A program made the translations under genes and the position numbers. Positions 1-64,000 of a stretch of 64,000 nucleotides of DNA are shown piece by piece (within the stretch, counting starts at the first letter, position 1; every line of letters starts with the position of its first letter). Origin of the DNA: Deltaproteobacteria bacterium (GTDB taxonomy: Bacteria; Desulfobacterota; Desulfomonilia; UBA1062). The stretch is taken from contig JAHDRW010000011.1 in NCBI GenBank assembly GCA_018433085.1, forward strand, positions 55,224 through 119,223. Direction: 5' to 3'. The notes beneath the pieces were generated by a model. The model worked only from the letters and a program-made list of their open reading frames with translations, was not told where the DNA came from and did not search any database.

Positions 1-419
1 AGGTGATATCGGTGATGATTCGGTCGGTCGTGTTGCGCGCCGTGTAGAAAAAGGTCACGTCGCCCAGGGCCGACGACGAAGGCGAGATGGATGCCTCGAT
101 GGCCTCCAGGGTGACGGACAGGGCTGAGAGGTGCTTTTTGCGGATGGAGGCGAGCGTGCCGGCGTATGCCTGGTTCCTCTTTTCGAGCACGGCCTGCGCC
201 TTTTTGACCAGCGCATCGAGCTCGTCGATCCGTAGATCTGCGCTCATTGCCGCGAGCCCGCTCTCATACCCGGCCCTGAAATGCTCTATCATGGCCGGGG
301 TGCCTCCCGAGAGGAGATGGGCCTCGGCGACCCCAGGGGGCAGCGTGCACCTGAGGCTCCCAGCGCACAGGGCAGCGGGAGCCAGGAAGATCAACAGTGC
401 GGTGGTGACGATATGTTTC
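1..419 (-). CDS. Partial gene (3' end off-window) for a signal-peptide protein, translationally coupled to the upstream histidine kinase
   Basis: Minus-strand ATG at 419..417 overlaps the HK stop in ATGA fashion. The translation starts MKHIVTTALLIFLAPAALCAGS (signal peptide) and stays open to position 1. It is absent from the ORF track because no stop codon lies in the window. Confidence 0.4.
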
Positions 420-2577
420 ATGCGTCTGCGGCCTCCTCCTTGACGTCTTTGGCGGAACCAAAGGGGATGGAAAAGATAAAGGTCGAACCCGTGCCCCTCT
501 GGCTTTCCACGTCTACCCACCCGTCGTGCGCGTTGGCGATGTACTGGACCAGGGCCAGCCCGAGGCCGGTGCCGTTTTCCTTGGTGGTGAAGTACGGGTC
601 GAATATCCTCCTTAAGTGCTCCTGAGGGACGCCGTAACCGGTGTCCTTGACCAGCAGTAGAAAGTTGTCCTTGATCTTCATGAGGGATATTTCGAGGTTT
701 CCTCCCGAGGGCATGGCATCTTCCGCGTTTTTGATGAGATTTATCAGAAGCTGCTTGAATTGTCCACGATCGATCATGATATCGGGCAGCGTTTCCGGGC
801 ACTTGAGGGCAACCTCTACGTTGCGGCGCTCGAGCTCGGGCATGAGCATGGATACGACGGACTCGACCTCCCGCCTTGGATCCACCGGGTGCTTCTTGGG
901 GTGGGGGAGCCTGGCGTACGACAGATACTCGTCCGTGACCTGGGAAAGGCGGTCGATCTCCCGCCGGATGACCCGGATCAGCTCCCGGGCCTCCTCGTTG
1001 TCTCCGTTGCCTCCGATCTCGTCCTCCAGCAGTTCCGAGTGGAGCAGTACGGAGGTGAGCGGGTTGCGAATCTCGTGGGCCACGTGTGCGGATATCTGGC
1101 CCACGGCGGCGAGCTTTTCCGCCTGAATGAGCTTCTCGGTCAGGGCCTTTTTGTCGGTAATGTCCACCGCGTACTGGACCACGTAGTCCACCTCCCCCCG
1201 GGAGTTGAACAGCGGAATGGCGCTGATGTCGAAGAAGTAGGGCTTGCCCTGGATCTCCATCCTCATGTCGCGCTCGGTGACGATCTGCCCGGTGGTGAAG
1301 CATTTCGCCGCGATGTCGGAGTTGCACATGCGCTCGTTTTCCGGAAAGTCGAGCGAACAGTGTTTTTCCACGATGTCTTCGCGCCTCTTTCCGTAGAGCT
1401 CGCAGAGCCGCTCGTTTACGTCGGTGATGATGAATGCCGCGTCGATCATGGCGAGGTAGTGGGGCACCCCGTTAAAGATGGTCTCCAGCCTCTTGTGCGC
1501 GAGGAGCACGGCCTCGGCCCAGCGATTGCGCTCGGAGGCCGTAGCGCGCGCCCGGTTGATCCTCAGGAGGACCAGGGTGGCCACGGTGATGAACCCGATG
1601 CTCATGGAGCCGAGCACCAGGGTGTTTCTGAAGGTGTCGGACATGAGATAGATCACCTCGCTGTAGGGCGAGGTGGCGGCCGTGATCCACCGGCGGTTGA
1701 GAAAGTGGACCGAGGAAAAGGCCAGGAGTTTCTTGATGGGCTTGGAGTCGGGGAAGTGCGGGAACAGGAATTCATACATGCCGTCGTTCTTGAGCTCCAT
1801 GGCATCCTTGATGCCCTGGATTCCCTTGATGCTGTGCCCCTGCCGCTCCATGCCGAGGACGACATCGTAGAGGTTCAGGCCGATCCACCGGGGGTTGGGG
1901 TGGTAGAGAATCATGCCGGTTTCGTCCACGAGCCAGGCATACCCGGTCTCGGACGGGCGCAGGGGGGCCACGTAGTGGGCGGTGATGTTCGACAGGTCGA
2001 TGGCGCAGCCCACCACTCCGTTGAAGGTTCCATCGCTTCCTTTCAGGGGGAAGGAGATGATGAAGGTCTCGAAGCGTCCCGGAATGTCCTGATAATGTTC
2101 GCCACCCACCATGATGATGTCGGAGACGAAGGGCACGTTGAGATCCCGGGCCACCCGGAAGTAGGTCCTGAAGCTGAAGTCCTTGCCTTCCATCCCCGGG
2201 AGGACCTCCATGGGGTAATGGAGGGCCATGACGCCCTCGGCATTTTCCCAGAACACGAACGAGACCTTGTTTTTCAGGGAGCGATAGGCGTTCTCGAGGG
2301 CGACGCCTATCTCCTCCGGATCTCCGTCGGCAACGGGCCGGATGTGGGCGGTGAGGCCCAGGACGTTGGTGATGTCGTTCATGTACTGCTCGATGCCCAT
2401 GGCGGTCTGCTGTGCGAGCAGCATCTGCTCGCGGTTGAACTGACCGGCCATCTCCCGTTCGACGCTCTTGTAGGAGTACACGGCGAAGAGGACCACGCAA
2501 CCCAGGACAACGAGGCTTCCCATCCAGATGATGATTTCCCAGGATGCCTCTCTGATATTGACCGTATGCCTCTTCAT
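418..2577 (-). CDS. Sensor histidine kinase with an N-terminal TM/periplasmic sensor region, cytoplasmic PAS, HisKA and HATPase_c domains
   Basis: H-box HEIRNPLTSV and a G-box GTGLGLALV are present. A TM segment (IIIWMGSLVVLGCVVLFAVY) follows the start. The likely start is M30 of the track ORF (ATG at 2577). The upstream Arg-rich extension is antisense read-through of the neighbouring gene. Confidence 0.8.
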   Translation of the reverse strand: MKRHTVNIREASWEIIIWMGSLVVLGCVVLFAVYSYKSVEREMAGQFNREQMLLAQQTAMGIEQYMNDITNVLGLTAHIRPVADGDPEEIGVALENAYRSLKNKVSFVFWENAEGVMALHYPMEVLPGMEGKDFSFRTYFRVARDLNVPFVSDIIMVGGEHYQDIPGRFETFIISFPLKGSDGTFNGVVGCAIDLSNITAHYVAPLRPSETGYAWLVDETGMILYHPNPRWIGLNLYDVVLGMERQGHSIKGIQGIKDAMELKNDGMYEFLFPHFPDSKPIKKLLAFSSVHFLNRRWITAATSPYSEVIYLMSDTFRNTLVLGSMSIGFITVATLVLLRINRARATASERNRWAEAVLLAHKRLETIFNGVPHYLAMIDAAFIITDVNERLCELYGKRREDIVEKHCSLDFPENERMCNSDIAAKCFTTGQIVTERDMRMEIQGKPYFFDISAIPLFNSRGEVDYVVQYAVDITDKKALTEKLIQAEKLAAVGQISAHVAHEIRNPLTSVLLHSELLEDEIGGNGDNEEARELIRVIRREIDRLSQVTDEYLSYARLPHPKKHPVDPRREVESVVSMLMPELERRNVEVALKCPETLPDIMIDRGQFKQLLINLIKNAEDAMPSGGNLEISLMKIKDNFLLLVKDTGYGVPQEHLRRIFDPYFTTKENGTGLGLALVQYIANAHDGWVDVESQRGTGSTFIFSIPFGSAKDVKEEAADA

Positions 2578-2605
2578 CTGCTGCCTGCGACCAGGCGTCC
2601 TCCCC

Positions 2606-3967
2606 TCACTGGATGTACATGTCTTCCTCGATCTTCGCCGGCAGGCTCTGCGCCCGCGCCGCAAGGTCGTCTTTTTCCAGGGCGGCCAGGGGGCTGATCT
2701 CGATCAGACTCCGGCCCGAGACCTCCACCCCCAGACCCCTCAGCCAGCCCCTGTGAAGCTCGCTCTGCATGGCCCGGGAGGTCTCCAAGGAGTCTTCCCC
2801 GGTTTTGTTCTTCACCGGGGCGAACTCGCGCTCTCTGAGCACCTCGAGGGTAATCGAATTTTCCGCCATGGGAAGTGCATCGAAAATAAAGGTCTCAAAC
2901 TTTATCCCCGGGGTCTCCACGGGGTTGCCCTTCGAGTCGAGGGCCGGGATGCCCTTCTCTGCCCTATGGAATGGAAGCCTCAGCCCGGAGCCGGTGAGCG
3001 ACTCAACGAAATCGCGCCTGATCATGTGGATAGCACCGTTTCCCGCCCAATAGAGCATGTTCCCCCCATCGTCGACCGCATAGCGCATGTCGTCGCTCAT
3101 GTCGCTGTACTCCACCACGCGGGTCTTCCCGTCGACCTCCGCGATGACGCCCACCTTTTCATTGAAGTCGCGCTTCCTGACCACTTTGGACGACATCTCC
3201 GCGCCCTTGAGGTTGTGCAGGCCGATGAAGAGCGGGTCGCACATCGCAACCAGGGGGTTGTCGACCTGGAAGTAGAAGATCTCTTCGATGCCCTTTGCCC
3301 GCATGATATCGAGGCAGCCGCTCCTTCTCAGGGCGGCGAGCGTGCCCCCGTGGCCGTCCGGGTTCATGAAGAGACCGCCGTCGCGGGAGAGGACGAACCT
3401 GCCTTCAGGGGTGATGGAGGGCAGCATGCCCTGGACGAAGAAGAAGACCTCCTCAGGGTCGAGCCCAAAAAATGAGTGCCGGGCGAAGAAATCACGCGTG
3501 TCCGCGTCGTTGGCGCGCGAGGTCATCACGAACAGGGGCAGGACCCGGGCATACTTTCTCGACAGGGCGAGCACCTTCTCTGCATGGAGCTGGAACAGGC
3601 TCTTGCCGGATACCGGGGTCACCTGGACCACGCCCTTGGGTGCGTCGATGCCCAGCCGGGAGCCCTGGCCGCCCGCCACCACCAGGGCCGCCACCCTGCC
3701 CTTTCTCAGCAGGTCTTCTCCGTGGGCGCGGTAGCGATCGGCCTCGGGGGACGCGGAAAACGAGGCCGGAAACACGGGCACCGGCTTCACCCGCACCAGG
3801 GCAGGCTCCTGATAGAAATGCCTGCCTTCCATCAGTTCCCGGAAGAGGGAAACGTTTATATCCTCAAGATCTTTTTCGATCTCGCTGCGTGAGACAAACC
3901 CGGCCCCGGACTCAAGAAGTTTTGCGATATGATCCTGACCGAGTCGCCGCAATTTTTCTTCGAGCAT
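2606..3967 (-). CDS. UDP-sugar / UDP-N-acetylhexosamine pyrophosphorylase (UDPGP family)
   Basis: N-terminal LGQDHI motif and Gly-rich nucleotide-binding loop LVVAGGQGSRLG, as in the UAP1/UDPGP family. AAGGAG RBS lies 7 nt upstream of the ATG. Confidence 0.7.
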   Translation of the reverse strand: MLEEKLRRLGQDHIAKLLESGAGFVSRSEIEKDLEDINVSLFRELMEGRHFYQEPALVRVKPVPVFPASFSASPEADRYRAHGEDLLRKGRVAALVVAGGQGSRLGIDAPKGVVQVTPVSGKSLFQLHAEKVLALSRKYARVLPLFVMTSRANDADTRDFFARHSFFGLDPEEVFFFVQGMLPSITPEGRFVLSRDGGLFMNPDGHGGTLAALRRSGCLDIMRAKGIEEIFYFQVDNPLVAMCDPLFIGLHNLKGAEMSSKVVRKRDFNEKVGVIAEVDGKTRVVEYSDMSDDMRYAVDDGGNMLYWAGNGAIHMIRRDFVESLTGSGLRLPFHRAEKGIPALDSKGNPVETPGIKFETFIFDALPMAENSITLEVLREREFAPVKNKTGEDSLETSRAMQSELHRGWLRGLGVEVSGRSLIEISPLAALEKDDLAARAQSLPAKIEEDMYIQ

Positions 3968-5204
3968 TCATGATCTCCTTTACGCGTTTTTCGAAGCCGG
4001 TGTCGCGGGGGACATAGAGCCTCACCTCGTCGATCCCGTCGGGTAAGTAGTTCAGCAACAGGGCCCCGTGCGGGTCGTCGTGGGCATAGATATATCCCTT
4101 TCCGTACCCCAGCTCGCGCATGAGCCTGGTCGGCGCGTTGCGCAGAAAGAGGGGCACCTCGGGCGTGCCGGTCTTTCTGATCAGCTCGCGGGTCCGCTTC
4201 TCTGCCATGTAGACGGAGTTGCTCTTGGGCGCGCACGCGAGGTAGACCGCGGCCTGGTAGAGTGCGAGCTCCCCCTCGGGAGAGCCCAGTGTGGTGAACG
4301 CATCCCTGGCGTTGATCGCCATGCGCAGGGCGTTGGGCTCGGCCATGCCGATGTCCTCCGACGCGATGCGGATCATTCTGCGCAGGACGAACAGCCGGTC
4401 TTCCCCCGCCTCGAGCATCCTCCCCAGCCAGTAGACGCTCGCGTTGATGTCGCTTGCGCGCACGCTTTTGTGGAACGCCGAGATGAGGTCGTAGTGGTTC
4501 TCGCCGGTCTTGTCGTGGTAGAGCGGCCTGTCGAGCAGGGCCTTGAGGTCATCGACCTCGACCTGATCTTTATCGATGGTGGTCAGGGCGAGCTCCAGGA
4601 GGTTGAGCGCTGCGCGGGCATCGCCGTCAGCGGCGCGCGACAGGGCCTTGACGGCCTCCGGGGATATGGTTTTTCCCAGCGAGGTCAGATCCGGGTCGAT
4701 CTCCGTGGCCCGCTTGAGGATCTTCTCGACGTCCGAAGGCTTCAGGGCCTTGAACGCGACCACCTGGAGCCGGGAGAGGAGCGGGGAGGTGATGGAGAAC
4801 GAGGGGTTCTCTGTGGTTGCGCCGATCAGGACGATATCGCCCCGTTCTACAAAGGGCAGCAGGGCGTCCTGCTGGACCCGGTTGAACCGGTGCACCTCGT
4901 CGATGAAGACCACCGGGGGCTCCGGGGCGCTCTGCGCGTGTTTGGTTACCCGCCGGATATCCTGGATGCCGCTGGTGACCGCGCTGATGGCGAAGAACGA
5001 GTCCTTGCAGAGCACCTCGATGATGTGCGCGACGCTGCTCTTGCCCGCGCCCGGCGGCCCCCAGAGCATGACGGAGCGGCGATTGCCCGCCGCGAAGCTC
5101 TCGATGAACCTCTTTGCGTCGTCCTGCCCCATGAGCTCGTCGATGCTGTCGGGACGGATCCGGTACGCAAGGGGAGGGGCATGCTTTTCCATACGGTTTT
5201 CCAT
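3912..5204 (-). CDS. rarA: Replication-associated recombination protein A (AAA+ ATPase RarA/MgsA)
   Basis: Walker A GPPGAGKSS, Walker B and sensor FIDEVHRFN, and the conserved RarA C-terminal region. The start is uncertain: candidates are ATG at 5204 or 5192, or the track's TTG at 5222. The 3' end overlaps the next gene by 56 nt. Confidence 0.8.
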   Translation of the reverse strand: MENRMEKHAPPLAYRIRPDSIDELMGQDDAKRFIESFAAGNRRSVMLWGPPGAGKSSVAHIIEVLCKDSFFAISAVTSGIQDIRRVTKHAQSAPEPPVVFIDEVHRFNRVQQDALLPFVERGDIVLIGATTENPSFSITSPLLSRLQVVAFKALKPSDVEKILKRATEIDPDLTSLGKTISPEAVKALSRAADGDARAALNLLELALTTIDKDQVEVDDLKALLDRPLYHDKTGENHYDLISAFHKSVRASDINASVYWLGRMLEAGEDRLFVLRRMIRIASEDIGMAEPNALRMAINARDAFTTLGSPEGELALYQAAVYLACAPKSNSVYMAEKRTRELIRKTGTPEVPLFLRNAPTRLMRELGYGKGYIYAHDDPHGALLLNYLPDGIDEVRLYVPRDTGFEKRVKEIMNARRKIAATRSGSYRKTS

Positions 5205-5530
5205 AAGGATCGTATAGCACAAAAACCAGGGGATAAAAATTTGAATAAATCTGCGAGCAGGGGGTTAAGTAAACCCGGATCGTGACGATAGAAATAAATA
5301 GGTTCTTCAAGATTCATTCCCCGTAGAACCTCCTCATATGTTCGCAGGTCAAAAAGGCCTGCTTTTTTTTTGCCGTTTTCCAGCACCCCTGACGGCACGC
5401 TCCGCCTTATGCCCGAAGAACAATCGCGCAGGCATCCATTTTCAGCGTGGAAAATCGACACCATTCCTCCATGTCAATACAAACATACAAATTTATTTAA
5501 AGTTTGCCATTCAACTCAGGAAATCTATCC

Positions 5531-5559
5531 TTGACAAACCCTTTTGATGCATTATAGAA
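5531..5559 (+). promoter_or_regulatory. Sigma70-type promoter for tRNA-fMet: TTGACA (5531..5536), 17-nt spacer, TATAGA (5554..5559)
   Basis: Consensus -35 hexamer with exact 17-nt spacing to a TATAGA -10, about 19 nt upstream of the mature tRNA 5' end. Confidence 0.4.
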
Positions 5560-5577
5560 GACTCTACAATCAAATGA

Positions 5578-5654
<77 letters not shown>

Positions 5655-6036
5655 AATTTATCTTGTTAATCCTAATCCTAAGACTTATCATTCCGGATAT
5701 CCCCTGAAACAGTGGTGCCTCTTCTTGTTGAGATGAATTACCTCGCCGGTCATCTGTTGTCAGGAGTATCTGAGGAGCCAGCCGTTCATCGACAAGCTCT
5801 TTCTGCACGGAGCTGATAAAAGCCCTAATTTTCACTCAACATTTTTGCACGTTTCAAAAAATCATTCAACAGAGCTTACGGAACTATGATCAGCATAGCA
5901 CTACAGCAGCAAGGTGGAGGTATAAGAAGATAGGCCCTGTATCTTCGACGAGAGCAGCGCCCAGCAGTGCCGCTCTGATGCGAGAAGCGAGCCATGGCAG
6001 GGTTCTGTTATTTCCTTTGAAAAAGCCAATACATCC

Positions 6037-6080
6037 TTGACAGACCGTCTCTTGTATTATATAAGACTGACCGGTCAGTC
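6037..6080 (+). promoter_or_regulatory. Promoter (TTGACA, 17 nt, TATAAG) with an overlapping perfect 16-bp palindrome GACTGACCGGTCAGTC (6065..6080): candidate autoregulatory TetR operator
   Basis: The -35 hexamer lies at 6037..6042 and the -10 at 6060..6065. The palindrome starts at the last -10 base and covers the predicted TSS. A GGAG RBS precedes the TetR ATG at 6109. Confidence 0.45.
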
Positions 6081-6108
6081 ATCATAGAATGGAGTACAGG
6101 GCAATCAC

Positions 6109-7125
6109 ATGACCGGAAAACGTGTCATTCTTGAAAAATCAGGCGGCAGGCGGATTTCGTTTTACGCTGAAGTCGGAAGTTATTTTACGGCAGAAGGGGA
6201 TTTCCATGAGGCCGCCTTTCGCTCCAGCCTGAAAGATCGGCTCTTCGAGGCCGGCGGCGGGGACCAATCCGACAATGCGCGTCTCGATGCGCAGGGGAAG
6301 TGGCTTTCTTCATATCTCCAGGATATTCTCGCCTATCTCCTTGAAAAAGACATGGCTCCGGCCGCGGTCCAACTCTCCGCCGCCGCCATGGACGAGGCCG
6401 GAAAGATGGGGGTGACCAGGGTCGTGCTTCCGCCGCGGCTCCTCGGTGACATCCTGCGGTCAATCTCGCCGGCGGCACCGGAGAAGCCCCAGCACCGTCA
6501 GTCCGCGGATGAAAAGAGGCGCATGATCTATTCCGCCGCGCTCAAGGTTTTCTCCGAGGAAGGCTACCACCAGGCAACCATGGAGAAGATTGCCGCACTC
6601 TCGGGCGTGGCCAAGGGCACGGTATACACCTATTTCAAAAGCAAGGAAGATCTTCTGGACCAGCTTCTGGAGGAATATTATCAGGAAATCGTCAAAAGGA
6701 TCAGCGCGATCTGCGGCAAGGAGACCGACATACTCCAGCAGATCCGCGAGCTGATCGTGTTCTGGGTGCACTTTATCGAGGCAAATCCTCTTGTCTATCG
6801 CCTCATTCAGAGCGAGGCGATATTCCAGCGGCCCGGGGGCAAGACCATGTTCTACGACTACATCGTCTCGCACCTCCCAATGCTCAAGGAGCGCATCGTT
6901 GCCTTGAATCGCGAGCATCGGCTGAAGACCACGAGCTTTTATCCCACCTTCTACGGGGCGCTCGGCTTCATCGACGGCGTTGCCCAGAGATGGTTCCGCT
7001 GCCAGATGGATTATCCCCTGACCGACGAGATCCCCGTTATCCTTGAGGTTCTTCTGAACGGGTTCGTCGGCGAGCACAACAGCAACGCCAGCTATTCTTC
7101 CCCGCCGGAGGCCGAAGACGGGTGA
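6109..7125 (+). CDS. TetR/AcrR-family transcriptional regulator with an unusual ~140-aa N-terminal extension
   Basis: The TetR HTH (IYSAALKVFSEEGYHQATMEKIAALSGVAKGTVYTYFKSKEDLL) begins near residue 150. The promoter/operator and RBS geometry favour the 6109 start. Internal in-frame Met codons (for example at 6346 or 6388) remain alternative starts. Confidence 0.65.
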   Translation: MTGKRVILEKSGGRRISFYAEVGSYFTAEGDFHEAAFRSSLKDRLFEAGGGDQSDNARLDAQGKWLSSYLQDILAYLLEKDMAPAAVQLSAAAMDEAGKMGVTRVVLPPRLLGDILRSISPAAPEKPQHRQSADEKRRMIYSAALKVFSEEGYHQATMEKIAALSGVAKGTVYTYFKSKEDLLDQLLEEYYQEIVKRISAICGKETDILQQIRELIVFWVHFIEANPLVYRLIQSEAIFQRPGGKTMFYDYIVSHLPMLKERIVALNREHRLKTTSFYPTFYGALGFIDGVAQRWFRCQMDYPLTDEIPVILEVLLNGFVGEHNSNASYSSPPEAEDG

Positions 7126-7295
7126 GAGGGAATGGACACGGTCGGGGTGACGACGCAACACTGACAAGGATGCCCCCGTCAGGGGGGCGACGCCGGAAAG
7201 GGCGGCTCCTGTGCCGGCACTGCCATGCCGGCACGATCATGGAGACAGTCCCTGTACCGGCGCCGACCCGATGACGGTACAGCATACACTACTGA

Positions 7296-9026
7296 ATGAA
7301 AGGATACCCGATTATGCAAAAGGAGGAAACAGGAATTTTCGGCAAGGCCAAGGGCAGGAGGGTAGGACCTCAAGGTGCGGACGGTGTGCACGCTTCACAG
7401 TGGTATCCCGCGATGCACCCGGGACGGTCACAGGTGCCGTTCCTGCGTTCTCCCCGGGCGATTACCGGGCACATGAACGCCAGAATCCGCGCGATATGGC
7501 ATGCGAGTGACTACCAGGGCAAGGATTTCAGCCCCTTCGAGGTCTCGTCCATACCGAGCAAGCACAAGCTCGCCCAGGTGCTGGCCTGCGGTCTGAAGGC
7601 CGCAGTGGCGACCTACTCACAGCACTGGCAGGGCATGTATCTTGACTGGACCTTCAACCATCACATCGAGGAGGCCTTTTCGAAATTCGGTATCATGGCG
7701 AATTCGGAAAAGTTCGTGAAAAACGCATTCGCTACCGTGGTGCTCTTCAATACCGGTTATGCCGGAGTGTTCATGGACATGCTCAAAAGCCGGCGCCGTC
7801 TTCTCCCGCCCAGTATGGAGAGCCTCGAAAACCTCGACATGGGCACCTTCGAGCACAACTTGAGGAGCTCGGTCGGCGCGGTGCTCGGAGGCGAGTACGG
7901 GGTGAACGTCATCCGGTGCTCTCTGGCGAAGCCCCTGGTGGCAGAGGCGAACAGGCCGGGCTATGAGGCTCTGCGCGGCGTGGCTTCAGTGGAGGGCATG
8001 GACCCGAAGGCCTCCATCACCTGTATCCTGCAAATCGGGCTCAAGCAGTCCGAAGACCGCGCCAGTTTCGACCAGGAGATGATGGACCTCGCGGCCGCCA
8101 AGATCATCGAGCGCAAGAGCGAACGGCGCAACGCGGATTTATCGCGCCAGGTCCCGGTGGTCGTCATGTCGCGCTATTTTCTCTCCGTGAACCGGGAGCT
8201 GCGAAAGGCCGGGCTGCACGGCATCGTCAAGACCCTGGTGATCGAAGGGAACACTCCCCCGGGCAAGACCATGCTTGCATCCATGAGGGATTGCATAGGG
8301 GACGGGCTCAGGAAGTGCTATGACGACATCCTTGCGGCATATCCGGCCAATCTGGCCGACAGCGGCACCGATCTGGACCTCGGCACGTACCGCGACATGG
8401 CGAAGCTCGCGTGCGACCTCGGACTGAAGGTGCTCAAGCCACGCGAAGACGGACACAAGATGCTCTTCATCTATATCGACATGGAGGCCCTCCAGAAAAA
8501 GGGCATCCCGATCGATGTCGCGGAGCAGACAGCGGGCAGCGCCATTCAGGCCGGGCTCAACTCCGTGCATCTCGATGGGACCACGAATGTACCGGACGAG
8601 CAGGACCTGCTTTACGGCGCCTTCTGTATGACCGGCCCGATCCACTCGGCCGAGCTCCTGGATACGGACGATCAGCTCAAGCGAGGGTGGGGCCAGGGAT
8701 TCTGGAACATCCTTGCGCCGGAGCTGCCGCCGACCAACAAGATGCTCGCCCTTATCGCCGTCTCGGCCAAGAGCGAGCAGGATGCCTTTATCGCCGAGAT
8801 ACAGGCATTGAACGAGCGGAAATCGGTCAACGAGATCTTCTGGTACAAGACCTGGAACCATCCGCAGGGAAAGCGTCTGGACATCCCTCAATGGGTATCC
8901 TATGCCCATGTGCTCGACGTGCTCCCGATTCCCGGTAACTCCATTGCCCATGCGGAAGAGCCTATCCCGGAGCACCTGCCCGAAGATCACCCCCTGACCA
9001 GGGAGTTCAGGCAGATGATTAAGTGA
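7296..9026 (+). CDS. Hypothetical protein (576 aa) with no recognisable motif; start uncertain
   Basis: Long ORF with coding-like composition, ended by a rho-independent terminator. An AAGGAGG lies just inside the 5' end, so the true start may be further downstream (for example the ATG at about 7470). Confidence 0.5.
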   Translation: MKGYPIMQKEETGIFGKAKGRRVGPQGADGVHASQWYPAMHPGRSQVPFLRSPRAITGHMNARIRAIWHASDYQGKDFSPFEVSSIPSKHKLAQVLACGLKAAVATYSQHWQGMYLDWTFNHHIEEAFSKFGIMANSEKFVKNAFATVVLFNTGYAGVFMDMLKSRRRLLPPSMESLENLDMGTFEHNLRSSVGAVLGGEYGVNVIRCSLAKPLVAEANRPGYEALRGVASVEGMDPKASITCILQIGLKQSEDRASFDQEMMDLAAAKIIERKSERRNADLSRQVPVVVMSRYFLSVNRELRKAGLHGIVKTLVIEGNTPPGKTMLASMRDCIGDGLRKCYDDILAAYPANLADSGTDLDLGTYRDMAKLACDLGLKVLKPREDGHKMLFIYIDMEALQKKGIPIDVAEQTAGSAIQAGLNSVHLDGTTNVPDEQDLLYGAFCMTGPIHSAELLDTDDQLKRGWGQGFWNILAPELPPTNKMLALIAVSAKSEQDAFIAEIQALNERKSVNEIFWYKTWNHPQGKRLDIPQWVSYAHVLDVLPIPGNSIAHAEEPIPEHLPEDHPLTREFRQMIK

Positions 9027-9109
9027 TATCAGACTCCTTACGAGTTGTATGAATGAGCAAACAGACAACTTGTGTGATACAAGGCAACCGAGATACTGAT
9101 TTGTGATAT

Positions 9110-9137
9110 GCCGGGCCTTTTCGGCCCGGCTTTTTTA
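9110..9137 (+). terminator. Rho-independent terminator GCCGGGCC-TTTT-CGGCCCGGC followed by TTTTTT
   Basis: A perfect 8-9 bp GC stem with a U6 tract lies 84 nt downstream of the stop of the 7296..9026 gene. Confidence 0.75.
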
Positions 9138-9501
9138 TCAGAAATATACGGGGACGGGAATATACTGACCGGGCTTGGTGATAACCGGCCGGATCTTTTG
9201 TATCGGCCCATAAAGTGAAGAAGCATTGTGAAGAGATACCGAAGGTTCATCACACTGAAGCGTACTTTTTGAGTTGAAAGGAGTGGACATACCTGCCTTT
9301 CTGAACCTGACGAAAGAAAACAGCAAGGGATCAGGGCATGTCCATGTATATATTGTATCAAGGGCTTGGGATTGTCGGTATCAGTATGTCCGTACTGAAT
9401 ACTCTGGATACACGGTGCGCACCACGTCGGCTGACACCGTCGACAGGGCGACAACCAACCCTGCCGACGGTGGTGTGATCCTTTGAAGGGAGACGCCTCT
9501 G

Positions 9502-10494
9502 CTATGGGTTGATCCTCGACCCGATCCCCTTGATCCGGTCGATCGCCTCCTGAACCGTACGGTCCAGCAATTCCTGAACCGATGGGATGTCGTGGATCAG
9601 ACCCACAGACTGACCGACCATCATGGGCGCAAGGTCCACATCGCCCGTTTCCCAGGCCTTGGCGATCCGGTCTCCGGTGATGAGCGGGAGGATGCCTTCG
9701 AGGCCGCCGCCGTCCGCCTCGACCTGGAGGACGGCCTCCACATTCTTGTTTCTCAAGGCCCTGGCCTGGAGATGAATCGATTTGCAGATGAGTGCGGTCT
9801 CGTGTTCCTGCCGCTTGATGAGCTCGTTTTTGATGTTTTCGTGGATGTTGCATTCCTTTGTCGCCACGAAACGGCTCGCCATCATAATGCCCTGTGCGCC
9901 GAGCATGAGAGCCGCGGCAAGCGATCTTCCGTTGACCATGCCGCCCACCGTGACCACGGGCAGATTGACCTCCTCGAGGATCCTCGGGGTCAGTACCATG
10001 GAGGTGACATCGTCGTCCAGAGGATGGCCGCCTTCCTCGATACCTGCGGCATAGATACCGTCGTAACCGGCTTTCTCGGCATGGATCGCGTGACGGACAG
10101 CGCCGACTTTGTGAAACAGCTTCACTCCCGCTTTTTTAAGCATCTCGATGTATTCCATACCGCATGCCTTGTCCACCGGTGCGCCGGAAACCTCCACGCC
10201 GGCCACCTGCTCTTCGGCGCAGACCTTGAGATACATCTTGTAATGTTCGGCCGTGATGCGCACAGAGGGAAGGATCGTCACGCCCACCATAAAGGGCTTG
10301 TCCGTCATCTTTCGCGTTTTGCCAATAGCGGCCCGGAAGTCGGTTTCCGTGTCGTAATTCGCAGCGGTGATATTGCCCATACCGCCCGCGTTTGATATTG
10401 CCGCACAGAATTCCGGTTTGCAAAGCCACATCATGGATCCGCAGATGATAGGGTACTCAATGCCGAACATCTCGGTGATGGCAGTTTTTATCAT
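9502..10494 (-). CDS. NMO-family flavoprotein (nitronate monooxygenase / enoyl-ACP reductase FabK-like, TIM barrel)
   Basis: N-terminus MIKTAITEMFGIEYPIICGSMMWL, a GGMGN motif and a long TIM-barrel body. The start was moved to ATG at 10494, which has a GGAGA RBS. The track's upstream 99 codons are AT-rich leader. Confidence 0.75.
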   Translation of the reverse strand: MIKTAITEMFGIEYPIICGSMMWLCKPEFCAAISNAGGMGNITAANYDTETDFRAAIGKTRKMTDKPFMVGVTILPSVRITAEHYKMYLKVCAEEQVAGVEVSGAPVDKACGMEYIEMLKKAGVKLFHKVGAVRHAIHAEKAGYDGIYAAGIEEGGHPLDDDVTSMVLTPRILEEVNLPVVTVGGMVNGRSLAAALMLGAQGIMMASRFVATKECNIHENIKNELIKRQEHETALICKSIHLQARALRNKNVEAVLQVEADGGGLEGILPLITGDRIAKAWETGDVDLAPMMVGQSVGLIHDIPSVQELLDRTVQEAIDRIKGIGSRINP

Positions 10495-10750
10495 AATATT
10501 CTCCTTAACAGAATAATTTGATGGAACCACCTTCCCCGGGAAACATCTTTCATAATTTCTAAGCCTTTGCTGTAACCAAGTCAATTCAAAAAAGGTTGTA
10601 ATATAATAATACAATATCAATATAAAACGAAATATCATTGACACACGGTTCGAAAAGGTTGTCCTGATGCCGGGAAAACCGCTTTCAGAAAGGGTTTGGA
10701 GGCATGAAGAAGGGTGGTCCTCAAGGTGCAAAAAAAATTCAATGATTGTG

Positions 10751-10801
10751 TTGACAAGGGGCAAATAATTGGTTATATGAAATTCCATCAATTGATGGAA
10801 T
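10751..10801 (+). promoter_or_regulatory. Promoter (TTGACA at 10751..10756, -10 TTATAT/TATATG) followed by a perfect 20-bp palindrome ATTCCATCAATTGATGGAAT (10782..10801) and a repeated half-site ATGGAATCAAT (10821..10831)
   Basis: AT-rich divergent intergenic region upstream of the HMGCS-like/thiolase operon. The palindrome sits immediately downstream of the -10, the expected position for a TetR-type operator. Confidence 0.45.
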
Positions 10802-10953
10802 CAATCAATGTAACGTATGGATGGAATCAATAATTGTAATGAAGCGTGAGAGATGCATGATGGACATTTCCCTCCCCGGGGCGATGTCGGTCTGTTTTAG
10901 CTTCACCTGATCAGCGTCAGGGGTTGCACGACAAATAAAAAGGAGGATCTGGC

Positions 10954-12420
10954 ATGGCAGGAATCACTTCCTTCGGGGGATACATACCCCGTTACCGGCT
11001 CAGCAGGATGGTTATCGTCCAGAACATGGCCTGGTATTTTCCCGTGATCATGGCGGTCGCAGGCGGTGAAAAGGCGGTGGCCAACTGGGATGAAGACTCG
11101 GTGAGCATGGCCGTTGCCGCTGCATACGACTGTATGGCCGGGCACGACAGGAAAGGGCTCGACGCCCTCTATTTCGCATCGACCACGATGCCATTCGCCG
11201 ACAGGCTCAATGCGGGTATCGTCGCAGCCGCGCTCAACATGCGTGAAAACGGCGTGTCGAATGCGGACTTTGCATCCTGCATGAAGGCAGGCACAACCGC
11301 AATGATCTCCGCCCTGGACTCGGTGCAGGCCGGGTCGCGGAAAAACGTGCTGGTGGCGGCATCCGACCAGCGGCGCACGAAAATGGCCACCATGTTCGAG
11401 ATGTTCTACGGCGATGGCGCCGCTGCGGTGCTCATCGGCAACGAGGATGTCGTCGCCGATTATCTGGGCAGCTACTCCATCAACTGCGACTTCGTGGATC
11501 ACTACCGGGGGCAGACCAAGGAGTTCGATTACGGCTACGAAGAGCGCTGGGTCAGGGATATCGGCTACGGAAAGGTCATCCCGGAGGCGATATCCGGGTT
11601 CCTTGCGCAGAGCGGCATGAAGATCGGGGACTTCGCCAAGGTAATCTATCCCTGCTATTTCGGGGGCACACATAAGGCCATTGCCGCAAGGCTCGGAATC
11701 GAAAAGGAAAAGGCGCAGAACAATCTACACGCAGTCTGCGGCGATACGGGAACGGCGCATCCCCTGGTGATGCTGGTCGCCGCACTTGAAGAGGCAAATC
11801 CCGGCGACAAGCTCCTGGTGGCGGGTTTCGGTCAGGGCTGCGATGTGCTGGCCTTCGAGGTGACCGATAAAATCAAGGATATGAAACCGCGCACCGGCAT
11901 CAAGGGATCTCTAGCCAATCGGGTGGATCTGACGAACTACCAGAAGTTCGCCAAATTCAGAGACCTCATCACCGCAGACCTGGGCATCCGCGGAGAGGCC
12001 AACCCGAATACGTCGCTCACCGTGCTCTGGCGGAAGCGTAAAATGCTGCTCGGCCTGGTGGGAGTGCGGTGCAAGAAGTGCGGGACTCCGCAGTTCCCCG
12101 TATATCCGACCTGCGTGAATCCCAAGTGCTGGAGCGTGAACGACTTCGAGGACTATGAGTTCTCCGACAAGGAGGCGAAGATCCTCATGTTCACCGGCGA
12201 TATGCTCTCCCCCTCAGTCGACCCTCCGGCGGTATACGGGCTGATCGCATTCGAGGGCGGAGGCAGGACCATGTTCGACTTCACGGACTGCGATCTCAAC
12301 CAGATCAAGGTGGGCATGAAGACCAGAATGTCGTTCAGAAGGAGGCAGACCGACAACATGCGGGGATTCACCGGATACTTCTGGAAGGCTGTCCCTCAGG
12401 TGGAAGGAGGCGATAAATAA
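10954..12420 (+). CDS. HMG-CoA-synthase-like condensing enzyme (archaeal type) fused to a C-terminal DUF35 zinc-ribbon/OB-fold domain
   Basis: The N-terminus MAGITSFGGYIPRYRLS matches the archaeal HMGCS signature (GxxGYGxYIPRYRI). A catalytic-Cys region SCMKAGT is present. The C-terminal ~130 aa carry CKKCGTPQFPVYPTCVNPKC (rubredoxin-like Zn ribbon) followed by an OB-fold, as in DUF35/BbsA. A GGAGG RBS precedes the ATG. Confidence 0.65.
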   Translation: MAGITSFGGYIPRYRLSRMVIVQNMAWYFPVIMAVAGGEKAVANWDEDSVSMAVAAAYDCMAGHDRKGLDALYFASTTMPFADRLNAGIVAAALNMRENGVSNADFASCMKAGTTAMISALDSVQAGSRKNVLVAASDQRRTKMATMFEMFYGDGAAAVLIGNEDVVADYLGSYSINCDFVDHYRGQTKEFDYGYEERWVRDIGYGKVIPEAISGFLAQSGMKIGDFAKVIYPCYFGGTHKAIAARLGIEKEKAQNNLHAVCGDTGTAHPLVMLVAALEEANPGDKLLVAGFGQGCDVLAFEVTDKIKDMKPRTGIKGSLANRVDLTNYQKFAKFRDLITADLGIRGEANPNTSLTVLWRKRKMLLGLVGVRCKKCGTPQFPVYPTCVNPKCWSVNDFEDYEFSDKEAKILMFTGDMLSPSVDPPAVYGLIAFEGGGRTMFDFTDCDLNQIKVGMKTRMSFRRRQTDNMRGFTGYFWKAVPQVEGGDK

Positions 12421-13628
12421 TGGCTACGGGAATCAGAGACAAGGTCGCGATTATCGGAATGGGGTGCTCGCAGTTCGGCGAGCGCTGGAACGACGGTCCG
12501 GAAGAGCTCATGGTCGAGTCCTTCACGGAATGCCTTCAGGACGCCGGCATCGAAAAGACGGACATCCAGGCCGCGTGGTTCGGATCCTGCTTCGACGAGG
12601 TCGGCGTCGGGAAGAGCGCTTTGCCGGCCTCCATGTCCCTGAGGCTCCCCAACATATCGGTCACCCGGGTGGAGAACTACTGCGCCAGCGGCACCGAGGC
12701 GTTCAGGGGGGCGGTCTATGCCGTGGCGTCCGGGGCATACGACATCGCTCTCGCCATCGGGGTGGAGAAGCTCAAGGACATCGGCTACGGCGGACTGCCC
12801 GAGTTCAGTACCGCCATGGGCACGTTGAACCAGCTCTGGATGGCGAACTTCACCGCCCCGGGCGGCTTCGCCATGCTGGCGACCTCTTATGCGGCGAAAT
12901 ACGGCATCGACATGAGTGAGCTCAAGCGGGCAATGGCCCACGTGTCGGTCAAGAGCCATGCGAACGGGGCGCTCAATCCAAAGGCGCATCTGAGAAAGCC
13001 GGTGACCGAAGAGCAGGTACTCAATGCCCCTCAAATCGCTTATCCTCTGGGACTCTTCGACTGCTGCGGCGTGAGCGACGGTTCTGCATGCGCCATCGTC
13101 ACCACCCCGGAGATCGCAAAGAGCCTCGGGAAAAAGGATCTGGTCACGGTAAAGGCCCTGCAGCTCTCTCTGAGCAATGGCACCGAGTTTGCCTTCGACT
13201 GGGACGGGGACCACTTTATCACCACATCCAAGGCGAGTTCGGAGGCCTACAAGGAGGCGGGCATCAAGAATCCGCGGGGGGAGATCAGCATGATGGAGGT
13301 GCACGACTGCTTCTCCATAACCGAGCTGGTGACCATGGAGGACCTGCACATCTCCGAGAGGGGAAAGGCCCCCAGAGATGTGATGGACGGGTTCTTCGAC
13401 CTGAGGGGCGGCGGGGTTCCCTGCCAGGTGGACGGCGGGCTGAAGTGCTTCGGTCACCCCATCGGGGCCTCAGGCCTGAGAATGCTCTACGAGATGTACC
13501 TGCAGCTCCACGGCAGGGCCGGCCAGAGGCAGCTCAAGGATCCGAAGTTCGGGCTCACCCACAACCTCGGCGGGTTTCCCTTCATGAACGTGTGCAGCGT
13601 CGCCATCATCGGGAAACAGGATGCATAG
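12420..13628 (+). CDS. SCPx-type (SCP2) thiolase / acetyl-CoA C-acyltransferase
   Basis: N-terminus MATGIRDKVAIIGMGCSQFGERW and active-site Cys in ENYCASGTEAF, typical of SCP2 thiolases that partner HMGCS/DUF35. The ATG overlaps the upstream stop (TAATG). Confidence 0.8.
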   Translation: MATGIRDKVAIIGMGCSQFGERWNDGPEELMVESFTECLQDAGIEKTDIQAAWFGSCFDEVGVGKSALPASMSLRLPNISVTRVENYCASGTEAFRGAVYAVASGAYDIALAIGVEKLKDIGYGGLPEFSTAMGTLNQLWMANFTAPGGFAMLATSYAAKYGIDMSELKRAMAHVSVKSHANGALNPKAHLRKPVTEEQVLNAPQIAYPLGLFDCCGVSDGSACAIVTTPEIAKSLGKKDLVTVKALQLSLSNGTEFAFDWDGDHFITTSKASSEAYKEAGIKNPRGEISMMEVHDCFSITELVTMEDLHISERGKAPRDVMDGFFDLRGGGVPCQVDGGLKCFGHPIGASGLRMLYEMYLQLHGRAGQRQLKDPKFGLTHNLGGFPFMNVCSVAIIGKQDA

Positions 13629-13660
13629 GAACAGATCCTTTCATAAAAAGGAGGTGAGAT

Positions 13661-14110
13661 ATGGCTGATTTATCCAAGGTAGGCACCGAGTACACCCCCA
13701 TTGTCTGGGAGGTGGAGCGGGGCAAGATCAGGGAGTTCGCGAAGGCCATCGGCGATTTCAACCCGATCTATCTTGACCGCGAGGCTGCGGTGAAGGCGGG
13801 ATATAAAGACACGCCGGCGCCGCCGACGTTTCTGACCGTGCCCATGATGTGGTGCGGAAAGATGCCGGACTTCATCAACGATCTGAAGATCAACTTCATG
13901 ATGGTGCTTCACGGTGAGGAAGAATACGAATACTACCGGGAGATCTATCCGGGCGATGTGATCACGGGCACTCCGAAGGTGACCAAGATGGAGGAAAAGA
14001 CGAGCAAGTCCGGCTCCAAAATGGACATGATCACCCTTGAGGTGCTCTACATCAACCAGAAGGGCGAAGAGGTCGCCAAGGCCAGATCGCTGCTCGTCGA
14101 AAGGAAATAG
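13661..14110 (+). CDS. MaoC-like hot-dog protein: non-catalytic N-terminal half of hydratase 2
   Basis: Motif GDFNPIY lacks the catalytic His of the hydratase-2 signature. The fold is a hot-dog fold. An AGGAGG RBS is present. Confidence 0.7.
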   Translation: MADLSKVGTEYTPIVWEVERGKIREFAKAIGDFNPIYLDREAAVKAGYKDTPAPPTFLTVPMMWCGKMPDFINDLKINFMMVLHGEEEYEYYREIYPGDVITGTPKVTKMEEKTSKSGSKMDMITLEVLYINQKGEEVAKARSLLVERK

Positions 14111-14119
14111 GGGGCAGTC

Positions 14120-14554
14120 ATGATACAGGAAAAATACTTTGAAGATATAAACGTGGGCGACACGGTCATCGAACTGGTGAAGGGACCTCTGCAGAAGCTG
14201 CAGCTCGTCATGTACGCAGGGGCCTCGGGCGATTTCAATCCCCTGCACACGGACGACGACTTTGCGAAGGCGGTGGGCATGAAAGACGGCGTGATCGCCC
14301 ACGGCATGTTCATCATGGGCTGCGTGGGTCAGGCCGTCACCGACTGGGTGCCGAAGAAGCGGCTCAAGCGCTACGGTGTGCGATTCGCGGGCATGTCCAA
14401 ACCGGGAAGCACCATTACCATTTCCGGCACGGTCACCGACAAGCGCGTGTCCGATGGAGAGAATATCGTCACCTGCGCCGTGGTGGCCAAGGACGAGCAG
14501 GGTGACGTAAAGGTGAGCGGAAGCTTTGATGCGGCCTTGCCCGGCAAGGCATAG
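14120..14554 (+). CDS. MaoC-like (R)-specific enoyl-CoA hydratase: catalytic hydratase-2 half
   Basis: Complete hydratase-2 motif GASGDFNPLHTDDDFA with the catalytic D and H. Confidence 0.75.
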   Translation: MIQEKYFEDINVGDTVIELVKGPLQKLQLVMYAGASGDFNPLHTDDDFAKAVGMKDGVIAHGMFIMGCVGQAVTDWVPKKRLKRYGVRFAGMSKPGSTITISGTVTDKRVSDGENIVTCAVVAKDEQGDVKVSGSFDAALPGKA

Positions 14555-14583
14555 TGCAGGGAAAGAAGAGGGAGGAATCTATA

Positions 14584-15489
14584 ATGAAAATCGATTTTAC
14601 CGGAAGAGTGGCAATCGTAACGGGTTCGGGGGCCGGTCTGGGCAAATGCTATGCCCTCGAGTTGGCGAAGCGCGGGGCCAAGGTGGTGGTGAACGACCTG
14701 GGCGGTTCCCGTGACGGAAAGGGATCAAGCGATGCCGCAGCGAACAAGGTGGTGGACGAGATCAAGGCCCTGGGCGGCGAAGCGGTACCGAACTACGACA
14801 ACGTGGCCACCGTGGCGGGAGGCGCGAACATCGTGAAGACCGCGGTGGATGCCTTCGGCAAGGTGGATATCGTCATCAACAATGCAGGGATCCTGCGCGA
14901 CAAGTCATTCACCAAGATGGAAGAGGAGAACTGGGACGGCGTGATGAACGTCCACCTGAAGGGCGCCTATTGCGTAACCAGACCGGCCTTTGAAATCATG
15001 AGGGCCAACGGGTACGGCAGGGTGGTGATGACAACGTCGGGAGCCGGACTGTTCGGCAACTTCGGGCAGTCAAATTATGCAGCGGCCAAGATGGGGCTCA
15101 TCGGGCTGACAAACGTGCTCAAGATCGAGGGCGAGAAATACAATGTCAAAACCAATGTGATCGTGCCCGTGGCCGCTTCCCGGCTCACCGAAGACGTGCT
15201 TCCCCCCGAGTTCTTCGAGAAGATGAAGCCCGACTTCGTGACCTCTGCGGTGCTCTATCTGTGCTCGGAGCAGTGCACGGACAACGGGATGATCATCAAT
15301 GCGGCCCTGGGATACTACAGCCGTTCCGCCGTGGTGACGGGCCCCGGTGCCATTCTGTCGGACGGGAAGAGGGTTCCCACGCCCGAGGAGGTTATGGAAA
15401 GCTGGAACAAGATAACGAGCCTTGAAAATCCCAAGTATTTTGGTATGCTGCCTGAGATGTTCGGCGTGCTGGGGCCCGTTCTTCAGTAG
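14584..15489 (+). CDS. SDR-family (3R)-hydroxyacyl-CoA dehydrogenase, homologous to the dehydrogenase domain of multifunctional enzyme 2 / HSD17B4
   Basis: Co-linear similarity to human HSD17B4 residues 1-300: VAIVTGSGAGLGKCYALELAKRGAKVVVNDLGG, NNAGILRD, YSAAK and a C-terminal SCP-less tail. The start was moved to the ATG at 14584, which has a GGAGG RBS. Confidence 0.8.
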   Translation: MKIDFTGRVAIVTGSGAGLGKCYALELAKRGAKVVVNDLGGSRDGKGSSDAAANKVVDEIKALGGEAVPNYDNVATVAGGANIVKTAVDAFGKVDIVINNAGILRDKSFTKMEEENWDGVMNVHLKGAYCVTRPAFEIMRANGYGRVVMTTSGAGLFGNFGQSNYAAAKMGLIGLTNVLKIEGEKYNVKTNVIVPVAASRLTEDVLPPEFFEKMKPDFVTSAVLYLCSEQCTDNGMIINAALGYYSRSAVVTGPGAILSDGKRVPTPEEVMESWNKITSLENPKYFGMLPEMFGVLGPVLQ

Positions 15490-15549
15490 GCGGGCGAACA
15501 GTACCGGCCGGGCCGGCCGCAGCCGGAAATTCCAGAGCAGAATGGAGAA

Positions 15550-16188
15550 ATGGTGAAAACGACACTCGAAAAGGCGAAGAAAGACCCCGAATCGATGAAG
15601 GCGAGGATCCTGGCGGTTGCCAGAAGGATCTTCGGCGAATACGGTTTCCACGGAACCACCATGCGGATGATCGCCAAAGAGGTGGGCATCGACATCTCCA
15701 CGCTCCACTACCACTGGGGAGAAAAGAAGGATCTTTACGAGGCGGTGATCATCGACATCAACAACGATCTGGGGAAGAAGTTCATCGAGGTGGAGCGGAT
15801 CATTCACGGCCGCCCCCTCCAAGAACGGATCGCCATCGGCATCGACACCATGGTGGACTATCTCTTTCTTCATCCCGAGATCTCGAACATGGTGCTGTTC
15901 CGCTATTTCGGAAAGATCAGGCACGAAGAGCCGGTCGATCTCAAGGTGCCCGAGTTCACCATCGATATCGTACGCTCCATGGGGCTCAAGCAGGACAAGG
16001 AAAACATCAGCTTCTCCATGACCGCCGTGCTGACCATCATGAACTCCATTCACAGCTTCATTTCAGGGGAGAACTTCTTCTCCCCCATGGTCACGCAGAA
16101 CAAGGACGAGTACATCACCATTGTGAAAGAGACGCTCAAGGGCATTTTCATCCCTGCGTTCACCCAGGATACGAGCAGGTTCGAATAG
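15550..16188 (+). CDS. TetR/AcrR-family transcriptional regulator
   Basis: N-terminal HTH ARILAVARRIFGEYGFHGTTMRMIAKEVGIDISTLHYHW; about 210 aa. Confidence 0.8.
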   Translation: MVKTTLEKAKKDPESMKARILAVARRIFGEYGFHGTTMRMIAKEVGIDISTLHYHWGEKKDLYEAVIIDINNDLGKKFIEVERIIHGRPLQERIAIGIDTMVDYLFLHPEISNMVLFRYFGKIRHEEPVDLKVPEFTIDIVRSMGLKQDKENISFSMTAVLTIMNSIHSFISGENFFSPMVTQNKDEYITIVKETLKGIFIPAFTQDTSRFE

Positions 16189-16231
16189 GCCCTCGGCCGG
16201 ACAGCAGTTGGTCACAGGTTTTTTTATACCG

Positions 16232-16322
16232 GGAGGATGGATCTGTCTTCCTCCTCCGCTAAAGAAAATGCGGAGGTCGGGCCCTCCTCCGAATGAATGC
16301 AGTGAAGACAGATCCGTCCTCC
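16232..16322 (+). promoter_or_regulatory. Structured leader: a 19-bp imperfect inverted repeat (16232..16250 with 16304..16322) enclosing mutually exclusive CCTCCGC/GCGGAGG/CCTCCTCCG pairings
   Basis: Segment B (GCGGAGG, 16270..16276) can pair with either segment A (16253..16259) or segment C (16284..16291). The element lies between the TetR stop and the acyl-CoA dehydrogenase start at 16486. Confidence 0.35.
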
Positions 16323-16485
16323 GTTTGAAGGGTGCATCAGGGACAGGCTCACGTTCCGCATCGTCTCCATAATGCAGCACGGGCGGGCGAGAAGTCTCCG
16401 GACTCACTGGTAGCCTCCCGGCCTTAAAAGAGATGTTCTTTACTGGAGATGCGGAGATTCACATTACCGACGAAGGAGAAACGGC

Positions 16486-17628
16486 ATGGAAATCATCCAG
16501 TATACGGACGAACACAGAATGTTCCGGGATTCCGTGAGGAAATTCCTGGAAAAGGAAGTTATACCCCATGTGGAAGAATGGGAAGAGGCGGGTATCACCC
16601 CCCGGAGTGCGTGGAAGAAGCTGGGCGAGCAGGGCTTTCTCGGCATGGGCGTCCCCGAGGAATACGGGGGCCTCGGTGCGGATTTTCTCTACTCCGTGAT
16701 CATGACCGAGGAGATGAGCCGGACCAACCACATGGGTTTATGCACCGCGCTGCACAGTGATATCGTGATCCCCTACATTTTGTCCTACGGTTCCGAGGAG
16801 ATCAAGAAGAAATACCTTCCGGGCTGCGTGTCGGGAGATACCATCGCCGCCGTGGCCATGACCGAGCCCAACACGGGCAGCGACCTGGCCGCCATCCGGA
16901 CCACGGCCGTTGATGACGGCGATCACGTCGTCATCAACGGGCAGAAGACCTTTATCAGTAACGGCATCAACTGCGGGGTCTGCGTGACCGCTGTCCGCGA
17001 TCCCCAGGTGGAAGATCCGTACCGCGCCATCGACCTCTTTGTCATCGAAGAAGGAACACCCGGCTTCGAGAAGGGCAAGCAGATCAAAAAGGTCGGGTGG
17101 CACAGCCAGGATACGGCGGAGCTGTATTTCAGCGACTGCCGGGTGCCCAAGTCAAACCGCCTGGGCGAAAAGGGAACGGGATTTCTGCACCTCATGGAGA
17201 AGCTCCAGCAGGAGCGGCTCATGTGCGCGGTCGGGGCCCAGGCCCTGGCGGAGTACATGCTCGAGATTACACTGGCATACTGCAAGGAGCGCACCGCCTT
17301 CGGGAGGCCTATCTCCAAATTTCAGCACAACCAGTTCGAGCTGGTCGATATGGCCACGGATCTCAAGCTCGGGCGCACCTTCCTGGACAAGCTGATCGTG
17401 GACCACATGGAGGGCAGAAACGTGGTGGTGGAGGTGTCCATGGCCAAGTTCTGGATCACCGAGATGGCGAGCCGGGTGGCGGACCGCTGCATGCAGCTTC
17501 ACGGCGGCTACGGATACTGCGACGAGTATCCCATCTCGCGCGCATGGCGGGACATCCGGGTGACGCGGATCTTTGCGGGGACCAACGAGATCATGCGCCA
17601 GGTCGCGGCCCGCTTCATGGGCCTGTAG
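16486..17628 (+). CDS. Acyl-CoA dehydrogenase
   Basis: ACAD family N, middle and C domains, with the signature region AMTEPNTGSDLAAIRTTA and a C-terminal catalytic-Glu region. An AGGAGA RBS is present. Confidence 0.85.
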   Translation: MEIIQYTDEHRMFRDSVRKFLEKEVIPHVEEWEEAGITPRSAWKKLGEQGFLGMGVPEEYGGLGADFLYSVIMTEEMSRTNHMGLCTALHSDIVIPYILSYGSEEIKKKYLPGCVSGDTIAAVAMTEPNTGSDLAAIRTTAVDDGDHVVINGQKTFISNGINCGVCVTAVRDPQVEDPYRAIDLFVIEEGTPGFEKGKQIKKVGWHSQDTAELYFSDCRVPKSNRLGEKGTGFLHLMEKLQQERLMCAVGAQALAEYMLEITLAYCKERTAFGRPISKFQHNQFELVDMATDLKLGRTFLDKLIVDHMEGRNVVVEVSMAKFWITEMASRVADRCMQLHGGYGYCDEYPISRAWRDIRVTRIFAGTNEIMRQVAARFMGL

Positions 17629-17679
17629 GGGAGGCGAACGGGCGGGTGACCCGCCCGGAAATCACGAGGAGTCGATGCC

Positions 17680-18861
17680 ATGGCAGGACCGCTTCAAGGA
17701 ATGAAGATTCTGGATTTCACCACGCTGCTGCCCGGACCTTTCTGTACCATGAATCTTGCCGACATGGGCGCGGAGGTACTAAGGATAACATCCGGCTCCA
17801 GGCCGGATATGGCGGCGTTTGCCCCGCCGTTCTTTCCCGGGACCGACCTGTCCTTTGCCACCGCGTATCTGGGACGGGGAAAACGCTGTCTTGCGCTCAA
17901 CCTGAAGGACGAACGGGCCGTGCGCATCGTGCACCAGCTGCTCAAAGACTATGACATCCTGATCGAGCAGTTCCGCCCCGGCGTCATGGCCAGGTTCGGT
18001 CTCGATTACGAGAGCCTCCGGGAGGTCAATCCCGCGCTGATCTACTGCTCCATCACCGGTTACGGCCAGGACAGCCCCATCAGCAGCCGGGCCGGTCACG
18101 ACATCAACTACCTGGCGCGGTCGGGTCTCATGTCCTACTCCGGAAAAACGGAAACCGGGCCTATGCTCATGGGCATGCAGATCGCGGATGTGGCGTCCGG
18201 ATCGAACAATGCCATGATTGGAATCCTTGCTGCGGTGATCAGCCGCGCGAACACCGACAGAGGCCAGCACGTGGACATCTCCATGACCGACGGTGCGATC
18301 GCCTTCAATGCCCTGGTGGCCGGGGCTTACCTGGTGGACGGCCAGGAGCCCGGGCGCGAGGGATTCCTCTTAAACGGCGGGTCGGTCTACGACTTTTATG
18401 AAACAAAAGACGGCGGATATGTGAGCTTCGGCGGACTGGAGCCGCAGTTCTTCGCCGCCTTCTGCCATGCCATCGGACGTCCGGATCTGATCGAGGGGGG
18501 CGTGGCCCCGCAGGATCTCCACAAGGTCAAGGATGAGGTCCGGTCCGTCATAAAAACCAGGACCCGGGACGAGTGGATGGAAATTTTCGACGATACCGAT
18601 GCATGCGTGGATCCGGTCCTTTCCCTTTCCGAGGCCCTGGATGATCCTCACGCAAAGAAGCGGGGGCTGGTGGTGGAGCTGGAACTCGCCGGAGGTGGTC
18701 ATGTTCGGCAGCTTGCCAGCCCCATCAGGTTCTCTGAGACCAGGCAGGTATACACGAAGGCCGGTGTGCAGGCAGGCGCCCATACCGCAGAGGTGCTCCG
18801 GGATCTGGGTTATTCGGAGAAAGATATCCAGACCCTTGAGAGCGAGGGGCTTTTCCGCTGA
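17680..18861 (+). CDS. Family III CoA-transferase (CaiB/BaiF / alpha-methylacyl-CoA racemase-like)
   Basis: N-terminus LQGMKILDFTTLLPGPFCTMNLADMGAEV and the family-III fold. A GAGGAG RBS is present. Confidence 0.8.
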   Translation: MAGPLQGMKILDFTTLLPGPFCTMNLADMGAEVLRITSGSRPDMAAFAPPFFPGTDLSFATAYLGRGKRCLALNLKDERAVRIVHQLLKDYDILIEQFRPGVMARFGLDYESLREVNPALIYCSITGYGQDSPISSRAGHDINYLARSGLMSYSGKTETGPMLMGMQIADVASGSNNAMIGILAAVISRANTDRGQHVDISMTDGAIAFNALVAGAYLVDGQEPGREGFLLNGGSVYDFYETKDGGYVSFGGLEPQFFAAFCHAIGRPDLIEGGVAPQDLHKVKDEVRSVIKTRTRDEWMEIFDDTDACVDPVLSLSEALDDPHAKKRGLVVELELAGGGHVRQLASPIRFSETRQVYTKAGVQAGAHTAEVLRDLGYSEKDIQTLESEGLFR

Positions 18862-19042
18862 TCAAGGTACATGTTCGTGTCAAACCGCTCGTGCAGAGTG
18901 CGCGGGTAGATCATCCGGTTGCCCCATATTCAAGGGCAGGGTAACGTTTGACGGCACGGAGTTTTAGACGTGCGCAGCCGGGCCGTGAAGAGAGGTGCTT
19001 CAGGGGAAGCGGCACAGCCCTTTTCAAGAGGAGGAAAGTCAA

Positions 19043-19876
19043 ATGAGCGCGAGAAAAGACGAAACCGGTACGGCCGCCGGGCCCTGCCTGAAGGTCGAGA
19101 AAAGCGGACACGTGGCCTGGCTGGTGCTGAACCGGCCCCGGCAGCGCAATACCATGACCCCGGAGTTCTTCGATGAGATCACCAGGCGCTTCGAGGAATT
19201 CGATGCCGATCCGGATGTGCGGGTGGTGGTCATCCGGGCGGAGGGGAAGAGCTTTACCGCGGGTCTGGATCTGGTGGCGGCCCAGGCGCTTCTCGGCGAC
19301 GGGTCGGCCGTGTATCGGGACTGGCTGTACCGGAAGATCAAGCAGCTCCAGGCAAGCATGACAGCCGTCGAAAAGTGCAGGAAACCCGTCATCGCGGCGA
19401 TCCACGGGCACTGCATCGGCGGCGGGGTGGACTTGACCAGCGCCTGCGACATCAGGATCGCGTCAGAGGATGCGGTCTTTTCCATCCGGTAGACGCGCAT
19501 CGCCATCATCGCGGACATCGGAACCCTGCAGCGCCTCCCGTACATCGTCGGGCAGGGCTGGTTCAGGGAGCTGGCGCTTACGGGAAGGGACTTCACCGCA
19601 GGCGAGGCCCTGCAGATGGGATACATCACCCGGCTCTGTCCTGACCGGGACGCATTGATGGAGCAGGCGCGCACGCTCGCCGAAGAGATCGCCGGGCTGT
19701 CCCCGCTGGCCGTACAGGGGGTGAAGGAGGTGGCGAATTACACCCGTGACCACGGACTTCACCAGGGCCTGGAATATGTGGCCCAGAGAAATGCGGCCGT
19801 CGTACCTAATGAAGACATGATCGAGGCGGTCGCGGCCTTTCTCGAAAAGCGGACACCGCAGTTCAAGGGCAGATAG
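19043..19876 (+). pseudogene. ECH1-like delta3,5-delta2,4-dienoyl-CoA isomerase (crotonase family) interrupted by one in-frame TAG at 19490..19492
   Basis: A single frame encodes CRKPVIAAIHGHCIGGGVDLTSACDIRIASEDAVFSIR*TRIAIIADIGTLQRLP ... SPLAVQGVK ... AAFLEKR. It is co-linear with ECH1 (CPKPVIAAVHGGCIGGGVDLVTACDIRYCAQDAFFQVKEVDVGLAADVGTLQRLP). The TAG aligns with the catalytic Glu (GAG to TAG, one substitution). Confidence 0.7.
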
Positions 19877-20018
19877 GAAAGTGTGCCCGGTAAGGGGCGA
19901 AAGGAGGTGGAATACAAAAGCAGAGAAGGTGACAGCCATAGTCTTGCTTTAAGCAGCACCTTTGCAATGGATTTCAGCATTTGTGACGGTACGGAAGATC
20001 AATCACAAGGAGGGAGAT

Positions 20019-21698
20019 ATGTCCTTTGAACGATTATGGCACAAATCGTATGTGCCGGGCGTACCCACGGATTTCGAGGTGAAAAGGATCACCATGGCGG
20101 AAAGGCTCAGCAAGATTGCCGCGAAATATCCGGACCGTGTGGCCTTTATCTACATGGGGAAGAAGATCACCTATCGTGAGCTGGAAGGACTGGTAAACCG
20201 ATTCACGAGAGCCTTGGTCGATATCGGGGTCAAGGAGGGCGATAAGGTGGGAGTGCTTCTGCCCAACATCCCCCAGACGGTCATCGCCAACCATGCCATT
20301 TACCGTGCCGGGGCGGTCACGGCCATGAACAATCCTCTCTACGCCGAGCTGGAGCTGACGCATCAGCTCCACGACTCGGACGCCACGGTGCTGATCACGC
20401 TGGACCTGCTCCTTCCCCGGGCGCTCAAGATAAAGCCGGGGACGAAGATCAGGACCATCATCACCTGCCACATCAGCGACTACCTCCCATTTCCCAAGAA
20501 GCAGCTCTTTCCCTATGTGAAGAAAGGCATGTTCCGGAAGGTGGAGCCCCAGCCGGATGTCTACCAGTTCATGGATCTCATAGGCAAATATCCCGATGGG
20601 CCGGTGGAAAACAAGGCCCGGTGGGATGCGCTGGCCGCGCTGCTCTACACGGGGGGTACCACGGGCGTCAGCAAGGGGGCAATGCTGACCCATGGCAACA
20701 TCTCCTCGGTCGTCCAGCAGTTCACGGCCTGGTTTCCGGATCTCCAGGATACATACGAGAACCTCCTGGGCATCTATCCGATATTCCATTCCGCAGGATA
20801 CTCGGTGGGCCAGAACCTCCCGATATGGAACGGCTGGTGCTGCACGCTCGTGCCAAGGCCCGAGCCGGGTGTCATCGTGGAAATGCTCTCCAAGTTCAAA
20901 CCCACCTTTCTCCCTGGGGTGCCCACCATCTTTACCGGGCTGCTGAAGAACGAAAAATTCCGGAAGATGAACCTCTCGCATATCAAAGGCTACTTCGGCG
21001 GGGCCGCGCCGCTTCCCGAAGATACCCTGAGCCAGCTCAAGCAGCTCCACGGCGCGATCATCTACGACGTCTACGGGGCGACCGAGAATACGGCATTCGC
21101 AACCGTGACACCCTGGGGCGGGAAGGTCAAGATCGGAACCGTGGGAGTGCCGCTTCCCGGTACGGATATCAAAATTGTGGATCTGGATACGGGTACTCGC
21201 GAGCTTCCTCCGGGAGAGGCCGGGGAAATCTGCATCAAGGGCCCTCAGGTCATGACCGGATACTACAAGAAACCGGAGGAAACAGCGCTGACCCTGAGGG
21301 ATGGATGGTTTTACACCGGCGACATCGGGTTCCTGGATGAAGACGGCTATCTGACCATTTCGGATCGCAAGAAAGACATGATCTGCGCCAGCGGCTTCAA
21401 TATCTATCCCAAGGAGGTCGACGAGATACTCTTCAGCCATCCCAAAATCCTGGAGGCATGCTGCATCGGAGTTCCGGACGAGTACCGCGGGGAGACGGTG
21501 AAGGCCTATGTCGTCGTGCAGCCGGGAGAGACGCTCACGGAGCAGGACGTGATCTCGTACTGCAAGGGGAAAATGACCGGCTACAAGGTGCCGACACAGG
21601 TGGCTTTCATTGATCAGCTCCCCAAGAGCACCATCGGCAAGATCATGCGGCGTGAGGTCAGAGACATGGATGCGAAAAAAAAGGAAGGGAGATTATGA
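20019..21698 (+). CDS. Long-chain acyl-CoA ligase (AMP-binding, FadD-like)
   Basis: AMP-binding motif LLYTGGTTGVSKGAML and C-terminal DRKKDMI...GFNIYP. The start was moved to the ATG at 20019, which has a GGAGGGAG RBS. Confidence 0.85.
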   Translation: MSFERLWHKSYVPGVPTDFEVKRITMAERLSKIAAKYPDRVAFIYMGKKITYRELEGLVNRFTRALVDIGVKEGDKVGVLLPNIPQTVIANHAIYRAGAVTAMNNPLYAELELTHQLHDSDATVLITLDLLLPRALKIKPGTKIRTIITCHISDYLPFPKKQLFPYVKKGMFRKVEPQPDVYQFMDLIGKYPDGPVENKARWDALAALLYTGGTTGVSKGAMLTHGNISSVVQQFTAWFPDLQDTYENLLGIYPIFHSAGYSVGQNLPIWNGWCCTLVPRPEPGVIVEMLSKFKPTFLPGVPTIFTGLLKNEKFRKMNLSHIKGYFGGAAPLPEDTLSQLKQLHGAIIYDVYGATENTAFATVTPWGGKVKIGTVGVPLPGTDIKIVDLDTGTRELPPGEAGEICIKGPQVMTGYYKKPEETALTLRDGWFYTGDIGFLDEDGYLTISDRKKDMICASGFNIYPKEVDEILFSHPKILEACCIGVPDEYRGETVKAYVVVQPGETLTEQDVISYCKGKMTGYKVPTQVAFIDQLPKSTIGKIMRREVRDMDAKKKEGRL

Positions 21699-22498
21699 GC
21701 GGGAAAATGGGAGAATTCAGAACACTCATCTTCGAGGAAAAAGAACCGTCCATCGGGCTGGTCACCATGAATCGCCCCGATCAGCTCAACGCCATCAACC
21801 TGGCGATGCTGGAGGATTTCGAGCAGCTGTGCGAGGCATTGACCCGGGACGATTCCATCAGGGTTCTCGTCATTACCGGCGCCGGCAGGGGATTCTCCTC
21901 GGGGGCGGACCTGAACGACGCCGTTGTCCATAAGGACACGGATGCGTTCGCCGACCCCGAGAACTTCCTGAAGATCGTTCAGGAGCGATATGCGTCGCTG
22001 GTGCTGAATTTGAGAAAGATTCCCCAGCCTATCGTATCAGCGGTGAACGGGCCCGCCGCAGGAGGTGGCTTTGCCATGACCCTGGCAAGCGACATCCGGG
22101 TGGCGAGCCCTGAGGCATACTTCGTGGCATCGTTCATCAACATCGGGCTTTCGGGCGGCGAGCTCGGGTGCTCCTATTTTCTGCCCCGGCTGGTGGGGCT
22201 CTCGCATGCGTCCGACATGATGTACACCGGCAGGAAGGTCAGGGCGCAGGAGGCCGAGAAGATGGGGCTGGTCAGCACGGTGGTGCCTAAGGAGGAGCTG
22301 ATCGAGACTGCCCTTTCCTATGCGCGGATGATGACGGGCAAGAGCGTCGGCGGCCTGAAACTCACCAAGCGGGTGATTGAAGACAATCTTCATGCATCCT
22401 CGCTCCAGAGCGCGATAAATCTCGAAAACCGCAACCAGACCGTCATGGTGTTCTCGGGTGAGTTTTTCAAGCTGATACAGTCGTTCTACAAAGAATGA
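21695..22498 (+). CDS. Enoyl-CoA hydratase/isomerase (crotonase family)
   Basis: Crotonase fold: VITGAGRGFSSGADL and the oxyanion-hole region. The ATG overlaps the ligase stop (ATGA). Confidence 0.8.
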   Translation: MSGKMGEFRTLIFEEKEPSIGLVTMNRPDQLNAINLAMLEDFEQLCEALTRDDSIRVLVITGAGRGFSSGADLNDAVVHKDTDAFADPENFLKIVQERYASLVLNLRKIPQPIVSAVNGPAAGGGFAMTLASDIRVASPEAYFVASFINIGLSGGELGCSYFLPRLVGLSHASDMMYTGRKVRAQEAEKMGLVSTVVPKEELIETALSYARMMTGKSVGGLKLTKRVIEDNLHASSLQSAINLENRNQTVMVFSGEFFKLIQSFYKE

Positions 22499-22594
22499 TC
22501 TTCCTGCGAGGGCTGCCGGATAACCGCGCCTGCCAGGGAATGGTCTCGATAAGAAGGCGGATGTGCGGCTGTCTGGGATGACCGGCGAGGACGT

Positions 22595-24474
22595 TTGAAC
22601 AAGGAGAGGACTGTGCATACATATCGTGTCGATGAGCGGGATCTCCAGTTCGTTCTATTCGAATTCCTGGAGCTGGACAAGATGAATAGATTCAAGAGGT
22701 ATGAATCCTTTGACCGAGCCGTATACGAGGAGACCATCCATCTGGCATACAGGATCGCGGCGAAGCATCTGTTCCCTGTGAATACTTCCGGCCATAGACA
22801 GGGCTGCTCCTATGATCCGGAGACCAGATCCGTGCGTCTTCCCGCCGGATATGCGGATGCCTCTCGGGCCCTGCTCGATGCGGGATTTTTAAGCATCTCG
22901 GATGATCCCGATATCGGTGGGACCGGCATGCCGCTTGCCATACAGGCATGTTCATGGGAGATATGCTGTGGCGCGGGCGGAGCGCTCATGCTTTTCCTGA
23001 TGCTCGGGCATGGGGCGGCGCTCATGATCCAGCACTTCGGATCTCCTGAACAGAAGGCGCTCTACGTGCCGAGGATGCTTTCAGGAGAGTGGGGGGTACC
23101 ATGTGTCTCACTGAACCTGAAGCCGGTTCGGATGTGGGCGCCCTCAAAACAAAGGCTGTTCCTCAACCGGATGGGAGCTATCGAATTACGGGTCAGAAGT
23201 GCTTTATCACCAACGGGGATCAGGATATCACCAAGCAGATCGTTTATCCGGTCCTGGCGCGCATCGAGGGGGATCCTCCGGGGACGAAGGGAATTTCCCT
23301 GTTCCTCGTTCCCAAGTATCTGGTGCATGAGGACGGCACCCTCGGCGAACGAAACGATGTGTTCTGCACCGGCATCGAGAAAAAGATGGGCGCGCACGGG
23401 TCCGCCACCTGCTCCATGTCCTTCGGCGAGGATGACCGGTGCACTGGGTATCTACTGGGGCAAAGGGGCAGGGGGATGAATATCATGTTCCAGATGCTCA
23501 ACGAGACGCGCCTTGAGGTGGGGATCATGGCCCTGGGAGGTTCCTCGGCTGCATATCTCCATGCAGTCGATTATGCGCGCACCAGGCAGCAGGGCTCGCA
23601 TGTGAGCCGGATGTTCGATCCGGCGGCTCCGAAGGTGCCCATTATCGAGCATCCCGACGTCCTGAGAATGCTTTTATGGATGAAGTCCTGGGTGGAGGGC
23701 CAGCGGATGCTCTCGTACTACCTTTCTCAGCAGATCGATCTCCAGAACCTGCTGGAAGGAGATGAGGCCAGGGAAGCGAAGGCCCTTGTGGATTTTCTCA
23801 TTCCCGTGGTCAAGGCAGGCAATTCGGACATGGCGTGGCGGATTACCTCGGAGGCGATCCAGGTTCACGGCGGTTACGGCTACTGCTCAGAGTATCCCGT
23901 GGAGCAGATCGCCGTGGACTGTAAGGCCCTGTGCATCGTGGAAGGAACCAACGGCATCCAGTCTCTCGATCTGGTCATGAGAAAGATTCTGATGAATCCG
24001 GAACAGTACAACTATTGTGTAGTGAAAGAAAGGATCCGCAAGACGATTGATAGCGCTGCAGGAATTGTCCATGAGGCACACCTTCGCTCGCTGGCCGAGG
24101 CGATTGACCTCATGGACGCGGCTGTGGATTTCATGGAGCAGTTGATGGAATCGGGAGACTTCAGGGTTCTGCTGGTGAATGTGGATCCGTTGCGCAGGGC
24201 GATCCTTTACCTGGTGATCGCATGGATGCAGCTGTGGTGCCTGAAGATCGCGAAGCCGAAGCTTGCAGCTCTCACCGGCGGCGCGACGGGCGCTGATCTG
24301 GAATCGGTTCTGGAGGGAAGTCCGGAGGCAGGCTTTTACCACGGCAAGGTATGCGCTTCCGAGTTCTGGCTTGCCACGGAATTTCCCAAGTACTTTGGAA
24401 AGATCGAAGCCATCTTGCAGGGAGGGAGAATGGACCTCCGGCAGGCAGAAACCGTTTTTCCGGCGTTTTCTTAG
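22595..24474 (+). pseudogene. Large FadE-like acyl-CoA dehydrogenase (~626 aa) split by a frameshift in a G6 run (23091..23096)
   Basis: The N-terminal part ends ...RMLSGEWG in one frame. The C-terminal part continues GGTMCLTEPEAGSDVGALKT... one frame over. Seven Gs (TGG GGG GGT ACC ATG) would restore the continuous SGEWGGTMCLTEPEAGSD signature. An alternative GTG start with an AGGAG RBS lies at 22613. Confidence 0.7.
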
Positions 24475-24610
24475 CATCTGGGAAAGTGCCCGGGGAAGAG
24501 GAGACCAAAAGGGGGCATGCACGTGAAGGCGCTGAACAATGCCTCCTGCAGCGCCTTGCTGCCTCAAAAGAGGTTTCTTCGGCCCCGGGTACGGTCTTCT
24601 CCGCCGGCTG

Positions 24611-25024
24611 CTACTGGAATGATATGTCGTAGACCCCGTTCTCTTGGTCGCGGCAGGTACCGCAGCCTATCATCTTCATATCGCCCATGCCCTTTGACCT
24701 GAACTCGGCCGTGATATCGCACTCGAGAAAGCGCATGGCCTTGTTGCCGAGGTGGGCCTTGCCGGAAAACTGGAGCATGGGCAGGTTCGAAAGCTCGATG
24801 ACGGGATTCCCCCCCGTGGTCACGAGCGTGAAAGGGCCGGTGACGTCGCCGTAGGGGGTGCCGGAGAAGGCGATGGTCCCTGTCTTGTACTCCGAGTCAA
24901 AGCTCACGGTGCCGTAATACATGTGGCCTTTCTGGTCGACCAGGACCGCCTCATTGCTCCATGTGCACCCGGCGAGCAGTGCCGCGAGCACGACAGCGGC
25001 AAGCACGAGAAATCCAAGCTTCAC
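24611..25024 (-). CDS. Small hypothetical lipoprotein
   Basis: Signal peptide with a lipobox (LLAGC). Size is 137 aa and no known motif is present. Confidence 0.5.
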   Translation of the reverse strand: MKLGFLVLAAVVLAALLAGCTWSNEAVLVDQKGHMYYGTVSFDSEYKTGTIAFSGTPYGDVTGPFTLVTTGGNPVIELSNLPMLQFSGKAHLGNKAMRFLECDITAEFRSKGMGDMKMIGCGTCRDQENGVYDISFQ

Positions 25025-25551
25025 GATAAAGCCTCCTCACTTGAAAAACAGCAAACGAAACGGATAAAGCCCAATCTTGTATAAAAATGCCCGGGTTGTC
25101 AATCCCGCGATCAGGATGAGCCGGCCGGTGCACCCGGATCAGGGATCGTTGAGGCTGCCCCCGGGGCAGGGATCGGGCGAGTTGGAGAGTCGCGGCCGGT
25201 ACATGGGACCCGGAAGATCTGGCGCCTCCGAATGCGGGCGACTATACCGCTGAAGGCAGCATGTGCCGGGATAGACGATTGAGCCGAGCCCGGATGGGGG
25301 ATGATGGATACTGCAAAAAAAGGTTTGAGCTGTCCGGCAGGCCGTTTAAGGAAGAAAAAGTAGTGTCCCCTGTGCTTTAATCCATAATCGAATCTCGTAG
25401 TGCCTATACACTATACGATCATACCAGGTGCACTACAGATATCACCTTTTATAAGCCCCCTTTTTTTCACCATTAATACGCGCACAGGAGACCTATAAAA
25501 TATACTCCACAAGGACTGGAAAAATCAAGGAATAATTTACTTTTCGTTCAC

Positions 25552-28500
25552 TTACTTGATATCCTTGTGATACTCCTGGATCGACTTGACCATGTCCTTG
25601 CCGTTGCGGCAGGCCTCGATCCCCCGGGCCGCGGCAATGGCCGCGGCGAGCGTGGTGATGTAGGGCAGCTTGTACCTGATGGCCGCCTTCCGGATGTAGG
25701 AATCGTCGTGCTTGCTGAGCTTGCCGCTGGGGGTGTTGATGATCAGGTCGTACTCCTTGTTCTTGATGCCGTCGATGATGTTGGGACGGCCTTCGTGAAG
25801 CTTGAGCACCTTCTTCGACCGGACCCCGTGCTCCTGGAGGAACTTGTGCGTCCCCCGGGTGGCCCATATGGTGAACCCCAGAGAATCGAAGAGCTGAGCG
25901 ACCTCTAACACCGCCGGACGTTCCCTCCGGGAGACTGTCAGCAGGACGGTGCCCTCTCTGGGCAGGATCTGGCTGCCCGCCTCGGAGGCCTTGTAGAAGG
26001 CCTGGCCGAACGATTTGCCCATGCCCAGCACCTCGCCGGTGGACCGCATTTCCGGACCCAGGAGCGGGTCCACTTCGGGGAACATGTTGAAGGGGAACAC
26101 CGCCTCCTTCACGCCGAAGTGCGGTATGACCCGGGCTTTGAGATCGAAGTCGCCCAGATGTCTGCCCAGGACGATCTTTGTGGCGATGCTCGCCATGGGG
26201 ATATTGCACACCTTGGACACCAGCGGCACCGTGCGGGACGCCCGGGGGTTCGCCTCCAGAACGTACACGGTATCGTCCATGATGGCGTACTGCATGTTCA
26301 TGAGCCCCACCACGGACAGCTCAATGGCGATCTTTTTCGTGTACTCGTTGATCGTGTCGAGATGCCTCTGCGAGATGCTGATGGGCGGGATGGCGCAGGC
26401 CGAGTCGCCGGAGTGCACCCCGGCGCGCTCGATGTGCTCCATGACCGCGGGCACGTACGCAGTGCTGCCGTCCGCGATTGCGTCCGCCTCGGCCTCGATG
26501 GCGTTGTCCAGGAATTTGTCGATGAGAATGGGTCGCTCAGGGGTCACCCCGACGGCGGCCTGGACATAGGTCTGCAGCATCTCATCATCGTGCACGATCT
26601 CCATGCCGCGGCCGCCCAGAACGTATGAGGGCCTGACCATCAGGGGGTAGCCGATCTTCTCGGCCGCCGCCAGCGCCTCTTCCAGGGTGCTCACCATGGC
26701 GGACTCGGCCATGGGGATGCCAAGCTTGCGCATCCGCTGGTCGAAGTGCTCCCGGTCCTCGGCCAGGTCGATGGCCGCGGGCGAGGTGCCCAGGATCTTC
26801 ACCCCGGCCTTCTCCAGCTCTTCCGCGATGTTCAGCGGCGTCTGCCCGCCGAACTGCACGATGACGCCCACGGGCTGTTCCTTTTCATAGATGCTCAGCA
26901 CCTCCTCCACGGTCAGGGGTTCGAAGTAGAGCTTGTTGGAGGTGTCGTAGTCCGTGGACACGGTCTCGGGATTGCAGTTCACCATGATGGACTCGTATCC
27001 CATCTCCCGGATGGCAAAGGCCGCATGCACGCAGCAGTAGTCGAATTCGATCCCCTGGCCGATCCGGTTGGGGCCGCCGCCTAAGACCATGATCTTGGGC
27101 CTTTTGCTCACCGTCACGCTGTCGACGCCGTTATAGGTGGAGTAGTAATACTCTGCATTTTCCACGCCGCTCACCGGCACGCGGTCCCACGCGTGGGTGA
27201 CGCCCAGGGAGATGCGCCTGGCCCTGACCGCCTGCTCGCTCGTGCCCAGGAGCCCGGCCAGATACCGGTCGGCAAAGCCGTCCTTCTTGGCCTGGACGAG
27301 GAGTTTGTCGGGCAGATCTCCGCCCTTGTACGAGACGATCCGTTCCTCCAGCTCGACCAACTCCTGCATCTGCTCGACGAACCAGGGCTTGATCGAGGTT
27401 TTCTCCGCAAGCTCGCGGACCGTCGCGCCCTTTCTCAGGGCCTCGTACATGATGAAGTGCCGCTCGCTGGTCGGCTCGGAAAGGAGGTCCATCAGCGACT
27501 TGAGATCCATCTCGTTGAAGTTCCTGGCAAAGCCCAGGCCGTAGCGGCCGATCTCCAGCGAGCGGATGGCCTTCTGCAGGGCCTCCTTGTAGGTCTTGCC
27601 GATGCTCATGACCTCGCCCACCGCGCGCATCTGGGTGCCGAGCTTGTCCTGCACGCCCTTGAACTTTTCGAAGGCCCACCGCGCGAACTTCACCACCACA
27701 TAGTCTCCCGACGGCGCATACTTCTCGAGGGTGCCCTCCTTCCAGTAGGGTATCTCGTCGAGGGTGAGCCCCGCGGCGAGCTTGGAGGATATCAGCGCGA
27801 TGGGGAATCCGGTGGCCTTGGAAGCCAGGGCCGACGACCGCGAGGTCCGGGGGTTGATCTCGATGACCACCACCCGGTCGGTCTTGGGATCGTGGGCAAA
27901 CTGGACATTGGTGCCGCCGATGACCTCGATGGCCTCCACGATCTTGTAGGAGTACTCCTGAAGCCTTTTTTGCAGCTCGCTCGAGATGGTGAGCATGGGA
28001 GCCGTGCAGAAAGAGTCGCCGGTGTGCACCCCCATGGGGTCCACGTTCTCGATGAAGCATACGGTGATCATGTTGTTCTTGGCATCCCTGACCACCTCGA
28101 GCTCCAGCTCCTCCCACCCCAGAACGGACTCCTCCACGAGGATCTGGTTGATGAGGCTGGCCGACAGGCCCCTGCTGGCGACCGTTCTGAGCTCTTCCAC
28201 ATTGTAGACCAGACCTCCGCCGGTCCCGCCGAGGGTATAGGCCGGTCTGATCACCACCGGATACCCGAGATCGGCCGCGATGGCCTCGGCCTCCTCGATC
28301 GTGTAGGCCGGCTCGCTCCGTGGGATCTCTATGCCGAGACGGTTCATGGTCTCCTTGAAGGCGATCCGGTCTTCCCCGCGGTCGATGGCGTTGGCGTTGA
28401 CGCCGATGATCTGCACCCCGAACTTTTCCAGGACACCCTTGCGGGAGAGCTCGGAGGTGAGGTTCAGGCCGGTCTGGCCGCCGAGGTTCGGGAGCACCGC

Positions 28501-28752
28501 GTCGGGACGCTCCTTCTCGATGATGGCCGCGAGGGTGTCGACGTTCAGCGGTTCGATATAGGTGATATCGGCGATCTCGGGGTCGGTCATGATGGTGGCG
28601 GGGTTCGAGTTGACCAGCACGATCTCATATCCCAGTTCCCTGAGCGCCTTGCACGCCTGGGTTCCGGAGTAGTCGAACTCGCACGCCTGTCCGATGACGA
28701 TAGGGCCTGACCCGATGATCATTACCTTGCGGATGTCGTCTCTCTTCGGCAT
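25552..28752 (-). CDS. carB: Carbamoyl-phosphate synthase large subunit
   Basis: N-terminus MPKRDDIRKVMIIGSGPIVIGQACEFDYSGTQACKAL, a duplicated ATP-grasp architecture and about 1066 aa. The start was moved to the ATG at 28752 (AGGAGG RBS). The track's N-terminal extension is leader sequence. Confidence 0.9.
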   Translation of the reverse strand: MPKRDDIRKVMIIGSGPIVIGQACEFDYSGTQACKALRELGYEIVLVNSNPATIMTDPEIADITYIEPLNVDTLAAIIEKERPDAVLPNLGGQTGLNLTSELSRKGVLEKFGVQIIGVNANAIDRGEDRIAFKETMNRLGIEIPRSEPAYTIEEAEAIAADLGYPVVIRPAYTLGGTGGGLVYNVEELRTVASRGLSASLINQILVEESVLGWEELELEVVRDAKNNMITVCFIENVDPMGVHTGDSFCTAPMLTISSELQKRLQEYSYKIVEAIEVIGGTNVQFAHDPKTDRVVVIEINPRTSRSSALASKATGFPIALISSKLAAGLTLDEIPYWKEGTLEKYAPSGDYVVVKFARWAFEKFKGVQDKLGTQMRAVGEVMSIGKTYKEALQKAIRSLEIGRYGLGFARNFNEMDLKSLMDLLSEPTSERHFIMYEALRKGATVRELAEKTSIKPWFVEQMQELVELEERIVSYKGGDLPDKLLVQAKKDGFADRYLAGLLGTSEQAVRARRISLGVTHAWDRVPVSGVENAEYYYSTYNGVDSVTVSKRPKIMVLGGGPNRIGQGIEFDYCCVHAAFAIREMGYESIMVNCNPETVSTDYDTSNKLYFEPLTVEEVLSIYEKEQPVGVIVQFGGQTPLNIAEELEKAGVKILGTSPAAIDLAEDREHFDQRMRKLGIPMAESAMVSTLEEALAAAEKIGYPLMVRPSYVLGGRGMEIVHDDEMLQTYVQAAVGVTPERPILIDKFLDNAIEAEADAIADGSTAYVPAVMEHIERAGVHSGDSACAIPPISISQRHLDTINEYTKKIAIELSVVGLMNMQYAIMDDTVYVLEANPRASRTVPLVSKVCNIPMASIATKIVLGRHLGDFDLKARVIPHFGVKEAVFPFNMFPEVDPLLGPEMRSTGEVLGMGKSFGQAFYKASEAGSQILPREGTVLLTVSRRERPAVLEVAQLFDSLGFTIWATRGTHKFLQEHGVRSKKVLKLHEGRPNIIDGIKNKEYDLIINTPSGKLSKHDDSYIRKAAIRYKLPYITTLAAAIAAARGIEACRNGKDMVKSIQEYHKDIK

Positions 28753-29029
28753 AGATGTCGTCCTCCTGAAAAAATGCGAATGCACTATAGGAGAGCCCAC
28801 AGGGTGAGTCAAGATAAAAGGGGGAAACAATACGCCTCGTTCGGATACGCGGGAAATACCGGCCGGGACGCGCGAAATACCTGAAGAGACATACCCCATG
28901 GTCCTTTCGGACCAGACAGGGAAAACGGCGCGCCTTTTATCGCCGCACCGCCCCGCTCAAGGGATGGCTGCGGTTAAAAAGGCGCGCCGTGCTTATCCTT
29001 ATAAATAAACCGGCCTTTCGTGAGACCGG

Positions 29030-30040
29030 TTACAGGCCCTTACCCGCCATGTAGTCGGCCAGGTCGGCCGTGCGGCAGGAATAGCCCCACTCGTTGTCGT
29101 ACCAGGTGACGAGCTTGGCCATGGTGCCCTTCATCACCTGGGTGAACTCGATGTCCACGATCGAGGAGTGCGGGTTGCCCTTGAAGTCGGTCGAGACCAG
29201 GGGCTTCTCTTCGCAGGCCATGATCCCCTTCAGCGAGGTCTTCGACGCCTTGATGAGGCGGCCCCTCAGCTCCTCGGTGGTGGTCTCCTTGCCGAGACTG
29301 ACCGTGAGGTCCACGACCGAAACCGTGGGCGTGGGCACCCTCAGGGCATACCCGTCCACCTTGCCCTTGAGGTCCGGGATGACGAGCGAGACCGCCTTGG
29401 CCGCGCCCGTGGTGGTGGGGATGATGTTCATGGCTGCGGCGCGGGCGCGCCTGAGGTCCTTGTGGGGCATGTCGAGGATCCTCTGGTCGTTGGTGTACGC
29501 GTGGACCGTGACCATCATGGCGCTCTCGATCCCGAAATTTTTGTGGATGACCATCGCCGGCGGCGCCAGGCAGTTGGTGGTGCACGAGGCGTTCGAGACG
29601 ATATGGTGCTTGTCGGGCTTGTAGCTCTTGTGGTTCACGCCCATGACCACGGTGATGTCTTCCTGCTTGGCGGGCGCCGTGATGATCACCTTTTTGGCTC
29701 CGCCATAGATGTGCGCCGAGGCCTCGGGTCCGGACCGGAACAGGCCGGTGGACTCGATGACGATATCGACCCCCTCGTCATCCCAGGGTATGGACGAAGG
29801 GTCCCTGAAGGCATAGCTCCTGATCTTCTGGCCGTTGATGATGAACGAGTCCTTCTTGACCGAGATATCCCCCGCAAACCGGCCGTAGTTGGTATCATAC
29901 TGGAAGAGGTGGGCATTGGTCTCCACGTCGAAGAGGTCATTGACCGCCACGACCTGGAGGTTGTCTGAGTGCCGCTCCATAATGGCCTTCAAGACCTGTC
30001 TTCCTATGCGACCGAAACCGTTGATTCCGCATCGGACCAT
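29030..30040 (-). CDS. gap: Glyceraldehyde-3-phosphate dehydrogenase
   Basis: N-terminus [15 protein letters not shown], active-site region [12 protein letters not shown]; 336 aa. Confidence 0.9.
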
Positions 30041-30055
30041 GTGGCTGCCTCCTTA

Positions 30056-30670
30056 TTAATTGTCGTCCAGACGATACTTGTGGGCGATGAGCAGTTCATA
30101 GTTGGTCTTCAGGGCCTGATGGAGCCTGGCGTTCTCGAGCGCCAGGGCGCTCAGGTTCGCCACCGACTCCATGAACTTGGTTTCCTGCTCGTTGAATTCC
30201 CGGATCTTGTCGGTATAGACCCTGAGCACACCGATCACGTTCTTTTCCACCTTCAAGGGAACCACGATCACCGACTTGATCCCTTCGGCCTTCGCGCCCG
30301 CGCCGTACTGAAAGCCCGGGTCGGTCTGGGCGTTCTTGATCCAGATGAGTTGGCCGGTCATGGCCTTCTGATCGAGGCCGCTCTCCTTGATGAGAACCGG
30401 GCCCTTGCGGATATAGCCTTTGGAAAGCCCGTACGAGGCGCCCATGATGAGGGCCTTCTTCCGGGAATCCAGCAGGCGGATGGAGCACGCCTTGGCACCC
30501 ATGGCAAGGGCGACGGCCTTGACGATCTCATCGAGCACGGTCGTCATCTCCAGTGACGCGTTGATCACCTTCACCACATCGTACAATGCCAGAAAATAGT
30601 CCTTTTCCTTCACCTGCACGCTCCTCCTTTTTGCCGAATAGGTTCTTCGTATATCACTGTTCCCTCCCAT
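30056..30670 (-). CDS. Stand-alone GAF-domain protein
   Basis: GAF-like region LEMTTVLDEIVKAVALAMGAKACSIRLLD...VIGVLRVYT. The start is uncertain. A GTG at 30613 with an AAGGAGG RBS is plausible and would give about 185 aa. Confidence 0.55.
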   Translation of the reverse strand: MGGNSDIRRTYSAKRRSVQVKEKDYFLALYDVVKVINASLEMTTVLDEIVKAVALAMGAKACSIRLLDSRKKALIMGASYGLSKGYIRKGPVLIKESGLDQKAMTGQLIWIKNAQTDPGFQYGAGAKAEGIKSVIVVPLKVEKNVIGVLRVYTDKIREFNEQETKFMESVANLSALALENARLHQALKTNYELLIAHKYRLDDN

Positions 30671-30916
30671 ATCTCCCTTGTCCGGGAATTCTCACGACCC
30701 GGACGGTATAAGGTTTCTCCTATGAAGCTTAACCTTCATCGCCGCCGAGTCAAGTGTCCTTTTCGGAGAGCGAACCTTTTTTCTAAAATACAGTCTTTTC
30801 CAGCCGGATTTCCGATCCGGGATGAGACCGGTCCGAAAAAGGGATGCGGCCTCCTCTTCGATGCACAACGGTCCGATCCCGCGCCAGGGGTTTCACAGGA
30901 ACGGTATGGCAGGGGT

Positions 30917-31315
30917 TCAGACGAGGGTGATCAGGACCTCGCGGGTTGCCCTGGGGCCGTCGAACTCGCAGAAAAAGATATTCTGCCAGGTGCTGAGGAT
31001 GAGCCGGGAGTCTTCCACCGGGACCACCTCGGAGGGGCCGATGATGCCCGCCTTGATGTGCGCGTCACCGTTGCCGTCGACGCGGTCGTGCAGCCAGACG
31101 CCCCGGGGAACGAGTTTTTCCAGGCAGGTGATCACGTCGGCGGGGATGTTGGGGTCCCAGTTTTCCTGGATCATGAGGGCGGCGGTGGCGCCCATGGCAT
31201 AGAGCGCGCAGAGCCTCGAGCCTGCCCCGTGTTCGGCGACCACGGCGCGGACCCGCTCGGTGATGTCCACGAGCTCCTGTCTTTCACGGGTCGGGAAGGT
31301 TATGGAAAATCTCAT
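30917..31315 (-). CDS. YjbQ/UPF0047 family protein (secondary thiamine-phosphate synthase-like)
   Basis: MRFSITFPTRERQELVDITERV ... HDRVDGNGDAHIKA ... EFDG motif pattern of YjbQ. The start was moved to the ATG at 31315. The track's TTG-initiated extension was dropped. Confidence 0.7.
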   Translation of the reverse strand: MRFSITFPTRERQELVDITERVRAVVAEHGAGSRLCALYAMGATAALMIQENWDPNIPADVITCLEKLVPRGVWLHDRVDGNGDAHIKAGIIGPSEVVPVEDSRLILSTWQNIFFCEFDGPRATREVLITLV

Positions 31316-31478
31316 GGGCACCCCTTTCCCCCATGCCATATCACCGCTGCAACCAGGAGACAAGACGTTCTGTTTCGGAAGAGCACGGCCTTTGCCTTGG
31401 GAATCAATATCTTGATAATGGAACTATTCCATGCAATACTGCAACCCGCATTTCTGAAGAGGAGGAACATGTCAGGAT

Positions 31479-33137
31479 ATGAGAAGCGATCGTACCAAGA
31501 AATCTTATGAAAAGGCCCCTCACCGGTCCCTGCTCAAGGCGAACGGCTTTACCGACGAAGAAATTGCGCGGCCCTTTGTGGGAATCGTGAACTCGGCGAA
31601 TGAAATCATCCCCGGGCACATTCATCTCAATCAGATTGCCCAGGCCGCAAAGGACGGGGTACGCATGGCGGGCGGCACGCCCATGGAATTCTCCGTAATC
31701 GGCATCTGCGACGGCATCGCCATGAACCACGCGGGCATGAAGTACTCCCTGCCGTCCAGGGAGATCATCGCGGACTCCATTGAGCTCGTGGCCATGGGGC
31801 ACGCCTTTGACGCCATGGTCTTTGTCCCCAACTGCGACAAGATCGTCCCGGGCATGCTCATGGCGGCCCTGCGGCTCAACATCCCAGCCGTTATCGTCTC
31901 CGGGGGGCCCATGCTCGCCGGCAGGCTGAAGGGCAGGGCCGTGGATCTGATCAGTGTATTCGAGGGCATCGGCAGGCTTAAAGCAGGCGCGATCACCGGG
32001 GAAGAGCTTCGGGAGCTCGAGGGATGCGCCTGTCCCACGGCCGGGAGCTGCTCGGGCATGTTCACCGCCAACTCCATGAATTGCCTCACCGAGGCCCTGG
32101 GCCTGGGCCTGCCGGGCAACGGAACCGTGCCCGCCGCCTTCTCCGAGCGGATCAGGCTTGCCAAGCACGCGGGCATGAAGGTGATGGAGCTCCTGGAAAA
32201 GGACATCAAACCCCGGGACATCGCGAGCCCGAGCGCCTTCAACAACGCCATTGCCGTGGACATGGCCTTGGGCTGTTCCACCAACACGGTGCTTCATGTC
32301 CCGGCGGTGGCCTATGAGGCGGGCATCGAGCTCAGCCTGGACGACTTCGACCGGATGAGCAAGCGGGTTCCTCACCTGTGCAATCTCTCCCCGGCCGGAC
32401 CGCACCACATCGAGGACCTCTACTACGCGGGCGGGATCCAGGCGGTGATGAAGCGGCTGGAGCCCCTGGGTGTCTTGGATACGGGTGTGGTCACTGCAAC
32501 GGGTGAGACGCTGCAGGAAAATCTCGCCCGGGCCGAGATCGTGGACCCCGAGGTGATACGTCCCCTGGAAAGCCCCTACCACCAGGAGGGCGGGATCGCG
32601 ATCCTGCGCGGCTCCCTGGCGCCCGACGGGGCGGTGGTGAAACAGTCGGGCGTGCTGCCGGAGATGATGAAGCGCGAGGGCACGGCCCGGGTGTTCGATT
32701 CCGAGGAGGAGGCGGCCGACGCCATCCTCGCCGGAAAGATCCGGGCGGGGGACATCGTGGTCATCCGGTACGAGGGGCCCAAGGGTGGGCCGGGCATGCG
32801 CGAGATGCTCACGCCCACCTCTTCGATCGCGGGCATGGGGCTGGACAGGGACGTGGCGTTGATAACGGACGGCCGGTTCTCCGGCGGTACCAGGGGTGCG
32901 GCCATCGGGCACTGCTCGCCCGAGGCGGCCGAGGGCGGGCCGATCGCCCTGGTGCAGGAAGGCGACCGCATCGGAATCGACATCCCTGCCAGGAAGATCG
33001 ATCTCCTCGTCGACGAGGCCGAGCTCTCCAGGCGCGGGCAGGCCTTCAGGCCGCCGGAGAAAAAGCTCACCGGCGTGCTGAAGCGCTATGCGCGGGAGAC
33101 CCTCTCGGCAGACAAAGGGGCCCGATACAGAGACTGA
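31479..33137 (+). CDS. ilvD: Dihydroxy-acid dehydratase
   Basis: IlvD/EDD family: N-terminal [13 protein letters not shown], the Fe-S ligand region CDKIVPGM and C-terminal GGPIALV; 552 aa. Confidence 0.9.
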
Positions 33138-34150
33138 TGAAACAGGCGCGGTACTGGAAAGCACGTGAAGACGGCACGGTGGACTGCCTGCTGTGCCCCC
33201 ACCGCTGCACCATCAGAGACGGCAAGACCGGGATATGCGGGGTGAGAAAGAACGAGGGAGGCACGCTTTACTCCCTGGTCTGGGGACTGAGCATCGCCGC
33301 GAGCGTGGACCCGATCGAGAAAAAGCCGCTCTATCACCTGCTGCCCGGATCGCTGTCATTCTCCATTGCAACCGTGGGCTGCAACATGAGATGCGCCTTC
33401 TGCCAGAACAGCGACATCTCCCAGTATCCTTTCCACACCGGGGGTGTCACCGGAGAGGATCTGTCGCCCGAAGAGGTGGTTCGGGCGGCGCTTGCACGGG
33501 GATGCGCGAGCATTTCCTACACCTACACCGAGCCCACGGTGTATCTGGAGTACGCGCTCGACACGGCTCGCCTGGCGAGGCAGGCCGGGCTGCTCAATGT
33601 CATGGTCACGAACGGCTACATCTCGCCCGCGATCGTCAGGGACGACCTCGCCGGGCTCATCGACGCTGCAAACATCGACCTGAAGTCGTTTTCCGACGGT
33701 TTCTACCGCAGGCTCTGCTCGGCCAGGCTCGCCCCGGTGCTCGAGGCCATACAGGCCTACTTCGAGGCCGGCATCTGGATCGAGATCACCACGCTCGTCA
33801 TTCCCGGAGAGAACGACTCCGAAGAAGAGCTCAGGGAGATCGCGCGGTTTATCCGGAGCATGAGCCCGGATATCCCCTGGCACATCAGCCGCTACTTTCC
33901 CCGGTATCGCTATCGGGACGCGCCGCCCACGCAGGTGGAGAGCCTGGAAGCGGCCCGGGAGATCGGCCTGGCCGAGGGGCTCCATTACGTATATACCGGA
34001 AACGTCATGGGGCATGCCCATGAAAACACCGTCTGCCCGGGATGCGGGCAGGAGGTCATCACCCGGAAGGGATTCTCCATAGAGAACAAGAGCATGCAGG
34101 GCAGCCACTGCAGCCGCTGCAGCCAAAACATACCAGGGAGGTTCACATGA
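33137..34150 (+). CDS. Radical SAM enzyme of the PFL-activase-like AmmeMemoRadiSam type
   Basis: N-terminal Cys cluster CLLCPHRCTIRDGKTGICGVR, KKPLYHLLPG, and the radical-SAM CxxxCxxC motif GCNMRCAFCQN. The ATG overlaps the ilvD stop (TGATG). Confidence 0.7.
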   Translation: MKQARYWKAREDGTVDCLLCPHRCTIRDGKTGICGVRKNEGGTLYSLVWGLSIAASVDPIEKKPLYHLLPGSLSFSIATVGCNMRCAFCQNSDISQYPFHTGGVTGEDLSPEEVVRAALARGCASISYTYTEPTVYLEYALDTARLARQAGLLNVMVTNGYISPAIVRDDLAGLIDAANIDLKSFSDGFYRRLCSARLAPVLEAIQAYFEAGIWIEITTLVIPGENDSEEELREIARFIRSMSPDIPWHISRYFPRYRYRDAPPTQVESLEAAREIGLAEGLHYVYTGNVMGHAHENTVCPGCGQEVITRKGFSIENKSMQGSHCSRCSQNIPGRFT

Positions 34151-34317
34151 AAAACCAGAATTACGTGCTCAAAGTCGTCGATGCCAAAAAGGCTGATATC
34201 AAAAAGGCTCTCAAAGAAGCAGGGATAGAAGTTCGCGCCATTACCGAGGTGTATTCCGAAGAGGTAGCCGACGAAGGAAAAGAGGGTGGAGATGCCGAGA
34301 AAAAGAATAACGGATAA
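34147..34317 (+). CDS. Small hypothetical protein (56 aa, Lys/Glu-rich) translationally coupled to the radical SAM gene
   Basis: ATG at 34147 overlaps the radical SAM stop (ATGA). The product is MKNQNYVLKVVDAKKADIKKALKEAGIEVRAITEVYSEEVADEGKEGGDAEKKNNG. The track's longer N-terminus is read-through of the upstream gene. The ORF overlaps the next gene by about 26 nt. Confidence 0.35.
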   Translation: MKNQNYVLKVVDAKKADIKKALKEAGIEVRAITEVYSEEVADEGKEGGDAEKKNNG

Positions 34318-35656
34318 ACCCGATCTGAGCCATAAGATCAAGTCCGGGTGGGAGATTCTTCAAGGATCTCTCCCCGAGGTCGAATCGTACAACCGGGATT
34401 ACGTGCGGTTCCTTTCCCAGGTGAAGACCGAGCGCGAGGCCGTGGAATATTTCCGGGATCAAGCGGGCGAGGCCGGCGGGCTCGAACTCGTGGAGAACCG
34501 GGGCAAGGCCCTGGCCGTGTGCGGGAGGGGGGCGATTCCCCTGAAGGAAGGGGTCCGAATCGTGGTGGCCCACATCGACAGCCCCCGGCTCGACCTCAAG
34601 GCCAACCCGCTCTACGAGGACACCGACCTGGCCATGCTCAAGACGCACTACTACGGCGGGATCAAGAAGTACCAGTGGCTCGCGCGGGCTCTTGCTCTCC
34701 ACGGCGTGGTCGTCAAGGAGGACGGAAGCCCGGTGAAGGTGCTCATCGGCGAGGACCCGGACGATCCCTGCTTCACCATCGAAGACCTCCTGCCCCACTT
34801 GGCCGCCAATGCGCAGTATGCGAAAAAGCTCCCCGATGCATTCCAGGCCGAGAAGCTCAATATCATTCTGGGATCACGGCCGGACCTCACGGCAAAGGAC
34901 AACAAGGTCAAGGAGTACATCCTCTCCCTGCTGCACGAGAAGTACGGCATCGTGGAACAGGACTTCGTCTCCGCCGACCTGGAGATCGTGCCGGCAGGCC
35001 CCGCGCGCGAGGTGGGGATCGACCGGTCCCTGATCGGCGGGTACGGCCAGGACGACCGGGCCTGCTCGTGGGCGGCCTTTGCCGCGGTGCGGGACGCCGC
35101 CTCGAAAGGATATACGTCGATCGCCCTGCTCATGGACAAGGAGGAGATCGGCAGTGAGGGCAACACCGGCGCCAAAAGCATGTTCATCGAGGAGGTGCTC
35201 TGGGAGCTGGCCGATCGTTTTGGGGAGGAGCTCGTCCCGTCGCGGGTGCTGTTCAAGTCCAGGGCCATCTCCGGGGATGCGAACGGCGCTTTCGATCCGG
35301 ATTATCCCGAGGTCCACGAAAAGATGAACGCCGCCAGGCTCGGCTTTGGCGTGTGCGTGACCAAGTTCACCGGGGCCCGGGGCAAGGTGGGCTCCAGCGA
35401 GGCACATGCCGAGTACATGGCCTACATGAGATCTCTCCTCAACCGGTCTGGGATACCCTGGCAGACCGGCGAGCTGGGCAAGGTCGATGAGGGGGGAGGG
35501 GGAACGGTCGCGAAGTTCCTGGCCGAGTACGGCATGGATATCGTGGACATGGGTCCGGCGCTGCTGTCCATGCACTCGCCCTTCGAGCTTTCGTCCAAGG
35601 TCGACACCTATTCCACCTATCTGGCATATCGGGCATTCATGGAGGATAGAGGATAA
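34292..35656 (+). CDS. M18-family aminopeptidase (aspartyl aminopeptidase-like)
   Basis: M18 hallmarks: HIDSPRLDLK, the metal-binding region DDRACSWAAF and C-terminal MHSPFEL. A GAGGGTGGAG RBS precedes the ATG at 34292. Confidence 0.8.
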   Translation: MPRKRITDKPDLSHKIKSGWEILQGSLPEVESYNRDYVRFLSQVKTEREAVEYFRDQAGEAGGLELVENRGKALAVCGRGAIPLKEGVRIVVAHIDSPRLDLKANPLYEDTDLAMLKTHYYGGIKKYQWLARALALHGVVVKEDGSPVKVLIGEDPDDPCFTIEDLLPHLAANAQYAKKLPDAFQAEKLNIILGSRPDLTAKDNKVKEYILSLLHEKYGIVEQDFVSADLEIVPAGPAREVGIDRSLIGGYGQDDRACSWAAFAAVRDAASKGYTSIALLMDKEEIGSEGNTGAKSMFIEEVLWELADRFGEELVPSRVLFKSRAISGDANGAFDPDYPEVHEKMNAARLGFGVCVTKFTGARGKVGSSEAHAEYMAYMRSLLNRSGIPWQTGELGKVDEGGGGTVAKFLAEYGMDIVDMGPALLSMHSPFELSSKVDTYSTYLAYRAFMEDRG

Positions 35657-36301
35657 ATGAAGCAGAAGGTGCTCGCGCACATCGGTTCCCTCATGGGAGG
35701 CATGGTTCACAACCTCAACACCCCGCTCATGTGGATCATGGGGAGGGCTCAACTCGTCCAGTCGAGGAACGAGAAGCTCGACACCCTCAACGGAAAGGAC
35801 GGAGACGATCTCCACGCCATAAAGACGAAGAACAGCAAGGACCTCAAGTCCATCCAGGATGGCGCGGACAAGATCGACCACATCCTGAAGTCGCTGGGCT
35901 ACAAGATCCAGATGACCAACGAGGGCTACACCTCCATTGAGCTCAGGGAATTTCTGGAGAGGGAAACCGACTTCCTCATGGCGGACATGCGCTTCAAGCA
36001 CGAGACCGCCAGGGAGGTGGAGCCCGGCCCCCGGTCGTGCTACGTGAAGTGCGACTACAACGCCCTGTCCTGCGCGTTCACCGGCATCATCGATACGATC
36101 ATGAACGCCACGGAAAAGGGCAGGACCCTGAAGATTTCCCTGGAGAACGGGGCCATTCTCTTCCGTTGTCCGGATCTGAAGCTGACCCCCGAGGTTCGGG
36201 GGATGATGGAAGGCGTCTGTCTCGGGATCAGGGGGAGGGCCGACATCGTGATCGAAGGCGGGCACGGGTTCGAGATGTCCCTGTGGATTAAGGACGCGTG
36301 A
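35657..36301 (+). CDS. Small cytoplasmic histidine-kinase-like protein (H-box plus ATPase-like C-terminus, no sensor domain)
   Basis: H-box-like MVHNLNTPL and a C-terminal GHKL-like segment. The start abuts the aminopeptidase stop (TAAATG). Confidence 0.45.
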
Positions 36302-36771
36302 TGGCCGCGAAGGAGGCGTTTACCTGCCCCTCGTGCGGGCATGTCATGGAGCGGTACAAAAACCCGGTGCCCACGGTGGACATCGTCATCGAGTATGCCC
36401 CGGGCATTGTCCTGGTGGAGAGGAAGAACCCTCCCTACGGGTGGGCCCTGCCGGGAGGCTTCGTGGACTACGGCGAGACCGTGGAGCATGCCGCCGCCAG
36501 AGAGGCGCAGGAGGAGACGGGCCTGGTCCTGGAAAACCTGCTGATGTTTCACGTATACTCCGACCCCTCGAGAGATCCCCGGATGCACACCATCACCACG
36601 GTCTTCACGGCCTCGGGCACAGGCGTTCTCCGGGCGGGCGACGACGCGGGGAGCGTCGGGGTGTTCGCGGAAGACGAGCTGCCCGGGAACATAGCATTCG
36701 ACCATTCCCGGATCATCGCGGACTATTTCTCCTTCAGGCGCGGGGAAAGGAAGGGTATGACGTGCCGGTAG
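36298..36771 (+). CDS. NUDIX hydrolase with an N-terminal zinc ribbon
   Basis: Nudix box [24 protein letters not shown], preceded by CPSCGH. The ATG overlaps the upstream stop (ATGA). Confidence 0.8.
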
Positions 36772-39338
36772 CGGAAAACAGAGAAGTCTATCTCATCGAC
36801 GGCAGCTCGTATATCTACCGGGCGTTCTATGCCATGAGAAACATGTCCACCTCCGGAGGCATGCCCACCAACGCGGTCTTCATCTGCTCGCGGATGCTCA
36901 TCAACCTCCTGAAGGAGAAAAAGCCCGAGCACATCTGCTTCGTGCTGGATTCCCGGGGGCCCACCTTCCGCCACGAGCTCTACCAGGACTACAAGGCCAC
37001 CCGGCAGAAGATGCCCGAGGGTCTCGGTGTGCAGATCCCCTACATCATCCGGATCATCGAGGCCCTGGGGGTCCCTATCGTGCAGAAGCAGGGCTTCGAG
37101 GCGGACGACATCATCGCGGACCTGGCCAGGCGGTGCGGGCAGGGATGCATGGTCTACATCGTCTCGGGCGACAAAGATCTCATGCAGCTCGTGAACGAGA
37201 CCACCCTGGTCTGGGACACCCTCACGAACAAGGTATACGACCGGGAGGCGGTGAAGGAGAAGTTCGACGTCTATCCCGAGTATATCCCGGACCTGCTCGC
37301 GCTCATGGGCGACGCATCGGACAACATCCCCGGGGTCCCCGGGATCGGCGCCAAGGGGGCCGCGGCCCTGATCAGGGACATGGGCCATCTGCAGGACATC
37401 CTCGATCACGTGGAGGCCGTCGGGTCCCCCAAGCAGAGAAAGGCGCTTCAAGAGCATGCGGACCAGGCCCGGGAGGGATTCGAACTGGTGAGGCTCGACC
37501 GGGAGGTGGATCTCGATTTCGGGCCCGAGGACCTCAGGGCGGGCAAGCCCGATGCCGAAGGCCTCCGGAAGATTTTTACGGAGCTCGAGTTCAAGGCCCT
37601 CCTCAAGGAGCTGAACCTCAGGCCCGACGAGAAGAGGGCCTGCATGCACGAGGGCAGGATCGAGTACGCCTGCAGGTGCGATCTTACCGGAGAAATGGGC
37701 ATGTACGTGATGCCGGGCGTCGGGTCGGCGGTGGCGCAGGGCGGGGTTTCCACGGTGTGCCTGGACCCTGAAGCCTGCCTCGACCCGCTCAAGGCCGAGG
37801 GCGTGCTCGTGTGCATGCACGACGCCAAGCAGGCCTTCGTGGCCGCCATGATGAAGGGGCTGGAGGTCCGTGCGGGCGTGTTCGACACCATGCTCGCCAC
37901 CTACTGCATCGATGCGGTCAATTCCCAGGCCGGCCTGGAGGATCTCGCCAGGGCCTGCCTGGAAACGGATATCCCGAACTCGAGCGATCTCCTTGGCTCG
38001 GGCAGAAACGCCCGCAGCATAATCGGGATCGACCGGGAAACCCTGGGCAGCTACCTCGCCTGTCACGCGAGCGTGCTGGTCCCTTTAAAGGAGCGGCTCG
38101 CCGAGCAGATGACCCGGGTGGGGGTGGACAGGATATTCTATGACATCGAGATCCCGCTCACCACGGTGCTCTCCTCCCTGGAGGCGTGCGGGGTGCTCGT
38201 GGACACGGCAGGGCTTGGAAGGATATCCGCGGAGATCGACGGGCTCCTGAAGGGCATGGAGGCGAAGATCTTCGCCCTGGCAGGCGGGGAGTTCAACATC
38301 AACTCTCCCAAGCAGCTGGGCGTCATCCTGTTCGAGAAGCTGGGGCTGCCCGCGGTGAAAAAGACCAAGACCGGCTATTCCACGGACAGCAAGGTCCTGG
38401 AGTCTCTCGCGTCCAGGCATGATCTGCCCGCGCTCATCCTGGAGTACCGGATGTTCGCCAAGCTCAAGAACACCTATGTGGATGCGCTGCCCTCCATGAT
38501 CAATCCGCAGACCGGCAGAATTCACACCCGGTTCAACCAGGCCGTCACCGCCACGGGCCGGATATCCTCATCCGAGCCCAACCTCCAGAATATCCCCGTG
38601 CGCTCCGATATGGGCCGCAGGATCCGGCAGGCCTTCATCGCTCCCGAGGGGTATCGGATCCTGAGCGCCGACTACTCCCAGATCGAGCTCAGGATTCTCG
38701 CCCACATCACCCGCGACGCCACCCTGATGGATGCCTTTACCCACGGCCAGGACATTCATGCAAAGACCGCCGCCGAGATCTTCGGCATCCCCTTGCAGGA
38801 GGTGTCCGAAAACCAGCGGAGGACGGCCAAGACCATCAATTTCGGCATCATGTACGGCATGGGGCCGCACAAGCTCTCCCAGGAGCTGGGAATACGGCGC
38901 GACACGGCCAAGGCCTACATCGACAGCTACCTCGCCAAGTATCCGGGCGTGAGGGAGTATACCGAGACCATCGCTGCAAAGGCCGAACGGGACGGTTTCG
39001 TCACCACGCTTCTGGGCAGGCGCAGGTCCATCCCCGAGATCGCGTCGTCCAATTTCAACGAGCGCGAGGCCGGCAGGAGGATCGCAATCAACACCCCAAT
39101 CCAGGGAACTGCGGCCGACATCATCAAGATCGCCATGGTGAGGATATACGAACGCATAAAAGAATTCCGGAGCAGGATGGTCCTGCAGGTGCACGACGAA
39201 CTGGTGTTCGAGGCGGCCGAGGATGAGGTTGATGCGCTGACCGCCATGGTGGGTCAGGAGATGGAGCACGCCTACGAACTGGACGTCCCGGTCCGGGTGG
39301 ATATCGGCACGGGAAAAAACTGGGCGGGCGCCCACTGA
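36762..39338 (+). CDS. polA: DNA polymerase I
   Basis: 5'-3' exonuclease N-terminus ([18 protein letters not shown]), a 3'-5' exonuclease region, and the polymerase motifs [14 protein letters not shown] and [13 protein letters not shown] start at 36762 with a GGAAAGGAAGGG RBS gives about 858 aa. The track's upstream 143 codons are out-of-frame overlap with the NUDIX gene. Confidence 0.85.
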
Positions 39339-39463
39339 TGCGAATTCCACTACCTCGAAGCATCCGGGCAAAGGTCTTTTGCGGCTCGGAAAGGGTGGGC
39401 GTGTAACTGAAAAACAAAAAGCGGGGCAGACAGAGAGTCCGCCCCGCAGCGTTCTTGGTCAGA

Positions 39464-40612
39464 TTACCGCATTCCCAGGACGTTTCTGGCGATGACGACG
39501 CGCATGATCTCGTTTGTGCCTTCGTAGATCTGGGTAATCTTGGCGTCTCTCATGAGCCGCTCTACGGGGTATTCGATGCTGTAGCCGTAGCCGCCCAGGA
39601 TCTGCACCGCCTCGACCGTGGCGTCCATGGCCGTGTCGGAGGCAAACATCTTGGCCTGCGCCGCCTCCCGCTCAAAGGGCAGGTGGTTGCTCTCAAGCCA
39701 CGCCGCCTTCAGGATCAAAAGCTCGGAGGCATCGATGCGGGTCGCCATGTCGGCCAGCTTGAACTGCGTGGCCTGGAAGCTCGAAATCGCCTTGCCGAAC
39801 TGCACCCGCTCCTTGGAGTAGCCCACCGACTCCTCCAGCGCCGCCTTGGCAATCCCCAAGGCCTGCGAGGCGATCCCGATCCGGCCCGAATCCAGCGTGG
39901 TGAGCATCTGCCTGAAGCCCGAGCCCGGGTCGCCCAGAATGGAGTCCTTGGGTATCCTGGCGTCCTGGAACACCAGCTCGGAGGTGCCAGACCCCCTGAT
40001 GCCCAGCTTCTCCTCCACCTTGCCCACCGAGAACCCCTCGGTGTTCTCCAGGTCCACCACGAACTGGGTGATGCCCTTGTATCCTTTTGCCTTGTCCGTG
40101 ACCGCCGCGATCACCGCGTACCTGGCGATGTTGCCGTTGGTGATGAACTTCTTCTCCCCGTTGATGATCCAGGAGTCCCCGTCGAGCACGGCCGTGGTCT
40201 TCATGCCCGCCGGGTCGGAGCCCGCATTGGCCTCGGTGAGCCCGTAGCACCCGTGCGCCTCGCCGCTCGCCACCGGGGTGTTGAATCGGATCTTCTGCTC
40301 CTCGGTGCCGAAGGTGTTTACCGGAAAGCCATAAAGCGAGTTGTTGACCGACATGATGACCCCGGTGCTCGCACAGGCCCGCGAGATCTCGGTGAGGATC
40401 AGGGCATAGGCCACGTAGTCCATGCCCGCCCCGCCGTACTCCACGGGGATAGCCACCCCCATGAAACCGTTCTCGGCCATCTTCCTCACCACCTCGTCGT
40501 CGTGACGGTGCTCCTGGTCGATCCGGGCCGCTATGGGCTTGAGCTCCTGGTCCGCAAACTTCCTGGCCATGTCCTGAACCATCTTGTGCTCTTCACTGAA
40601 AGAGAAATCCAT
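39464..40612 (-). CDS. Acyl-CoA dehydrogenase (short/medium-chain type)
   Basis: The product starts MDFSFSEEHKMVQDMARKFADQELKPIAARID and ends with the catalytic-Glu region YEGTNEIMRVVIAR. The start was moved to the ATG at 40612 (AGGAGGG RBS). Confidence 0.85.
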   Translation of the reverse strand: MDFSFSEEHKMVQDMARKFADQELKPIAARIDQEHRHDDEVVRKMAENGFMGVAIPVEYGGAGMDYVAYALILTEISRACASTGVIMSVNNSLYGFPVNTFGTEEQKIRFNTPVASGEAHGCYGLTEANAGSDPAGMKTTAVLDGDSWIINGEKKFITNGNIARYAVIAAVTDKAKGYKGITQFVVDLENTEGFSVGKVEEKLGIRGSGTSELVFQDARIPKDSILGDPGSGFRQMLTTLDSGRIGIASQALGIAKAALEESVGYSKERVQFGKAISSFQATQFKLADMATRIDASELLILKAAWLESNHLPFEREAAQAKMFASDTAMDATVEAVQILGGYGYSIEYPVERLMRDAKITQIYEGTNEIMRVVIARNVLGMR

Positions 40613-40924
40613 ATATACCCTCCTAATTGTTAGTGACACTTGCTCAGCCCCGGGTTCCATGCCCCGGGCAGCATCCGCAGGCGGAAACGAGGCCGAAGCT
40701 GAATGAGTATTCATTTTCTATAATCCTTATCCGCTCTTTCTGTCAATATAATCGTCCCTTGCCGGAAAAAGGGGCAGTGTTCACTGGTTCATGTTTCGTC
40801 GGGAAACAGGCACGAGCCCTTTCTTGGGTGTCTTTCAAGGGTTGAGAATAATTGCCTTTGCCATCGAGAGGCATTCTGGTATATATTTTTCACCCAATAT
40901 ATGTCCAGGAGGCGAAAGGTTTAT

Positions 40925-42007
40925 ATGAGAGACGTATTCAATTTCAATCCCGGGCCCGCGGTGTTGCCCGAGCCGGTTCTCGAGAATACGAGCAAGGCTG
41001 TTCTGAACTTTGCGAACACCGGCATGTCCGTGATGGAGGTAAGCCACCGGTCCAAGGAGTTCGATGCACTGCTGGTGGAGACCGAATCTCTGGCGGCCGA
41101 GGTCATGGGGATTCCCGAGAACTACAAGGTCCTTTTTCTTCAGGGAGGGGCGAGTCTCCAGTTTTCCATGGTGCCCATGAATCTTCTGTTTGACGGCAAG
41201 ACCGCCGACTATATCGATACCGGTTCATGGTCTTCCAAGGCCATCAAAGAGGCGCGGAAGGTGGGCAAGGTCAATGTGGCCGCATCGACCAAGGATGACA
41301 AGTATACCCGGATACCCTCGCCCTCCGAGCTCAAGCTCACCCCGGGAGCGGTCTATTGCCACATCACCTCCAACAACACCATCTATGGAACCCAGTGGCA
41401 GACCTTTCCCGATACCGGGGACGTTCCGCTGGTGGCCGACATGTCGTCGGATATCCTCTCCAGGCAGTTCGACATGAGCAAGTTCGGGATCGTCTATGCC
41501 GGCGCCCAGAAGAACATGGGTCCTGCCGGGGTCACGATGGTGGTCATCCGCAAGGACCTTGTCGACGAAGCTCCGGAGAACATCCCCACCATGCTCAAGT
41601 ACTCCACCCACGTGGAGAGCAACTCCACCTTCAACACCTGTCCGGTGCTGGCCATATTCGTGGTCCACGAGGTCCTGAAGTGGCTCAGGGACATGGGCGG
41701 CGTTCCGGAGATGGAGAAGCTGAACGACAGGAAGGCCGCCGTCATATACGACGTGCTGGACAGCAGCTCCTTCTACCGCGGTACGGTGCAGAAGGATTCG
41801 CGTTCCAGGATGAACGTCCCCTTCCGGCTTCCCACCGAGGAGCTGGAGGCCGAGTTTCTCTCCGAGGCGAACAAGAGAAGCCTCAAGGGCCTCAAGGGTC
41901 ACCGGTCCGTGGGCGGCATGCGGGCATCCATCTACAACGCCATGCCTCTCGAGGGTGTGCAGAAGCTTGCCGATTTCATGACGGAGTTCGAGAAGCTCCA
42001 TTCATAG
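40925..42007 (+). CDS. serC: Phosphoserine aminotransferase
   Basis: N-terminus MRDVFNFNPGPAVLPEPVL and the PLP-Lys region. An AGGAGG RBS precedes the ATG at 40925. Confidence 0.85.
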   Translation: MRDVFNFNPGPAVLPEPVLENTSKAVLNFANTGMSVMEVSHRSKEFDALLVETESLAAEVMGIPENYKVLFLQGGASLQFSMVPMNLLFDGKTADYIDTGSWSSKAIKEARKVGKVNVAASTKDDKYTRIPSPSELKLTPGAVYCHITSNNTIYGTQWQTFPDTGDVPLVADMSSDILSRQFDMSKFGIVYAGAQKNMGPAGVTMVVIRKDLVDEAPENIPTMLKYSTHVESNSTFNTCPVLAIFVVHEVLKWLRDMGGVPEMEKLNDRKAAVIYDVLDSSSFYRGTVQKDSRSRMNVPFRLPTEELEAEFLSEANKRSLKGLKGHRSVGGMRASIYNAMPLEGVQKLADFMTEFEKLHS

Positions 42008-42167
42008 CATCTGCGCCGGGCGGTGCGCCGGTCGCGCTGCCCGGCTTGTCCGGGGACGGCAGGTGTGATTTCGCGGGGACGGTTCGCAGGACGGATCATG
42101 TCCCGGCGGGTCCGCCCTTGTCGTGTGAAGCGCCCCCCCTCGCCGCCGCGTGCGGCAGGGAGACGGT

Positions 42168-42196
42168 TTGACTTTATCAATAACCAATGTTATAAA
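42168..42196 (+). promoter_or_regulatory. Sigma70-type promoter TTGACT, 17 nt, TATAAA upstream of the TetR-like gene
   Basis: The -35 lies at 42168..42173 and the -10 at 42191..42196, about 25 nt upstream of the ATG at 42221. Confidence 0.4.
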
Positions 42197-42220
42197 TCTT
42201 GATCATGTAGTGGGGTTTTC

Positions 42221-42892
42221 ATGCCGGTAAAGAGCAAGTTCGCTGTTGAAGACATCGTTGACGCGGCATTTTGCATCGTTCGAAGGCAGGGTGCAGACAA
42301 ATGTTCCGCCCGGGCCATAGCGAATGAGTTGAACTCGTCGACCATGCCCATCTATTCATGCCTGAGCTCCATGAAAGAGCTGGAGAAGGCGGTGATCAAA
42401 AAGGCCTTGGACCTGCTGATCAGCTATGAGACCAAGGTGCGGACAGGAGATGTGTTTCTCGACATGGGCATCGGGTACATCATGTTCGCCAAGACCGAGA
42501 AGCATCTGTTCAGGATGCTTTTTCTCTCCGAGAGAAAAGGGGCCTCCGGTGATACCCGGAAGCGCTTTAACGACTATGTGATGGACGCACTTCTGGAGAA
42601 GCTCAGCGGATTCGAGCCTCTCAACGGTTTTTCCCAGGAGCAGAAAAGGGATCTCATAAACCGGATGTGGGTCTTCACCCATGGGCTTGCCGTGCTGCTG
42701 AACAATTCGATCATTCGGGATTTGAGCGAGCGGAAGATCACGGAGCTGATCATGGACACGGGACTGTTCGTGATCCAGGGAGAAAAGATCCGCAAAGAGA
42801 TCTATGCCGAACCCGATGTGCAGGATTTTCTGAAGAGAGCGGGGTTTTCGGACCTGGATGATCGCAGTGCAGCAGACTTTGATTTGTTCTGA
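42221..42892 (+). CDS. TetR/AcrR-like transcriptional regulator
   Basis: N-terminal HTH-like segment AFCIVRRQGADKCSARAIANELNSSTMPIYSCL, and a helical C-terminal domain. Confidence 0.6.
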   Translation: MPVKSKFAVEDIVDAAFCIVRRQGADKCSARAIANELNSSTMPIYSCLSSMKELEKAVIKKALDLLISYETKVRTGDVFLDMGIGYIMFAKTEKHLFRMLFLSERKGASGDTRKRFNDYVMDALLEKLSGFEPLNGFSQEQKRDLINRMWVFTHGLAVLLNNSIIRDLSERKITELIMDTGLFVIQGEKIRKEIYAEPDVQDFLKRAGFSDLDDRSAADFDLF

Positions 42893-43098
42893 CCGTGTTC
42901 TACAGAAGGCTCTCGCATTATTGATACTCGCAGTTGTTGCGGCGTGATTCTTTTTCATGGGCGCTCGCGTGAAGAGCCCCGGTTTCCGGCCTGCCGTATT
43001 CACACACGGCCGAGGTGGACGGCTTCAGGGTTCTGGCAAGGGCGGGAGTTCCGGAGATGGATGATCCCCCCGCAGCCGGGGGAGTGAGAGGAGGGGAT

Positions 43099-43977
43099 AT
43101 GGCGTCGAAACGGAAACATCTTGCGACCATTGCAGGTTTTGTGTCTCTGATGTTGTTTCTCTCGGGGTGCGCTTCTCCCGAGTTCATGGTGAAGTCCATG
43201 GATCCGCTCATGGACAGGATGGATACCTCGGTGAACCGGTGTCCCGATGTAGATACGATCCGCGATTCTCTTCCCACCACGATCGTCCAGCTGGACGGGT
43301 TCATCGATATCGCCCCGAGCGCCAAGCTCTATTTGCGGGCCGCCGAGGTGAACTTTGGATACTCGTTTGCCTTTATCGAGGATGTCGACAGGGACAGGGC
43401 GAGCTATCTCTATCTCAAGGCGCGGGACTATGCGCTGCAGCCCCTGTTGCTCAACGACGACTTCCGCGGGGCGCTTCACCGGCCGGTGGACAAGTTCAGG
43501 GCCTCCCTCGACGACTTCAGCAAGGCCGATGCGCCTGCGCTCTACTGGGCGGCAAGCTCCTGGATGGCGTGGATATCGCTCAACCTCGATAAGACCGAGG
43601 TCCTCATGGATATTCCCAAGATCGAGGCCATGCTGCTCAAGGTGGTCGAGCTCGACGAAAACTACTACCACGGGAGCGCCCACGCCACCCTGGGGGCCTA
43701 TTACGCATCCCGCTCCAAGGTCATCGGCGGAGACCCGGACAAGGCGAAGTATCACTTCGACCGGGCGTTCGCGATCTCAAAGTCCAGGCTTCTCTTCGTA
43801 CACCTGCTCTACGCCAAGTACTACGCCTACCAGATCCAGGACAGGGCGCTCTTTGAGCAGACCCTTCAGCAGGTGATAGACACGCCGGTGGATTATTTTC
43901 CCCGGAAGAACTTCGCCAACGAGGTGGCAAAGAGAAAGGCCCGGGTGCTGCTGAACGAGGTGGATTCGTATTTCTGA
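43099..43977 (+). CDS. TPR lipoprotein of the TatT type (TRAP-transporter-associated)
   Basis: Lipoprotein signal MASKRKHLATIAGFVSLMLFLSGCAS, helical repeat content, and a position immediately upstream of dctPQM. A GAGGAGGGG RBS is present. Confidence 0.5.
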   Translation: MASKRKHLATIAGFVSLMLFLSGCASPEFMVKSMDPLMDRMDTSVNRCPDVDTIRDSLPTTIVQLDGFIDIAPSAKLYLRAAEVNFGYSFAFIEDVDRDRASYLYLKARDYALQPLLLNDDFRGALHRPVDKFRASLDDFSKADAPALYWAASSWMAWISLNLDKTEVLMDIPKIEAMLLKVVELDENYYHGSAHATLGAYYASRSKVIGGDPDKAKYHFDRAFAISKSRLLFVHLLYAKYYAYQIQDRALFEQTLQQVIDTPVDYFPRKNFANEVAKRKARVLLNEVDSYF

Positions 43978-44016
43978 TGACATGCAATCCGTGAGAACCA
44001 AGGAGGAGGAAACCGT

Positions 44017-45075
44017 ATGAACCGTTTTGGGCTTATTATTCCGGCTGTTTTCCTGGCGATGGGGCTTCTCTGTAACGGCGTGTCCGCAGCCGATAAGGCC
44101 CGGATTACGATCAAGATGGCCACGCTGGCCCCCAAGGGTTCCACCCTGGTGAACACCTATGAAAAACTCGCCGAGGATATCACCGCCAGGACAGGGGGTG
44201 AGGTGGGGTTCAAGATCTACTGGGGGGGCGTCCAGGGCGACGAAAAGGACATGATCCGGAAGATCAAGCTCGGCCAGCTCCACGGCGGTGCATTTTCCGG
44301 TGCCGGCCTCGGGGATATCGTTCCCGAGGTCCGGGTGACCGAGATTCCATACGTGTTCAGGAATCACCGCGAGGTCGCCTACGTGCGGAAAGGGCTGCAG
44401 GACACCATGGAGAAGCTCTTCGAAGAGAAGGGGTTCGTGGTTCTCGGGTGGGGGGACATCGGTTTTCTCTATACCTTTTCCAAGGTGCCGCTCACCTCGC
44501 TCGAGGTGGCGCGGCAGCAGAAGTGGTGGACGCTCGAGGGTGAGCCCATCGGCCGCGAGATGTACAAGGCCCTGGGCATTTCCCCCATATCCCTGTCCGT
44601 CACGGACGTGGCCACGTCCCTTTCCACCAACCTCATCGACTGCGCAGGCGCCACCCCCTATATGGCGGTTGCGTTCCAGTGGTACACGAGGTTCAAATAC
44701 ATCAACGAGTTTCCCTCATCGAGCCTCCTGGGCGCCATGGTCATATCCAAGAAGGTATGGGACAAGATCTCGCCCGAGAGCCGGCAGATCATGCTCCGGC
44801 TGGCCCGGGAATCGCAGGAGAAGATCGCGGAGGCCGCCCGCAGGGAGGATGAAAAATGCCTGAAGATACTTCTGGATGCGGGAATTCAGGTGTACCGCAC
44901 GGAAGATAACATCCAGGAAGAGGAGGTCCGGTTTATCTTCGACGCCGCGGAAAAGACCCGGAACAATCTCGTGGGAGAGCTCTATTCCCAGGAGCTTCTC
45001 GACCGGACGCTGGGCCTTCTCGAGGAGTACCGGAGCAAGCACCCCGAAGATACCGGTGTTGTCCGGATCGAATAG
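44017..45075 (+). CDS. dctP: TRAP transporter substrate-binding protein (DctP family)
   Basis: Signal peptide and DctP-family N-domain RITIKMATLAPKGS...; 352 aa. An AAGGAGGAGG RBS is present. Confidence 0.8.
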   Translation: MNRFGLIIPAVFLAMGLLCNGVSAADKARITIKMATLAPKGSTLVNTYEKLAEDITARTGGEVGFKIYWGGVQGDEKDMIRKIKLGQLHGGAFSGAGLGDIVPEVRVTEIPYVFRNHREVAYVRKGLQDTMEKLFEEKGFVVLGWGDIGFLYTFSKVPLTSLEVARQQKWWTLEGEPIGREMYKALGISPISLSVTDVATSLSTNLIDCAGATPYMAVAFQWYTRFKYINEFPSSSLLGAMVISKKVWDKISPESRQIMLRLARESQEKIAEAARREDEKCLKILLDAGIQVYRTEDNIQEEEVRFIFDAAEKTRNNLVGELYSQELLDRTLGLLEEYRSKHPEDTGVVRIE

Positions 45076-45099
45076 CCGAAAAGATGTGGAGGAGCGTTC

Positions 45100-45666
45100 A
45101 TGCGCTGTAAGGTCTGCGGGCTGAGGCGATATGACCATCTGAGGGAATGTCCCGAGTGCGGCACCCCATACCCCGCTCCTCATCCGGCGATATCGGCCCT
45201 CCAGAAGGCGGAGGAGGGCCTGCTGGCGGTATTTCTCGGGCTCATGGTATTGCTGGTCCTGGTTCAGATCGTGATGAGGAATTTTTTTTCCACCGGGATC
45301 CCGGGCGGGGCCGAGATGGTTCGGCATCTCGTCCTTTGGGTGGCCTTCCTCGGGGCAGGGGTAGCGGCCCGCGAGGGGAAGCACATCCGTATCGATATTG
45401 CCGGCAGGCTCCTGAGCCCCAGGTTCAAGTGCGGGGCCGATGTTCTCACCGGCATCTTCTCGGTTGCAATATGCGCCATCCTCGCGTATGCGTCGGTCAA
45501 CTTTCTCCTGGTGGACTTTGAAGCGCAGATGTCCATACCCTTTCTCGGCCTGCCCATATGGGTGCTCGAGCTCATCATCCCCATCGGATACCTGGTGATC
45601 GCCGCGAGATTTGCCATGAGGACCGTGCGTTCCCTGATCTGGTTCATCCAGGGGGGCAATCTATGA
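45100..45666 (+). CDS. dctQ: TRAP transporter small permease (DctQ family) with an N-terminal CxxC-x12-CxxC extension
   Basis: Four predicted TM helices typical of DctQ, preceded by MRCKVCGLRRYDHLRECPECG. Confidence 0.65.
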   Translation: MRCKVCGLRRYDHLRECPECGTPYPAPHPAISALQKAEEGLLAVFLGLMVLLVLVQIVMRNFFSTGIPGGAEMVRHLVLWVAFLGAGVAAREGKHIRIDIAGRLLSPRFKCGADVLTGIFSVAICAILAYASVNFLLVDFEAQMSIPFLGLPIWVLELIIPIGYLVIAARFAMRTVRSLIWFIQGGNL

Positions 45667-46940
45667 CCGGAGCGCTGGCGGCCCTCATCATCCTCATGGC
45701 CTTTCTCGGCGCGCCGGTTTTCGTGGTTTTGTCCTCGTTCGCCATCCTGGGGTTCTATCTCTCGGACATCCAGTTTGCGGTCCTGATCGTGGACATCTAC
45801 TCGAAGTTCTCCAACAACCCGGTGCTCTATACCATACCCATCTTCACCTTTGCCGGTTACATCCTCGCCGAGAGCAAGGCCTCGGTGAGGATCGTGGATT
45901 TTTCCCAGGCGCTCTTCGGCTGGATGCCGGGCGGGCTCGCGATTGTGTCTCTGGTGGCGTGCGCGTTCTTCACCGCCTTTACCGGTGCATCGGGCGTCAC
46001 CATCATTGCGCTGGGCGGTCTTCTCTATCCTGCGCTTATCAAGGGGCTCTACCCGGAGCGGTTCTCGCTGGGGCTGCTGACATCTTCGGGCAGCCTCGGG
46101 CTGCTCTTCTTCCCGAGCCTGCCTATCATCATCTACGGGGTGGTGGCCGAGGTGAGCATCCCCCAGCTTTTTGCAGCCGGCTTTGTCCCAGGCGTGTTTC
46201 TGGTCGTGCTCCTTTCGCTGTATTCCATATTCAAGGGCGGCACGTCCACCGTAAGGACCACGAGGTTCTCCCTGCGCGAGGCGGCCAGGAGCGCGGGAAG
46301 GGCCAAGTGGGAGCTGTTCATCCCGGTCATGCTCGTGGTGGGGATTTTCGGCGGGTTCGTCACCCTGGGGGAGGTGGCGTCCATCACCGTAGCCTATGCC
46401 CTGATCGTGGAAACCCTGATTCACCGGGACATTCCGCTCAGGCGGATCCCCGGCGTCATGCACGAGAGCATGGTACTCGTGGGCGGTATCTTCATCATCT
46501 TCGGCTCGGCGCTGGCGCTCACCACCTACATGATCGACGCGGAGATTCCCTATGCCATGCTCGAGTTCATCCAGCTGCACATCTCATCCAAGATCGTGTT
46601 TCTCATCGCGCTCAACGTGGTTCTGCTCATGGTCGGATGCATCATGGACATCTATTCCGCGCTCGTGGTCGTGGTTCCCCTGATCATTCCTATTGCCGTG
46701 AGCTACGACATCAACCCCGTCCACCTGGGCATCATCTTTCTGACAAACCTGGAGATCGGGTACTCGACGCCGCCGGTGGGGATGAACCTCTTCATCTCGT
46801 GCTTCCGGTTCAACAAGCCGGTGGTAACCCTGTACAAGGCCTCGGTGCCGTTCCTCATCATCCTCCTCGTGGGCCTTGCCGTCATCACCTACGTCCCCCA
46901 GCTGAGCCTTATGCTAGTAGAATATTTCAACATCCGATAG
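45663..46940 (+). CDS. dctM: TRAP transporter large permease (DctM family)
   Basis: Polytopic membrane protein of about 425 aa. The ATG overlaps the dctQ stop (ATGA). The start was moved from the track ORF to 45663. Confidence 0.85.
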   Translation: MTGALAALIILMAFLGAPVFVVLSSFAILGFYLSDIQFAVLIVDIYSKFSNNPVLYTIPIFTFAGYILAESKASVRIVDFSQALFGWMPGGLAIVSLVACAFFTAFTGASGVTIIALGGLLYPALIKGLYPERFSLGLLTSSGSLGLLFFPSLPIIIYGVVAEVSIPQLFAAGFVPGVFLVVLLSLYSIFKGGTSTVRTTRFSLREAARSAGRAKWELFIPVMLVVGIFGGFVTLGEVASITVAYALIVETLIHRDIPLRRIPGVMHESMVLVGGIFIIFGSALALTTYMIDAEIPYAMLEFIQLHISSKIVFLIALNVVLLMVGCIMDIYSALVVVVPLIIPIAVSYDINPVHLGIIFLTNLEIGYSTPPVGMNLFISCFRFNKPVVTLYKASVPFLIILLVGLAVITYVPQLSLMLVEYFNIR

Positions 46941-47183
46941 AAATCGGGGACGGGTTCACATTACAACCCCCGCACCCGCAGGAGAGAGTCGGGATACGGC
47001 TTTCACGAGGAGAGGACCCGCTCGCGGATTCACAAAACGATCCCCCGCTCGCTTTGTCGAACCGACGCGAGCGTCCTTGACAGCATTATGCTTTTACTGC
47101 GGGCAGGGCCAAACTCATCTCCCCGCAGACGGCTGTCTCAAACAGCGGTGCAGATACTGCCTTACGATCGGAAGAGACAGGAA

Positions 47184-47615
47184 TCAGACGATATCGACAA
47201 GCTCGATATCAAAGACGAGGGTTTTCCCCGCAAGGGGATGATTTGCATCCAGGCGCACGGCTTCGTCACGGACCTCACTTACCACCACAGGGAGTTCCTC
47301 GCCGCTGTTGTCGACAATGATCAGCCTCATGCCGACCTCGGGCTCGATATCTTCAGGGAAATACTCCTTGGGCATTTCCACCACAAGGTTATCGTTATAT
47401 GAGCCATATGCCTGTTCGGGCTCGATGGAAACCGTCTTGGACTCGCCGACGTTCATACCTTCGGCAGCTTCCTCGAAACCGGGGATGACCTCATGGGAAC
47501 CGAGCGTGAACTCGAGGGGTTCGGCGTCTACGGAAGAATCGAAGATAACCCCGTCCTCGAAACGGCCCGTGTAATGTACCTTTACGGTGTCTCCTTGTTT
47601 TACCGGTGTATTCAT
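47184..47615 (-). CDS. FKBP-type peptidyl-prolyl cis-trans isomerase (SlyD/FkpB-like)
   Basis: VKVHYTGRFEDGVIFDSS...FTLGSHEVIPGFEEA. The start was moved to the ATG at 47615 (AGGAGG RBS); 143 aa. Confidence 0.8.
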   Translation of the reverse strand: MNTPVKQGDTVKVHYTGRFEDGVIFDSSVDAEPLEFTLGSHEVIPGFEEAAEGMNVGESKTVSIEPEQAYGSYNDNLVVEMPKEYFPEDIEPEVGMRLIIVDNSGEELPVVVSEVRDEAVRLDANHPLAGKTLVFDIELVDIV

Positions 47616-47820
47616 AACCAGACCTCCTGCTGTAGGGACATTCATATAAGAGTAACAGATAGGCTTCAGAAACACAAAAAGAATATCCCCCTGGCGGAGA
47701 ATGTGGCATCAGGCCAAATATTTTTCAGGAAGGCATGGTTTTGATGAGCAGCAAATCCTGGATTATCCTGAAGGAATAGGTATAATATCCTGCAAACCAG
47801 AGAAAGAGGAGGTTTTGATC

Positions 47821-48540
47821 ATGTCCAGGATCAAATATACCCTTGACGGCAGCATAGCGGTCATTACCATGAACAGCGGTGAAAACCGGTTCAACCTCGA
47901 CTTTCTCGGAGAATTCCTCGGTATCCTCGACGAAATCGAATATTCCACATCGGCAGACGCCCTGGTTGTGGAATCGGCCCACGAAAAGATCTTCTGCAAC
48001 GGGATCGACCTCGACTGGCTCGAACCCATCGCAAGGGCCGGAGACAGAGAAACGGTCGTACGTTTCTGCCGGACCTTCAACGGCCTGCTCAGAAGGATCC
48101 TTCTGTATCCCATGCCCACCATTGCGGCGATAACGGGACACGCCTTTGCCGGAGGCGCCATCATGTGCTGCTGCTTCGACTTCCGCTTCATGCGCTCCGA
48201 CAGGGGTTTTTTCTGCTTTCCCGAGGTGGATATCGGCATACCCTTCTGGCCCGGGATGGTGGCCATGGTGAAAAAGGCAATGCCCCGGTACATCCTCGAC
48301 GATCTGTACTATCTGGGCGCACGGCTCACCGGCCTGGAGTGCCAGGAGCATCGTATCGTCAGAAAGGCGCTGCCCATGGACGACCTCATGCCCGAAGTCC
48401 TGGCATTCGCCAAAGGTCTTCACAAAAACCGTGCCTTTTACAAGGCCCAGAAGGACAGGATGAATGCCGGTATCATCCGGATCATGGATGAAGAGGACCC
48501 ACAGGTCATCGAGACCGGGAAGATCTCGGCAGGGAGTTGA
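47821..48540 (+). CDS. Enoyl-CoA hydratase/isomerase family protein
   Basis: Crotonase-like IAVITMNSGENRFN and FCNGIDL. The start was moved to the ATG at 47821 (GAGGAGG RBS). Confidence 0.7.
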   Translation: MSRIKYTLDGSIAVITMNSGENRFNLDFLGEFLGILDEIEYSTSADALVVESAHEKIFCNGIDLDWLEPIARAGDRETVVRFCRTFNGLLRRILLYPMPTIAAITGHAFAGGAIMCCCFDFRFMRSDRGFFCFPEVDIGIPFWPGMVAMVKKAMPRYILDDLYYLGARLTGLECQEHRIVRKALPMDDLMPEVLAFAKGLHKNRAFYKAQKDRMNAGIIRIMDEEDPQVIETGKISAGS

Positions 48541-48680
48541 TCCGTCCATTCCGCTGTCCGGAGAACGGGGAGCGGCGCCTTTTCGGCCCGCGCATTTCAA
48601 CGCATTGTTCTGTCCTTGGTGAAATGTTCGGAAACGTGGTATGAAAATAATACAATAAGAGTTCGATATGAGGAGGGACC

Positions 48681-50240
48681 ATGGCAGAGAAAGAATATGT
48701 CCTGGCGGTCGACTCGGGCACCCAGAGCATCCGGGCGGTGCTCTTCGATGCTCAAGGGAATGAGCTGGCGATAGAGCAGGCCCAGTACGACCCCTATTTC
48801 TCAATGCAGCCCGGGTGGGCGGAGCAGCGCACGGAAGACTACTGGTCGAAGTTCTGCCAGGTCACAAAAGGGCTCATGGCCAAGATCTCCATCGACCCCG
48901 GGGCAATCGCCGGACTCGGCATAACCACCCAGCGCAATACCGTGATCCCCATGGACAAGGAGGGCAACGCCCTGAGGCCGGCCATTATCTGGCTCGATCA
49001 GCGCGTGGTTTCCCAGCTCCCTCCTCTGGGCCTTGCCGGCAAGGTGCTTTTCGGCGCAGCCGGCCTGCTCGATGCCATCCGGTATGCGCAGAAGCACTCC
49101 AAGTTCCTGTGGATCCAGCAGAACGAGCCCTGGATTTACGAGAAGACGTACAAGTTCGTCCAGGCGTCCGGGTTCTTCGTCCGGAAGCTCACCGGCGAGT
49201 TCCACGACTCCACCGGCATGGTCACCGGGATATGGCCCTTCGACTACAAGAAGCTGAAATGGTACCCCATCAGCATTGCCTACAGCCCGCTGGGAATCAC
49301 CCAGGACCAGTGCGTCAGCCTGTTTTCTCCGGATCAGGTCCTGGGGCGGGTCACCCGGCAGGCATCGCAGGAAACCGGGTTGCCGGAAGGGCTGTCCGTG
49401 GTGGTGGGCGCGGGCGACAAGCAGAGCGAGCTCCTCGGTGCGGGCGCGCTCGACCCGCAGGTCGCTGAGATCAGCTTCGGAACCGCCACGGCAATGCATG
49501 TCATGACCCGGAAGTATATCGTGGAAAAGGACATGAAGTTTTTCACCTGGCCCGCGGCCATCCCCAACACCTGGGACATCGAGATGTTCATATTCCGGGG
49601 GTTCTGGATGGTTACCTGGTTCAAGCAGGAGTTCGGTCACCGGGAGGCCCTCGAGGCGAAAGAACGCGGCATCGCGCCCGAGGTGATATTCGACGAAGTC
49701 GTGAGGAACATACCCGCGGGGTCCATGGGGCTCATGCTCCAGCCCTACTGGTCTCCCATGGTCTACAACAAATATGCGAAGGGCTCCATCATCGGCTTCA
49801 GCGACGTGCATACCCGCGCCCACATCTACCGCGCAATCCTGGAGGGAATCGGCTTCGAGCTGAGGAGACTCTCGGAGATCGTACAGCGCAAGACCGGGAT
49901 ACCCTTCCGCGAGATCAGGGTCGGCGGCGGCGGCTCCAAGAGCGACGTGGCGGTCCAGGTGGCAGCCGATATGTTCAACCTGCCGGTGTCGCGCATGGCG
50001 ACCTCGGAGATCTCGGCCCTGGGCGCCGCCATTGACGCGGCCGTTGCCACCGGGATGCACACGAACTTCGAAGATGCGGTCAGGTCCATGGTCAAGAAGG
50101 GCAGGACCTTCGAACCCCACACACCGAATTGCAGAATCTACAGCGACCTGTACCACGACGTGTACCTGAAGACCTATACGACCATCGAGCCGCTGAACCG
50201 CAGGATCGCGCAGATCATCGGGTATCCGGCGGAGGACTAG
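48681..50240 (+). CDS. FGGY-family carbohydrate kinase (xylulokinase/glycerol kinase-like)
   Basis: N-terminus YVLAVDSGTQSIRAVLFD and the FGGY C-terminal domain. A GAGGAGGG RBS is present. Confidence 0.8.
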   Translation: MAEKEYVLAVDSGTQSIRAVLFDAQGNELAIEQAQYDPYFSMQPGWAEQRTEDYWSKFCQVTKGLMAKISIDPGAIAGLGITTQRNTVIPMDKEGNALRPAIIWLDQRVVSQLPPLGLAGKVLFGAAGLLDAIRYAQKHSKFLWIQQNEPWIYEKTYKFVQASGFFVRKLTGEFHDSTGMVTGIWPFDYKKLKWYPISIAYSPLGITQDQCVSLFSPDQVLGRVTRQASQETGLPEGLSVVVGAGDKQSELLGAGALDPQVAEISFGTATAMHVMTRKYIVEKDMKFFTWPAAIPNTWDIEMFIFRGFWMVTWFKQEFGHREALEAKERGIAPEVIFDEVVRNIPAGSMGLMLQPYWSPMVYNKYAKGSIIGFSDVHTRAHIYRAILEGIGFELRRLSEIVQRKTGIPFREIRVGGGGSKSDVAVQVAADMFNLPVSRMATSEISALGAAIDAAVATGMHTNFEDAVRSMVKKGRTFEPHTPNCRIYSDLYHDVYLKTYTTIEPLNRRIAQIIGYPAED

Positions 50241-50653
50241 AGGCGCAGGCGAGGGAACCGGAGGCCCCGGCTTCTTCCGATGCAAAGGGATCGGGCAGTG
50301 GTCGACGAAATGCGTCCGGTACGGAATCCGCCATGGGGGTCCGAGCCCTTAGCCCCGGGCAGCAGAAACCATGGGGCGGGAATCCTTGTCAATACTCGCC
50401 ATATAGGGTAATCCTTATAAGGCTAGTCCTGAAGATTTACCGGAGAGGAAAACCTCCTAGCCTAATCCACTGCGGCATTTATTCTGTATTCTTTCCCGGA
50501 CCGCTCCAATGAGCCGGATTCAATCTTTTCAGTTCATTTTCCGAAATAGAAGAACATATGGCACACTATGCTCAAAAGAGCCATTTATCACTTGACATAA
50601 TGCGATATTTCAAGCACAAGAAAAAAAACTTACGGTGTTGTGCTGATTTTATA

Positions 50654-51853
50654 ATGAGAAGGCCTATTAGGGCAGTCATTACCATACTGGTGCTGTATCT
50701 CTTCTGTATTCCGGGGATTCTGTGTGCCGCGACCCTGGAGATCTCCTGGAATCACAACTTGGAAAGCGATCTGAGCGGCTACCGGATATTTTACGGAAAC
50801 GCCCCGGGAAGCTATCAGTGCGCCCTTGATGTCGGAAACACCAACAACGTGACCATTGGCGGTTTTCTCGAGGGGCAGGTCTATTACATCGCAGTCACCG
50901 CCTATGATTATGCGGGCAATGAGAGCCCCTTCTCCCGCGAGGTGAGCGTCGACGTTCCGCCGGAGCAGGGTGGAGGGGTTCTCGCTACCCTCATGGACTG
51001 GCTTTTCGGCATCATCGGCGGGACAGGCGGCAATCAGGAAATATTCCAATATGATATCTCCGATTTCTCGGCAGCCGGACCGGCGGATATTGCCGGTTCC
51101 GTGGCCGTGGTTCGGCTCGGCACCCTCGAAAGCTCCGGACCGGCGGATGCTTACGATGGCGGCATGGGTGATCCTTCAGGCTGTGAGATCCGGGATATCA
51201 TTACCGAGGTGGGACGGCAGGTGGACCTGCTTTCCCTTTATCCGCAAGGGATCTACTATTTTCTTCCCCTTACCGGGAACACCGCGGTTATCGAGAACGA
51301 ATATCTCTCCTGCCGGGAGGCGGGCGTGTATCTCTACATGGTGGCGGACGCCTCAGGTGACCTGATCCATCTGCTGCGGGTTTCGTCGCTTGACGTTCTC
51401 ACCCTCTCCGCCGAGTACGTCAGCGGTGGGAACACGGTGTTCGAGGATCAGGGGCTCGGCATAACCCTCGAGCTGTCTTCCTGGGCTGTGGAGGAAGGAT
51501 TCCCCATCGGCATCGGACGGAGCGCCTCCGGGCTCAACGGCTCAGGTCTCGTATTCGTCGACACCACCCATCTCGTGGAGTTCGGTATAGCCCCCTTCGG
51601 GCTCGTCCTCTCGGAGCCGGCAGAGGTGGGGGTATTCTATGATGGACCCGACGATGCCGTGGTGGAGTATTTCGACGAAGGCAGGAAGCAGTGGGTGCCC
51701 ATTGAAGACGCCCGGATCGAGGGAAGAGAAGTGGTCTTCTCGGCCCAGTCTCTGGGGCGCTTCAAGATCTATCCTCAGTCGGACAGTGTGGCCAGGGGGG
51801 ATTCTTCCTCGTCTTCATCGGGGGGATGTTTTATTTCCGCCTGTGCTCCATGA
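50654..51853 (+). CDS. Secreted hypothetical protein with a fibronectin type-III-like domain and a Ser-rich C-terminal tail
   Basis: Signal peptide MRRPIRAVITILVLYLFCIPGILCA. An FN3-like block GYRIFYGNAPGSYQ...YYIAVTAYDYAGNESPFS follows, and the tail is SSSSSSGGCFISACAP. The start was moved to 50654. Confidence 0.55.
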   Translation: MRRPIRAVITILVLYLFCIPGILCAATLEISWNHNLESDLSGYRIFYGNAPGSYQCALDVGNTNNVTIGGFLEGQVYYIAVTAYDYAGNESPFSREVSVDVPPEQGGGVLATLMDWLFGIIGGTGGNQEIFQYDISDFSAAGPADIAGSVAVVRLGTLESSGPADAYDGGMGDPSGCEIRDIITEVGRQVDLLSLYPQGIYYFLPLTGNTAVIENEYLSCREAGVYLYMVADASGDLIHLLRVSSLDVLTLSAEYVSGGNTVFEDQGLGITLELSSWAVEEGFPIGIGRSASGLNGSGLVFVDTTHLVEFGIAPFGLVLSEPAEVGVFYDGPDDAVVEYFDEGRKQWVPIEDARIEGREVVFSAQSLGRFKIYPQSDSVARGDSSSSSSGGCFISACAP

Positions 51854-51905
51854 CCTCATGCAATGCTTGCAAACCATGGAGAGCTCTGATATTTAAAAAA
51901 TCACT

Positions 51906-51992
51906 GCCGGAGTGGTGGAAGTGGTAGACGCGTCGGACTCAAAATCCGATGAGCGCAAGCTCGTGGGGGTTCAAGTCCCTTCTCCGGCACCA
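51906..51992 (+). tRNA. tRNA-Leu (anticodon CAA), type II with a long variable arm, CCA encoded
   Basis: Acceptor stem GCCGGAG/CTCCGGC, D-arm GTGGTGGAAGTGGTAGACGC, anticodon stem-loop TCGGA-CTCAAAA-TCCGA and a 16-nt variable arm. Its 3' 55 nt are duplicated 6.3 kb downstream. Confidence 0.85.
51938..51992 (+). repeat. attL: a 55-bp core inside the 3' half of tRNA-Leu, identical to 58284..58338
   Basis: An exact 55/55 match, with divergence immediately on both sides of the repeat. Confidence 0.85.
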
Positions 51993-52022
51993 TATTTTTA
52001 TTAAAGATTTTCCAAAAGAAGG

Positions 52023-53129
52023 TCATCTCTTAAACCCATTGATAACAGTAAGTGTGCCCAAATTGTGCCCATCGCCCGATCGGGAGAGGGTATCGTCGTT
52101 CTCCTGATACATGCTGGAGACCTTCTCGCAGGCAAGCCGGATATCATCTTCACTGGTAATATTGTACCTGTCGAATATGCTTCGTGTCTTGTGACCCGAT
52201 ATCCTCATGGCTACCACTTCAGACACCCCCGAACGAACCATATTCCTCACTGCCGTTCTTCTCAAGTCGTGGAATAAACGGCCCTCAAGATTGGTTTGCT
52301 TGAGCGCCTTCTCCCACACAGCTCGGAAGGTCTTGATTAGGGGCTCATCCTCTTCGTGATTGTAGAAGACATAAGTGCACTCCGGGTTTGTTGCGTCACG
52401 GATCTTCTTCTGTGTGAGAATGGTATCGAAGAGCTCACCATACATATAAACCACCCTGCCTTCACCGTTTTTTGTCGATCCCGGTTCCAGGACTATTCGA
52501 TGAGCCCAGATATCCACCTGATGCCACTGGAGGGCCAGGAGTTCCCCTCGCCTCATGCCCGTGTGATAGGCTGCAATCAGCAACGGCCTGGCGTAAGCAG
52601 GCAGGGCATCCCGGAGTTTCACGTATTCGTCAAACTCAAAGAAGCCTGTTCTCGCGTTGCTTTCTTTCAGCTTAGGGATATGCGGCACCATCATCACCTT
52701 TGGTGGTGTATGTCTTGAGCCAATAATGAAAGCCCTATGAAGAGCGCTCAGTTCGCGGTTAATAGTGCCATTCTTCGCTCCTGCTTCCCTGCGGGTCAGA
52801 ATATATTGCTGAACACTGTTTGTTGTGACCCGGCAAGCCCTGGCATCTCCGAAGAATTCCTTGAGATGATTAACGCTCGATTCTAGCCGCACCAGAGATT
52901 TCCTCTCCATTAGGCGATATTCGGAGATTGTATCCTCCAAGAGTTCCTTCACTGTTGTGCGTTCTACTTGAAGCCCTTGGAAGGTTCCTTGCGCAATGGA
53001 GCCTTCCCTGAGCTTCAGGAGCTTTTCAGCCACAGTCTTTTTCTCCGAGTGTGAAGATTCCCGATACGGTTTTCCATCACGATAATACTTGATCCACCAG
53101 ACATTGCCTCGCTGAAAAACGCTTCCCAT
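52023..53129 (-). CDS. int: Tyrosine-type site-specific integrase
   Basis: N-terminal SAM-like/arm-binding region and C-terminal catalytic domain (...RHTPPKVMMVPH...HDLRRTAVRNMVRSG...GHKTRSIFDRY). It lies next to the tRNA. Confidence 0.85.
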   Translation of the reverse strand: MGSVFQRGNVWWIKYYRDGKPYRESSHSEKKTVAEKLLKLREGSIAQGTFQGLQVERTTVKELLEDTISEYRLMERKSLVRLESSVNHLKEFFGDARACRVTTNSVQQYILTRREAGAKNGTINRELSALHRAFIIGSRHTPPKVMMVPHIPKLKESNARTGFFEFDEYVKLRDALPAYARPLLIAAYHTGMRRGELLALQWHQVDIWAHRIVLEPGSTKNGEGRVVYMYGELFDTILTQKKIRDATNPECTYVFYNHEEDEPLIKTFRAVWEKALKQTNLEGRLFHDLRRTAVRNMVRSGVSEVVAMRISGHKTRSIFDRYNITSEDDIRLACEKVSSMYQENDDTLSRSGDGHNLGTLTVINGFKR

Positions 53130-53281
53130 ATCAAACCACCTTAACCTTTCTCGCCGTGGGTACTGCCTTTGTGCACACCTCCTTTCTCTCCATGGACTCG
53201 AAACAGAACAGGTGAATTGTCTTTGGCTTCCTGTTCTGGCTCTGCCCTAATTGTAGTCTCATCTTCATGGTAATGTAAGCC

Positions 53282-53482
53282 TCAAAAAGGATAGGTTGTC
53301 TTGCTCTTCTCAATCCACTTGTCCATATCGTTCACATCAAGGAGCACGCGCCTTCCATCACGGACACAGGGAATCTTGCCCGCCCAGACCATTTCTCGGA
53401 TTGCCCAGGGAGTTCGGCCAAGGTAGGTTGCGGACTCCTTTATGGAATACAATCTCTTTAATGGTCTTGTCTTTTCTGCCAT
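53282..53482 (-). CDS. alpA: AlpA-family phage transcriptional regulator / excisionase-like HTH
   Basis: The 66-aa product has RLYSIKESATYLGRTPWAIREMVWAGKIPCVRDGRRVL, the AlpA/MerR-like HTH pattern. It sits directly upstream of int. Confidence 0.7.
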   Translation of the reverse strand: MAEKTRPLKRLYSIKESATYLGRTPWAIREMVWAGKIPCVRDGRRVLLDVNDMDKWIEKSKTTYPF

Positions 53483-53492
53483 TCGTTCAGTT

Positions 53493-53687
53493 TTAAGATG
53501 CTCTCATGTATATCCGCTGCTTTGACCTTGCCGCATTCTCAAGAACACCGATCCTTGAATCCACGTAATCATATACAGTGGCCTCATTCTTCCCTGGTGC
53601 CGGTCTAGCAATCACTACACACCCCATGTGATACAGCCGAAAAGCCGAAAACGCCGCCCGCAGGATTTTGGCCCTTTTTCTTCCCAT
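53493..53687 (-). CDS. Small hypothetical protein (64 aa)
   Basis: ORF lying between alpA and the next cargo gene. Support comes from context only. Confidence 0.2.
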   Translation of the reverse strand: MGRKRAKILRAAFSAFRLYHMGCVVIARPAPGKNEATVYDYVDSRIGVLENAARSKQRIYMRAS

Positions 53688-53870
53688 TTTCCCAGTTGAC
53701 GTGCTGCATAAGATTACCCCCTACCCCTGGTAATACTAGAGAGTACTGTCACCCATGCCCCCCATTGGGTCTTTTGGGGATTTATGGGCATGTCTGCCTG
53801 CAAGGTATCATGATTGCCTGTTTTGCCGCTTCTCTGGGCTTTTCTTTCGGCTGTCATCTATGCCCCCCTT

Positions 53871-54461
53871 TCACTGCTGCCTTTTAGGTCTTCGGCTGTC
53901 ACCCACGACAGTGAGTCGGCTATCGCCCATGTCAGTCGAAAATGTTTTATCTCCCGCCACTGCCCGCAATCTCTTTCCGGCCGTCCTGGCCTGGTTGTAT
54001 ATTGCCAGAGAGTCGCTGAAGCACACCCCCTTCGGTGCAGTCCTTTGGGTAAAAGCAGAGGTTCCATAATGCTTCCAGTCATCAATAAGGTCATACTCGC
54101 TGCATTCCTTATGACCACGAAACTGGCCGCCTTGCTTGGCAATTTCGAGGAAGCCGTGCTCTATGAGTTCCTTAAGGCAACGCCTGAACTGCTTTGCATT
54201 AATGCCGTATGCCGCCGCTTCACTGTATGGAAGTTTCAGCCCGGTATTATGGTAAACAGGCTTCTTCTTGCGGCCTTGTTTATCGGTGTGCCATCCTCGC
54301 CTTGAGAGAAATAGCATCAGGATGTACTTGGCTGTGTGCGTTAACGAGATGAAAGCCTCAGACCGAAGCATCTCCTGAGGCATCCGCAGATCGCGTTCAT
54401 GATACCACTTATTCTGTTTCAGATTCTTTATGTCCGGTGATTTCATAGGTTCTCCCTGCAA
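53871..54461 (-). CDS. Hypothetical protein with a winged-helix-like segment; possible replication or regulatory function
   Basis: Segment YSEAAAYGINAKQFRRCLKELIEHGFLEIAKQGG resembles a wHTH. No catalytic motif is present. A start at the internal Met (54446) is possible. Confidence 0.4.
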   Translation of the reverse strand: MQGEPMKSPDIKNLKQNKWYHERDLRMPQEMLRSEAFISLTHTAKYILMLFLSRRGWHTDKQGRKKKPVYHNTGLKLPYSEAAAYGINAKQFRRCLKELIEHGFLEIAKQGGQFRGHKECSEYDLIDDWKHYGTSAFTQRTAPKGVCFSDSLAIYNQARTAGKRLRAVAGDKTFSTDMGDSRLTVVGDSRRPKRQQ

Positions 54462-54577
54462 TGCGGCAAACCTGCCGGGTGATGCTGAGGGAGATGCAGC
54501 ACCATCTTTTCACGTGGTTCCCTGCCACGCGCCCGGCAAGCGCCATTGACTTTGTAAAGCCTGAGTGTGCTTCAGAA

Positions 54578-54961
54578 TTATATCCGGCTTGATGAATCAT
54601 GCACTTTCTCCCAGCGGGGGCGAAAAACACCCCTGCCGGTGATGTTTTTTTGAGAAAGAGGGGCATTCTGGTGGTTCTCTCTTGCCTGCCTGAAGGGGTG
54701 AAGTGGGCAGTCACTACTTGGGCACAGACGAACTTCAGAAGGTTGCCCTGCGCAACACCACAGACAGTAAGACCGAATCGCCCTGTTTCTGTCTTTCGGG
54801 TTTTGTTTCCCTCTGCCCATCCTGAAAGGATAAAGGGCACAATCTGTCATGGGACACTCGGCTACATCCTTCGTGCTCCTGGCTGAACAATCAAGGCATT
54901 TCTCTCGGATAGCTTGCCGCCTGTTGAGTTTACCCCTTAGTTTACAAGACTTTTTATTCAT
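54578..54961 (-). CDS. Small Cys-rich protein with two tandem C4 zinc-ribbon repeats
   Basis: Internal duplication: AIREKCLDCSARSTKDVAECPMTDCALYPFR and AIRSYCLWCCAGQPSEVRLCPSSDCPLHPFR. Each copy is C-x2-C-x9-C-P-x3-C-x-L-[YH]-P-F-R. Confidence 0.5.
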   Translation of the reverse strand: MNKKSCKLRGKLNRRQAIREKCLDCSARSTKDVAECPMTDCALYPFRMGRGKQNPKDRNRAIRSYCLWCCAGQPSEVRLCPSSDCPLHPFRQARENHQNAPLSQKNITGRGVFRPRWEKVHDSSSRI

Positions 54962-54972
54962 GCCGCTTCGTC

Positions 54973-55209
54973 CTACACAACTCCCGCTTCATTTGTTTTA
55001 TGCTCGTCTGCATATGCCTCATCCTCGCTCAATCCCAGGCAGGAGCAGAGTTTCTTGACTCTCTTATCACCCAGCTTAGGCCTGTCGATGCCTGCACTGA
55101 TTTTGTAGAGCATCCCCGGCGATACACCTGCATCCCACGCGATCTGATAAAGAGGCTTCCCTGATTCCTTTACGCTTTTCAGCGCTTTCATGAACTTCTC
55201 GCTAACCAT
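54973..55209 (-). CDS. Cro/CI-type (XRE-like) HTH DNA-binding protein
   Basis: HTH segment KPLYQIAWDAGVSPGMLYKISAG. The start was moved to the ATG at 55209. The gene lies divergent from the resolvase across an AT-rich promoter region. Confidence 0.5.
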   Translation of the reverse strand: MVSEKFMKALKSVKESGKPLYQIAWDAGVSPGMLYKISAGIDRPKLGDKRVKKLCSCLGLSEDEAYADEHKTNEAGVV

Positions 55210-55714
55210 TTCGTTTCCCCTTTGTTGGCTTGTCGCCCATTGCTCTGTTTCCCCTGATGATATTTTTAAGTTTTCTCTCAAGTTTTTCTCTCATCTGCCG
55301 AATATATTTTTATTCTGCGCGTCTATATTCCTTATCGTCTGAAGTCTAGAGTGCATCTAGTAGAAAATAAGAAAAAAGATCTCCTCAGTTGCTCGCTAGC
55401 CTTGTTTTTTCTCCGCTAATGAGTAAGGCAATTGTTAGGACTGCCTAGTGCCTTTGCTCTGTAGATATTCAGTAAATACCACCATTGCTTGGCCGAATAT
55501 TTCAGGTTTTATCAGGTTGTCATGGAATAACTCCTCTTTAGGTACTGAAACTTAAGTTATCTAAAGTAATTGATACGCTATTTGATCGACACTAGATCCC
55601 TTAACCAGACCAGGCTTTTTTACACACCGGACGGTATGTAAAAACCAATGGTTGACTATGGATGATAATTGTATTAGATTTATTGGAGATAATTGATATA
55701 TGGAGGTGAGGGCT

Positions 55715-56389
55715 ATGAGATATGTTATTTATCTGAGGGTAAGCACGGATGAGCAGGCAGACAGCAAGGCAGGGCTCAATGCTCAGTTGGATTCCTGCAG
55801 GGCGCACATTAAACGAAATAGTGGTGAATGCCTTGATGTCTTTTCTGACGAGGGAATCAGCGGAGCCGCAGGCTTGGAGAAAAGGCCCGGATTGCTCCAA
55901 GCCATTGCTTCACTCGACAAGGGTGACACCCTATTGGTTGCCAAACGGGACCGGCTCGGAAGAGATCCTATCGTAACGGCCATGATTGAGAGCGCCATTG
56001 CCCGGAAGAAGGCAAGGGTAGTTTCAGCGGCGGGGGAAGGCACGGATGGTGATAGCCCTTCCGATGTTCTCATGAGAAGGATGATAGATGCCTTTGCGGA
56101 ATACGAACGATTAATCATCAAGGCCCGGACATCGAGTGCATTGCAGGCCAAGAAGACGCGAAATGAGCGTGTGGGCTCCATTCCTTACGGCTTCAGGCTT
56201 TCTGGTGACGGCGTACACATTGAAGAGAACCCGGCAGAGCAGGAGGTTATAACCGAGATCAGGAGACTTGGAACGGCAGGACTTAACCTTCCGGCCATAT
56301 GCAGAGAGCTTGAACGAAAGGGATTCACCACCAGGACGGGCAAGGCATTCCTGCCCGTACAGGTTCAGAGGGTATTGAAAGCGGCATGA
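55715..56389 (+). CDS. Serine recombinase (resolvase/invertase family)
   Basis: N-terminus MRYVIYLRVSTDEQ with the catalytic Ser, followed by DTLLVAKRDRLGRD and a C-terminal recombinase/HTH extension. A GGAGGTGAGGG RBS is present. Confidence 0.8.
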   Translation: MRYVIYLRVSTDEQADSKAGLNAQLDSCRAHIKRNSGECLDVFSDEGISGAAGLEKRPGLLQAIASLDKGDTLLVAKRDRLGRDPIVTAMIESAIARKKARVVSAAGEGTDGDSPSDVLMRRMIDAFAEYERLIIKARTSSALQAKKTRNERVGSIPYGFRLSGDGVHIEENPAEQEVITEIRRLGTAGLNLPAICRELERKGFTTRTGKAFLPVQVQRVLKAA

Positions 56390-56721
56390 GCAAGAAGGCA
56401 ATCAACATGGATATGGTGCGGGAAGCCAGGGCAAACCTTGAGCGTATCGCCAGGGAGCACCCGGAGCTTACGAACCTGTCCGGTGATGATGTGGAACGAT
56501 TATTACAGGGAGTGTTCAACGAAATGGTAGACAAAGACAAACTGACCTTCTCTCTTGGAGAGGCAGCGGAGGTTCTGGGGCTTCACAAGGAATACCTGAG
56601 GCGTAAAATCAAAGACGGTTCTCTCAAGGCCATGAAGACCGGGAAGCAGTACATCATCTCACGGCCAGACCTGCAGGCTTACTATTCAAAGCATGGCGGC
56701 GGCAAGCTGTTCGATGATTGA
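56386..56721 (+). CDS. Excisionase-family helix-turn-helix DNA-binding protein
   Basis: C-terminal FSLGEAAEVLGLHKEYLRRKIKDGSLKAMKTGKQYIISRPDLQAYY matches the excisionase-family HTH. The ATG overlaps the resolvase stop (ATGA). Confidence 0.6.
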   Translation: MSKKAINMDMVREARANLERIAREHPELTNLSGDDVERLLQGVFNEMVDKDKLTFSLGEAAEVLGLHKEYLRRKIKDGSLKAMKTGKQYIISRPDLQAYYSKHGGGKLFDD

Positions 56722-57181
56722 TTTCAGACAATAGAGACTTGCATCGCTGCCCTCTGCGGTCAAGTGGCAAGGATGTTAGCAAATATTAGCATCAAAGGAG
56801 CCCTCGATAATAAGTAACAAGAAGGGAAATCATCAGTGTCCGAGATTGTTGACAAATGTTTACATTCAGGAAGCCCTTGATTATAAGAGACCGGATACAG
56901 CGAGAAGACCGCAGCCAATATAGCGTCAGAGAACCTTAGAAAACCATATATTCAGGAAGCTCTCCGCGAACTCCGCGAAAAATTGGCTCAGAAAACCGCA
57001 TTGTATACCGAGAAGACCGCTAAAGATATCTCATACCAAGACAACAATTATAGTAAATATATCTAAGCCTGATGCACAGCGGTATTCTCTTTTTTATCTT
57101 AATCATACACATTGTCCCTTGCAACAGAGACTTTTCTTCTTTATTAATAATACAGTGTTATTCTTGTTTAGGAGGACTGAA

Positions 57182-57541
57182 ATGAGGTATTTGATAGCCA
57201 TTGTCTGTATGCTTTCCCTGTCCGGGTGCGCCGTGAATGCTACCGGCATCAGTAGGGATACCGGCGAAACTTTGTCTATCCACTATCAGAGTAATGCTAT
57301 AACGAACAAAATCTCTGCCGCTGCCGGAGATGAGTCGTTCAGGGGTAAGATAGTCTCCACGGGTGGCGGGACTATTTCCGATGAATACGGCAACCGAGTC
57401 AAAATCTCCGGGAACACCTACAGGGCTGTTTTTGTCGGAGACAGAGGCCGCACCATGAGGTGTGAGCTGTGCGGTGGCCTTGCAAGCGGTGTCGGCACCT
57501 GTATTACATCGGATGGGGAAGAGTTCGATGTTATGTGGTAG
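57182..57541 (+). CDS. Hypothetical lipoprotein (120 aa)
   Basis: Lipobox MRYLIAIVCMLSLSGCAV. A GGAGGA RBS is present. No known domain. Confidence 0.5.
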   Translation: MRYLIAIVCMLSLSGCAVNATGISRDTGETLSIHYQSNAITNKISAAAGDESFRGKIVSTGGGTISDEYGNRVKISGNTYRAVFVGDRGRTMRCELCGGLASGVGTCITSDGEEFDVMW

Positions 57542-57571
57542 AAGCGTAATATCTCTAACTCTGTAGTCGTT

Positions 57572-58045
57572 ATGAGAGGTTGGGTCTATATAATTACGAA
57601 CAAAGCAATGCCGGGTCTTGTTAAAATTGGGTTTTCAATGAGAGATCCTGTAAATCGCGCATCCGAACTCGATAACACAGGCTCACCCCATCCTTATGTT
57701 GTTGAGTATGATATGCTTATTGAAGACCCGCAACAGCTTGAAAAGCAAGTTCATGAGACTCTTAAGAATGCGAATGAAGGGAAAGAATGGTTCCGTTGCT
57801 CAGTGCATGATGCGATAAAAGAAATCCAGAAGGCGTCGTTGGGTAAATTCATATATCAGAACTATACTAATAACGAGAAAGAAAATGACAGGGTTGTTTA
57901 TTGGCATAAAGAGATAGATATGGAACGCCCCCCATCCAAAACTGCCCAAGATACACAATCACCTCTAAGACAGAAAGAAGTGTATGACTCGACTGAAAAA
58001 CTGAGATTATGGCAAGAGAAGGTCTATAAGGCCAAAAAGCCCTGA
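57572..58045 (+). CDS. T5orf172 / GIY-YIG-like domain protein
   Basis: WVYIITNKAMPGLVKIGFSMRDPVNRASELDNTGSPHPYVVEY...EWFRCSVHDA matches the T5orf172 (GIY-YIG-related) domain pattern. Confidence 0.6.
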   Translation: MRGWVYIITNKAMPGLVKIGFSMRDPVNRASELDNTGSPHPYVVEYDMLIEDPQQLEKQVHETLKNANEGKEWFRCSVHDAIKEIQKASLGKFIYQNYTNNEKENDRVVYWHKEIDMERPPSKTAQDTQSPLRQKEVYDSTEKLRLWQEKVYKAKKP

Positions 58046-58283
58046 TTCACATTTTCCCCAGATTAGGAATGCTCCCCTATGCTGTAAGGGGGAAATTGAT
58101 AGTTTTCAAATATCGGTCAATCCCATTATTCATGGGAAAAAGGAGTGTGCCCAAATTGTGCCCACGACGGCTAAATTCTTCCCAATTCCTACCAACTCCT
58201 ACCAACTAGCCGAATTGCTTAACCGATTGAAATCATTTGCCAGTGCGCCTTTGCAGGCTAGTAATATCAAACGGTTAATGCTC

Positions 58284-58338
58284 TCAAAATCCGATGAGCG
58301 CAAGCTCGTGGGGGTTCAAGTCCCTTCTCCGGCACCAC
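58284..58338 (+). repeat. attR: a 55-bp direct repeat of the tRNA-Leu 3' half
   Basis: Identical to 51938..51992 and ending with the CCA-equivalent bases. The flanks diverge. Confidence 0.85.
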
Positions 58339-58861
58339 ATCTTTCTAATCGGTCTGAGGGCGCCGACATTTTTTTCGCAGGTCCACCGAGTGTATTGTTT
58401 ACCTCCACGCTTTTCACTCCAGGAGGAAGACGCGGAAATCATTACCAGGTCCATAGCCCTCCCGGTCTGGACCTCGAGTCCTGATATATTCACGGTTGCC
58501 GCTCATAAAGGACCATGCTGTCCTGAGGAGCCGAACTCGCGTAGTGGTATGGAGTAGAAAGCCTCCGATTCCCGGGAATAAGAAAAAACCGAGCCCTGGA
58601 TTAAGAGCATACCGATATCCTTTCAGTATTCTCCTGCCTGAGAATGTGAACTCGTCCCCGGATTCCCCCGAGGAGAAAAATCTCAAAGGACGGGGTCGAT
58701 TCTCATGGCGTTATTGCATAAGGGTGGTAAACTTACCATTCCCATTTTTGGTAAACTTTTATCTTCCCGTTGACAATAATACCGATTAATCAAAGAAGAC
58801 ATCGGCTATCGAAGGGGGGATTTCTCGGTTCCTTTCCTGGTGGAATTCAAGCAGGGGGAGT

Positions 58862-59305
58862 ATGGAGGGATTGATTCGTGCGGCTGTCGGGCGTTTCCGG
58901 TTCGAGATCATCAATCCTTTCGAAGTCGGCAACGGACGCATAGCGCGGGCTCTCACGGACATGGCCCTTGCCCAGGACGATTCTCAGAAGCACAGGTATT
59001 ACAGCTTGTCATCCCAGATCATGGAGGAGCGGGAGAGCTGCTGCGATGTCCTGGAAGCCTGTCAGAAGGGGGCCAGCGACATCACCCCGTGGCTTGTCTG
59101 GTTCCTGGAATGTTTCTCCCGGGCCATTGACCGGTCCGAGCTCCTCCTATCCGGAGTCATCAGAAAGGCGAGCTTCTGGAGGATGCATGCACAGACATCA
59201 CTGAACGAGAGGCAGCACAAGGTCATCAATAGGCTTCTCGATGCAGGGCCGAATGGTTTCGAAGGAGGCCTTACCACAAGGAAGTACGCTTCGTGGCCAA
59301 AGTGA
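58862..59305 (+). pseudogene. Fic-family protein remnant (5'-truncated, motif His replaced by Asn)
   Basis: FRFEIINPFEVGNGRIARAL corresponds to the Fic motif HPFxxGNGR, with N in place of H. The roughly 100-aa N-terminal helical region is absent and no upstream in-frame continuation exists. Confidence 0.5.
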
Positions 59306-59453
59306 GCAAGCCTACAGCATTCCGCGAGATCAACCGGCACCTCGAACTGGGCATCATAAGCCCGAATCCGGGTAGGGGGAGAAGTGTGAGCTATGACCTG
59401 ATCTGGCCCTGATATATGCCTTCCGGGGAATTCATCCGATGTCCACGAATTTG

Positions 59454-60257
59454 CTAGGCCACGCTCTCGGCGCTGTAGCGGGCGATGAGGCCGGTGCGCA
59501 CGGCGTGGCGAAAGGTCCGGGCGAAAAACAGGCCCGCGAGCAGGATATACAGCGCGGCAAGGCCGGCACTCATGAGCAGGACGGAGCCGGACGCCGATCC
59601 GCCTGATATGATCGAGCGCATGCCTTCGAACACGTATGCAGGCGGGAGCAGGCGCGATATGTACTGCATCCACTCGGGCAGCGTGGAGAGCGGGTAGAAC
59701 ACCCCGGCAAAGGGTGAGAGGAGCGCGGGAACGGGCCACACGAACCACTCCGCCGATGGGCCGAGCCTGAGCACCATGGCGCTCGCAAAGATGCCGAGCG
59801 CGATCCCGAACAGAAAGAGCACCAGGAGAAAGGGAAAGATCGCGATGCCGTAAATAAAGAATGAAAGCCCGAACACGAGCGTGGCGAGCACGAGCATCAC
59901 GACGAGCCCGATCGAGCTCGTGATGATGCTGGAGAGCACGAGGCCGCCCAGGTATTCGGAAATGGAGAGCGGTGTGGCGAAAAAGTTGAGGAAGTTTCTG
60001 GACCACACATCCTCGAAAAAGGCCATGGTCACCCCCTGCATGACCCGGATGAAGAAATCCCAGAGCAGGACCGCACCCAGAAGGATGGGCACGAAGTTGA
60101 GCCCGCTGACCGTGACGGTGTTGAGGTATTTCGTGATGAAGCCCCAGAGCACGATATCGATGGCGACCCAGGCAAAGAGCGGCACCACGCGCGAGAAGCT
60201 CCCGCGGATGAGATAGAACTGGCGCAGCACCACAGCCGACACGCGGTTCAGGTTCAC
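59454..60257 (-). CDS. ABC-2-type exporter permease
   Basis: Six TM helices characteristic of ABC-2 permeases. The start is taken as the GTG at 60257 (GGAGG RBS), overlapping the ATPase stop in GTGA fashion. Confidence 0.7.
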   Translation of the reverse strand: MNLNRVSAVVLRQFYLIRGSFSRVVPLFAWVAIDIVLWGFITKYLNTVTVSGLNFVPILLGAVLLWDFFIRVMQGVTMAFFEDVWSRNFLNFFATPLSISEYLGGLVLSSIITSSIGLVVMLVLATLVFGLSFFIYGIAIFPFLLVLFLFGIALGIFASAMVLRLGPSAEWFVWPVPALLSPFAGVFYPLSTLPEWMQYISRLLPPAYVFEGMRSIISGGSASGSVLLMSAGLAALYILLAGLFFARTFRHAVRTGLIARYSAESVA

Positions 60258-61030
60258 GGCAGCCTCCTGTTCCCGAGCGTGAGGGGCTCGCGAGCAACCG
60301 TGATGAAAAGCTCTTCGAGGTTCTCCTTGCCGTGCTTTGCAGGCAGGGATTTCGGGTCGCCTTCGAGCAGGATCTTCCCGTGCGAGAGAAAGAGCACCCG
60401 GTCGCACACCTCTTCGACCTCGTACATATTGTGTGAGGTCCACAGCACGCCTCCGGTGCTCTCCGAGGCGAACATGCGGATCTTCCGGCGGATTTCGCGG
60501 GCAGTCGCAGGGTCGAGCGACGCGGTCGGCTCGTCGAGCAGAAGGAGATCGGGCCGGTTGAGCATGGCCTTGGCAAGACTTGCGCGAGTCTGTTCACCGG
60601 AAGAGAGCACGCCGCATTTCACGTTGCGAAACGTGGTGAGATCGAACTGTGCGAGGAGCTCCTCGATCCTGGATGAGAGGTTTTTCACCGCATAGATCAG
60701 CCCGAAGACGCGCAGGTTCTGATACACGGTCAGGTTGCCCGGAAGCGGGGCGTAGACGGCCGCGAAGTTCGTGCGCGCGAGCGCCTGTGACCGGCGGGAG
60801 CGGATATCCGACCCTTCGATGAGTATGGTGCCGCAGCTCGGCTCGAGAACGCCCAGGATCATGTTGATGGTCGTGGTTTTTCCCGCCCCGTTGGGCCCCA
60901 GCAGGCCGACGATCTCGTTTGCACCAACCTCGAAGGAGATATCGTCCACGGCGAGGGTGTCGCCGTACCGCTTGCACAGCCCGCTCACCGAAAGCACTTT
61001 CATTGTCCGATACGCCTTTGTCTTCTCCAT
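60254..61030 (-). CDS. ABC transporter ATP-binding protein
   Basis: Walker A GPNGAGKTT, signature LSSGEQ and Walker B LLLLDEP. Confidence 0.85.
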   Translation of the reverse strand: MEKTKAYRTMKVLSVSGLCKRYGDTLAVDDISFEVGANEIVGLLGPNGAGKTTTINMILGVLEPSCGTILIEGSDIRSRRSQALARTNFAAVYAPLPGNLTVYQNLRVFGLIYAVKNLSSRIEELLAQFDLTTFRNVKCGVLSSGEQTRASLAKAMLNRPDLLLLDEPTASLDPATAREIRRKIRMFASESTGGVLWTSHNMYEVEEVCDRVLFLSHGKILLEGDPKSLPAKHGKENLEELFITVAREPLTLGNRRLP

Positions 61031-61322
61031 GCGCCTTTATGATATGGTAATGTTCTCTCTTTTCGATGTCTTCTCAAGCGGCCCGCTGAAGCGGGTATCT
61101 CTTGAGAAGGGGAAATCGCGGAAATCCAAGCCCCAGTGGTACCGTCTCCAGCCATGCGCAGTAAGAAGCGGGTGTTTAAGATGGGTTCGGGACAACCGGG
61201 ATCCTCACCGTGCTCCGGACGCCGGGCCTCGCGCCGCTTGTGCGGAAAGGAGGCAGGCCCTTTGAGACGGCCGGACAGGAGCGGCACTGTGGACGGCTTT
61301 CACGGAACACGGTGCAGCCGCC

Positions 61323-61934
61323 TCACCATGACGGATAGATCCAGGGGAGCACCCATATCCCGAGGTTCGCCGCCGCGTGGACCGTATAGGGTGCCCAGAC
61401 GCTGCCCCGCCACTCGTAGAGCCCTGCGAAGATCAGGCCTCCGGCAAGCTGCACCGGCGCGATGAAACCGTGCATCCCCGCGAAGAAAAGGGCCGATACG
61501 ACGATGGAGACGATCACGGGCATCCTCTGCCTGAGCCACGAATAAAGGAGACCGCGGAAAAAGAGCTCCTCTGCAAAGGGGGCGATTACGCACCCGACCA
61601 GAAAGAACAGGACGGGATCGGCCACCTCCTGCCTCCCGATGAGGAATCTCAAGGCGCCGCCTTCGAGGAGCGCCCGGGAGGCGGCGTCTCCCAGGGCGAC
61701 CATGGCGCCGAAGACACCGGCGACCCCCGCCCCGATGAGGATCTCGCGCAGTATGGACCGGGCGCGGACCCCGCTGAGCTGAAACGCGAGTCCGAGGATG
61801 ATGAGCGTTTCCACCAGCCGGACCAGCAGGGTGAAGAGCAGGGGGTTCATCGGGAGCGAAACAGTTCTGTACACAAGCCTGAATGCAAGCTCCACGAGAA
61901 TGACGATCAATATTACGCCGATGCGCCTGTCCAT
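61323..61934 (-). CDS. CPBP-family intramembrane metalloprotease (CAAX protease-like)
   Basis: Conserved EELFFRG...FAGMHG motifs and a multi-TM topology. The start was moved to the ATG at 61934. Confidence 0.7.
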   Translation of the reverse strand: MDRRIGVILIVILVELAFRLVYRTVSLPMNPLLFTLLVRLVETLIILGLAFQLSGVRARSILREILIGAGVAGVFGAMVALGDAASRALLEGGALRFLIGRQEVADPVLFFLVGCVIAPFAEELFFRGLLYSWLRQRMPVIVSIVVSALFFAGMHGFIAPVQLAGGLIFAGLYEWRGSVWAPYTVHAAANLGIWVLPWIYPSW

Positions 61935-62125
61935 ATGTGGCTTACCGTTATACGATCGCGGGCAGGGAATCACAAGCCCAATATCCGGGGGGGGTGTCTG
62001 CAAGCACCCATCCGAGCTTGCACCGCTCTGCCCCGATCAACATCGCGGAGTGCCGGTTATGCAGCGGAAGGCAAAGCATGTGGGAATTGACGATGTGCGG
62101 GGAATCTGATTTAACCATAACCATT

Positions 62126-63994
62126 ATGAAGAGAATCGTCATCGGCACCGCAGGACACGTGGACCACGGCAAGACATCGCTCATCAGGGCGATGACCGGC
62201 GTGGACTGCGACCGGCTGAAAGAGGAAAAGCAGCGCGGGCTGACCATCGAGCTCGGCTTCACCTCGCTGGACCTGCCTTCCGGAGAGAAGGTCGGCGTGG
62301 TGGACGTGCCCGGCCACGTGAGGTTCATCCGGCACATGCTCTCCGGGGCGTCGGGAATCGACCTGGTCATGCTGGTGGTCGCCGCGGACGAAGGGGTAAT
62401 GCCCCAGACCGTCGAACACATCCAGATCTGCAGCCTCCTGGGCATCCAGCGGGGCGTGGTCGTGCTCACCAAGACCGACATGGTGGACGACGACCTCCTG
62501 GAACTTGCGTATGCTGATATCCAGGATTTCATGTCGCGCACCTTCCTCAAGGATGCGCCTATCGTGGCCGTGAGCTCGGCGACCGGCAAAGGCATAGACG
62601 AGCTCAAGCAGATTCTCGACGAGCAGATCCGCTCTCTGGAAGAGCGGCGCATCACCGGCATCCCGGTCCTGCCCGTCGACCGGGTGTTCACGATCAAGGG
62701 CTTCGGGACCGTGGTCACCGGGACCATGAAGCAGGGGGTGTTCAAAGAGGATCAGGAGGTTGAGGTCCTGCCCGCCGGCCGCAAGGCCCGGGTTCGGAAC
62801 ATCCAGGTACATGGACATGATGCGGACAGTGCGATGGCCGGCATGCGCACGGCGATCAATCTCCAGGGCTTTTCCCGGGAAGACATCGAGCGTGGACAGT
62901 GGGTGGTGCCGGCCGGTGTGTTCAAGCCCACGCGGCTCCTGGATGCCCGCCTGGATCTCCTGGCCAAGCCCAAGAAGGGCGAGGTCAAGATCCACTTCGG
63001 CACGTCCGAGCTCACCGGTGAGATGAGCATCCACACCATGGACGGTCTCGATTTGGCAAGGATACGCCTCAAGGAGCCGGTTATCGCTGCGTTCGGCGAT
63101 CGGTTCATCATCCGGAGCATCTCCCCCTCCCACACGCTCGCAGGGGGCACGGTGCTCAATCCCTCGCCCCACCGGAGGTTTTCCGAGGATATTGCCAGGG
63201 ATCTGCTGAGCGCGGACAGGGTCTGTCAGGTCACGGGAATTGTCAGGGACGCGGGGGTCCGGGGGATATCAAAGAAGGCTCTTGCCGCAGTCTTTGCCGA
63301 TGGAGGCTCGTCCCTGGACAAGGTCATGGGGGAGCTTCTGTCGTCCGGGCAGGTTATCCGCTTCGACCCCAACAACGATCTCTATGTCTTCGAGGCCTAT
63401 GCGCTCTCGCTCAAAGAGCTCATGCTGAAGAAGGTGAAGGAATATCATAAGGATCATGCCTCCTCCCCCGGCATCTCCCGCGAGCACCTGCGCTCGGCGC
63501 TCAAGGGGAGCGTGGATCCCAAGCTCTTTCATAAGCTGCTGACCGACCTCATGAGAAAGGGTGAGATCGAGGAAGTCGGCCCCGGCATCAGAGAGAAGGG
63601 CTTCAGACCGTCTCTCGGTGACGCCATGGGCGCCGTGGGGGAGAAGGCCTATGACATGCTTTCCGCGAGCGGATTCGAGCCGCCGCGCGTTCAAGAGCTC
63701 GCGGAGCGCCTCTCCATAGACTTAAAGCAGATGGAGGATGTGCTTGGTTTCCTCACCCGGCAGGGGAGGCTCACCAAGATCAAGGACGATGTGTATCTCA
63801 CCGAGGCCGCAGTCTCCCGGCTCAAGGAAAAGGTTTGCCTGTTCATTCGCGAGCATGATTCGCTCGCGCCTACCGATATGAAGCAGATCGTCGGCGTCAG
63901 CCGCAAATATGCCATTCCCTTTCTCGAGTATCTCGACCGCGTCCGATTCACGGTACGCGTGGACAACGTCCGCAAGCTGGGCACGGGGGGATGA
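62126..63994 (+). CDS. selB: Selenocysteine-specific translation elongation factor
   Basis: GTPase N-terminus IGTAGHVDHGKTSL, DVPGH and NKTD, followed by the long winged-helix C-terminal extension typical of SelB (about 622 aa). The start was moved to the ATG at 62126. Confidence 0.85.
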   Translation: MKRIVIGTAGHVDHGKTSLIRAMTGVDCDRLKEEKQRGLTIELGFTSLDLPSGEKVGVVDVPGHVRFIRHMLSGASGIDLVMLVVAADEGVMPQTVEHIQICSLLGIQRGVVVLTKTDMVDDDLLELAYADIQDFMSRTFLKDAPIVAVSSATGKGIDELKQILDEQIRSLEERRITGIPVLPVDRVFTIKGFGTVVTGTMKQGVFKEDQEVEVLPAGRKARVRNIQVHGHDADSAMAGMRTAINLQGFSREDIERGQWVVPAGVFKPTRLLDARLDLLAKPKKGEVKIHFGTSELTGEMSIHTMDGLDLARIRLKEPVIAAFGDRFIIRSISPSHTLAGGTVLNPSPHRRFSEDIARDLLSADRVCQVTGIVRDAGVRGISKKALAAVFADGGSSLDKVMGELLSSGQVIRFDPNNDLYVFEAYALSLKELMLKKVKEYHKDHASSPGISREHLRSALKGSVDPKLFHKLLTDLMRKGEIEEVGPGIREKGFRPSLGDAMGAVGEKAYDMLSASGFEPPRVQELAERLSIDLKQMEDVLGFLTRQGRLTKIKDDVYLTEAAVSRLKEKVCLFIREHDSLAPTDMKQIVGVSRKYAIPFLEYLDRVRFTVRVDNVRKLGTGG

Positions 63995-64000
63995 ACAGGG

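Follow-up and report, generated by a model that had tools for sequence, protein, structure and literature searches.

The last two genes of a small genomic island in a Desulfomonilia bacterium from anaerobic digesters raise the question of whether they work together as a two-gene defence system or are neighbours only by position. They were studied within a 64,000-nt stretch of DNA, which is referred to here as the window. A sequence-only reading of the window had described them as a lipoprotein gene and a T5orf172 gene in tandem, forming a cargo pair at the attR end of the island. The open reading frames bore out this arrangement, with both genes on the plus strand and a gap of exactly 30 nt between them. 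The lipoprotein gene and its coordinates also stood, but its length had been given as 120 aa by counting the stop codon, and the correct length is 119 aa.

57182-57541, plus strand: lipoprotein gene, 119 aa, allele class A (ORF, lipobox, alignments)
57572-58045, plus strand: T5orf172 protein gene, 157 aa (Pfam, PADLOC, alignment, AF2 model)

The island spans 6.35 kb and is flanked by a 55-nt exact repeat of the 3′ end of a tRNA-Leu gene. This repeat is the core of a 62-nt direct repeat (97% identical) with copies at 51938-51999, in tRNA-Leu(CAA), and at 58283-58344, so the attR end had been placed correctly, and the pair indeed belongs to the variable cargo found near attR in this small integrative element. 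GC content is about 60-61% in the host and falls to 37-55% within the island, and no second island or att copy was found within the window. The remaining features of the island are as follows.

51906-51992, plus strand: tRNA-Leu(CAA), integration target (ARAGORN; Rfam tRNA, 51.4 bits)
51938-51992: attL, 3′ half of tRNA-Leu(CAA) (55-nt exact core of direct repeat D1)
52023-53129, minus strand: tyrosine integrase of the island, 368 aa (PHROG 1 integrase, E=1.5e-51)
52051-52071 (first copy, plus strand) and 58144-58164: 21-nt exact direct repeat AGTGTGCCCAAATTGTGCCCA (family D4, 100% identical)
53282-53482, minus strand: excisionase/AlpA-like HTH_17 protein, 66 aa (Pfam HTH_17, E=8.7e-10; PHROG excisionase/regulator families)
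53871-54461, minus strand: backbone protein, 196 aa (PHROG 186 DnaD-like helicase loader, E=2.6e-5, weak)
54578-54961, minus strand: Cys-rich backbone protein, 127 aa (ORF; kept in sister islands)
54973-55281, minus strand: HTH regulator-like backbone protein, 102 aa (weak HTH_31/HTH_3 and PHROG 8; kept in sister islands)
55700-56389, plus strand: serine recombinase (Pfam Resolvase, E=2.7e-32)
56386-56721, plus strand: HTH_17 protein, overlapping the serine recombinase gene (Pfam HTH_17, E=8.3e-10)
56887-57066, plus strand: relic of a small terminase subunit gene (terS), N-terminal HTH only (three-frame translation; repeats D7/D8)
58283-58344, plus strand: attR, duplicated tRNA-Leu 3′ end (exact core 58283-58337)

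The tyrosine integrase gene adjoins attL, and identical copies of the integrase (L001/L002) matched the Pfam Phage_integrase model; the 21-nt repeats are candidate arm-type sites that this integrase may bind. The gene of the 196-aa backbone protein shows 98% nucleotide conservation in the sister islands, and its product is possibly a replication initiator or loader, the match being weak. The serine recombinase gene and the overlapping HTH_17 gene, with dS values of 0-0.04 against the sister islands, are the final backbone genes ahead of the cargo region. Beyond them the conserved backbone ends at the terS relic, and homology to the sister islands stops at 57038 (blastn). The relic has no start codon and contains a partial internal duplication; it matched Pfam Terminase_2 at E=5.7e-8 (33.9 bits, cutoff 26.1) over profile positions 26-65 of 141.

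Small phage satellites and islands with variable defence cargo are represented by PICI/PICMI-type minimal islands and by P4-like hotspots. The present island resembles the PICI/PICMI type in its integration into a tRNA gene, its size of about 6 kb, its integrase, AlpA/Xis-like HTH protein, regulators and terS-derived sequence, and also in having att sites and a cargo hotspot with alternative cassettes. Unlike that type, it has no intact gene for packaging, capsid remodelling or a primase/helicase, and it carries an additional serine recombinase. An integrase, att sites and an excision regulator are thus present, while the packaging side consists of the truncated terS relic only. The period of the island is matched by two contigs from Logan (6350 and 6349 nt), which were considered as a circular excised form. 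They are no circles, since each begins and ends exactly 30 nt into the 55-nt att core, the pattern left when a de Bruijn graph with k=31 breaks at a repeat.

Comparison with related islands showed how the cargo region varies. Over window positions 53742-57038 the sister islands L007-L014 have a backbone 98% identical to the present one (97-98% overall). They keep an allele of the lipoprotein gene and lack the T5orf172 gene, the position of which is taken by a 211-nt spacer with an intrinsic terminator, located at 5146-5356 in L010. Another island, L020, has the same backbone and the lipoprotein and occurs in tandem copies at the same att site; upstream of the lipoprotein gene it encodes an 849-aa T5orf172-helicase and a split Type IIG-like methyltransferase. 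Its T5orf172 domain is fused to the helicase subunit and lies on the opposite strand, about 3 kb from the lipoprotein gene. The hotspot has two adjacent slots and holds, as alternatives, a gene for a TM protein, a Type IIG-like restriction-modification system or the T5orf172 gene. Since the slot adjacent to the pair is filled by a restriction-modification system in a sister island (PADLOC REase_MTase_IIG, 1.9e-28), the earlier suggestion that this end of the element is a place for defence cargo was reasonable. These islands document cargo turnover among tRNA-integrated elements of about 6 kb, with near-identical backbones and swapped cargo, in an uncultured lineage of anaerobic digesters.

The boundaries of the T5orf172 cassette could be placed by the same comparison.

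57542-58130, plus strand: variant-specific cassette with the T5orf172 gene and a weak 3′ hairpin (homology breaks, GC, folding)

Homology to the sister islands is lost precisely at the stop codon of the lipoprotein gene and returns at about 58131. The cassette has a GC content of 39-43%, compared to 52-53% in neighbouring island DNA, and the T5orf172 gene itself stands at 41%, against 52% for the lipoprotein gene and 61% for the host. The best reading of these breakpoints and compositions is that a single-gene cassette of low GC, carrying T5orf172, was inserted recently. Because the cassette displaced the terminator of the lipoprotein gene and left a 30-nt gap without one, both genes are probably read as one transcript now. 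A scan for promoters and terminators over 56700-58400 gave nothing exceeding shuffled expectation.

Probable co-transcription of two closely spaced genes on one strand is what a minimal two-gene defence or counter-defence system would show, for example an envelope sensor or anchor joined to a nuclease in the manner of a split SNIPE. A cargo hotspot where a sister island has a restriction-modification system would be a suitable place for such a pair, the TM tails of 27 of 120 homologues of the T5orf172 protein would fit as well, and SNIPE shows that a membrane-bound nuclease of the family can act at the envelope as phage DNA enters (PMC13190303). The sequence-only reading had raised a module of this kind and had itself taken a lack of homologous pairs elsewhere to speak against it. 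Searched from both sides, the pair recurred only in copies of the same island. No lipoprotein-family gene occurred within +/-4 kb (HMM E<=1) of any of 66 genome loci with T5orf172 relatives, and an upstream same-strand lipobox ORF of any kind was seen at only 1-2 of them. In the other direction, an adjacent standalone T5orf172 gene was absent at every non-identical lipoprotein homologue with readable context, the contexts being those of sister islands L007-L014 and L020, phage loci L015/L016/L018/L101 and prophages L102/L103.

The exact pair is thus confined to one island variant, and the GC contents of its two genes differ. Since the cassette is bounded exactly by the lipoprotein stop codon and replaced the terminator, the adjacency of the genes results from insertion. 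Predicted topology also separates the products, with the lipoprotein in the periplasm and the T5orf172 protein having no signal peptide or TM segment, and no third membrane-spanning partner is present. We regard a two-gene defence system as very improbable, and as it is not upheld, the pair should stay off lists of candidate systems. Judged from their sequences, the two genes arrived separately, and they are likely to be independent items of accessory cargo, one a predicted envelope factor and the other a stand-alone T5orf172 protein, not a two-component system. In view of the probable joint transcript, some functional link confined to this one variant is conceivable.

What the T5orf172 gene might do on its own was approached through its domain, its relatives and its predicted structure. 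The T5orf172 similarity named in the sequence-only reading proved significant in profile searches: PF10544 matched residues 3-86 on profile positions 1-98 of 101 (E=1.4e-13, 51.7 bits, cutoff 20), and MUG113 (PF13455) matched at E=7e-10 (39.7 bits, cutoff 22.3). Besides these two, no Pfam match was obtained at E<=1. Of the PADLOC models, PDC-S57 (PDLC05041) matched residues 2-102 on profile positions 5-107 of 212 (E=5.1e-23), which is the N-terminal half only, and PD-Lambda-1 (PDLC03977) matched residues 2-87 on positions 355-448 of 496 (E=2.8e-7). We consider the start giving 157 aa to be correct because the N-terminus, MRGWVYIITN, agrees with the N-termini of 36 homologues; the JGI gene call starts at Met13 and gives 145 aa.

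Across 37 sequences the head of the protein (residues 1 to about 90) has 22 invariant positions, including Y6, K18, G20 and E72, and R29 is nearly invariant. By position and spacing, R29 and E72 would be the equivalents of the catalytic Arg and Glu (I-TevI R27/E75; Odn E180; SNIPE E414), and Y6 that of the first-motif Tyr. An AF2 model of the protein had a pLDDT of 79, with 86-96 in the head, and the predicted order of elements (E4-9, E16-22, H26-33, E43-49, H53-63, H78-89) fits the beta-beta-alpha-beta-alpha-alpha core of GIY-YIG domains. Foldseek placed Slx1 at ranks 2-9 with E values of only 0.4-1.3, and hhalign against I-TevI gave a probability below 1%. The presumed link to the GIY-YIG superfamily is drawn from the Pfam clan assignment and from published work (PMC8263062; PMC13190303).

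The tail (residues about 91-157, 67 aa) is hydrophilic and Cys-free and has a predicted helix at its end; its best Kyte-Doolittle 19-mer scores -1.04. Neither a recognisable DNA-binding domain nor a membrane-targeting domain was detected in the protein. A census of 120 homologues yielded 27 TM tails, 40 Zn-ribbon tails, 49 others and 4 very short ones, and the tail in the window matches none of them. Whether a frameshift in a longer homologue had given rise to the tail was also considered, and a tblastn search of the 120 homologues against all frames of 57500-58300 gave nothing significant past the head. The subfamily is widespread in bacteria, combining a near-invariant head of about 95 aa with hypervariable tails (TM, Zn-ribbon, TPR and others), and the exact 157-aa protein was found only in the present island variant. 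Genes flanking its relatives include those for BrxL, a Type I REase, Old/GajA-like proteins, SduA, PIN proteins, integrases and transposases; many relatives sit among housekeeping genes, and there is no recurrent neighbour gene.

PDC-S57, the best-scoring match in the defence library, has the same layout as the present protein, a single gene with an N-terminal T5orf172 head and a variable C-terminal part, but the match covers the head only and the 67-aa tail is unique. PDC-S57 is a computationally predicted candidate, and we know of no experimental validation of it in the literature, so membership tells little about function. More can be drawn from SNIPE/PD-lambda-1, a membrane-bound nuclease. 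Its roughly 490 aa include a TM segment at the N-terminus and a DUF4041 domain that binds DNA and tape measure protein; the GIY-YIG domain is most conserved, the adaptor regions are variable, and the substitution E414A abolishes defence (Saxton et al., Nature 2026, PMC13190303). The name T5orf172 does not appear in that paper, and the link to the present protein is the PADLOC PD-Lambda-1 match. The two would share a related nuclease domain and the principle of a conserved nuclease with diversified non-catalytic regions, whereas the present protein has 157 aa, lacks a TM segment and DUF4041, and has the domain order reversed, with the nuclease N-terminal. A conserved Glu is likewise required by the chimeric T5orf172 nuclease Odn (PMC8263062). 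Following the pattern established for SNIPE and Odn, we propose that the head would be a GIY-YIG-type DNA nuclease and that the tail would set where or when the head acts. On this view the gene would be cargo that acts by itself against phages or MGEs, and its subfamily connects the recently solved SNIPE mechanism to the many single-gene candidates of PDC-S57.

The same Pfam domain occurs in ICP1 Gp53/121/130/174, in T5-like phages and in Odn (PMC10448857, PMC8263062), and the conserved Arg and Glu implicated in catalysis would be retained in the present protein as R29 and E72. The gene could instead be a selfish, free-standing gene of the homing-endonuclease type, copied downstream of the lipoprotein gene with no benefit to island or host. 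T5orf172 homing endonucleases are documented at exchange boundaries in ICP1, T5-like and other phages (PMC10448857), and they too are single-gene cassettes at gene boundaries of mobile elements, as is the clean cassette of foreign GC described here; relatives of the present gene, moreover, are scattered as singletons at unrelated chromosomal sites. However, 87% of the phage enzymes carry CapR/DUF723/DUF4397 Zn-finger DNA-binding domains (PMC10448857), whereas the tail in the window has neither Cys nor any detectable DNA-binding domain, be it such a Zn-finger or the RepA_N type. The ICP1-type enzymes are phage-encoded, near essential genes and often multicopy, while the present gene belongs to a chromosomal island and a bacterial subfamily seldom met in viruses (IMG/VR gave 6 loci, species-representative genomes 66), with heads in sequenced phages at most 41% identical to that in the window. 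In addition, the cassette took the place of 211 nt and did not enter an intact target, and the hypervariable tails (TM, TPR, Sel1) resemble adaptors, not sequence readers. A homing gene is therefore unlikely in our estimate, and we keep stand-alone defence cargo as the proposal for the T5orf172 gene.

A satellite-like element could also use the protein as a weapon or regulator against a helper phage, comparable to the nucleases and the HEG-derived regulator CapR of PLE, a Vibrio satellite, without any role in general host defence. The 6.35-kb element, with its integrase, excisionase-like HTH protein, regulators, terS relic and a gene shared with phage, is of a suitable kind, and domains that stem from T5orf172 homing endonucleases pass between PLE and ICP1 (PMC10448857; 10.1101/2020.11.28.402263). 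CapR, however, is the Zn-finger half without a T5orf172 domain, the opposite half to the one found here (10.1101/2020.11.28.402263). The gene is absent from most island variants and so lies outside the life cycle of the element, the terS relic is unrelated to the phage terminase region, and the lipoprotein alone is shared with phage. We hold an anti-helper function to be highly unlikely, again leaving defence by a stand-alone nuclease as the proposed role.

The lipoprotein gene has a different history. Like the T5orf172 gene, it is a real gene and not a chance ORF: it has close and distant relatives, and its dN/dS values of 0.11-0.29 indicate purifying selection, with dS values of 0.4-1.8 vs 0-0.04 for the backbone. 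A strong Shine-Dalgarno sequence, AGGAGG, precedes its start by 8 nt. The signal peptide, MRYLIAIVCMLSLSG followed by C, ends in the lipobox L-S-G-C at residues 13-16 (pattern used: [LVI][ASTVI][GAS]C ending an N-terminal signal peptide), and the lipobox Cys is invariant in 26 of 26 aligned members of the family. The product is thus predicted to be exported and lipid-anchored in the cell envelope. Its mature domain of about 103 aa has invariant Cys94 and Cys107 and is predicted to form a small up-and-down beta-barrel, a generic fold. As the sequence-only reading had it, the protein has no known domain: no Pfam, NCBIfam or PADLOC family matched, MliC/PliC of Pfam and Cor (NF047972) included, and the sole NCBIfam match, NF038104 at E=0.029, covers the signal peptide only. 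Among PHROG families only one of unknown function matched (E=0.0026), and 50,697 sequenced phages gave no match. Sequence profiles found no solved-structure homologue of either protein, the only matches being low-complexity ones to the T5orf172 tail.

Relatives of the lipoprotein fall into 6 close clusters and about 45 distant sequences. The closest relative (83% aa identity) is an antisense gene next to a phage portal gene, and in phage loci L015/L016/L018/L101 the lipoprotein gene adjoins a P22_portal gene on the opposite strand. Over 57218-57541 the gene is 88% identical in nucleotides to phage L018/L101 and only 73.5% identical to the sister islands. There are two allele classes, each of which occurs both in an island variant and in a variant of the phage with the P22-type portal, a phage represented by IMGVR_UViG_3300009667_000273 and its relatives. 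Within a class, the mature domains of island and phage are 88% identical (window vs phage P0002) or 80-83% identical (islands P0003/P0004 vs phage P0006), and between the classes they are 60-64% identical. The signal peptides of the phage alleles, by comparison, show 100% identity among themselves and 50% identity with those of the islands. Mature domains thus group by allele class and signal peptides by replicon type, which points to repeated phage-island recombination at the junction of signal peptide and mature domain. The best reading of these alignments is that island and phage exchange the lipoprotein gene, which is the conserved accessory gene of the island family.

Other proteins of the island were sought in the phage, and the lipoprotein alone was common to both. 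The terS relic was considered as a further link to the lipoprotein-bearing phage and showed no similarity to the phage terminase region. A reading of the lipoprotein as a spanin or lysis gene was also rejected, as it has no C-terminal TM segment and the phage copy is distant from the lysozyme gene and antisense to structural genes. In two prophages (L102/L103), distant members of the family lie directly 3′ of a CI-type repressor gene on the same strand. The place directly after a prophage repressor is the usual site of genes expressed in lysogens.

From these contexts we infer that the lipoprotein may be an envelope-level conversion factor, its most likely role being superinfection exclusion or interference with related phages by masking a receptor or an entry step. 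Exclusion of this sort would serve phage and chromosomal island equally. The two allele classes and the recombination at the junction point to a specificity-bearing envelope function and make the lipoprotein, which belongs to an uncharacterised family with no Pfam or NCBIfam model that is common to phage and island, a testable candidate for superinfection exclusion. To our knowledge, nothing of that kind has been described in the phylum of the island host.

The distant branch of the family suggests a more ordinary explanation. Most of its members lie in chromosomal neighbourhoods beside housekeeping genes (UvrB, acyl-CoA dehydrogenases, ribosomal proteins), so the fold family is not intrinsically phage-related. 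A degenerate DNA pattern for the branch hit 0 viral and 57 metagenomic loci. The lipoprotein might then be unrelated to phage exclusion and be a generic envelope lipoprotein, acquired from bacterial chromosomes for, e.g., stress tolerance or the inhibition of lysozyme or another enzyme, or a phage lysis or release gene, hitch-hiking on the island; known exclusion proteins also show no similarity to it. Set against this, the close clusters with readable context are all on islands or phage (six), and two prophages have the gene right after that of the CI-type repressor, on the same strand. The maintenance of two ancient allele classes in both phage and island argues for an interaction that bears specificity. 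The lysis variant is at odds with a phage copy placed antisense inside a morphogenesis cluster, far from the lysozyme gene, and the lysozyme-inhibitor variant with the lack of a Pfam MliC/PliC match. We consider a generic or lysis function possible but on the unlikely side, and retain exclusion as the most likely role of the lipoprotein.

A bolder proposal covers both genes, namely that the lipoprotein founds an undescribed family of allele-specific envelope exclusion proteins, passed to and fro between a podovirus-like phage and a minimal satellite-like island in Desulfomonilia, and that the 157-aa protein is the smallest working nuclease of the SNIPE type. We offer it tentatively and think it doubtful in this full form. 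If it were true, the two classes of mature domain would be two phage specificity types, the island would protect its host with a copy of the phage's own exclusion gene, and a bare, conserved T5orf172 nuclease head would be brought to entering DNA by its own short tail.

Exclusion lipoproteins encoded by phages include Llp of T5, Cor of phi80/N15 and Ltp of TP-J34. The present lipoprotein is like them in its small size, its predicted envelope location, and its orientation apart from neighbouring genes or its site next to a repressor gene. It differs from them in sequence, in exact size and in its predicted beta-barrel, and an exclusion function is here only proposed; the family also occurs on a non-phage element, which would gain from excluding phages. 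One distant member of the lipoprotein family matches Cor at E=0.083.

The lipoprotein and T5orf172 genes lie at the attR end of an island flanked by a 62-nt direct repeat (51938-51999 and 58283-58344, 97% identity, an exact core of 55 nt), the first copy of which is the 3′ half of tRNA-Leu(CAA) (51906-51992). GC content was about 60% in the flanks and 37-55% between the repeats. Close homologues of the flanking host genes, in the same 90%-identity clusters, come from anaerobic-digester MAGs annotated as Desulfomonilia, and the host is therefore diderm.

Features of the tRNA-Leu(CAA) island
52023-53129, − strand, tyrosine integrase
53282-53482, − strand, excisionase/AlpA-like HTH_17 protein
between the repeats, 196-aa island protein with a weak DnaD-like match
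between the repeats, Cys-rich 127-aa protein
between the repeats, 102-aa HTH protein
between the repeats, small ORFs without assigned function
55700-56389, + strand, serine recombinase
56386-56721, + strand, second HTH_17 protein
56887-57066, just 5′ of the pair, terS relic encoding 'GYSEKTAANIASENLRKPYIQEALRELREKL...', without a start codon
57182-57541, + strand, lipoprotein gene (119 aa), AGGAGG ribosome-binding site 8 nt 5′, lipobox L-S-G-C at residues 13-16
57572-58045, + strand, T5orf172 gene (157 aa), starting 30 nt past the lipoprotein gene

Both ORFs were found where the sequence-only reading had placed them, 30 nt apart, and both are genuine genes. The lipoprotein showed dN/dS of 0.11-0.29, indicating purifying selection, and the T5orf172 head was almost invariant across phyla. 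The first ~90 residues of the 157-aa protein matched Pfam T5orf172 well over the cutoff (E=1.4e-13, 51.7 bits, cutoff 20), as had been proposed from the N-terminus, and the Pfam search also returned MUG113. The lipoprotein, described earlier as having no known domain, gave no family match in Pfam, NCBIfam or PADLOC; its homologues comprised six close clusters and about 45 distant relatives. The segment just 5′ of the pair matched positions 26-65 of the 141-position Terminase_2 profile (33.9 bits, threshold 26.1), and repeats at 56861/56947 and 56896/57004 indicate partial duplication there; it is a truncated, partly duplicated remnant of a small terminase subunit gene. This relic was 98% conserved in all island variants, and the conserved backbone ends at it.

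The two genes had also been proposed to form a joint module, and lipoprotein neighbourhoods were therefore inspected for all six close clusters. The identical protein (P0001) occurred only in copies of the window island, and in each contig that reached far enough the T5orf172 gene came next. The 23 contigs read that carry P0003 (66% amino acid identity) were sister islands whose backbone matches window 53742-57038 at 98% identity. Here two genes, for a 226-aa protein with a pair of C-terminal TM segments and for a 68-aa protein, separate the terS relic from the lipoprotein; the lipoprotein is followed by a 211-nt spacer containing a canonical terminator (GCCCCGCCGGGGC plus a T-run), and the T5orf172 gene is absent. 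Across the sister islands L007-L014, this 226-aa protein (L010 3362-4042) and the conserved 68-aa protein (4339-4545), neither with a family match, were the commonest cargo 5′ of the lipoprotein; in L009 an IS element (rve_3 transposase) interrupts the 226-aa gene. P0004 (63% identity) was found in a third island variant, L020, where the slot 5′ of the lipoprotein (2475-7243) carries a split methyltransferase of Eco57I/MmeI type and an 849-aa protein in which a T5orf172 domain at the N-terminus is joined to a ResIII helicase-like region. This cargo received PADLOC scores of 1.9e-28 and 2.4e-50 for a Type IIG restriction-modification enzyme; the T5orf172 domain is used here for a second time in this island family, in an unrelated way. 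The closest non-identical relative, P0002 (83%), and P0006 (62%) were found in a phage, one contig being an IMG/VR viral genome; the gene lies in antisense orientation, flanked by a P22-type portal gene and the morphogenesis genes downstream. Two more distant members, P0204 (Methylomonas montana CP129884, L102 7001-7396) and P0203 (L103 3212-3607), lie in prophages directly 3′ of a CI-type repressor (HTH_3 and Peptidase_S24) in the same orientation, a position that suggests expression in lysogens. No standalone T5orf172 gene adjoined the lipoprotein in the P0002, P0003, P0004, P0006, P0203 or P0204 contexts.

Homology with sister-island DNA stops exactly at the lipoprotein stop codon and restarts at about 58131, and 57542-58130 is therefore a discrete cassette replacing the 211-nt terminator-bearing spacer. 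The composition of this cassette (39-43% GC, GC3 40%) is foreign even to the island, as the lipoprotein and backbone have 52-53% GC; one host gene, for comparison, had 61% (GC3 85%). Since the terminator has been displaced and the 30-nt gap contains no hairpin, transcription from the lipoprotein promoter probably now runs on into the T5orf172 gene, a point on which a promoter scan gave nothing informative.

The converse search, a pattern-plus-tblastn scan with one genome per species, yielded 66 T5orf172 loci in Nitrospira, Desulfobacterota, Beta- and Gammaproteobacteria, Ignavibacteriota, Patescibacteria and others. Among ORFs up to 4 kb to either side of these loci, none matched the lipoprotein-family HMM (E<=1), and a same-strand upstream lipobox ORF of any kind was present at only one or two of them. 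Individual contexts varied (ribonucleotide reductase and HigB; an HD-domain protein; a Mur ligase with cyanate lyase), and a batch scan of 118 nearest neighbours showed no recurrent partner, with scattered defence or mobile genes (BrxL, Type I REase, Old/GajA/AriA-like, SduA, PIN, integrases, transposases) alongside housekeeping genes such as GatB, LptE and HrcA. Database records of the identical 157-aa protein are confined to the window's island variant.

Conserved co-occurrence was thus lacking from either side, and the joint module did not hold up, while the accompanying view of this site as a cargo region was borne out by the alternative cargo in L020 and the sister islands. Export is predicted for the lipoprotein, the T5orf172 protein lacks a signal peptide and any TM segment, and the cassette encodes no membrane-spanning third component; the two products would therefore lie on opposite sides of the inner membrane, which argues against a joint system. 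We consider it very probable that they are independently acquired cargo genes.

Alignment of 37 T5orf172 homologues revealed 22 invariant positions in the first ~95 residues, including Y6, K18, G20 and K71-E72-W73-F74, with R29 nearly invariant. Tails of 120 homologues were hypervariable: 27 had predicted TM segments, 40 Zn-ribbon-like Cys pairs, 49 other modules (TPR, Sel1, coiled coil), and 4 were very short. The window tail matched none of these and contains no Cys or TM segment; comparison with homologues ruled out a frameshifted relic. In an AF2 model (pLDDT 79; head 86-96), the head folds as beta-beta-alpha-beta-alpha-alpha, residues from about 100 to 130 form a disordered linker, and 131-155 make up a terminal helix. 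In PADLOC the protein scored best against PDC-S57, a single-gene candidate (E=5e-23), with PD-Lambda-1 as a weaker match. Since direct tests of the head's GIY-YIG relationship did not reach significance, the predicted nuclease assignment rests on family membership and on published work on SNIPE/PD-lambda-1 (described below) and on Odn of phage ICP1, a T5orf172 nuclease that requires a conserved Glu (PMC8263062). The 157-aa protein is placed as a new member of a known candidate family, with a predicted function.

SNIPE/PD-lambda-1 is a membrane-anchored GIY-YIG nuclease that cuts phage DNA during injection, is toxic once freed from the membrane, and has its nuclease domain as the most conserved part and variable adaptor regions (PMC13190303). 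The T5orf172 subfamily likewise combines a conserved head with a variable adaptor, the link to SNIPE being the PADLOC match; the name T5orf172 is absent from that paper. With no TM segment and no DUF4041, the 157-aa protein was ruled out as SNIPE itself. Nor does it resemble phage homing endonucleases, as 87% of phage T5orf172 homing endonucleases carry a Zn-finger DNA-binding domain (PMC10448857), which it lacks, and its subfamily is rare in viral data. CapR of the PLE satellite was rejected as a precedent, being the Zn-finger half without a T5orf172 domain (10.1101/2020.11.28.402263).

Lipoprotein dS was 0.4-1.8, compared to 0-0.04 for the surrounding backbone, which means that the alleles are old and that recombination introduced them. 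The mature domains fall into two classes 60-64% identical to each other: class A in the window island and phage P0002 (88% identical), and class B in islands P0003/P0004 and phage P0006 (80-83%). Unlike these, signal peptides cluster by replicon type, the two phage alleles being 100% identical to each other and 50% to the island ones, and phage-island DNA homology begins at 57218, the lipobox (window 57218-57541 against L018 1839-2162 and L101 8037-8360). Together these patterns indicate repeated phage-island exchange of the mature domain, and both populations retain the same two allele types. The lipoprotein belongs to an undescribed family, and this sharing of allele classes is the most interesting by-product of the analysis, the overall interest being modest. 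A periplasmic disulfide could link Cys94 and Cys107, which did not vary across 26 family members. The wider family is not restricted to phages: its distant branch comprised 57 metagenomic loci (42 verified), mostly amid housekeeping genes, and 0 of 50,697 sequenced phages gave a match. In our reading, mobile elements have probably captured an envelope lipoprotein fold of host type. The prophage-repressor adjacency, antisense phage position and allele structure make envelope-level conversion or exclusion its most likely function, which we put forward tentatively. Independent cargo together with the functions proposed for both genes is, as a whole, likely.

Further observations concern the island ends. 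The two copies of a 21-nt exact direct repeat, AGTGTGCCCAAATTGTGCCCA (TGTGCCCA twice), are candidate arm-type integrase-binding sites. One copy occurs near each att site, the first at 52051-52071 inside the integrase 3′ end and the second at 58144-58164, in a segment (58131-58372) alignable to sister islands with 86-92% identity. Two Logan contigs carrying the window island (6350 and 6349 nt) were rejected as excised circles: they have the length of the island period and end exactly 30 nt inside the att core, and are therefore a k=31 graph assembly artefact at the repeat. Just outside attR, about 500 bp without assignment (58345-58860) precede a 147-aa ORF (58862-59305) whose N-terminus matches positions 61-93 only of the 93-position Fic/DOC profile, which may be a truncated gene or a remnant of an older insertion. 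A 223-aa fragment in the integrase's 90%-identity cluster (P0182), outside the window on the same 128.8-kb NCBI contig, may mark a second, degraded island copy. Past attR, L020 carries another integrase 3′ end (8724-9049, 96% identical to window 51938-52263), and tandem islands of this type therefore occur at tRNA-Leu.
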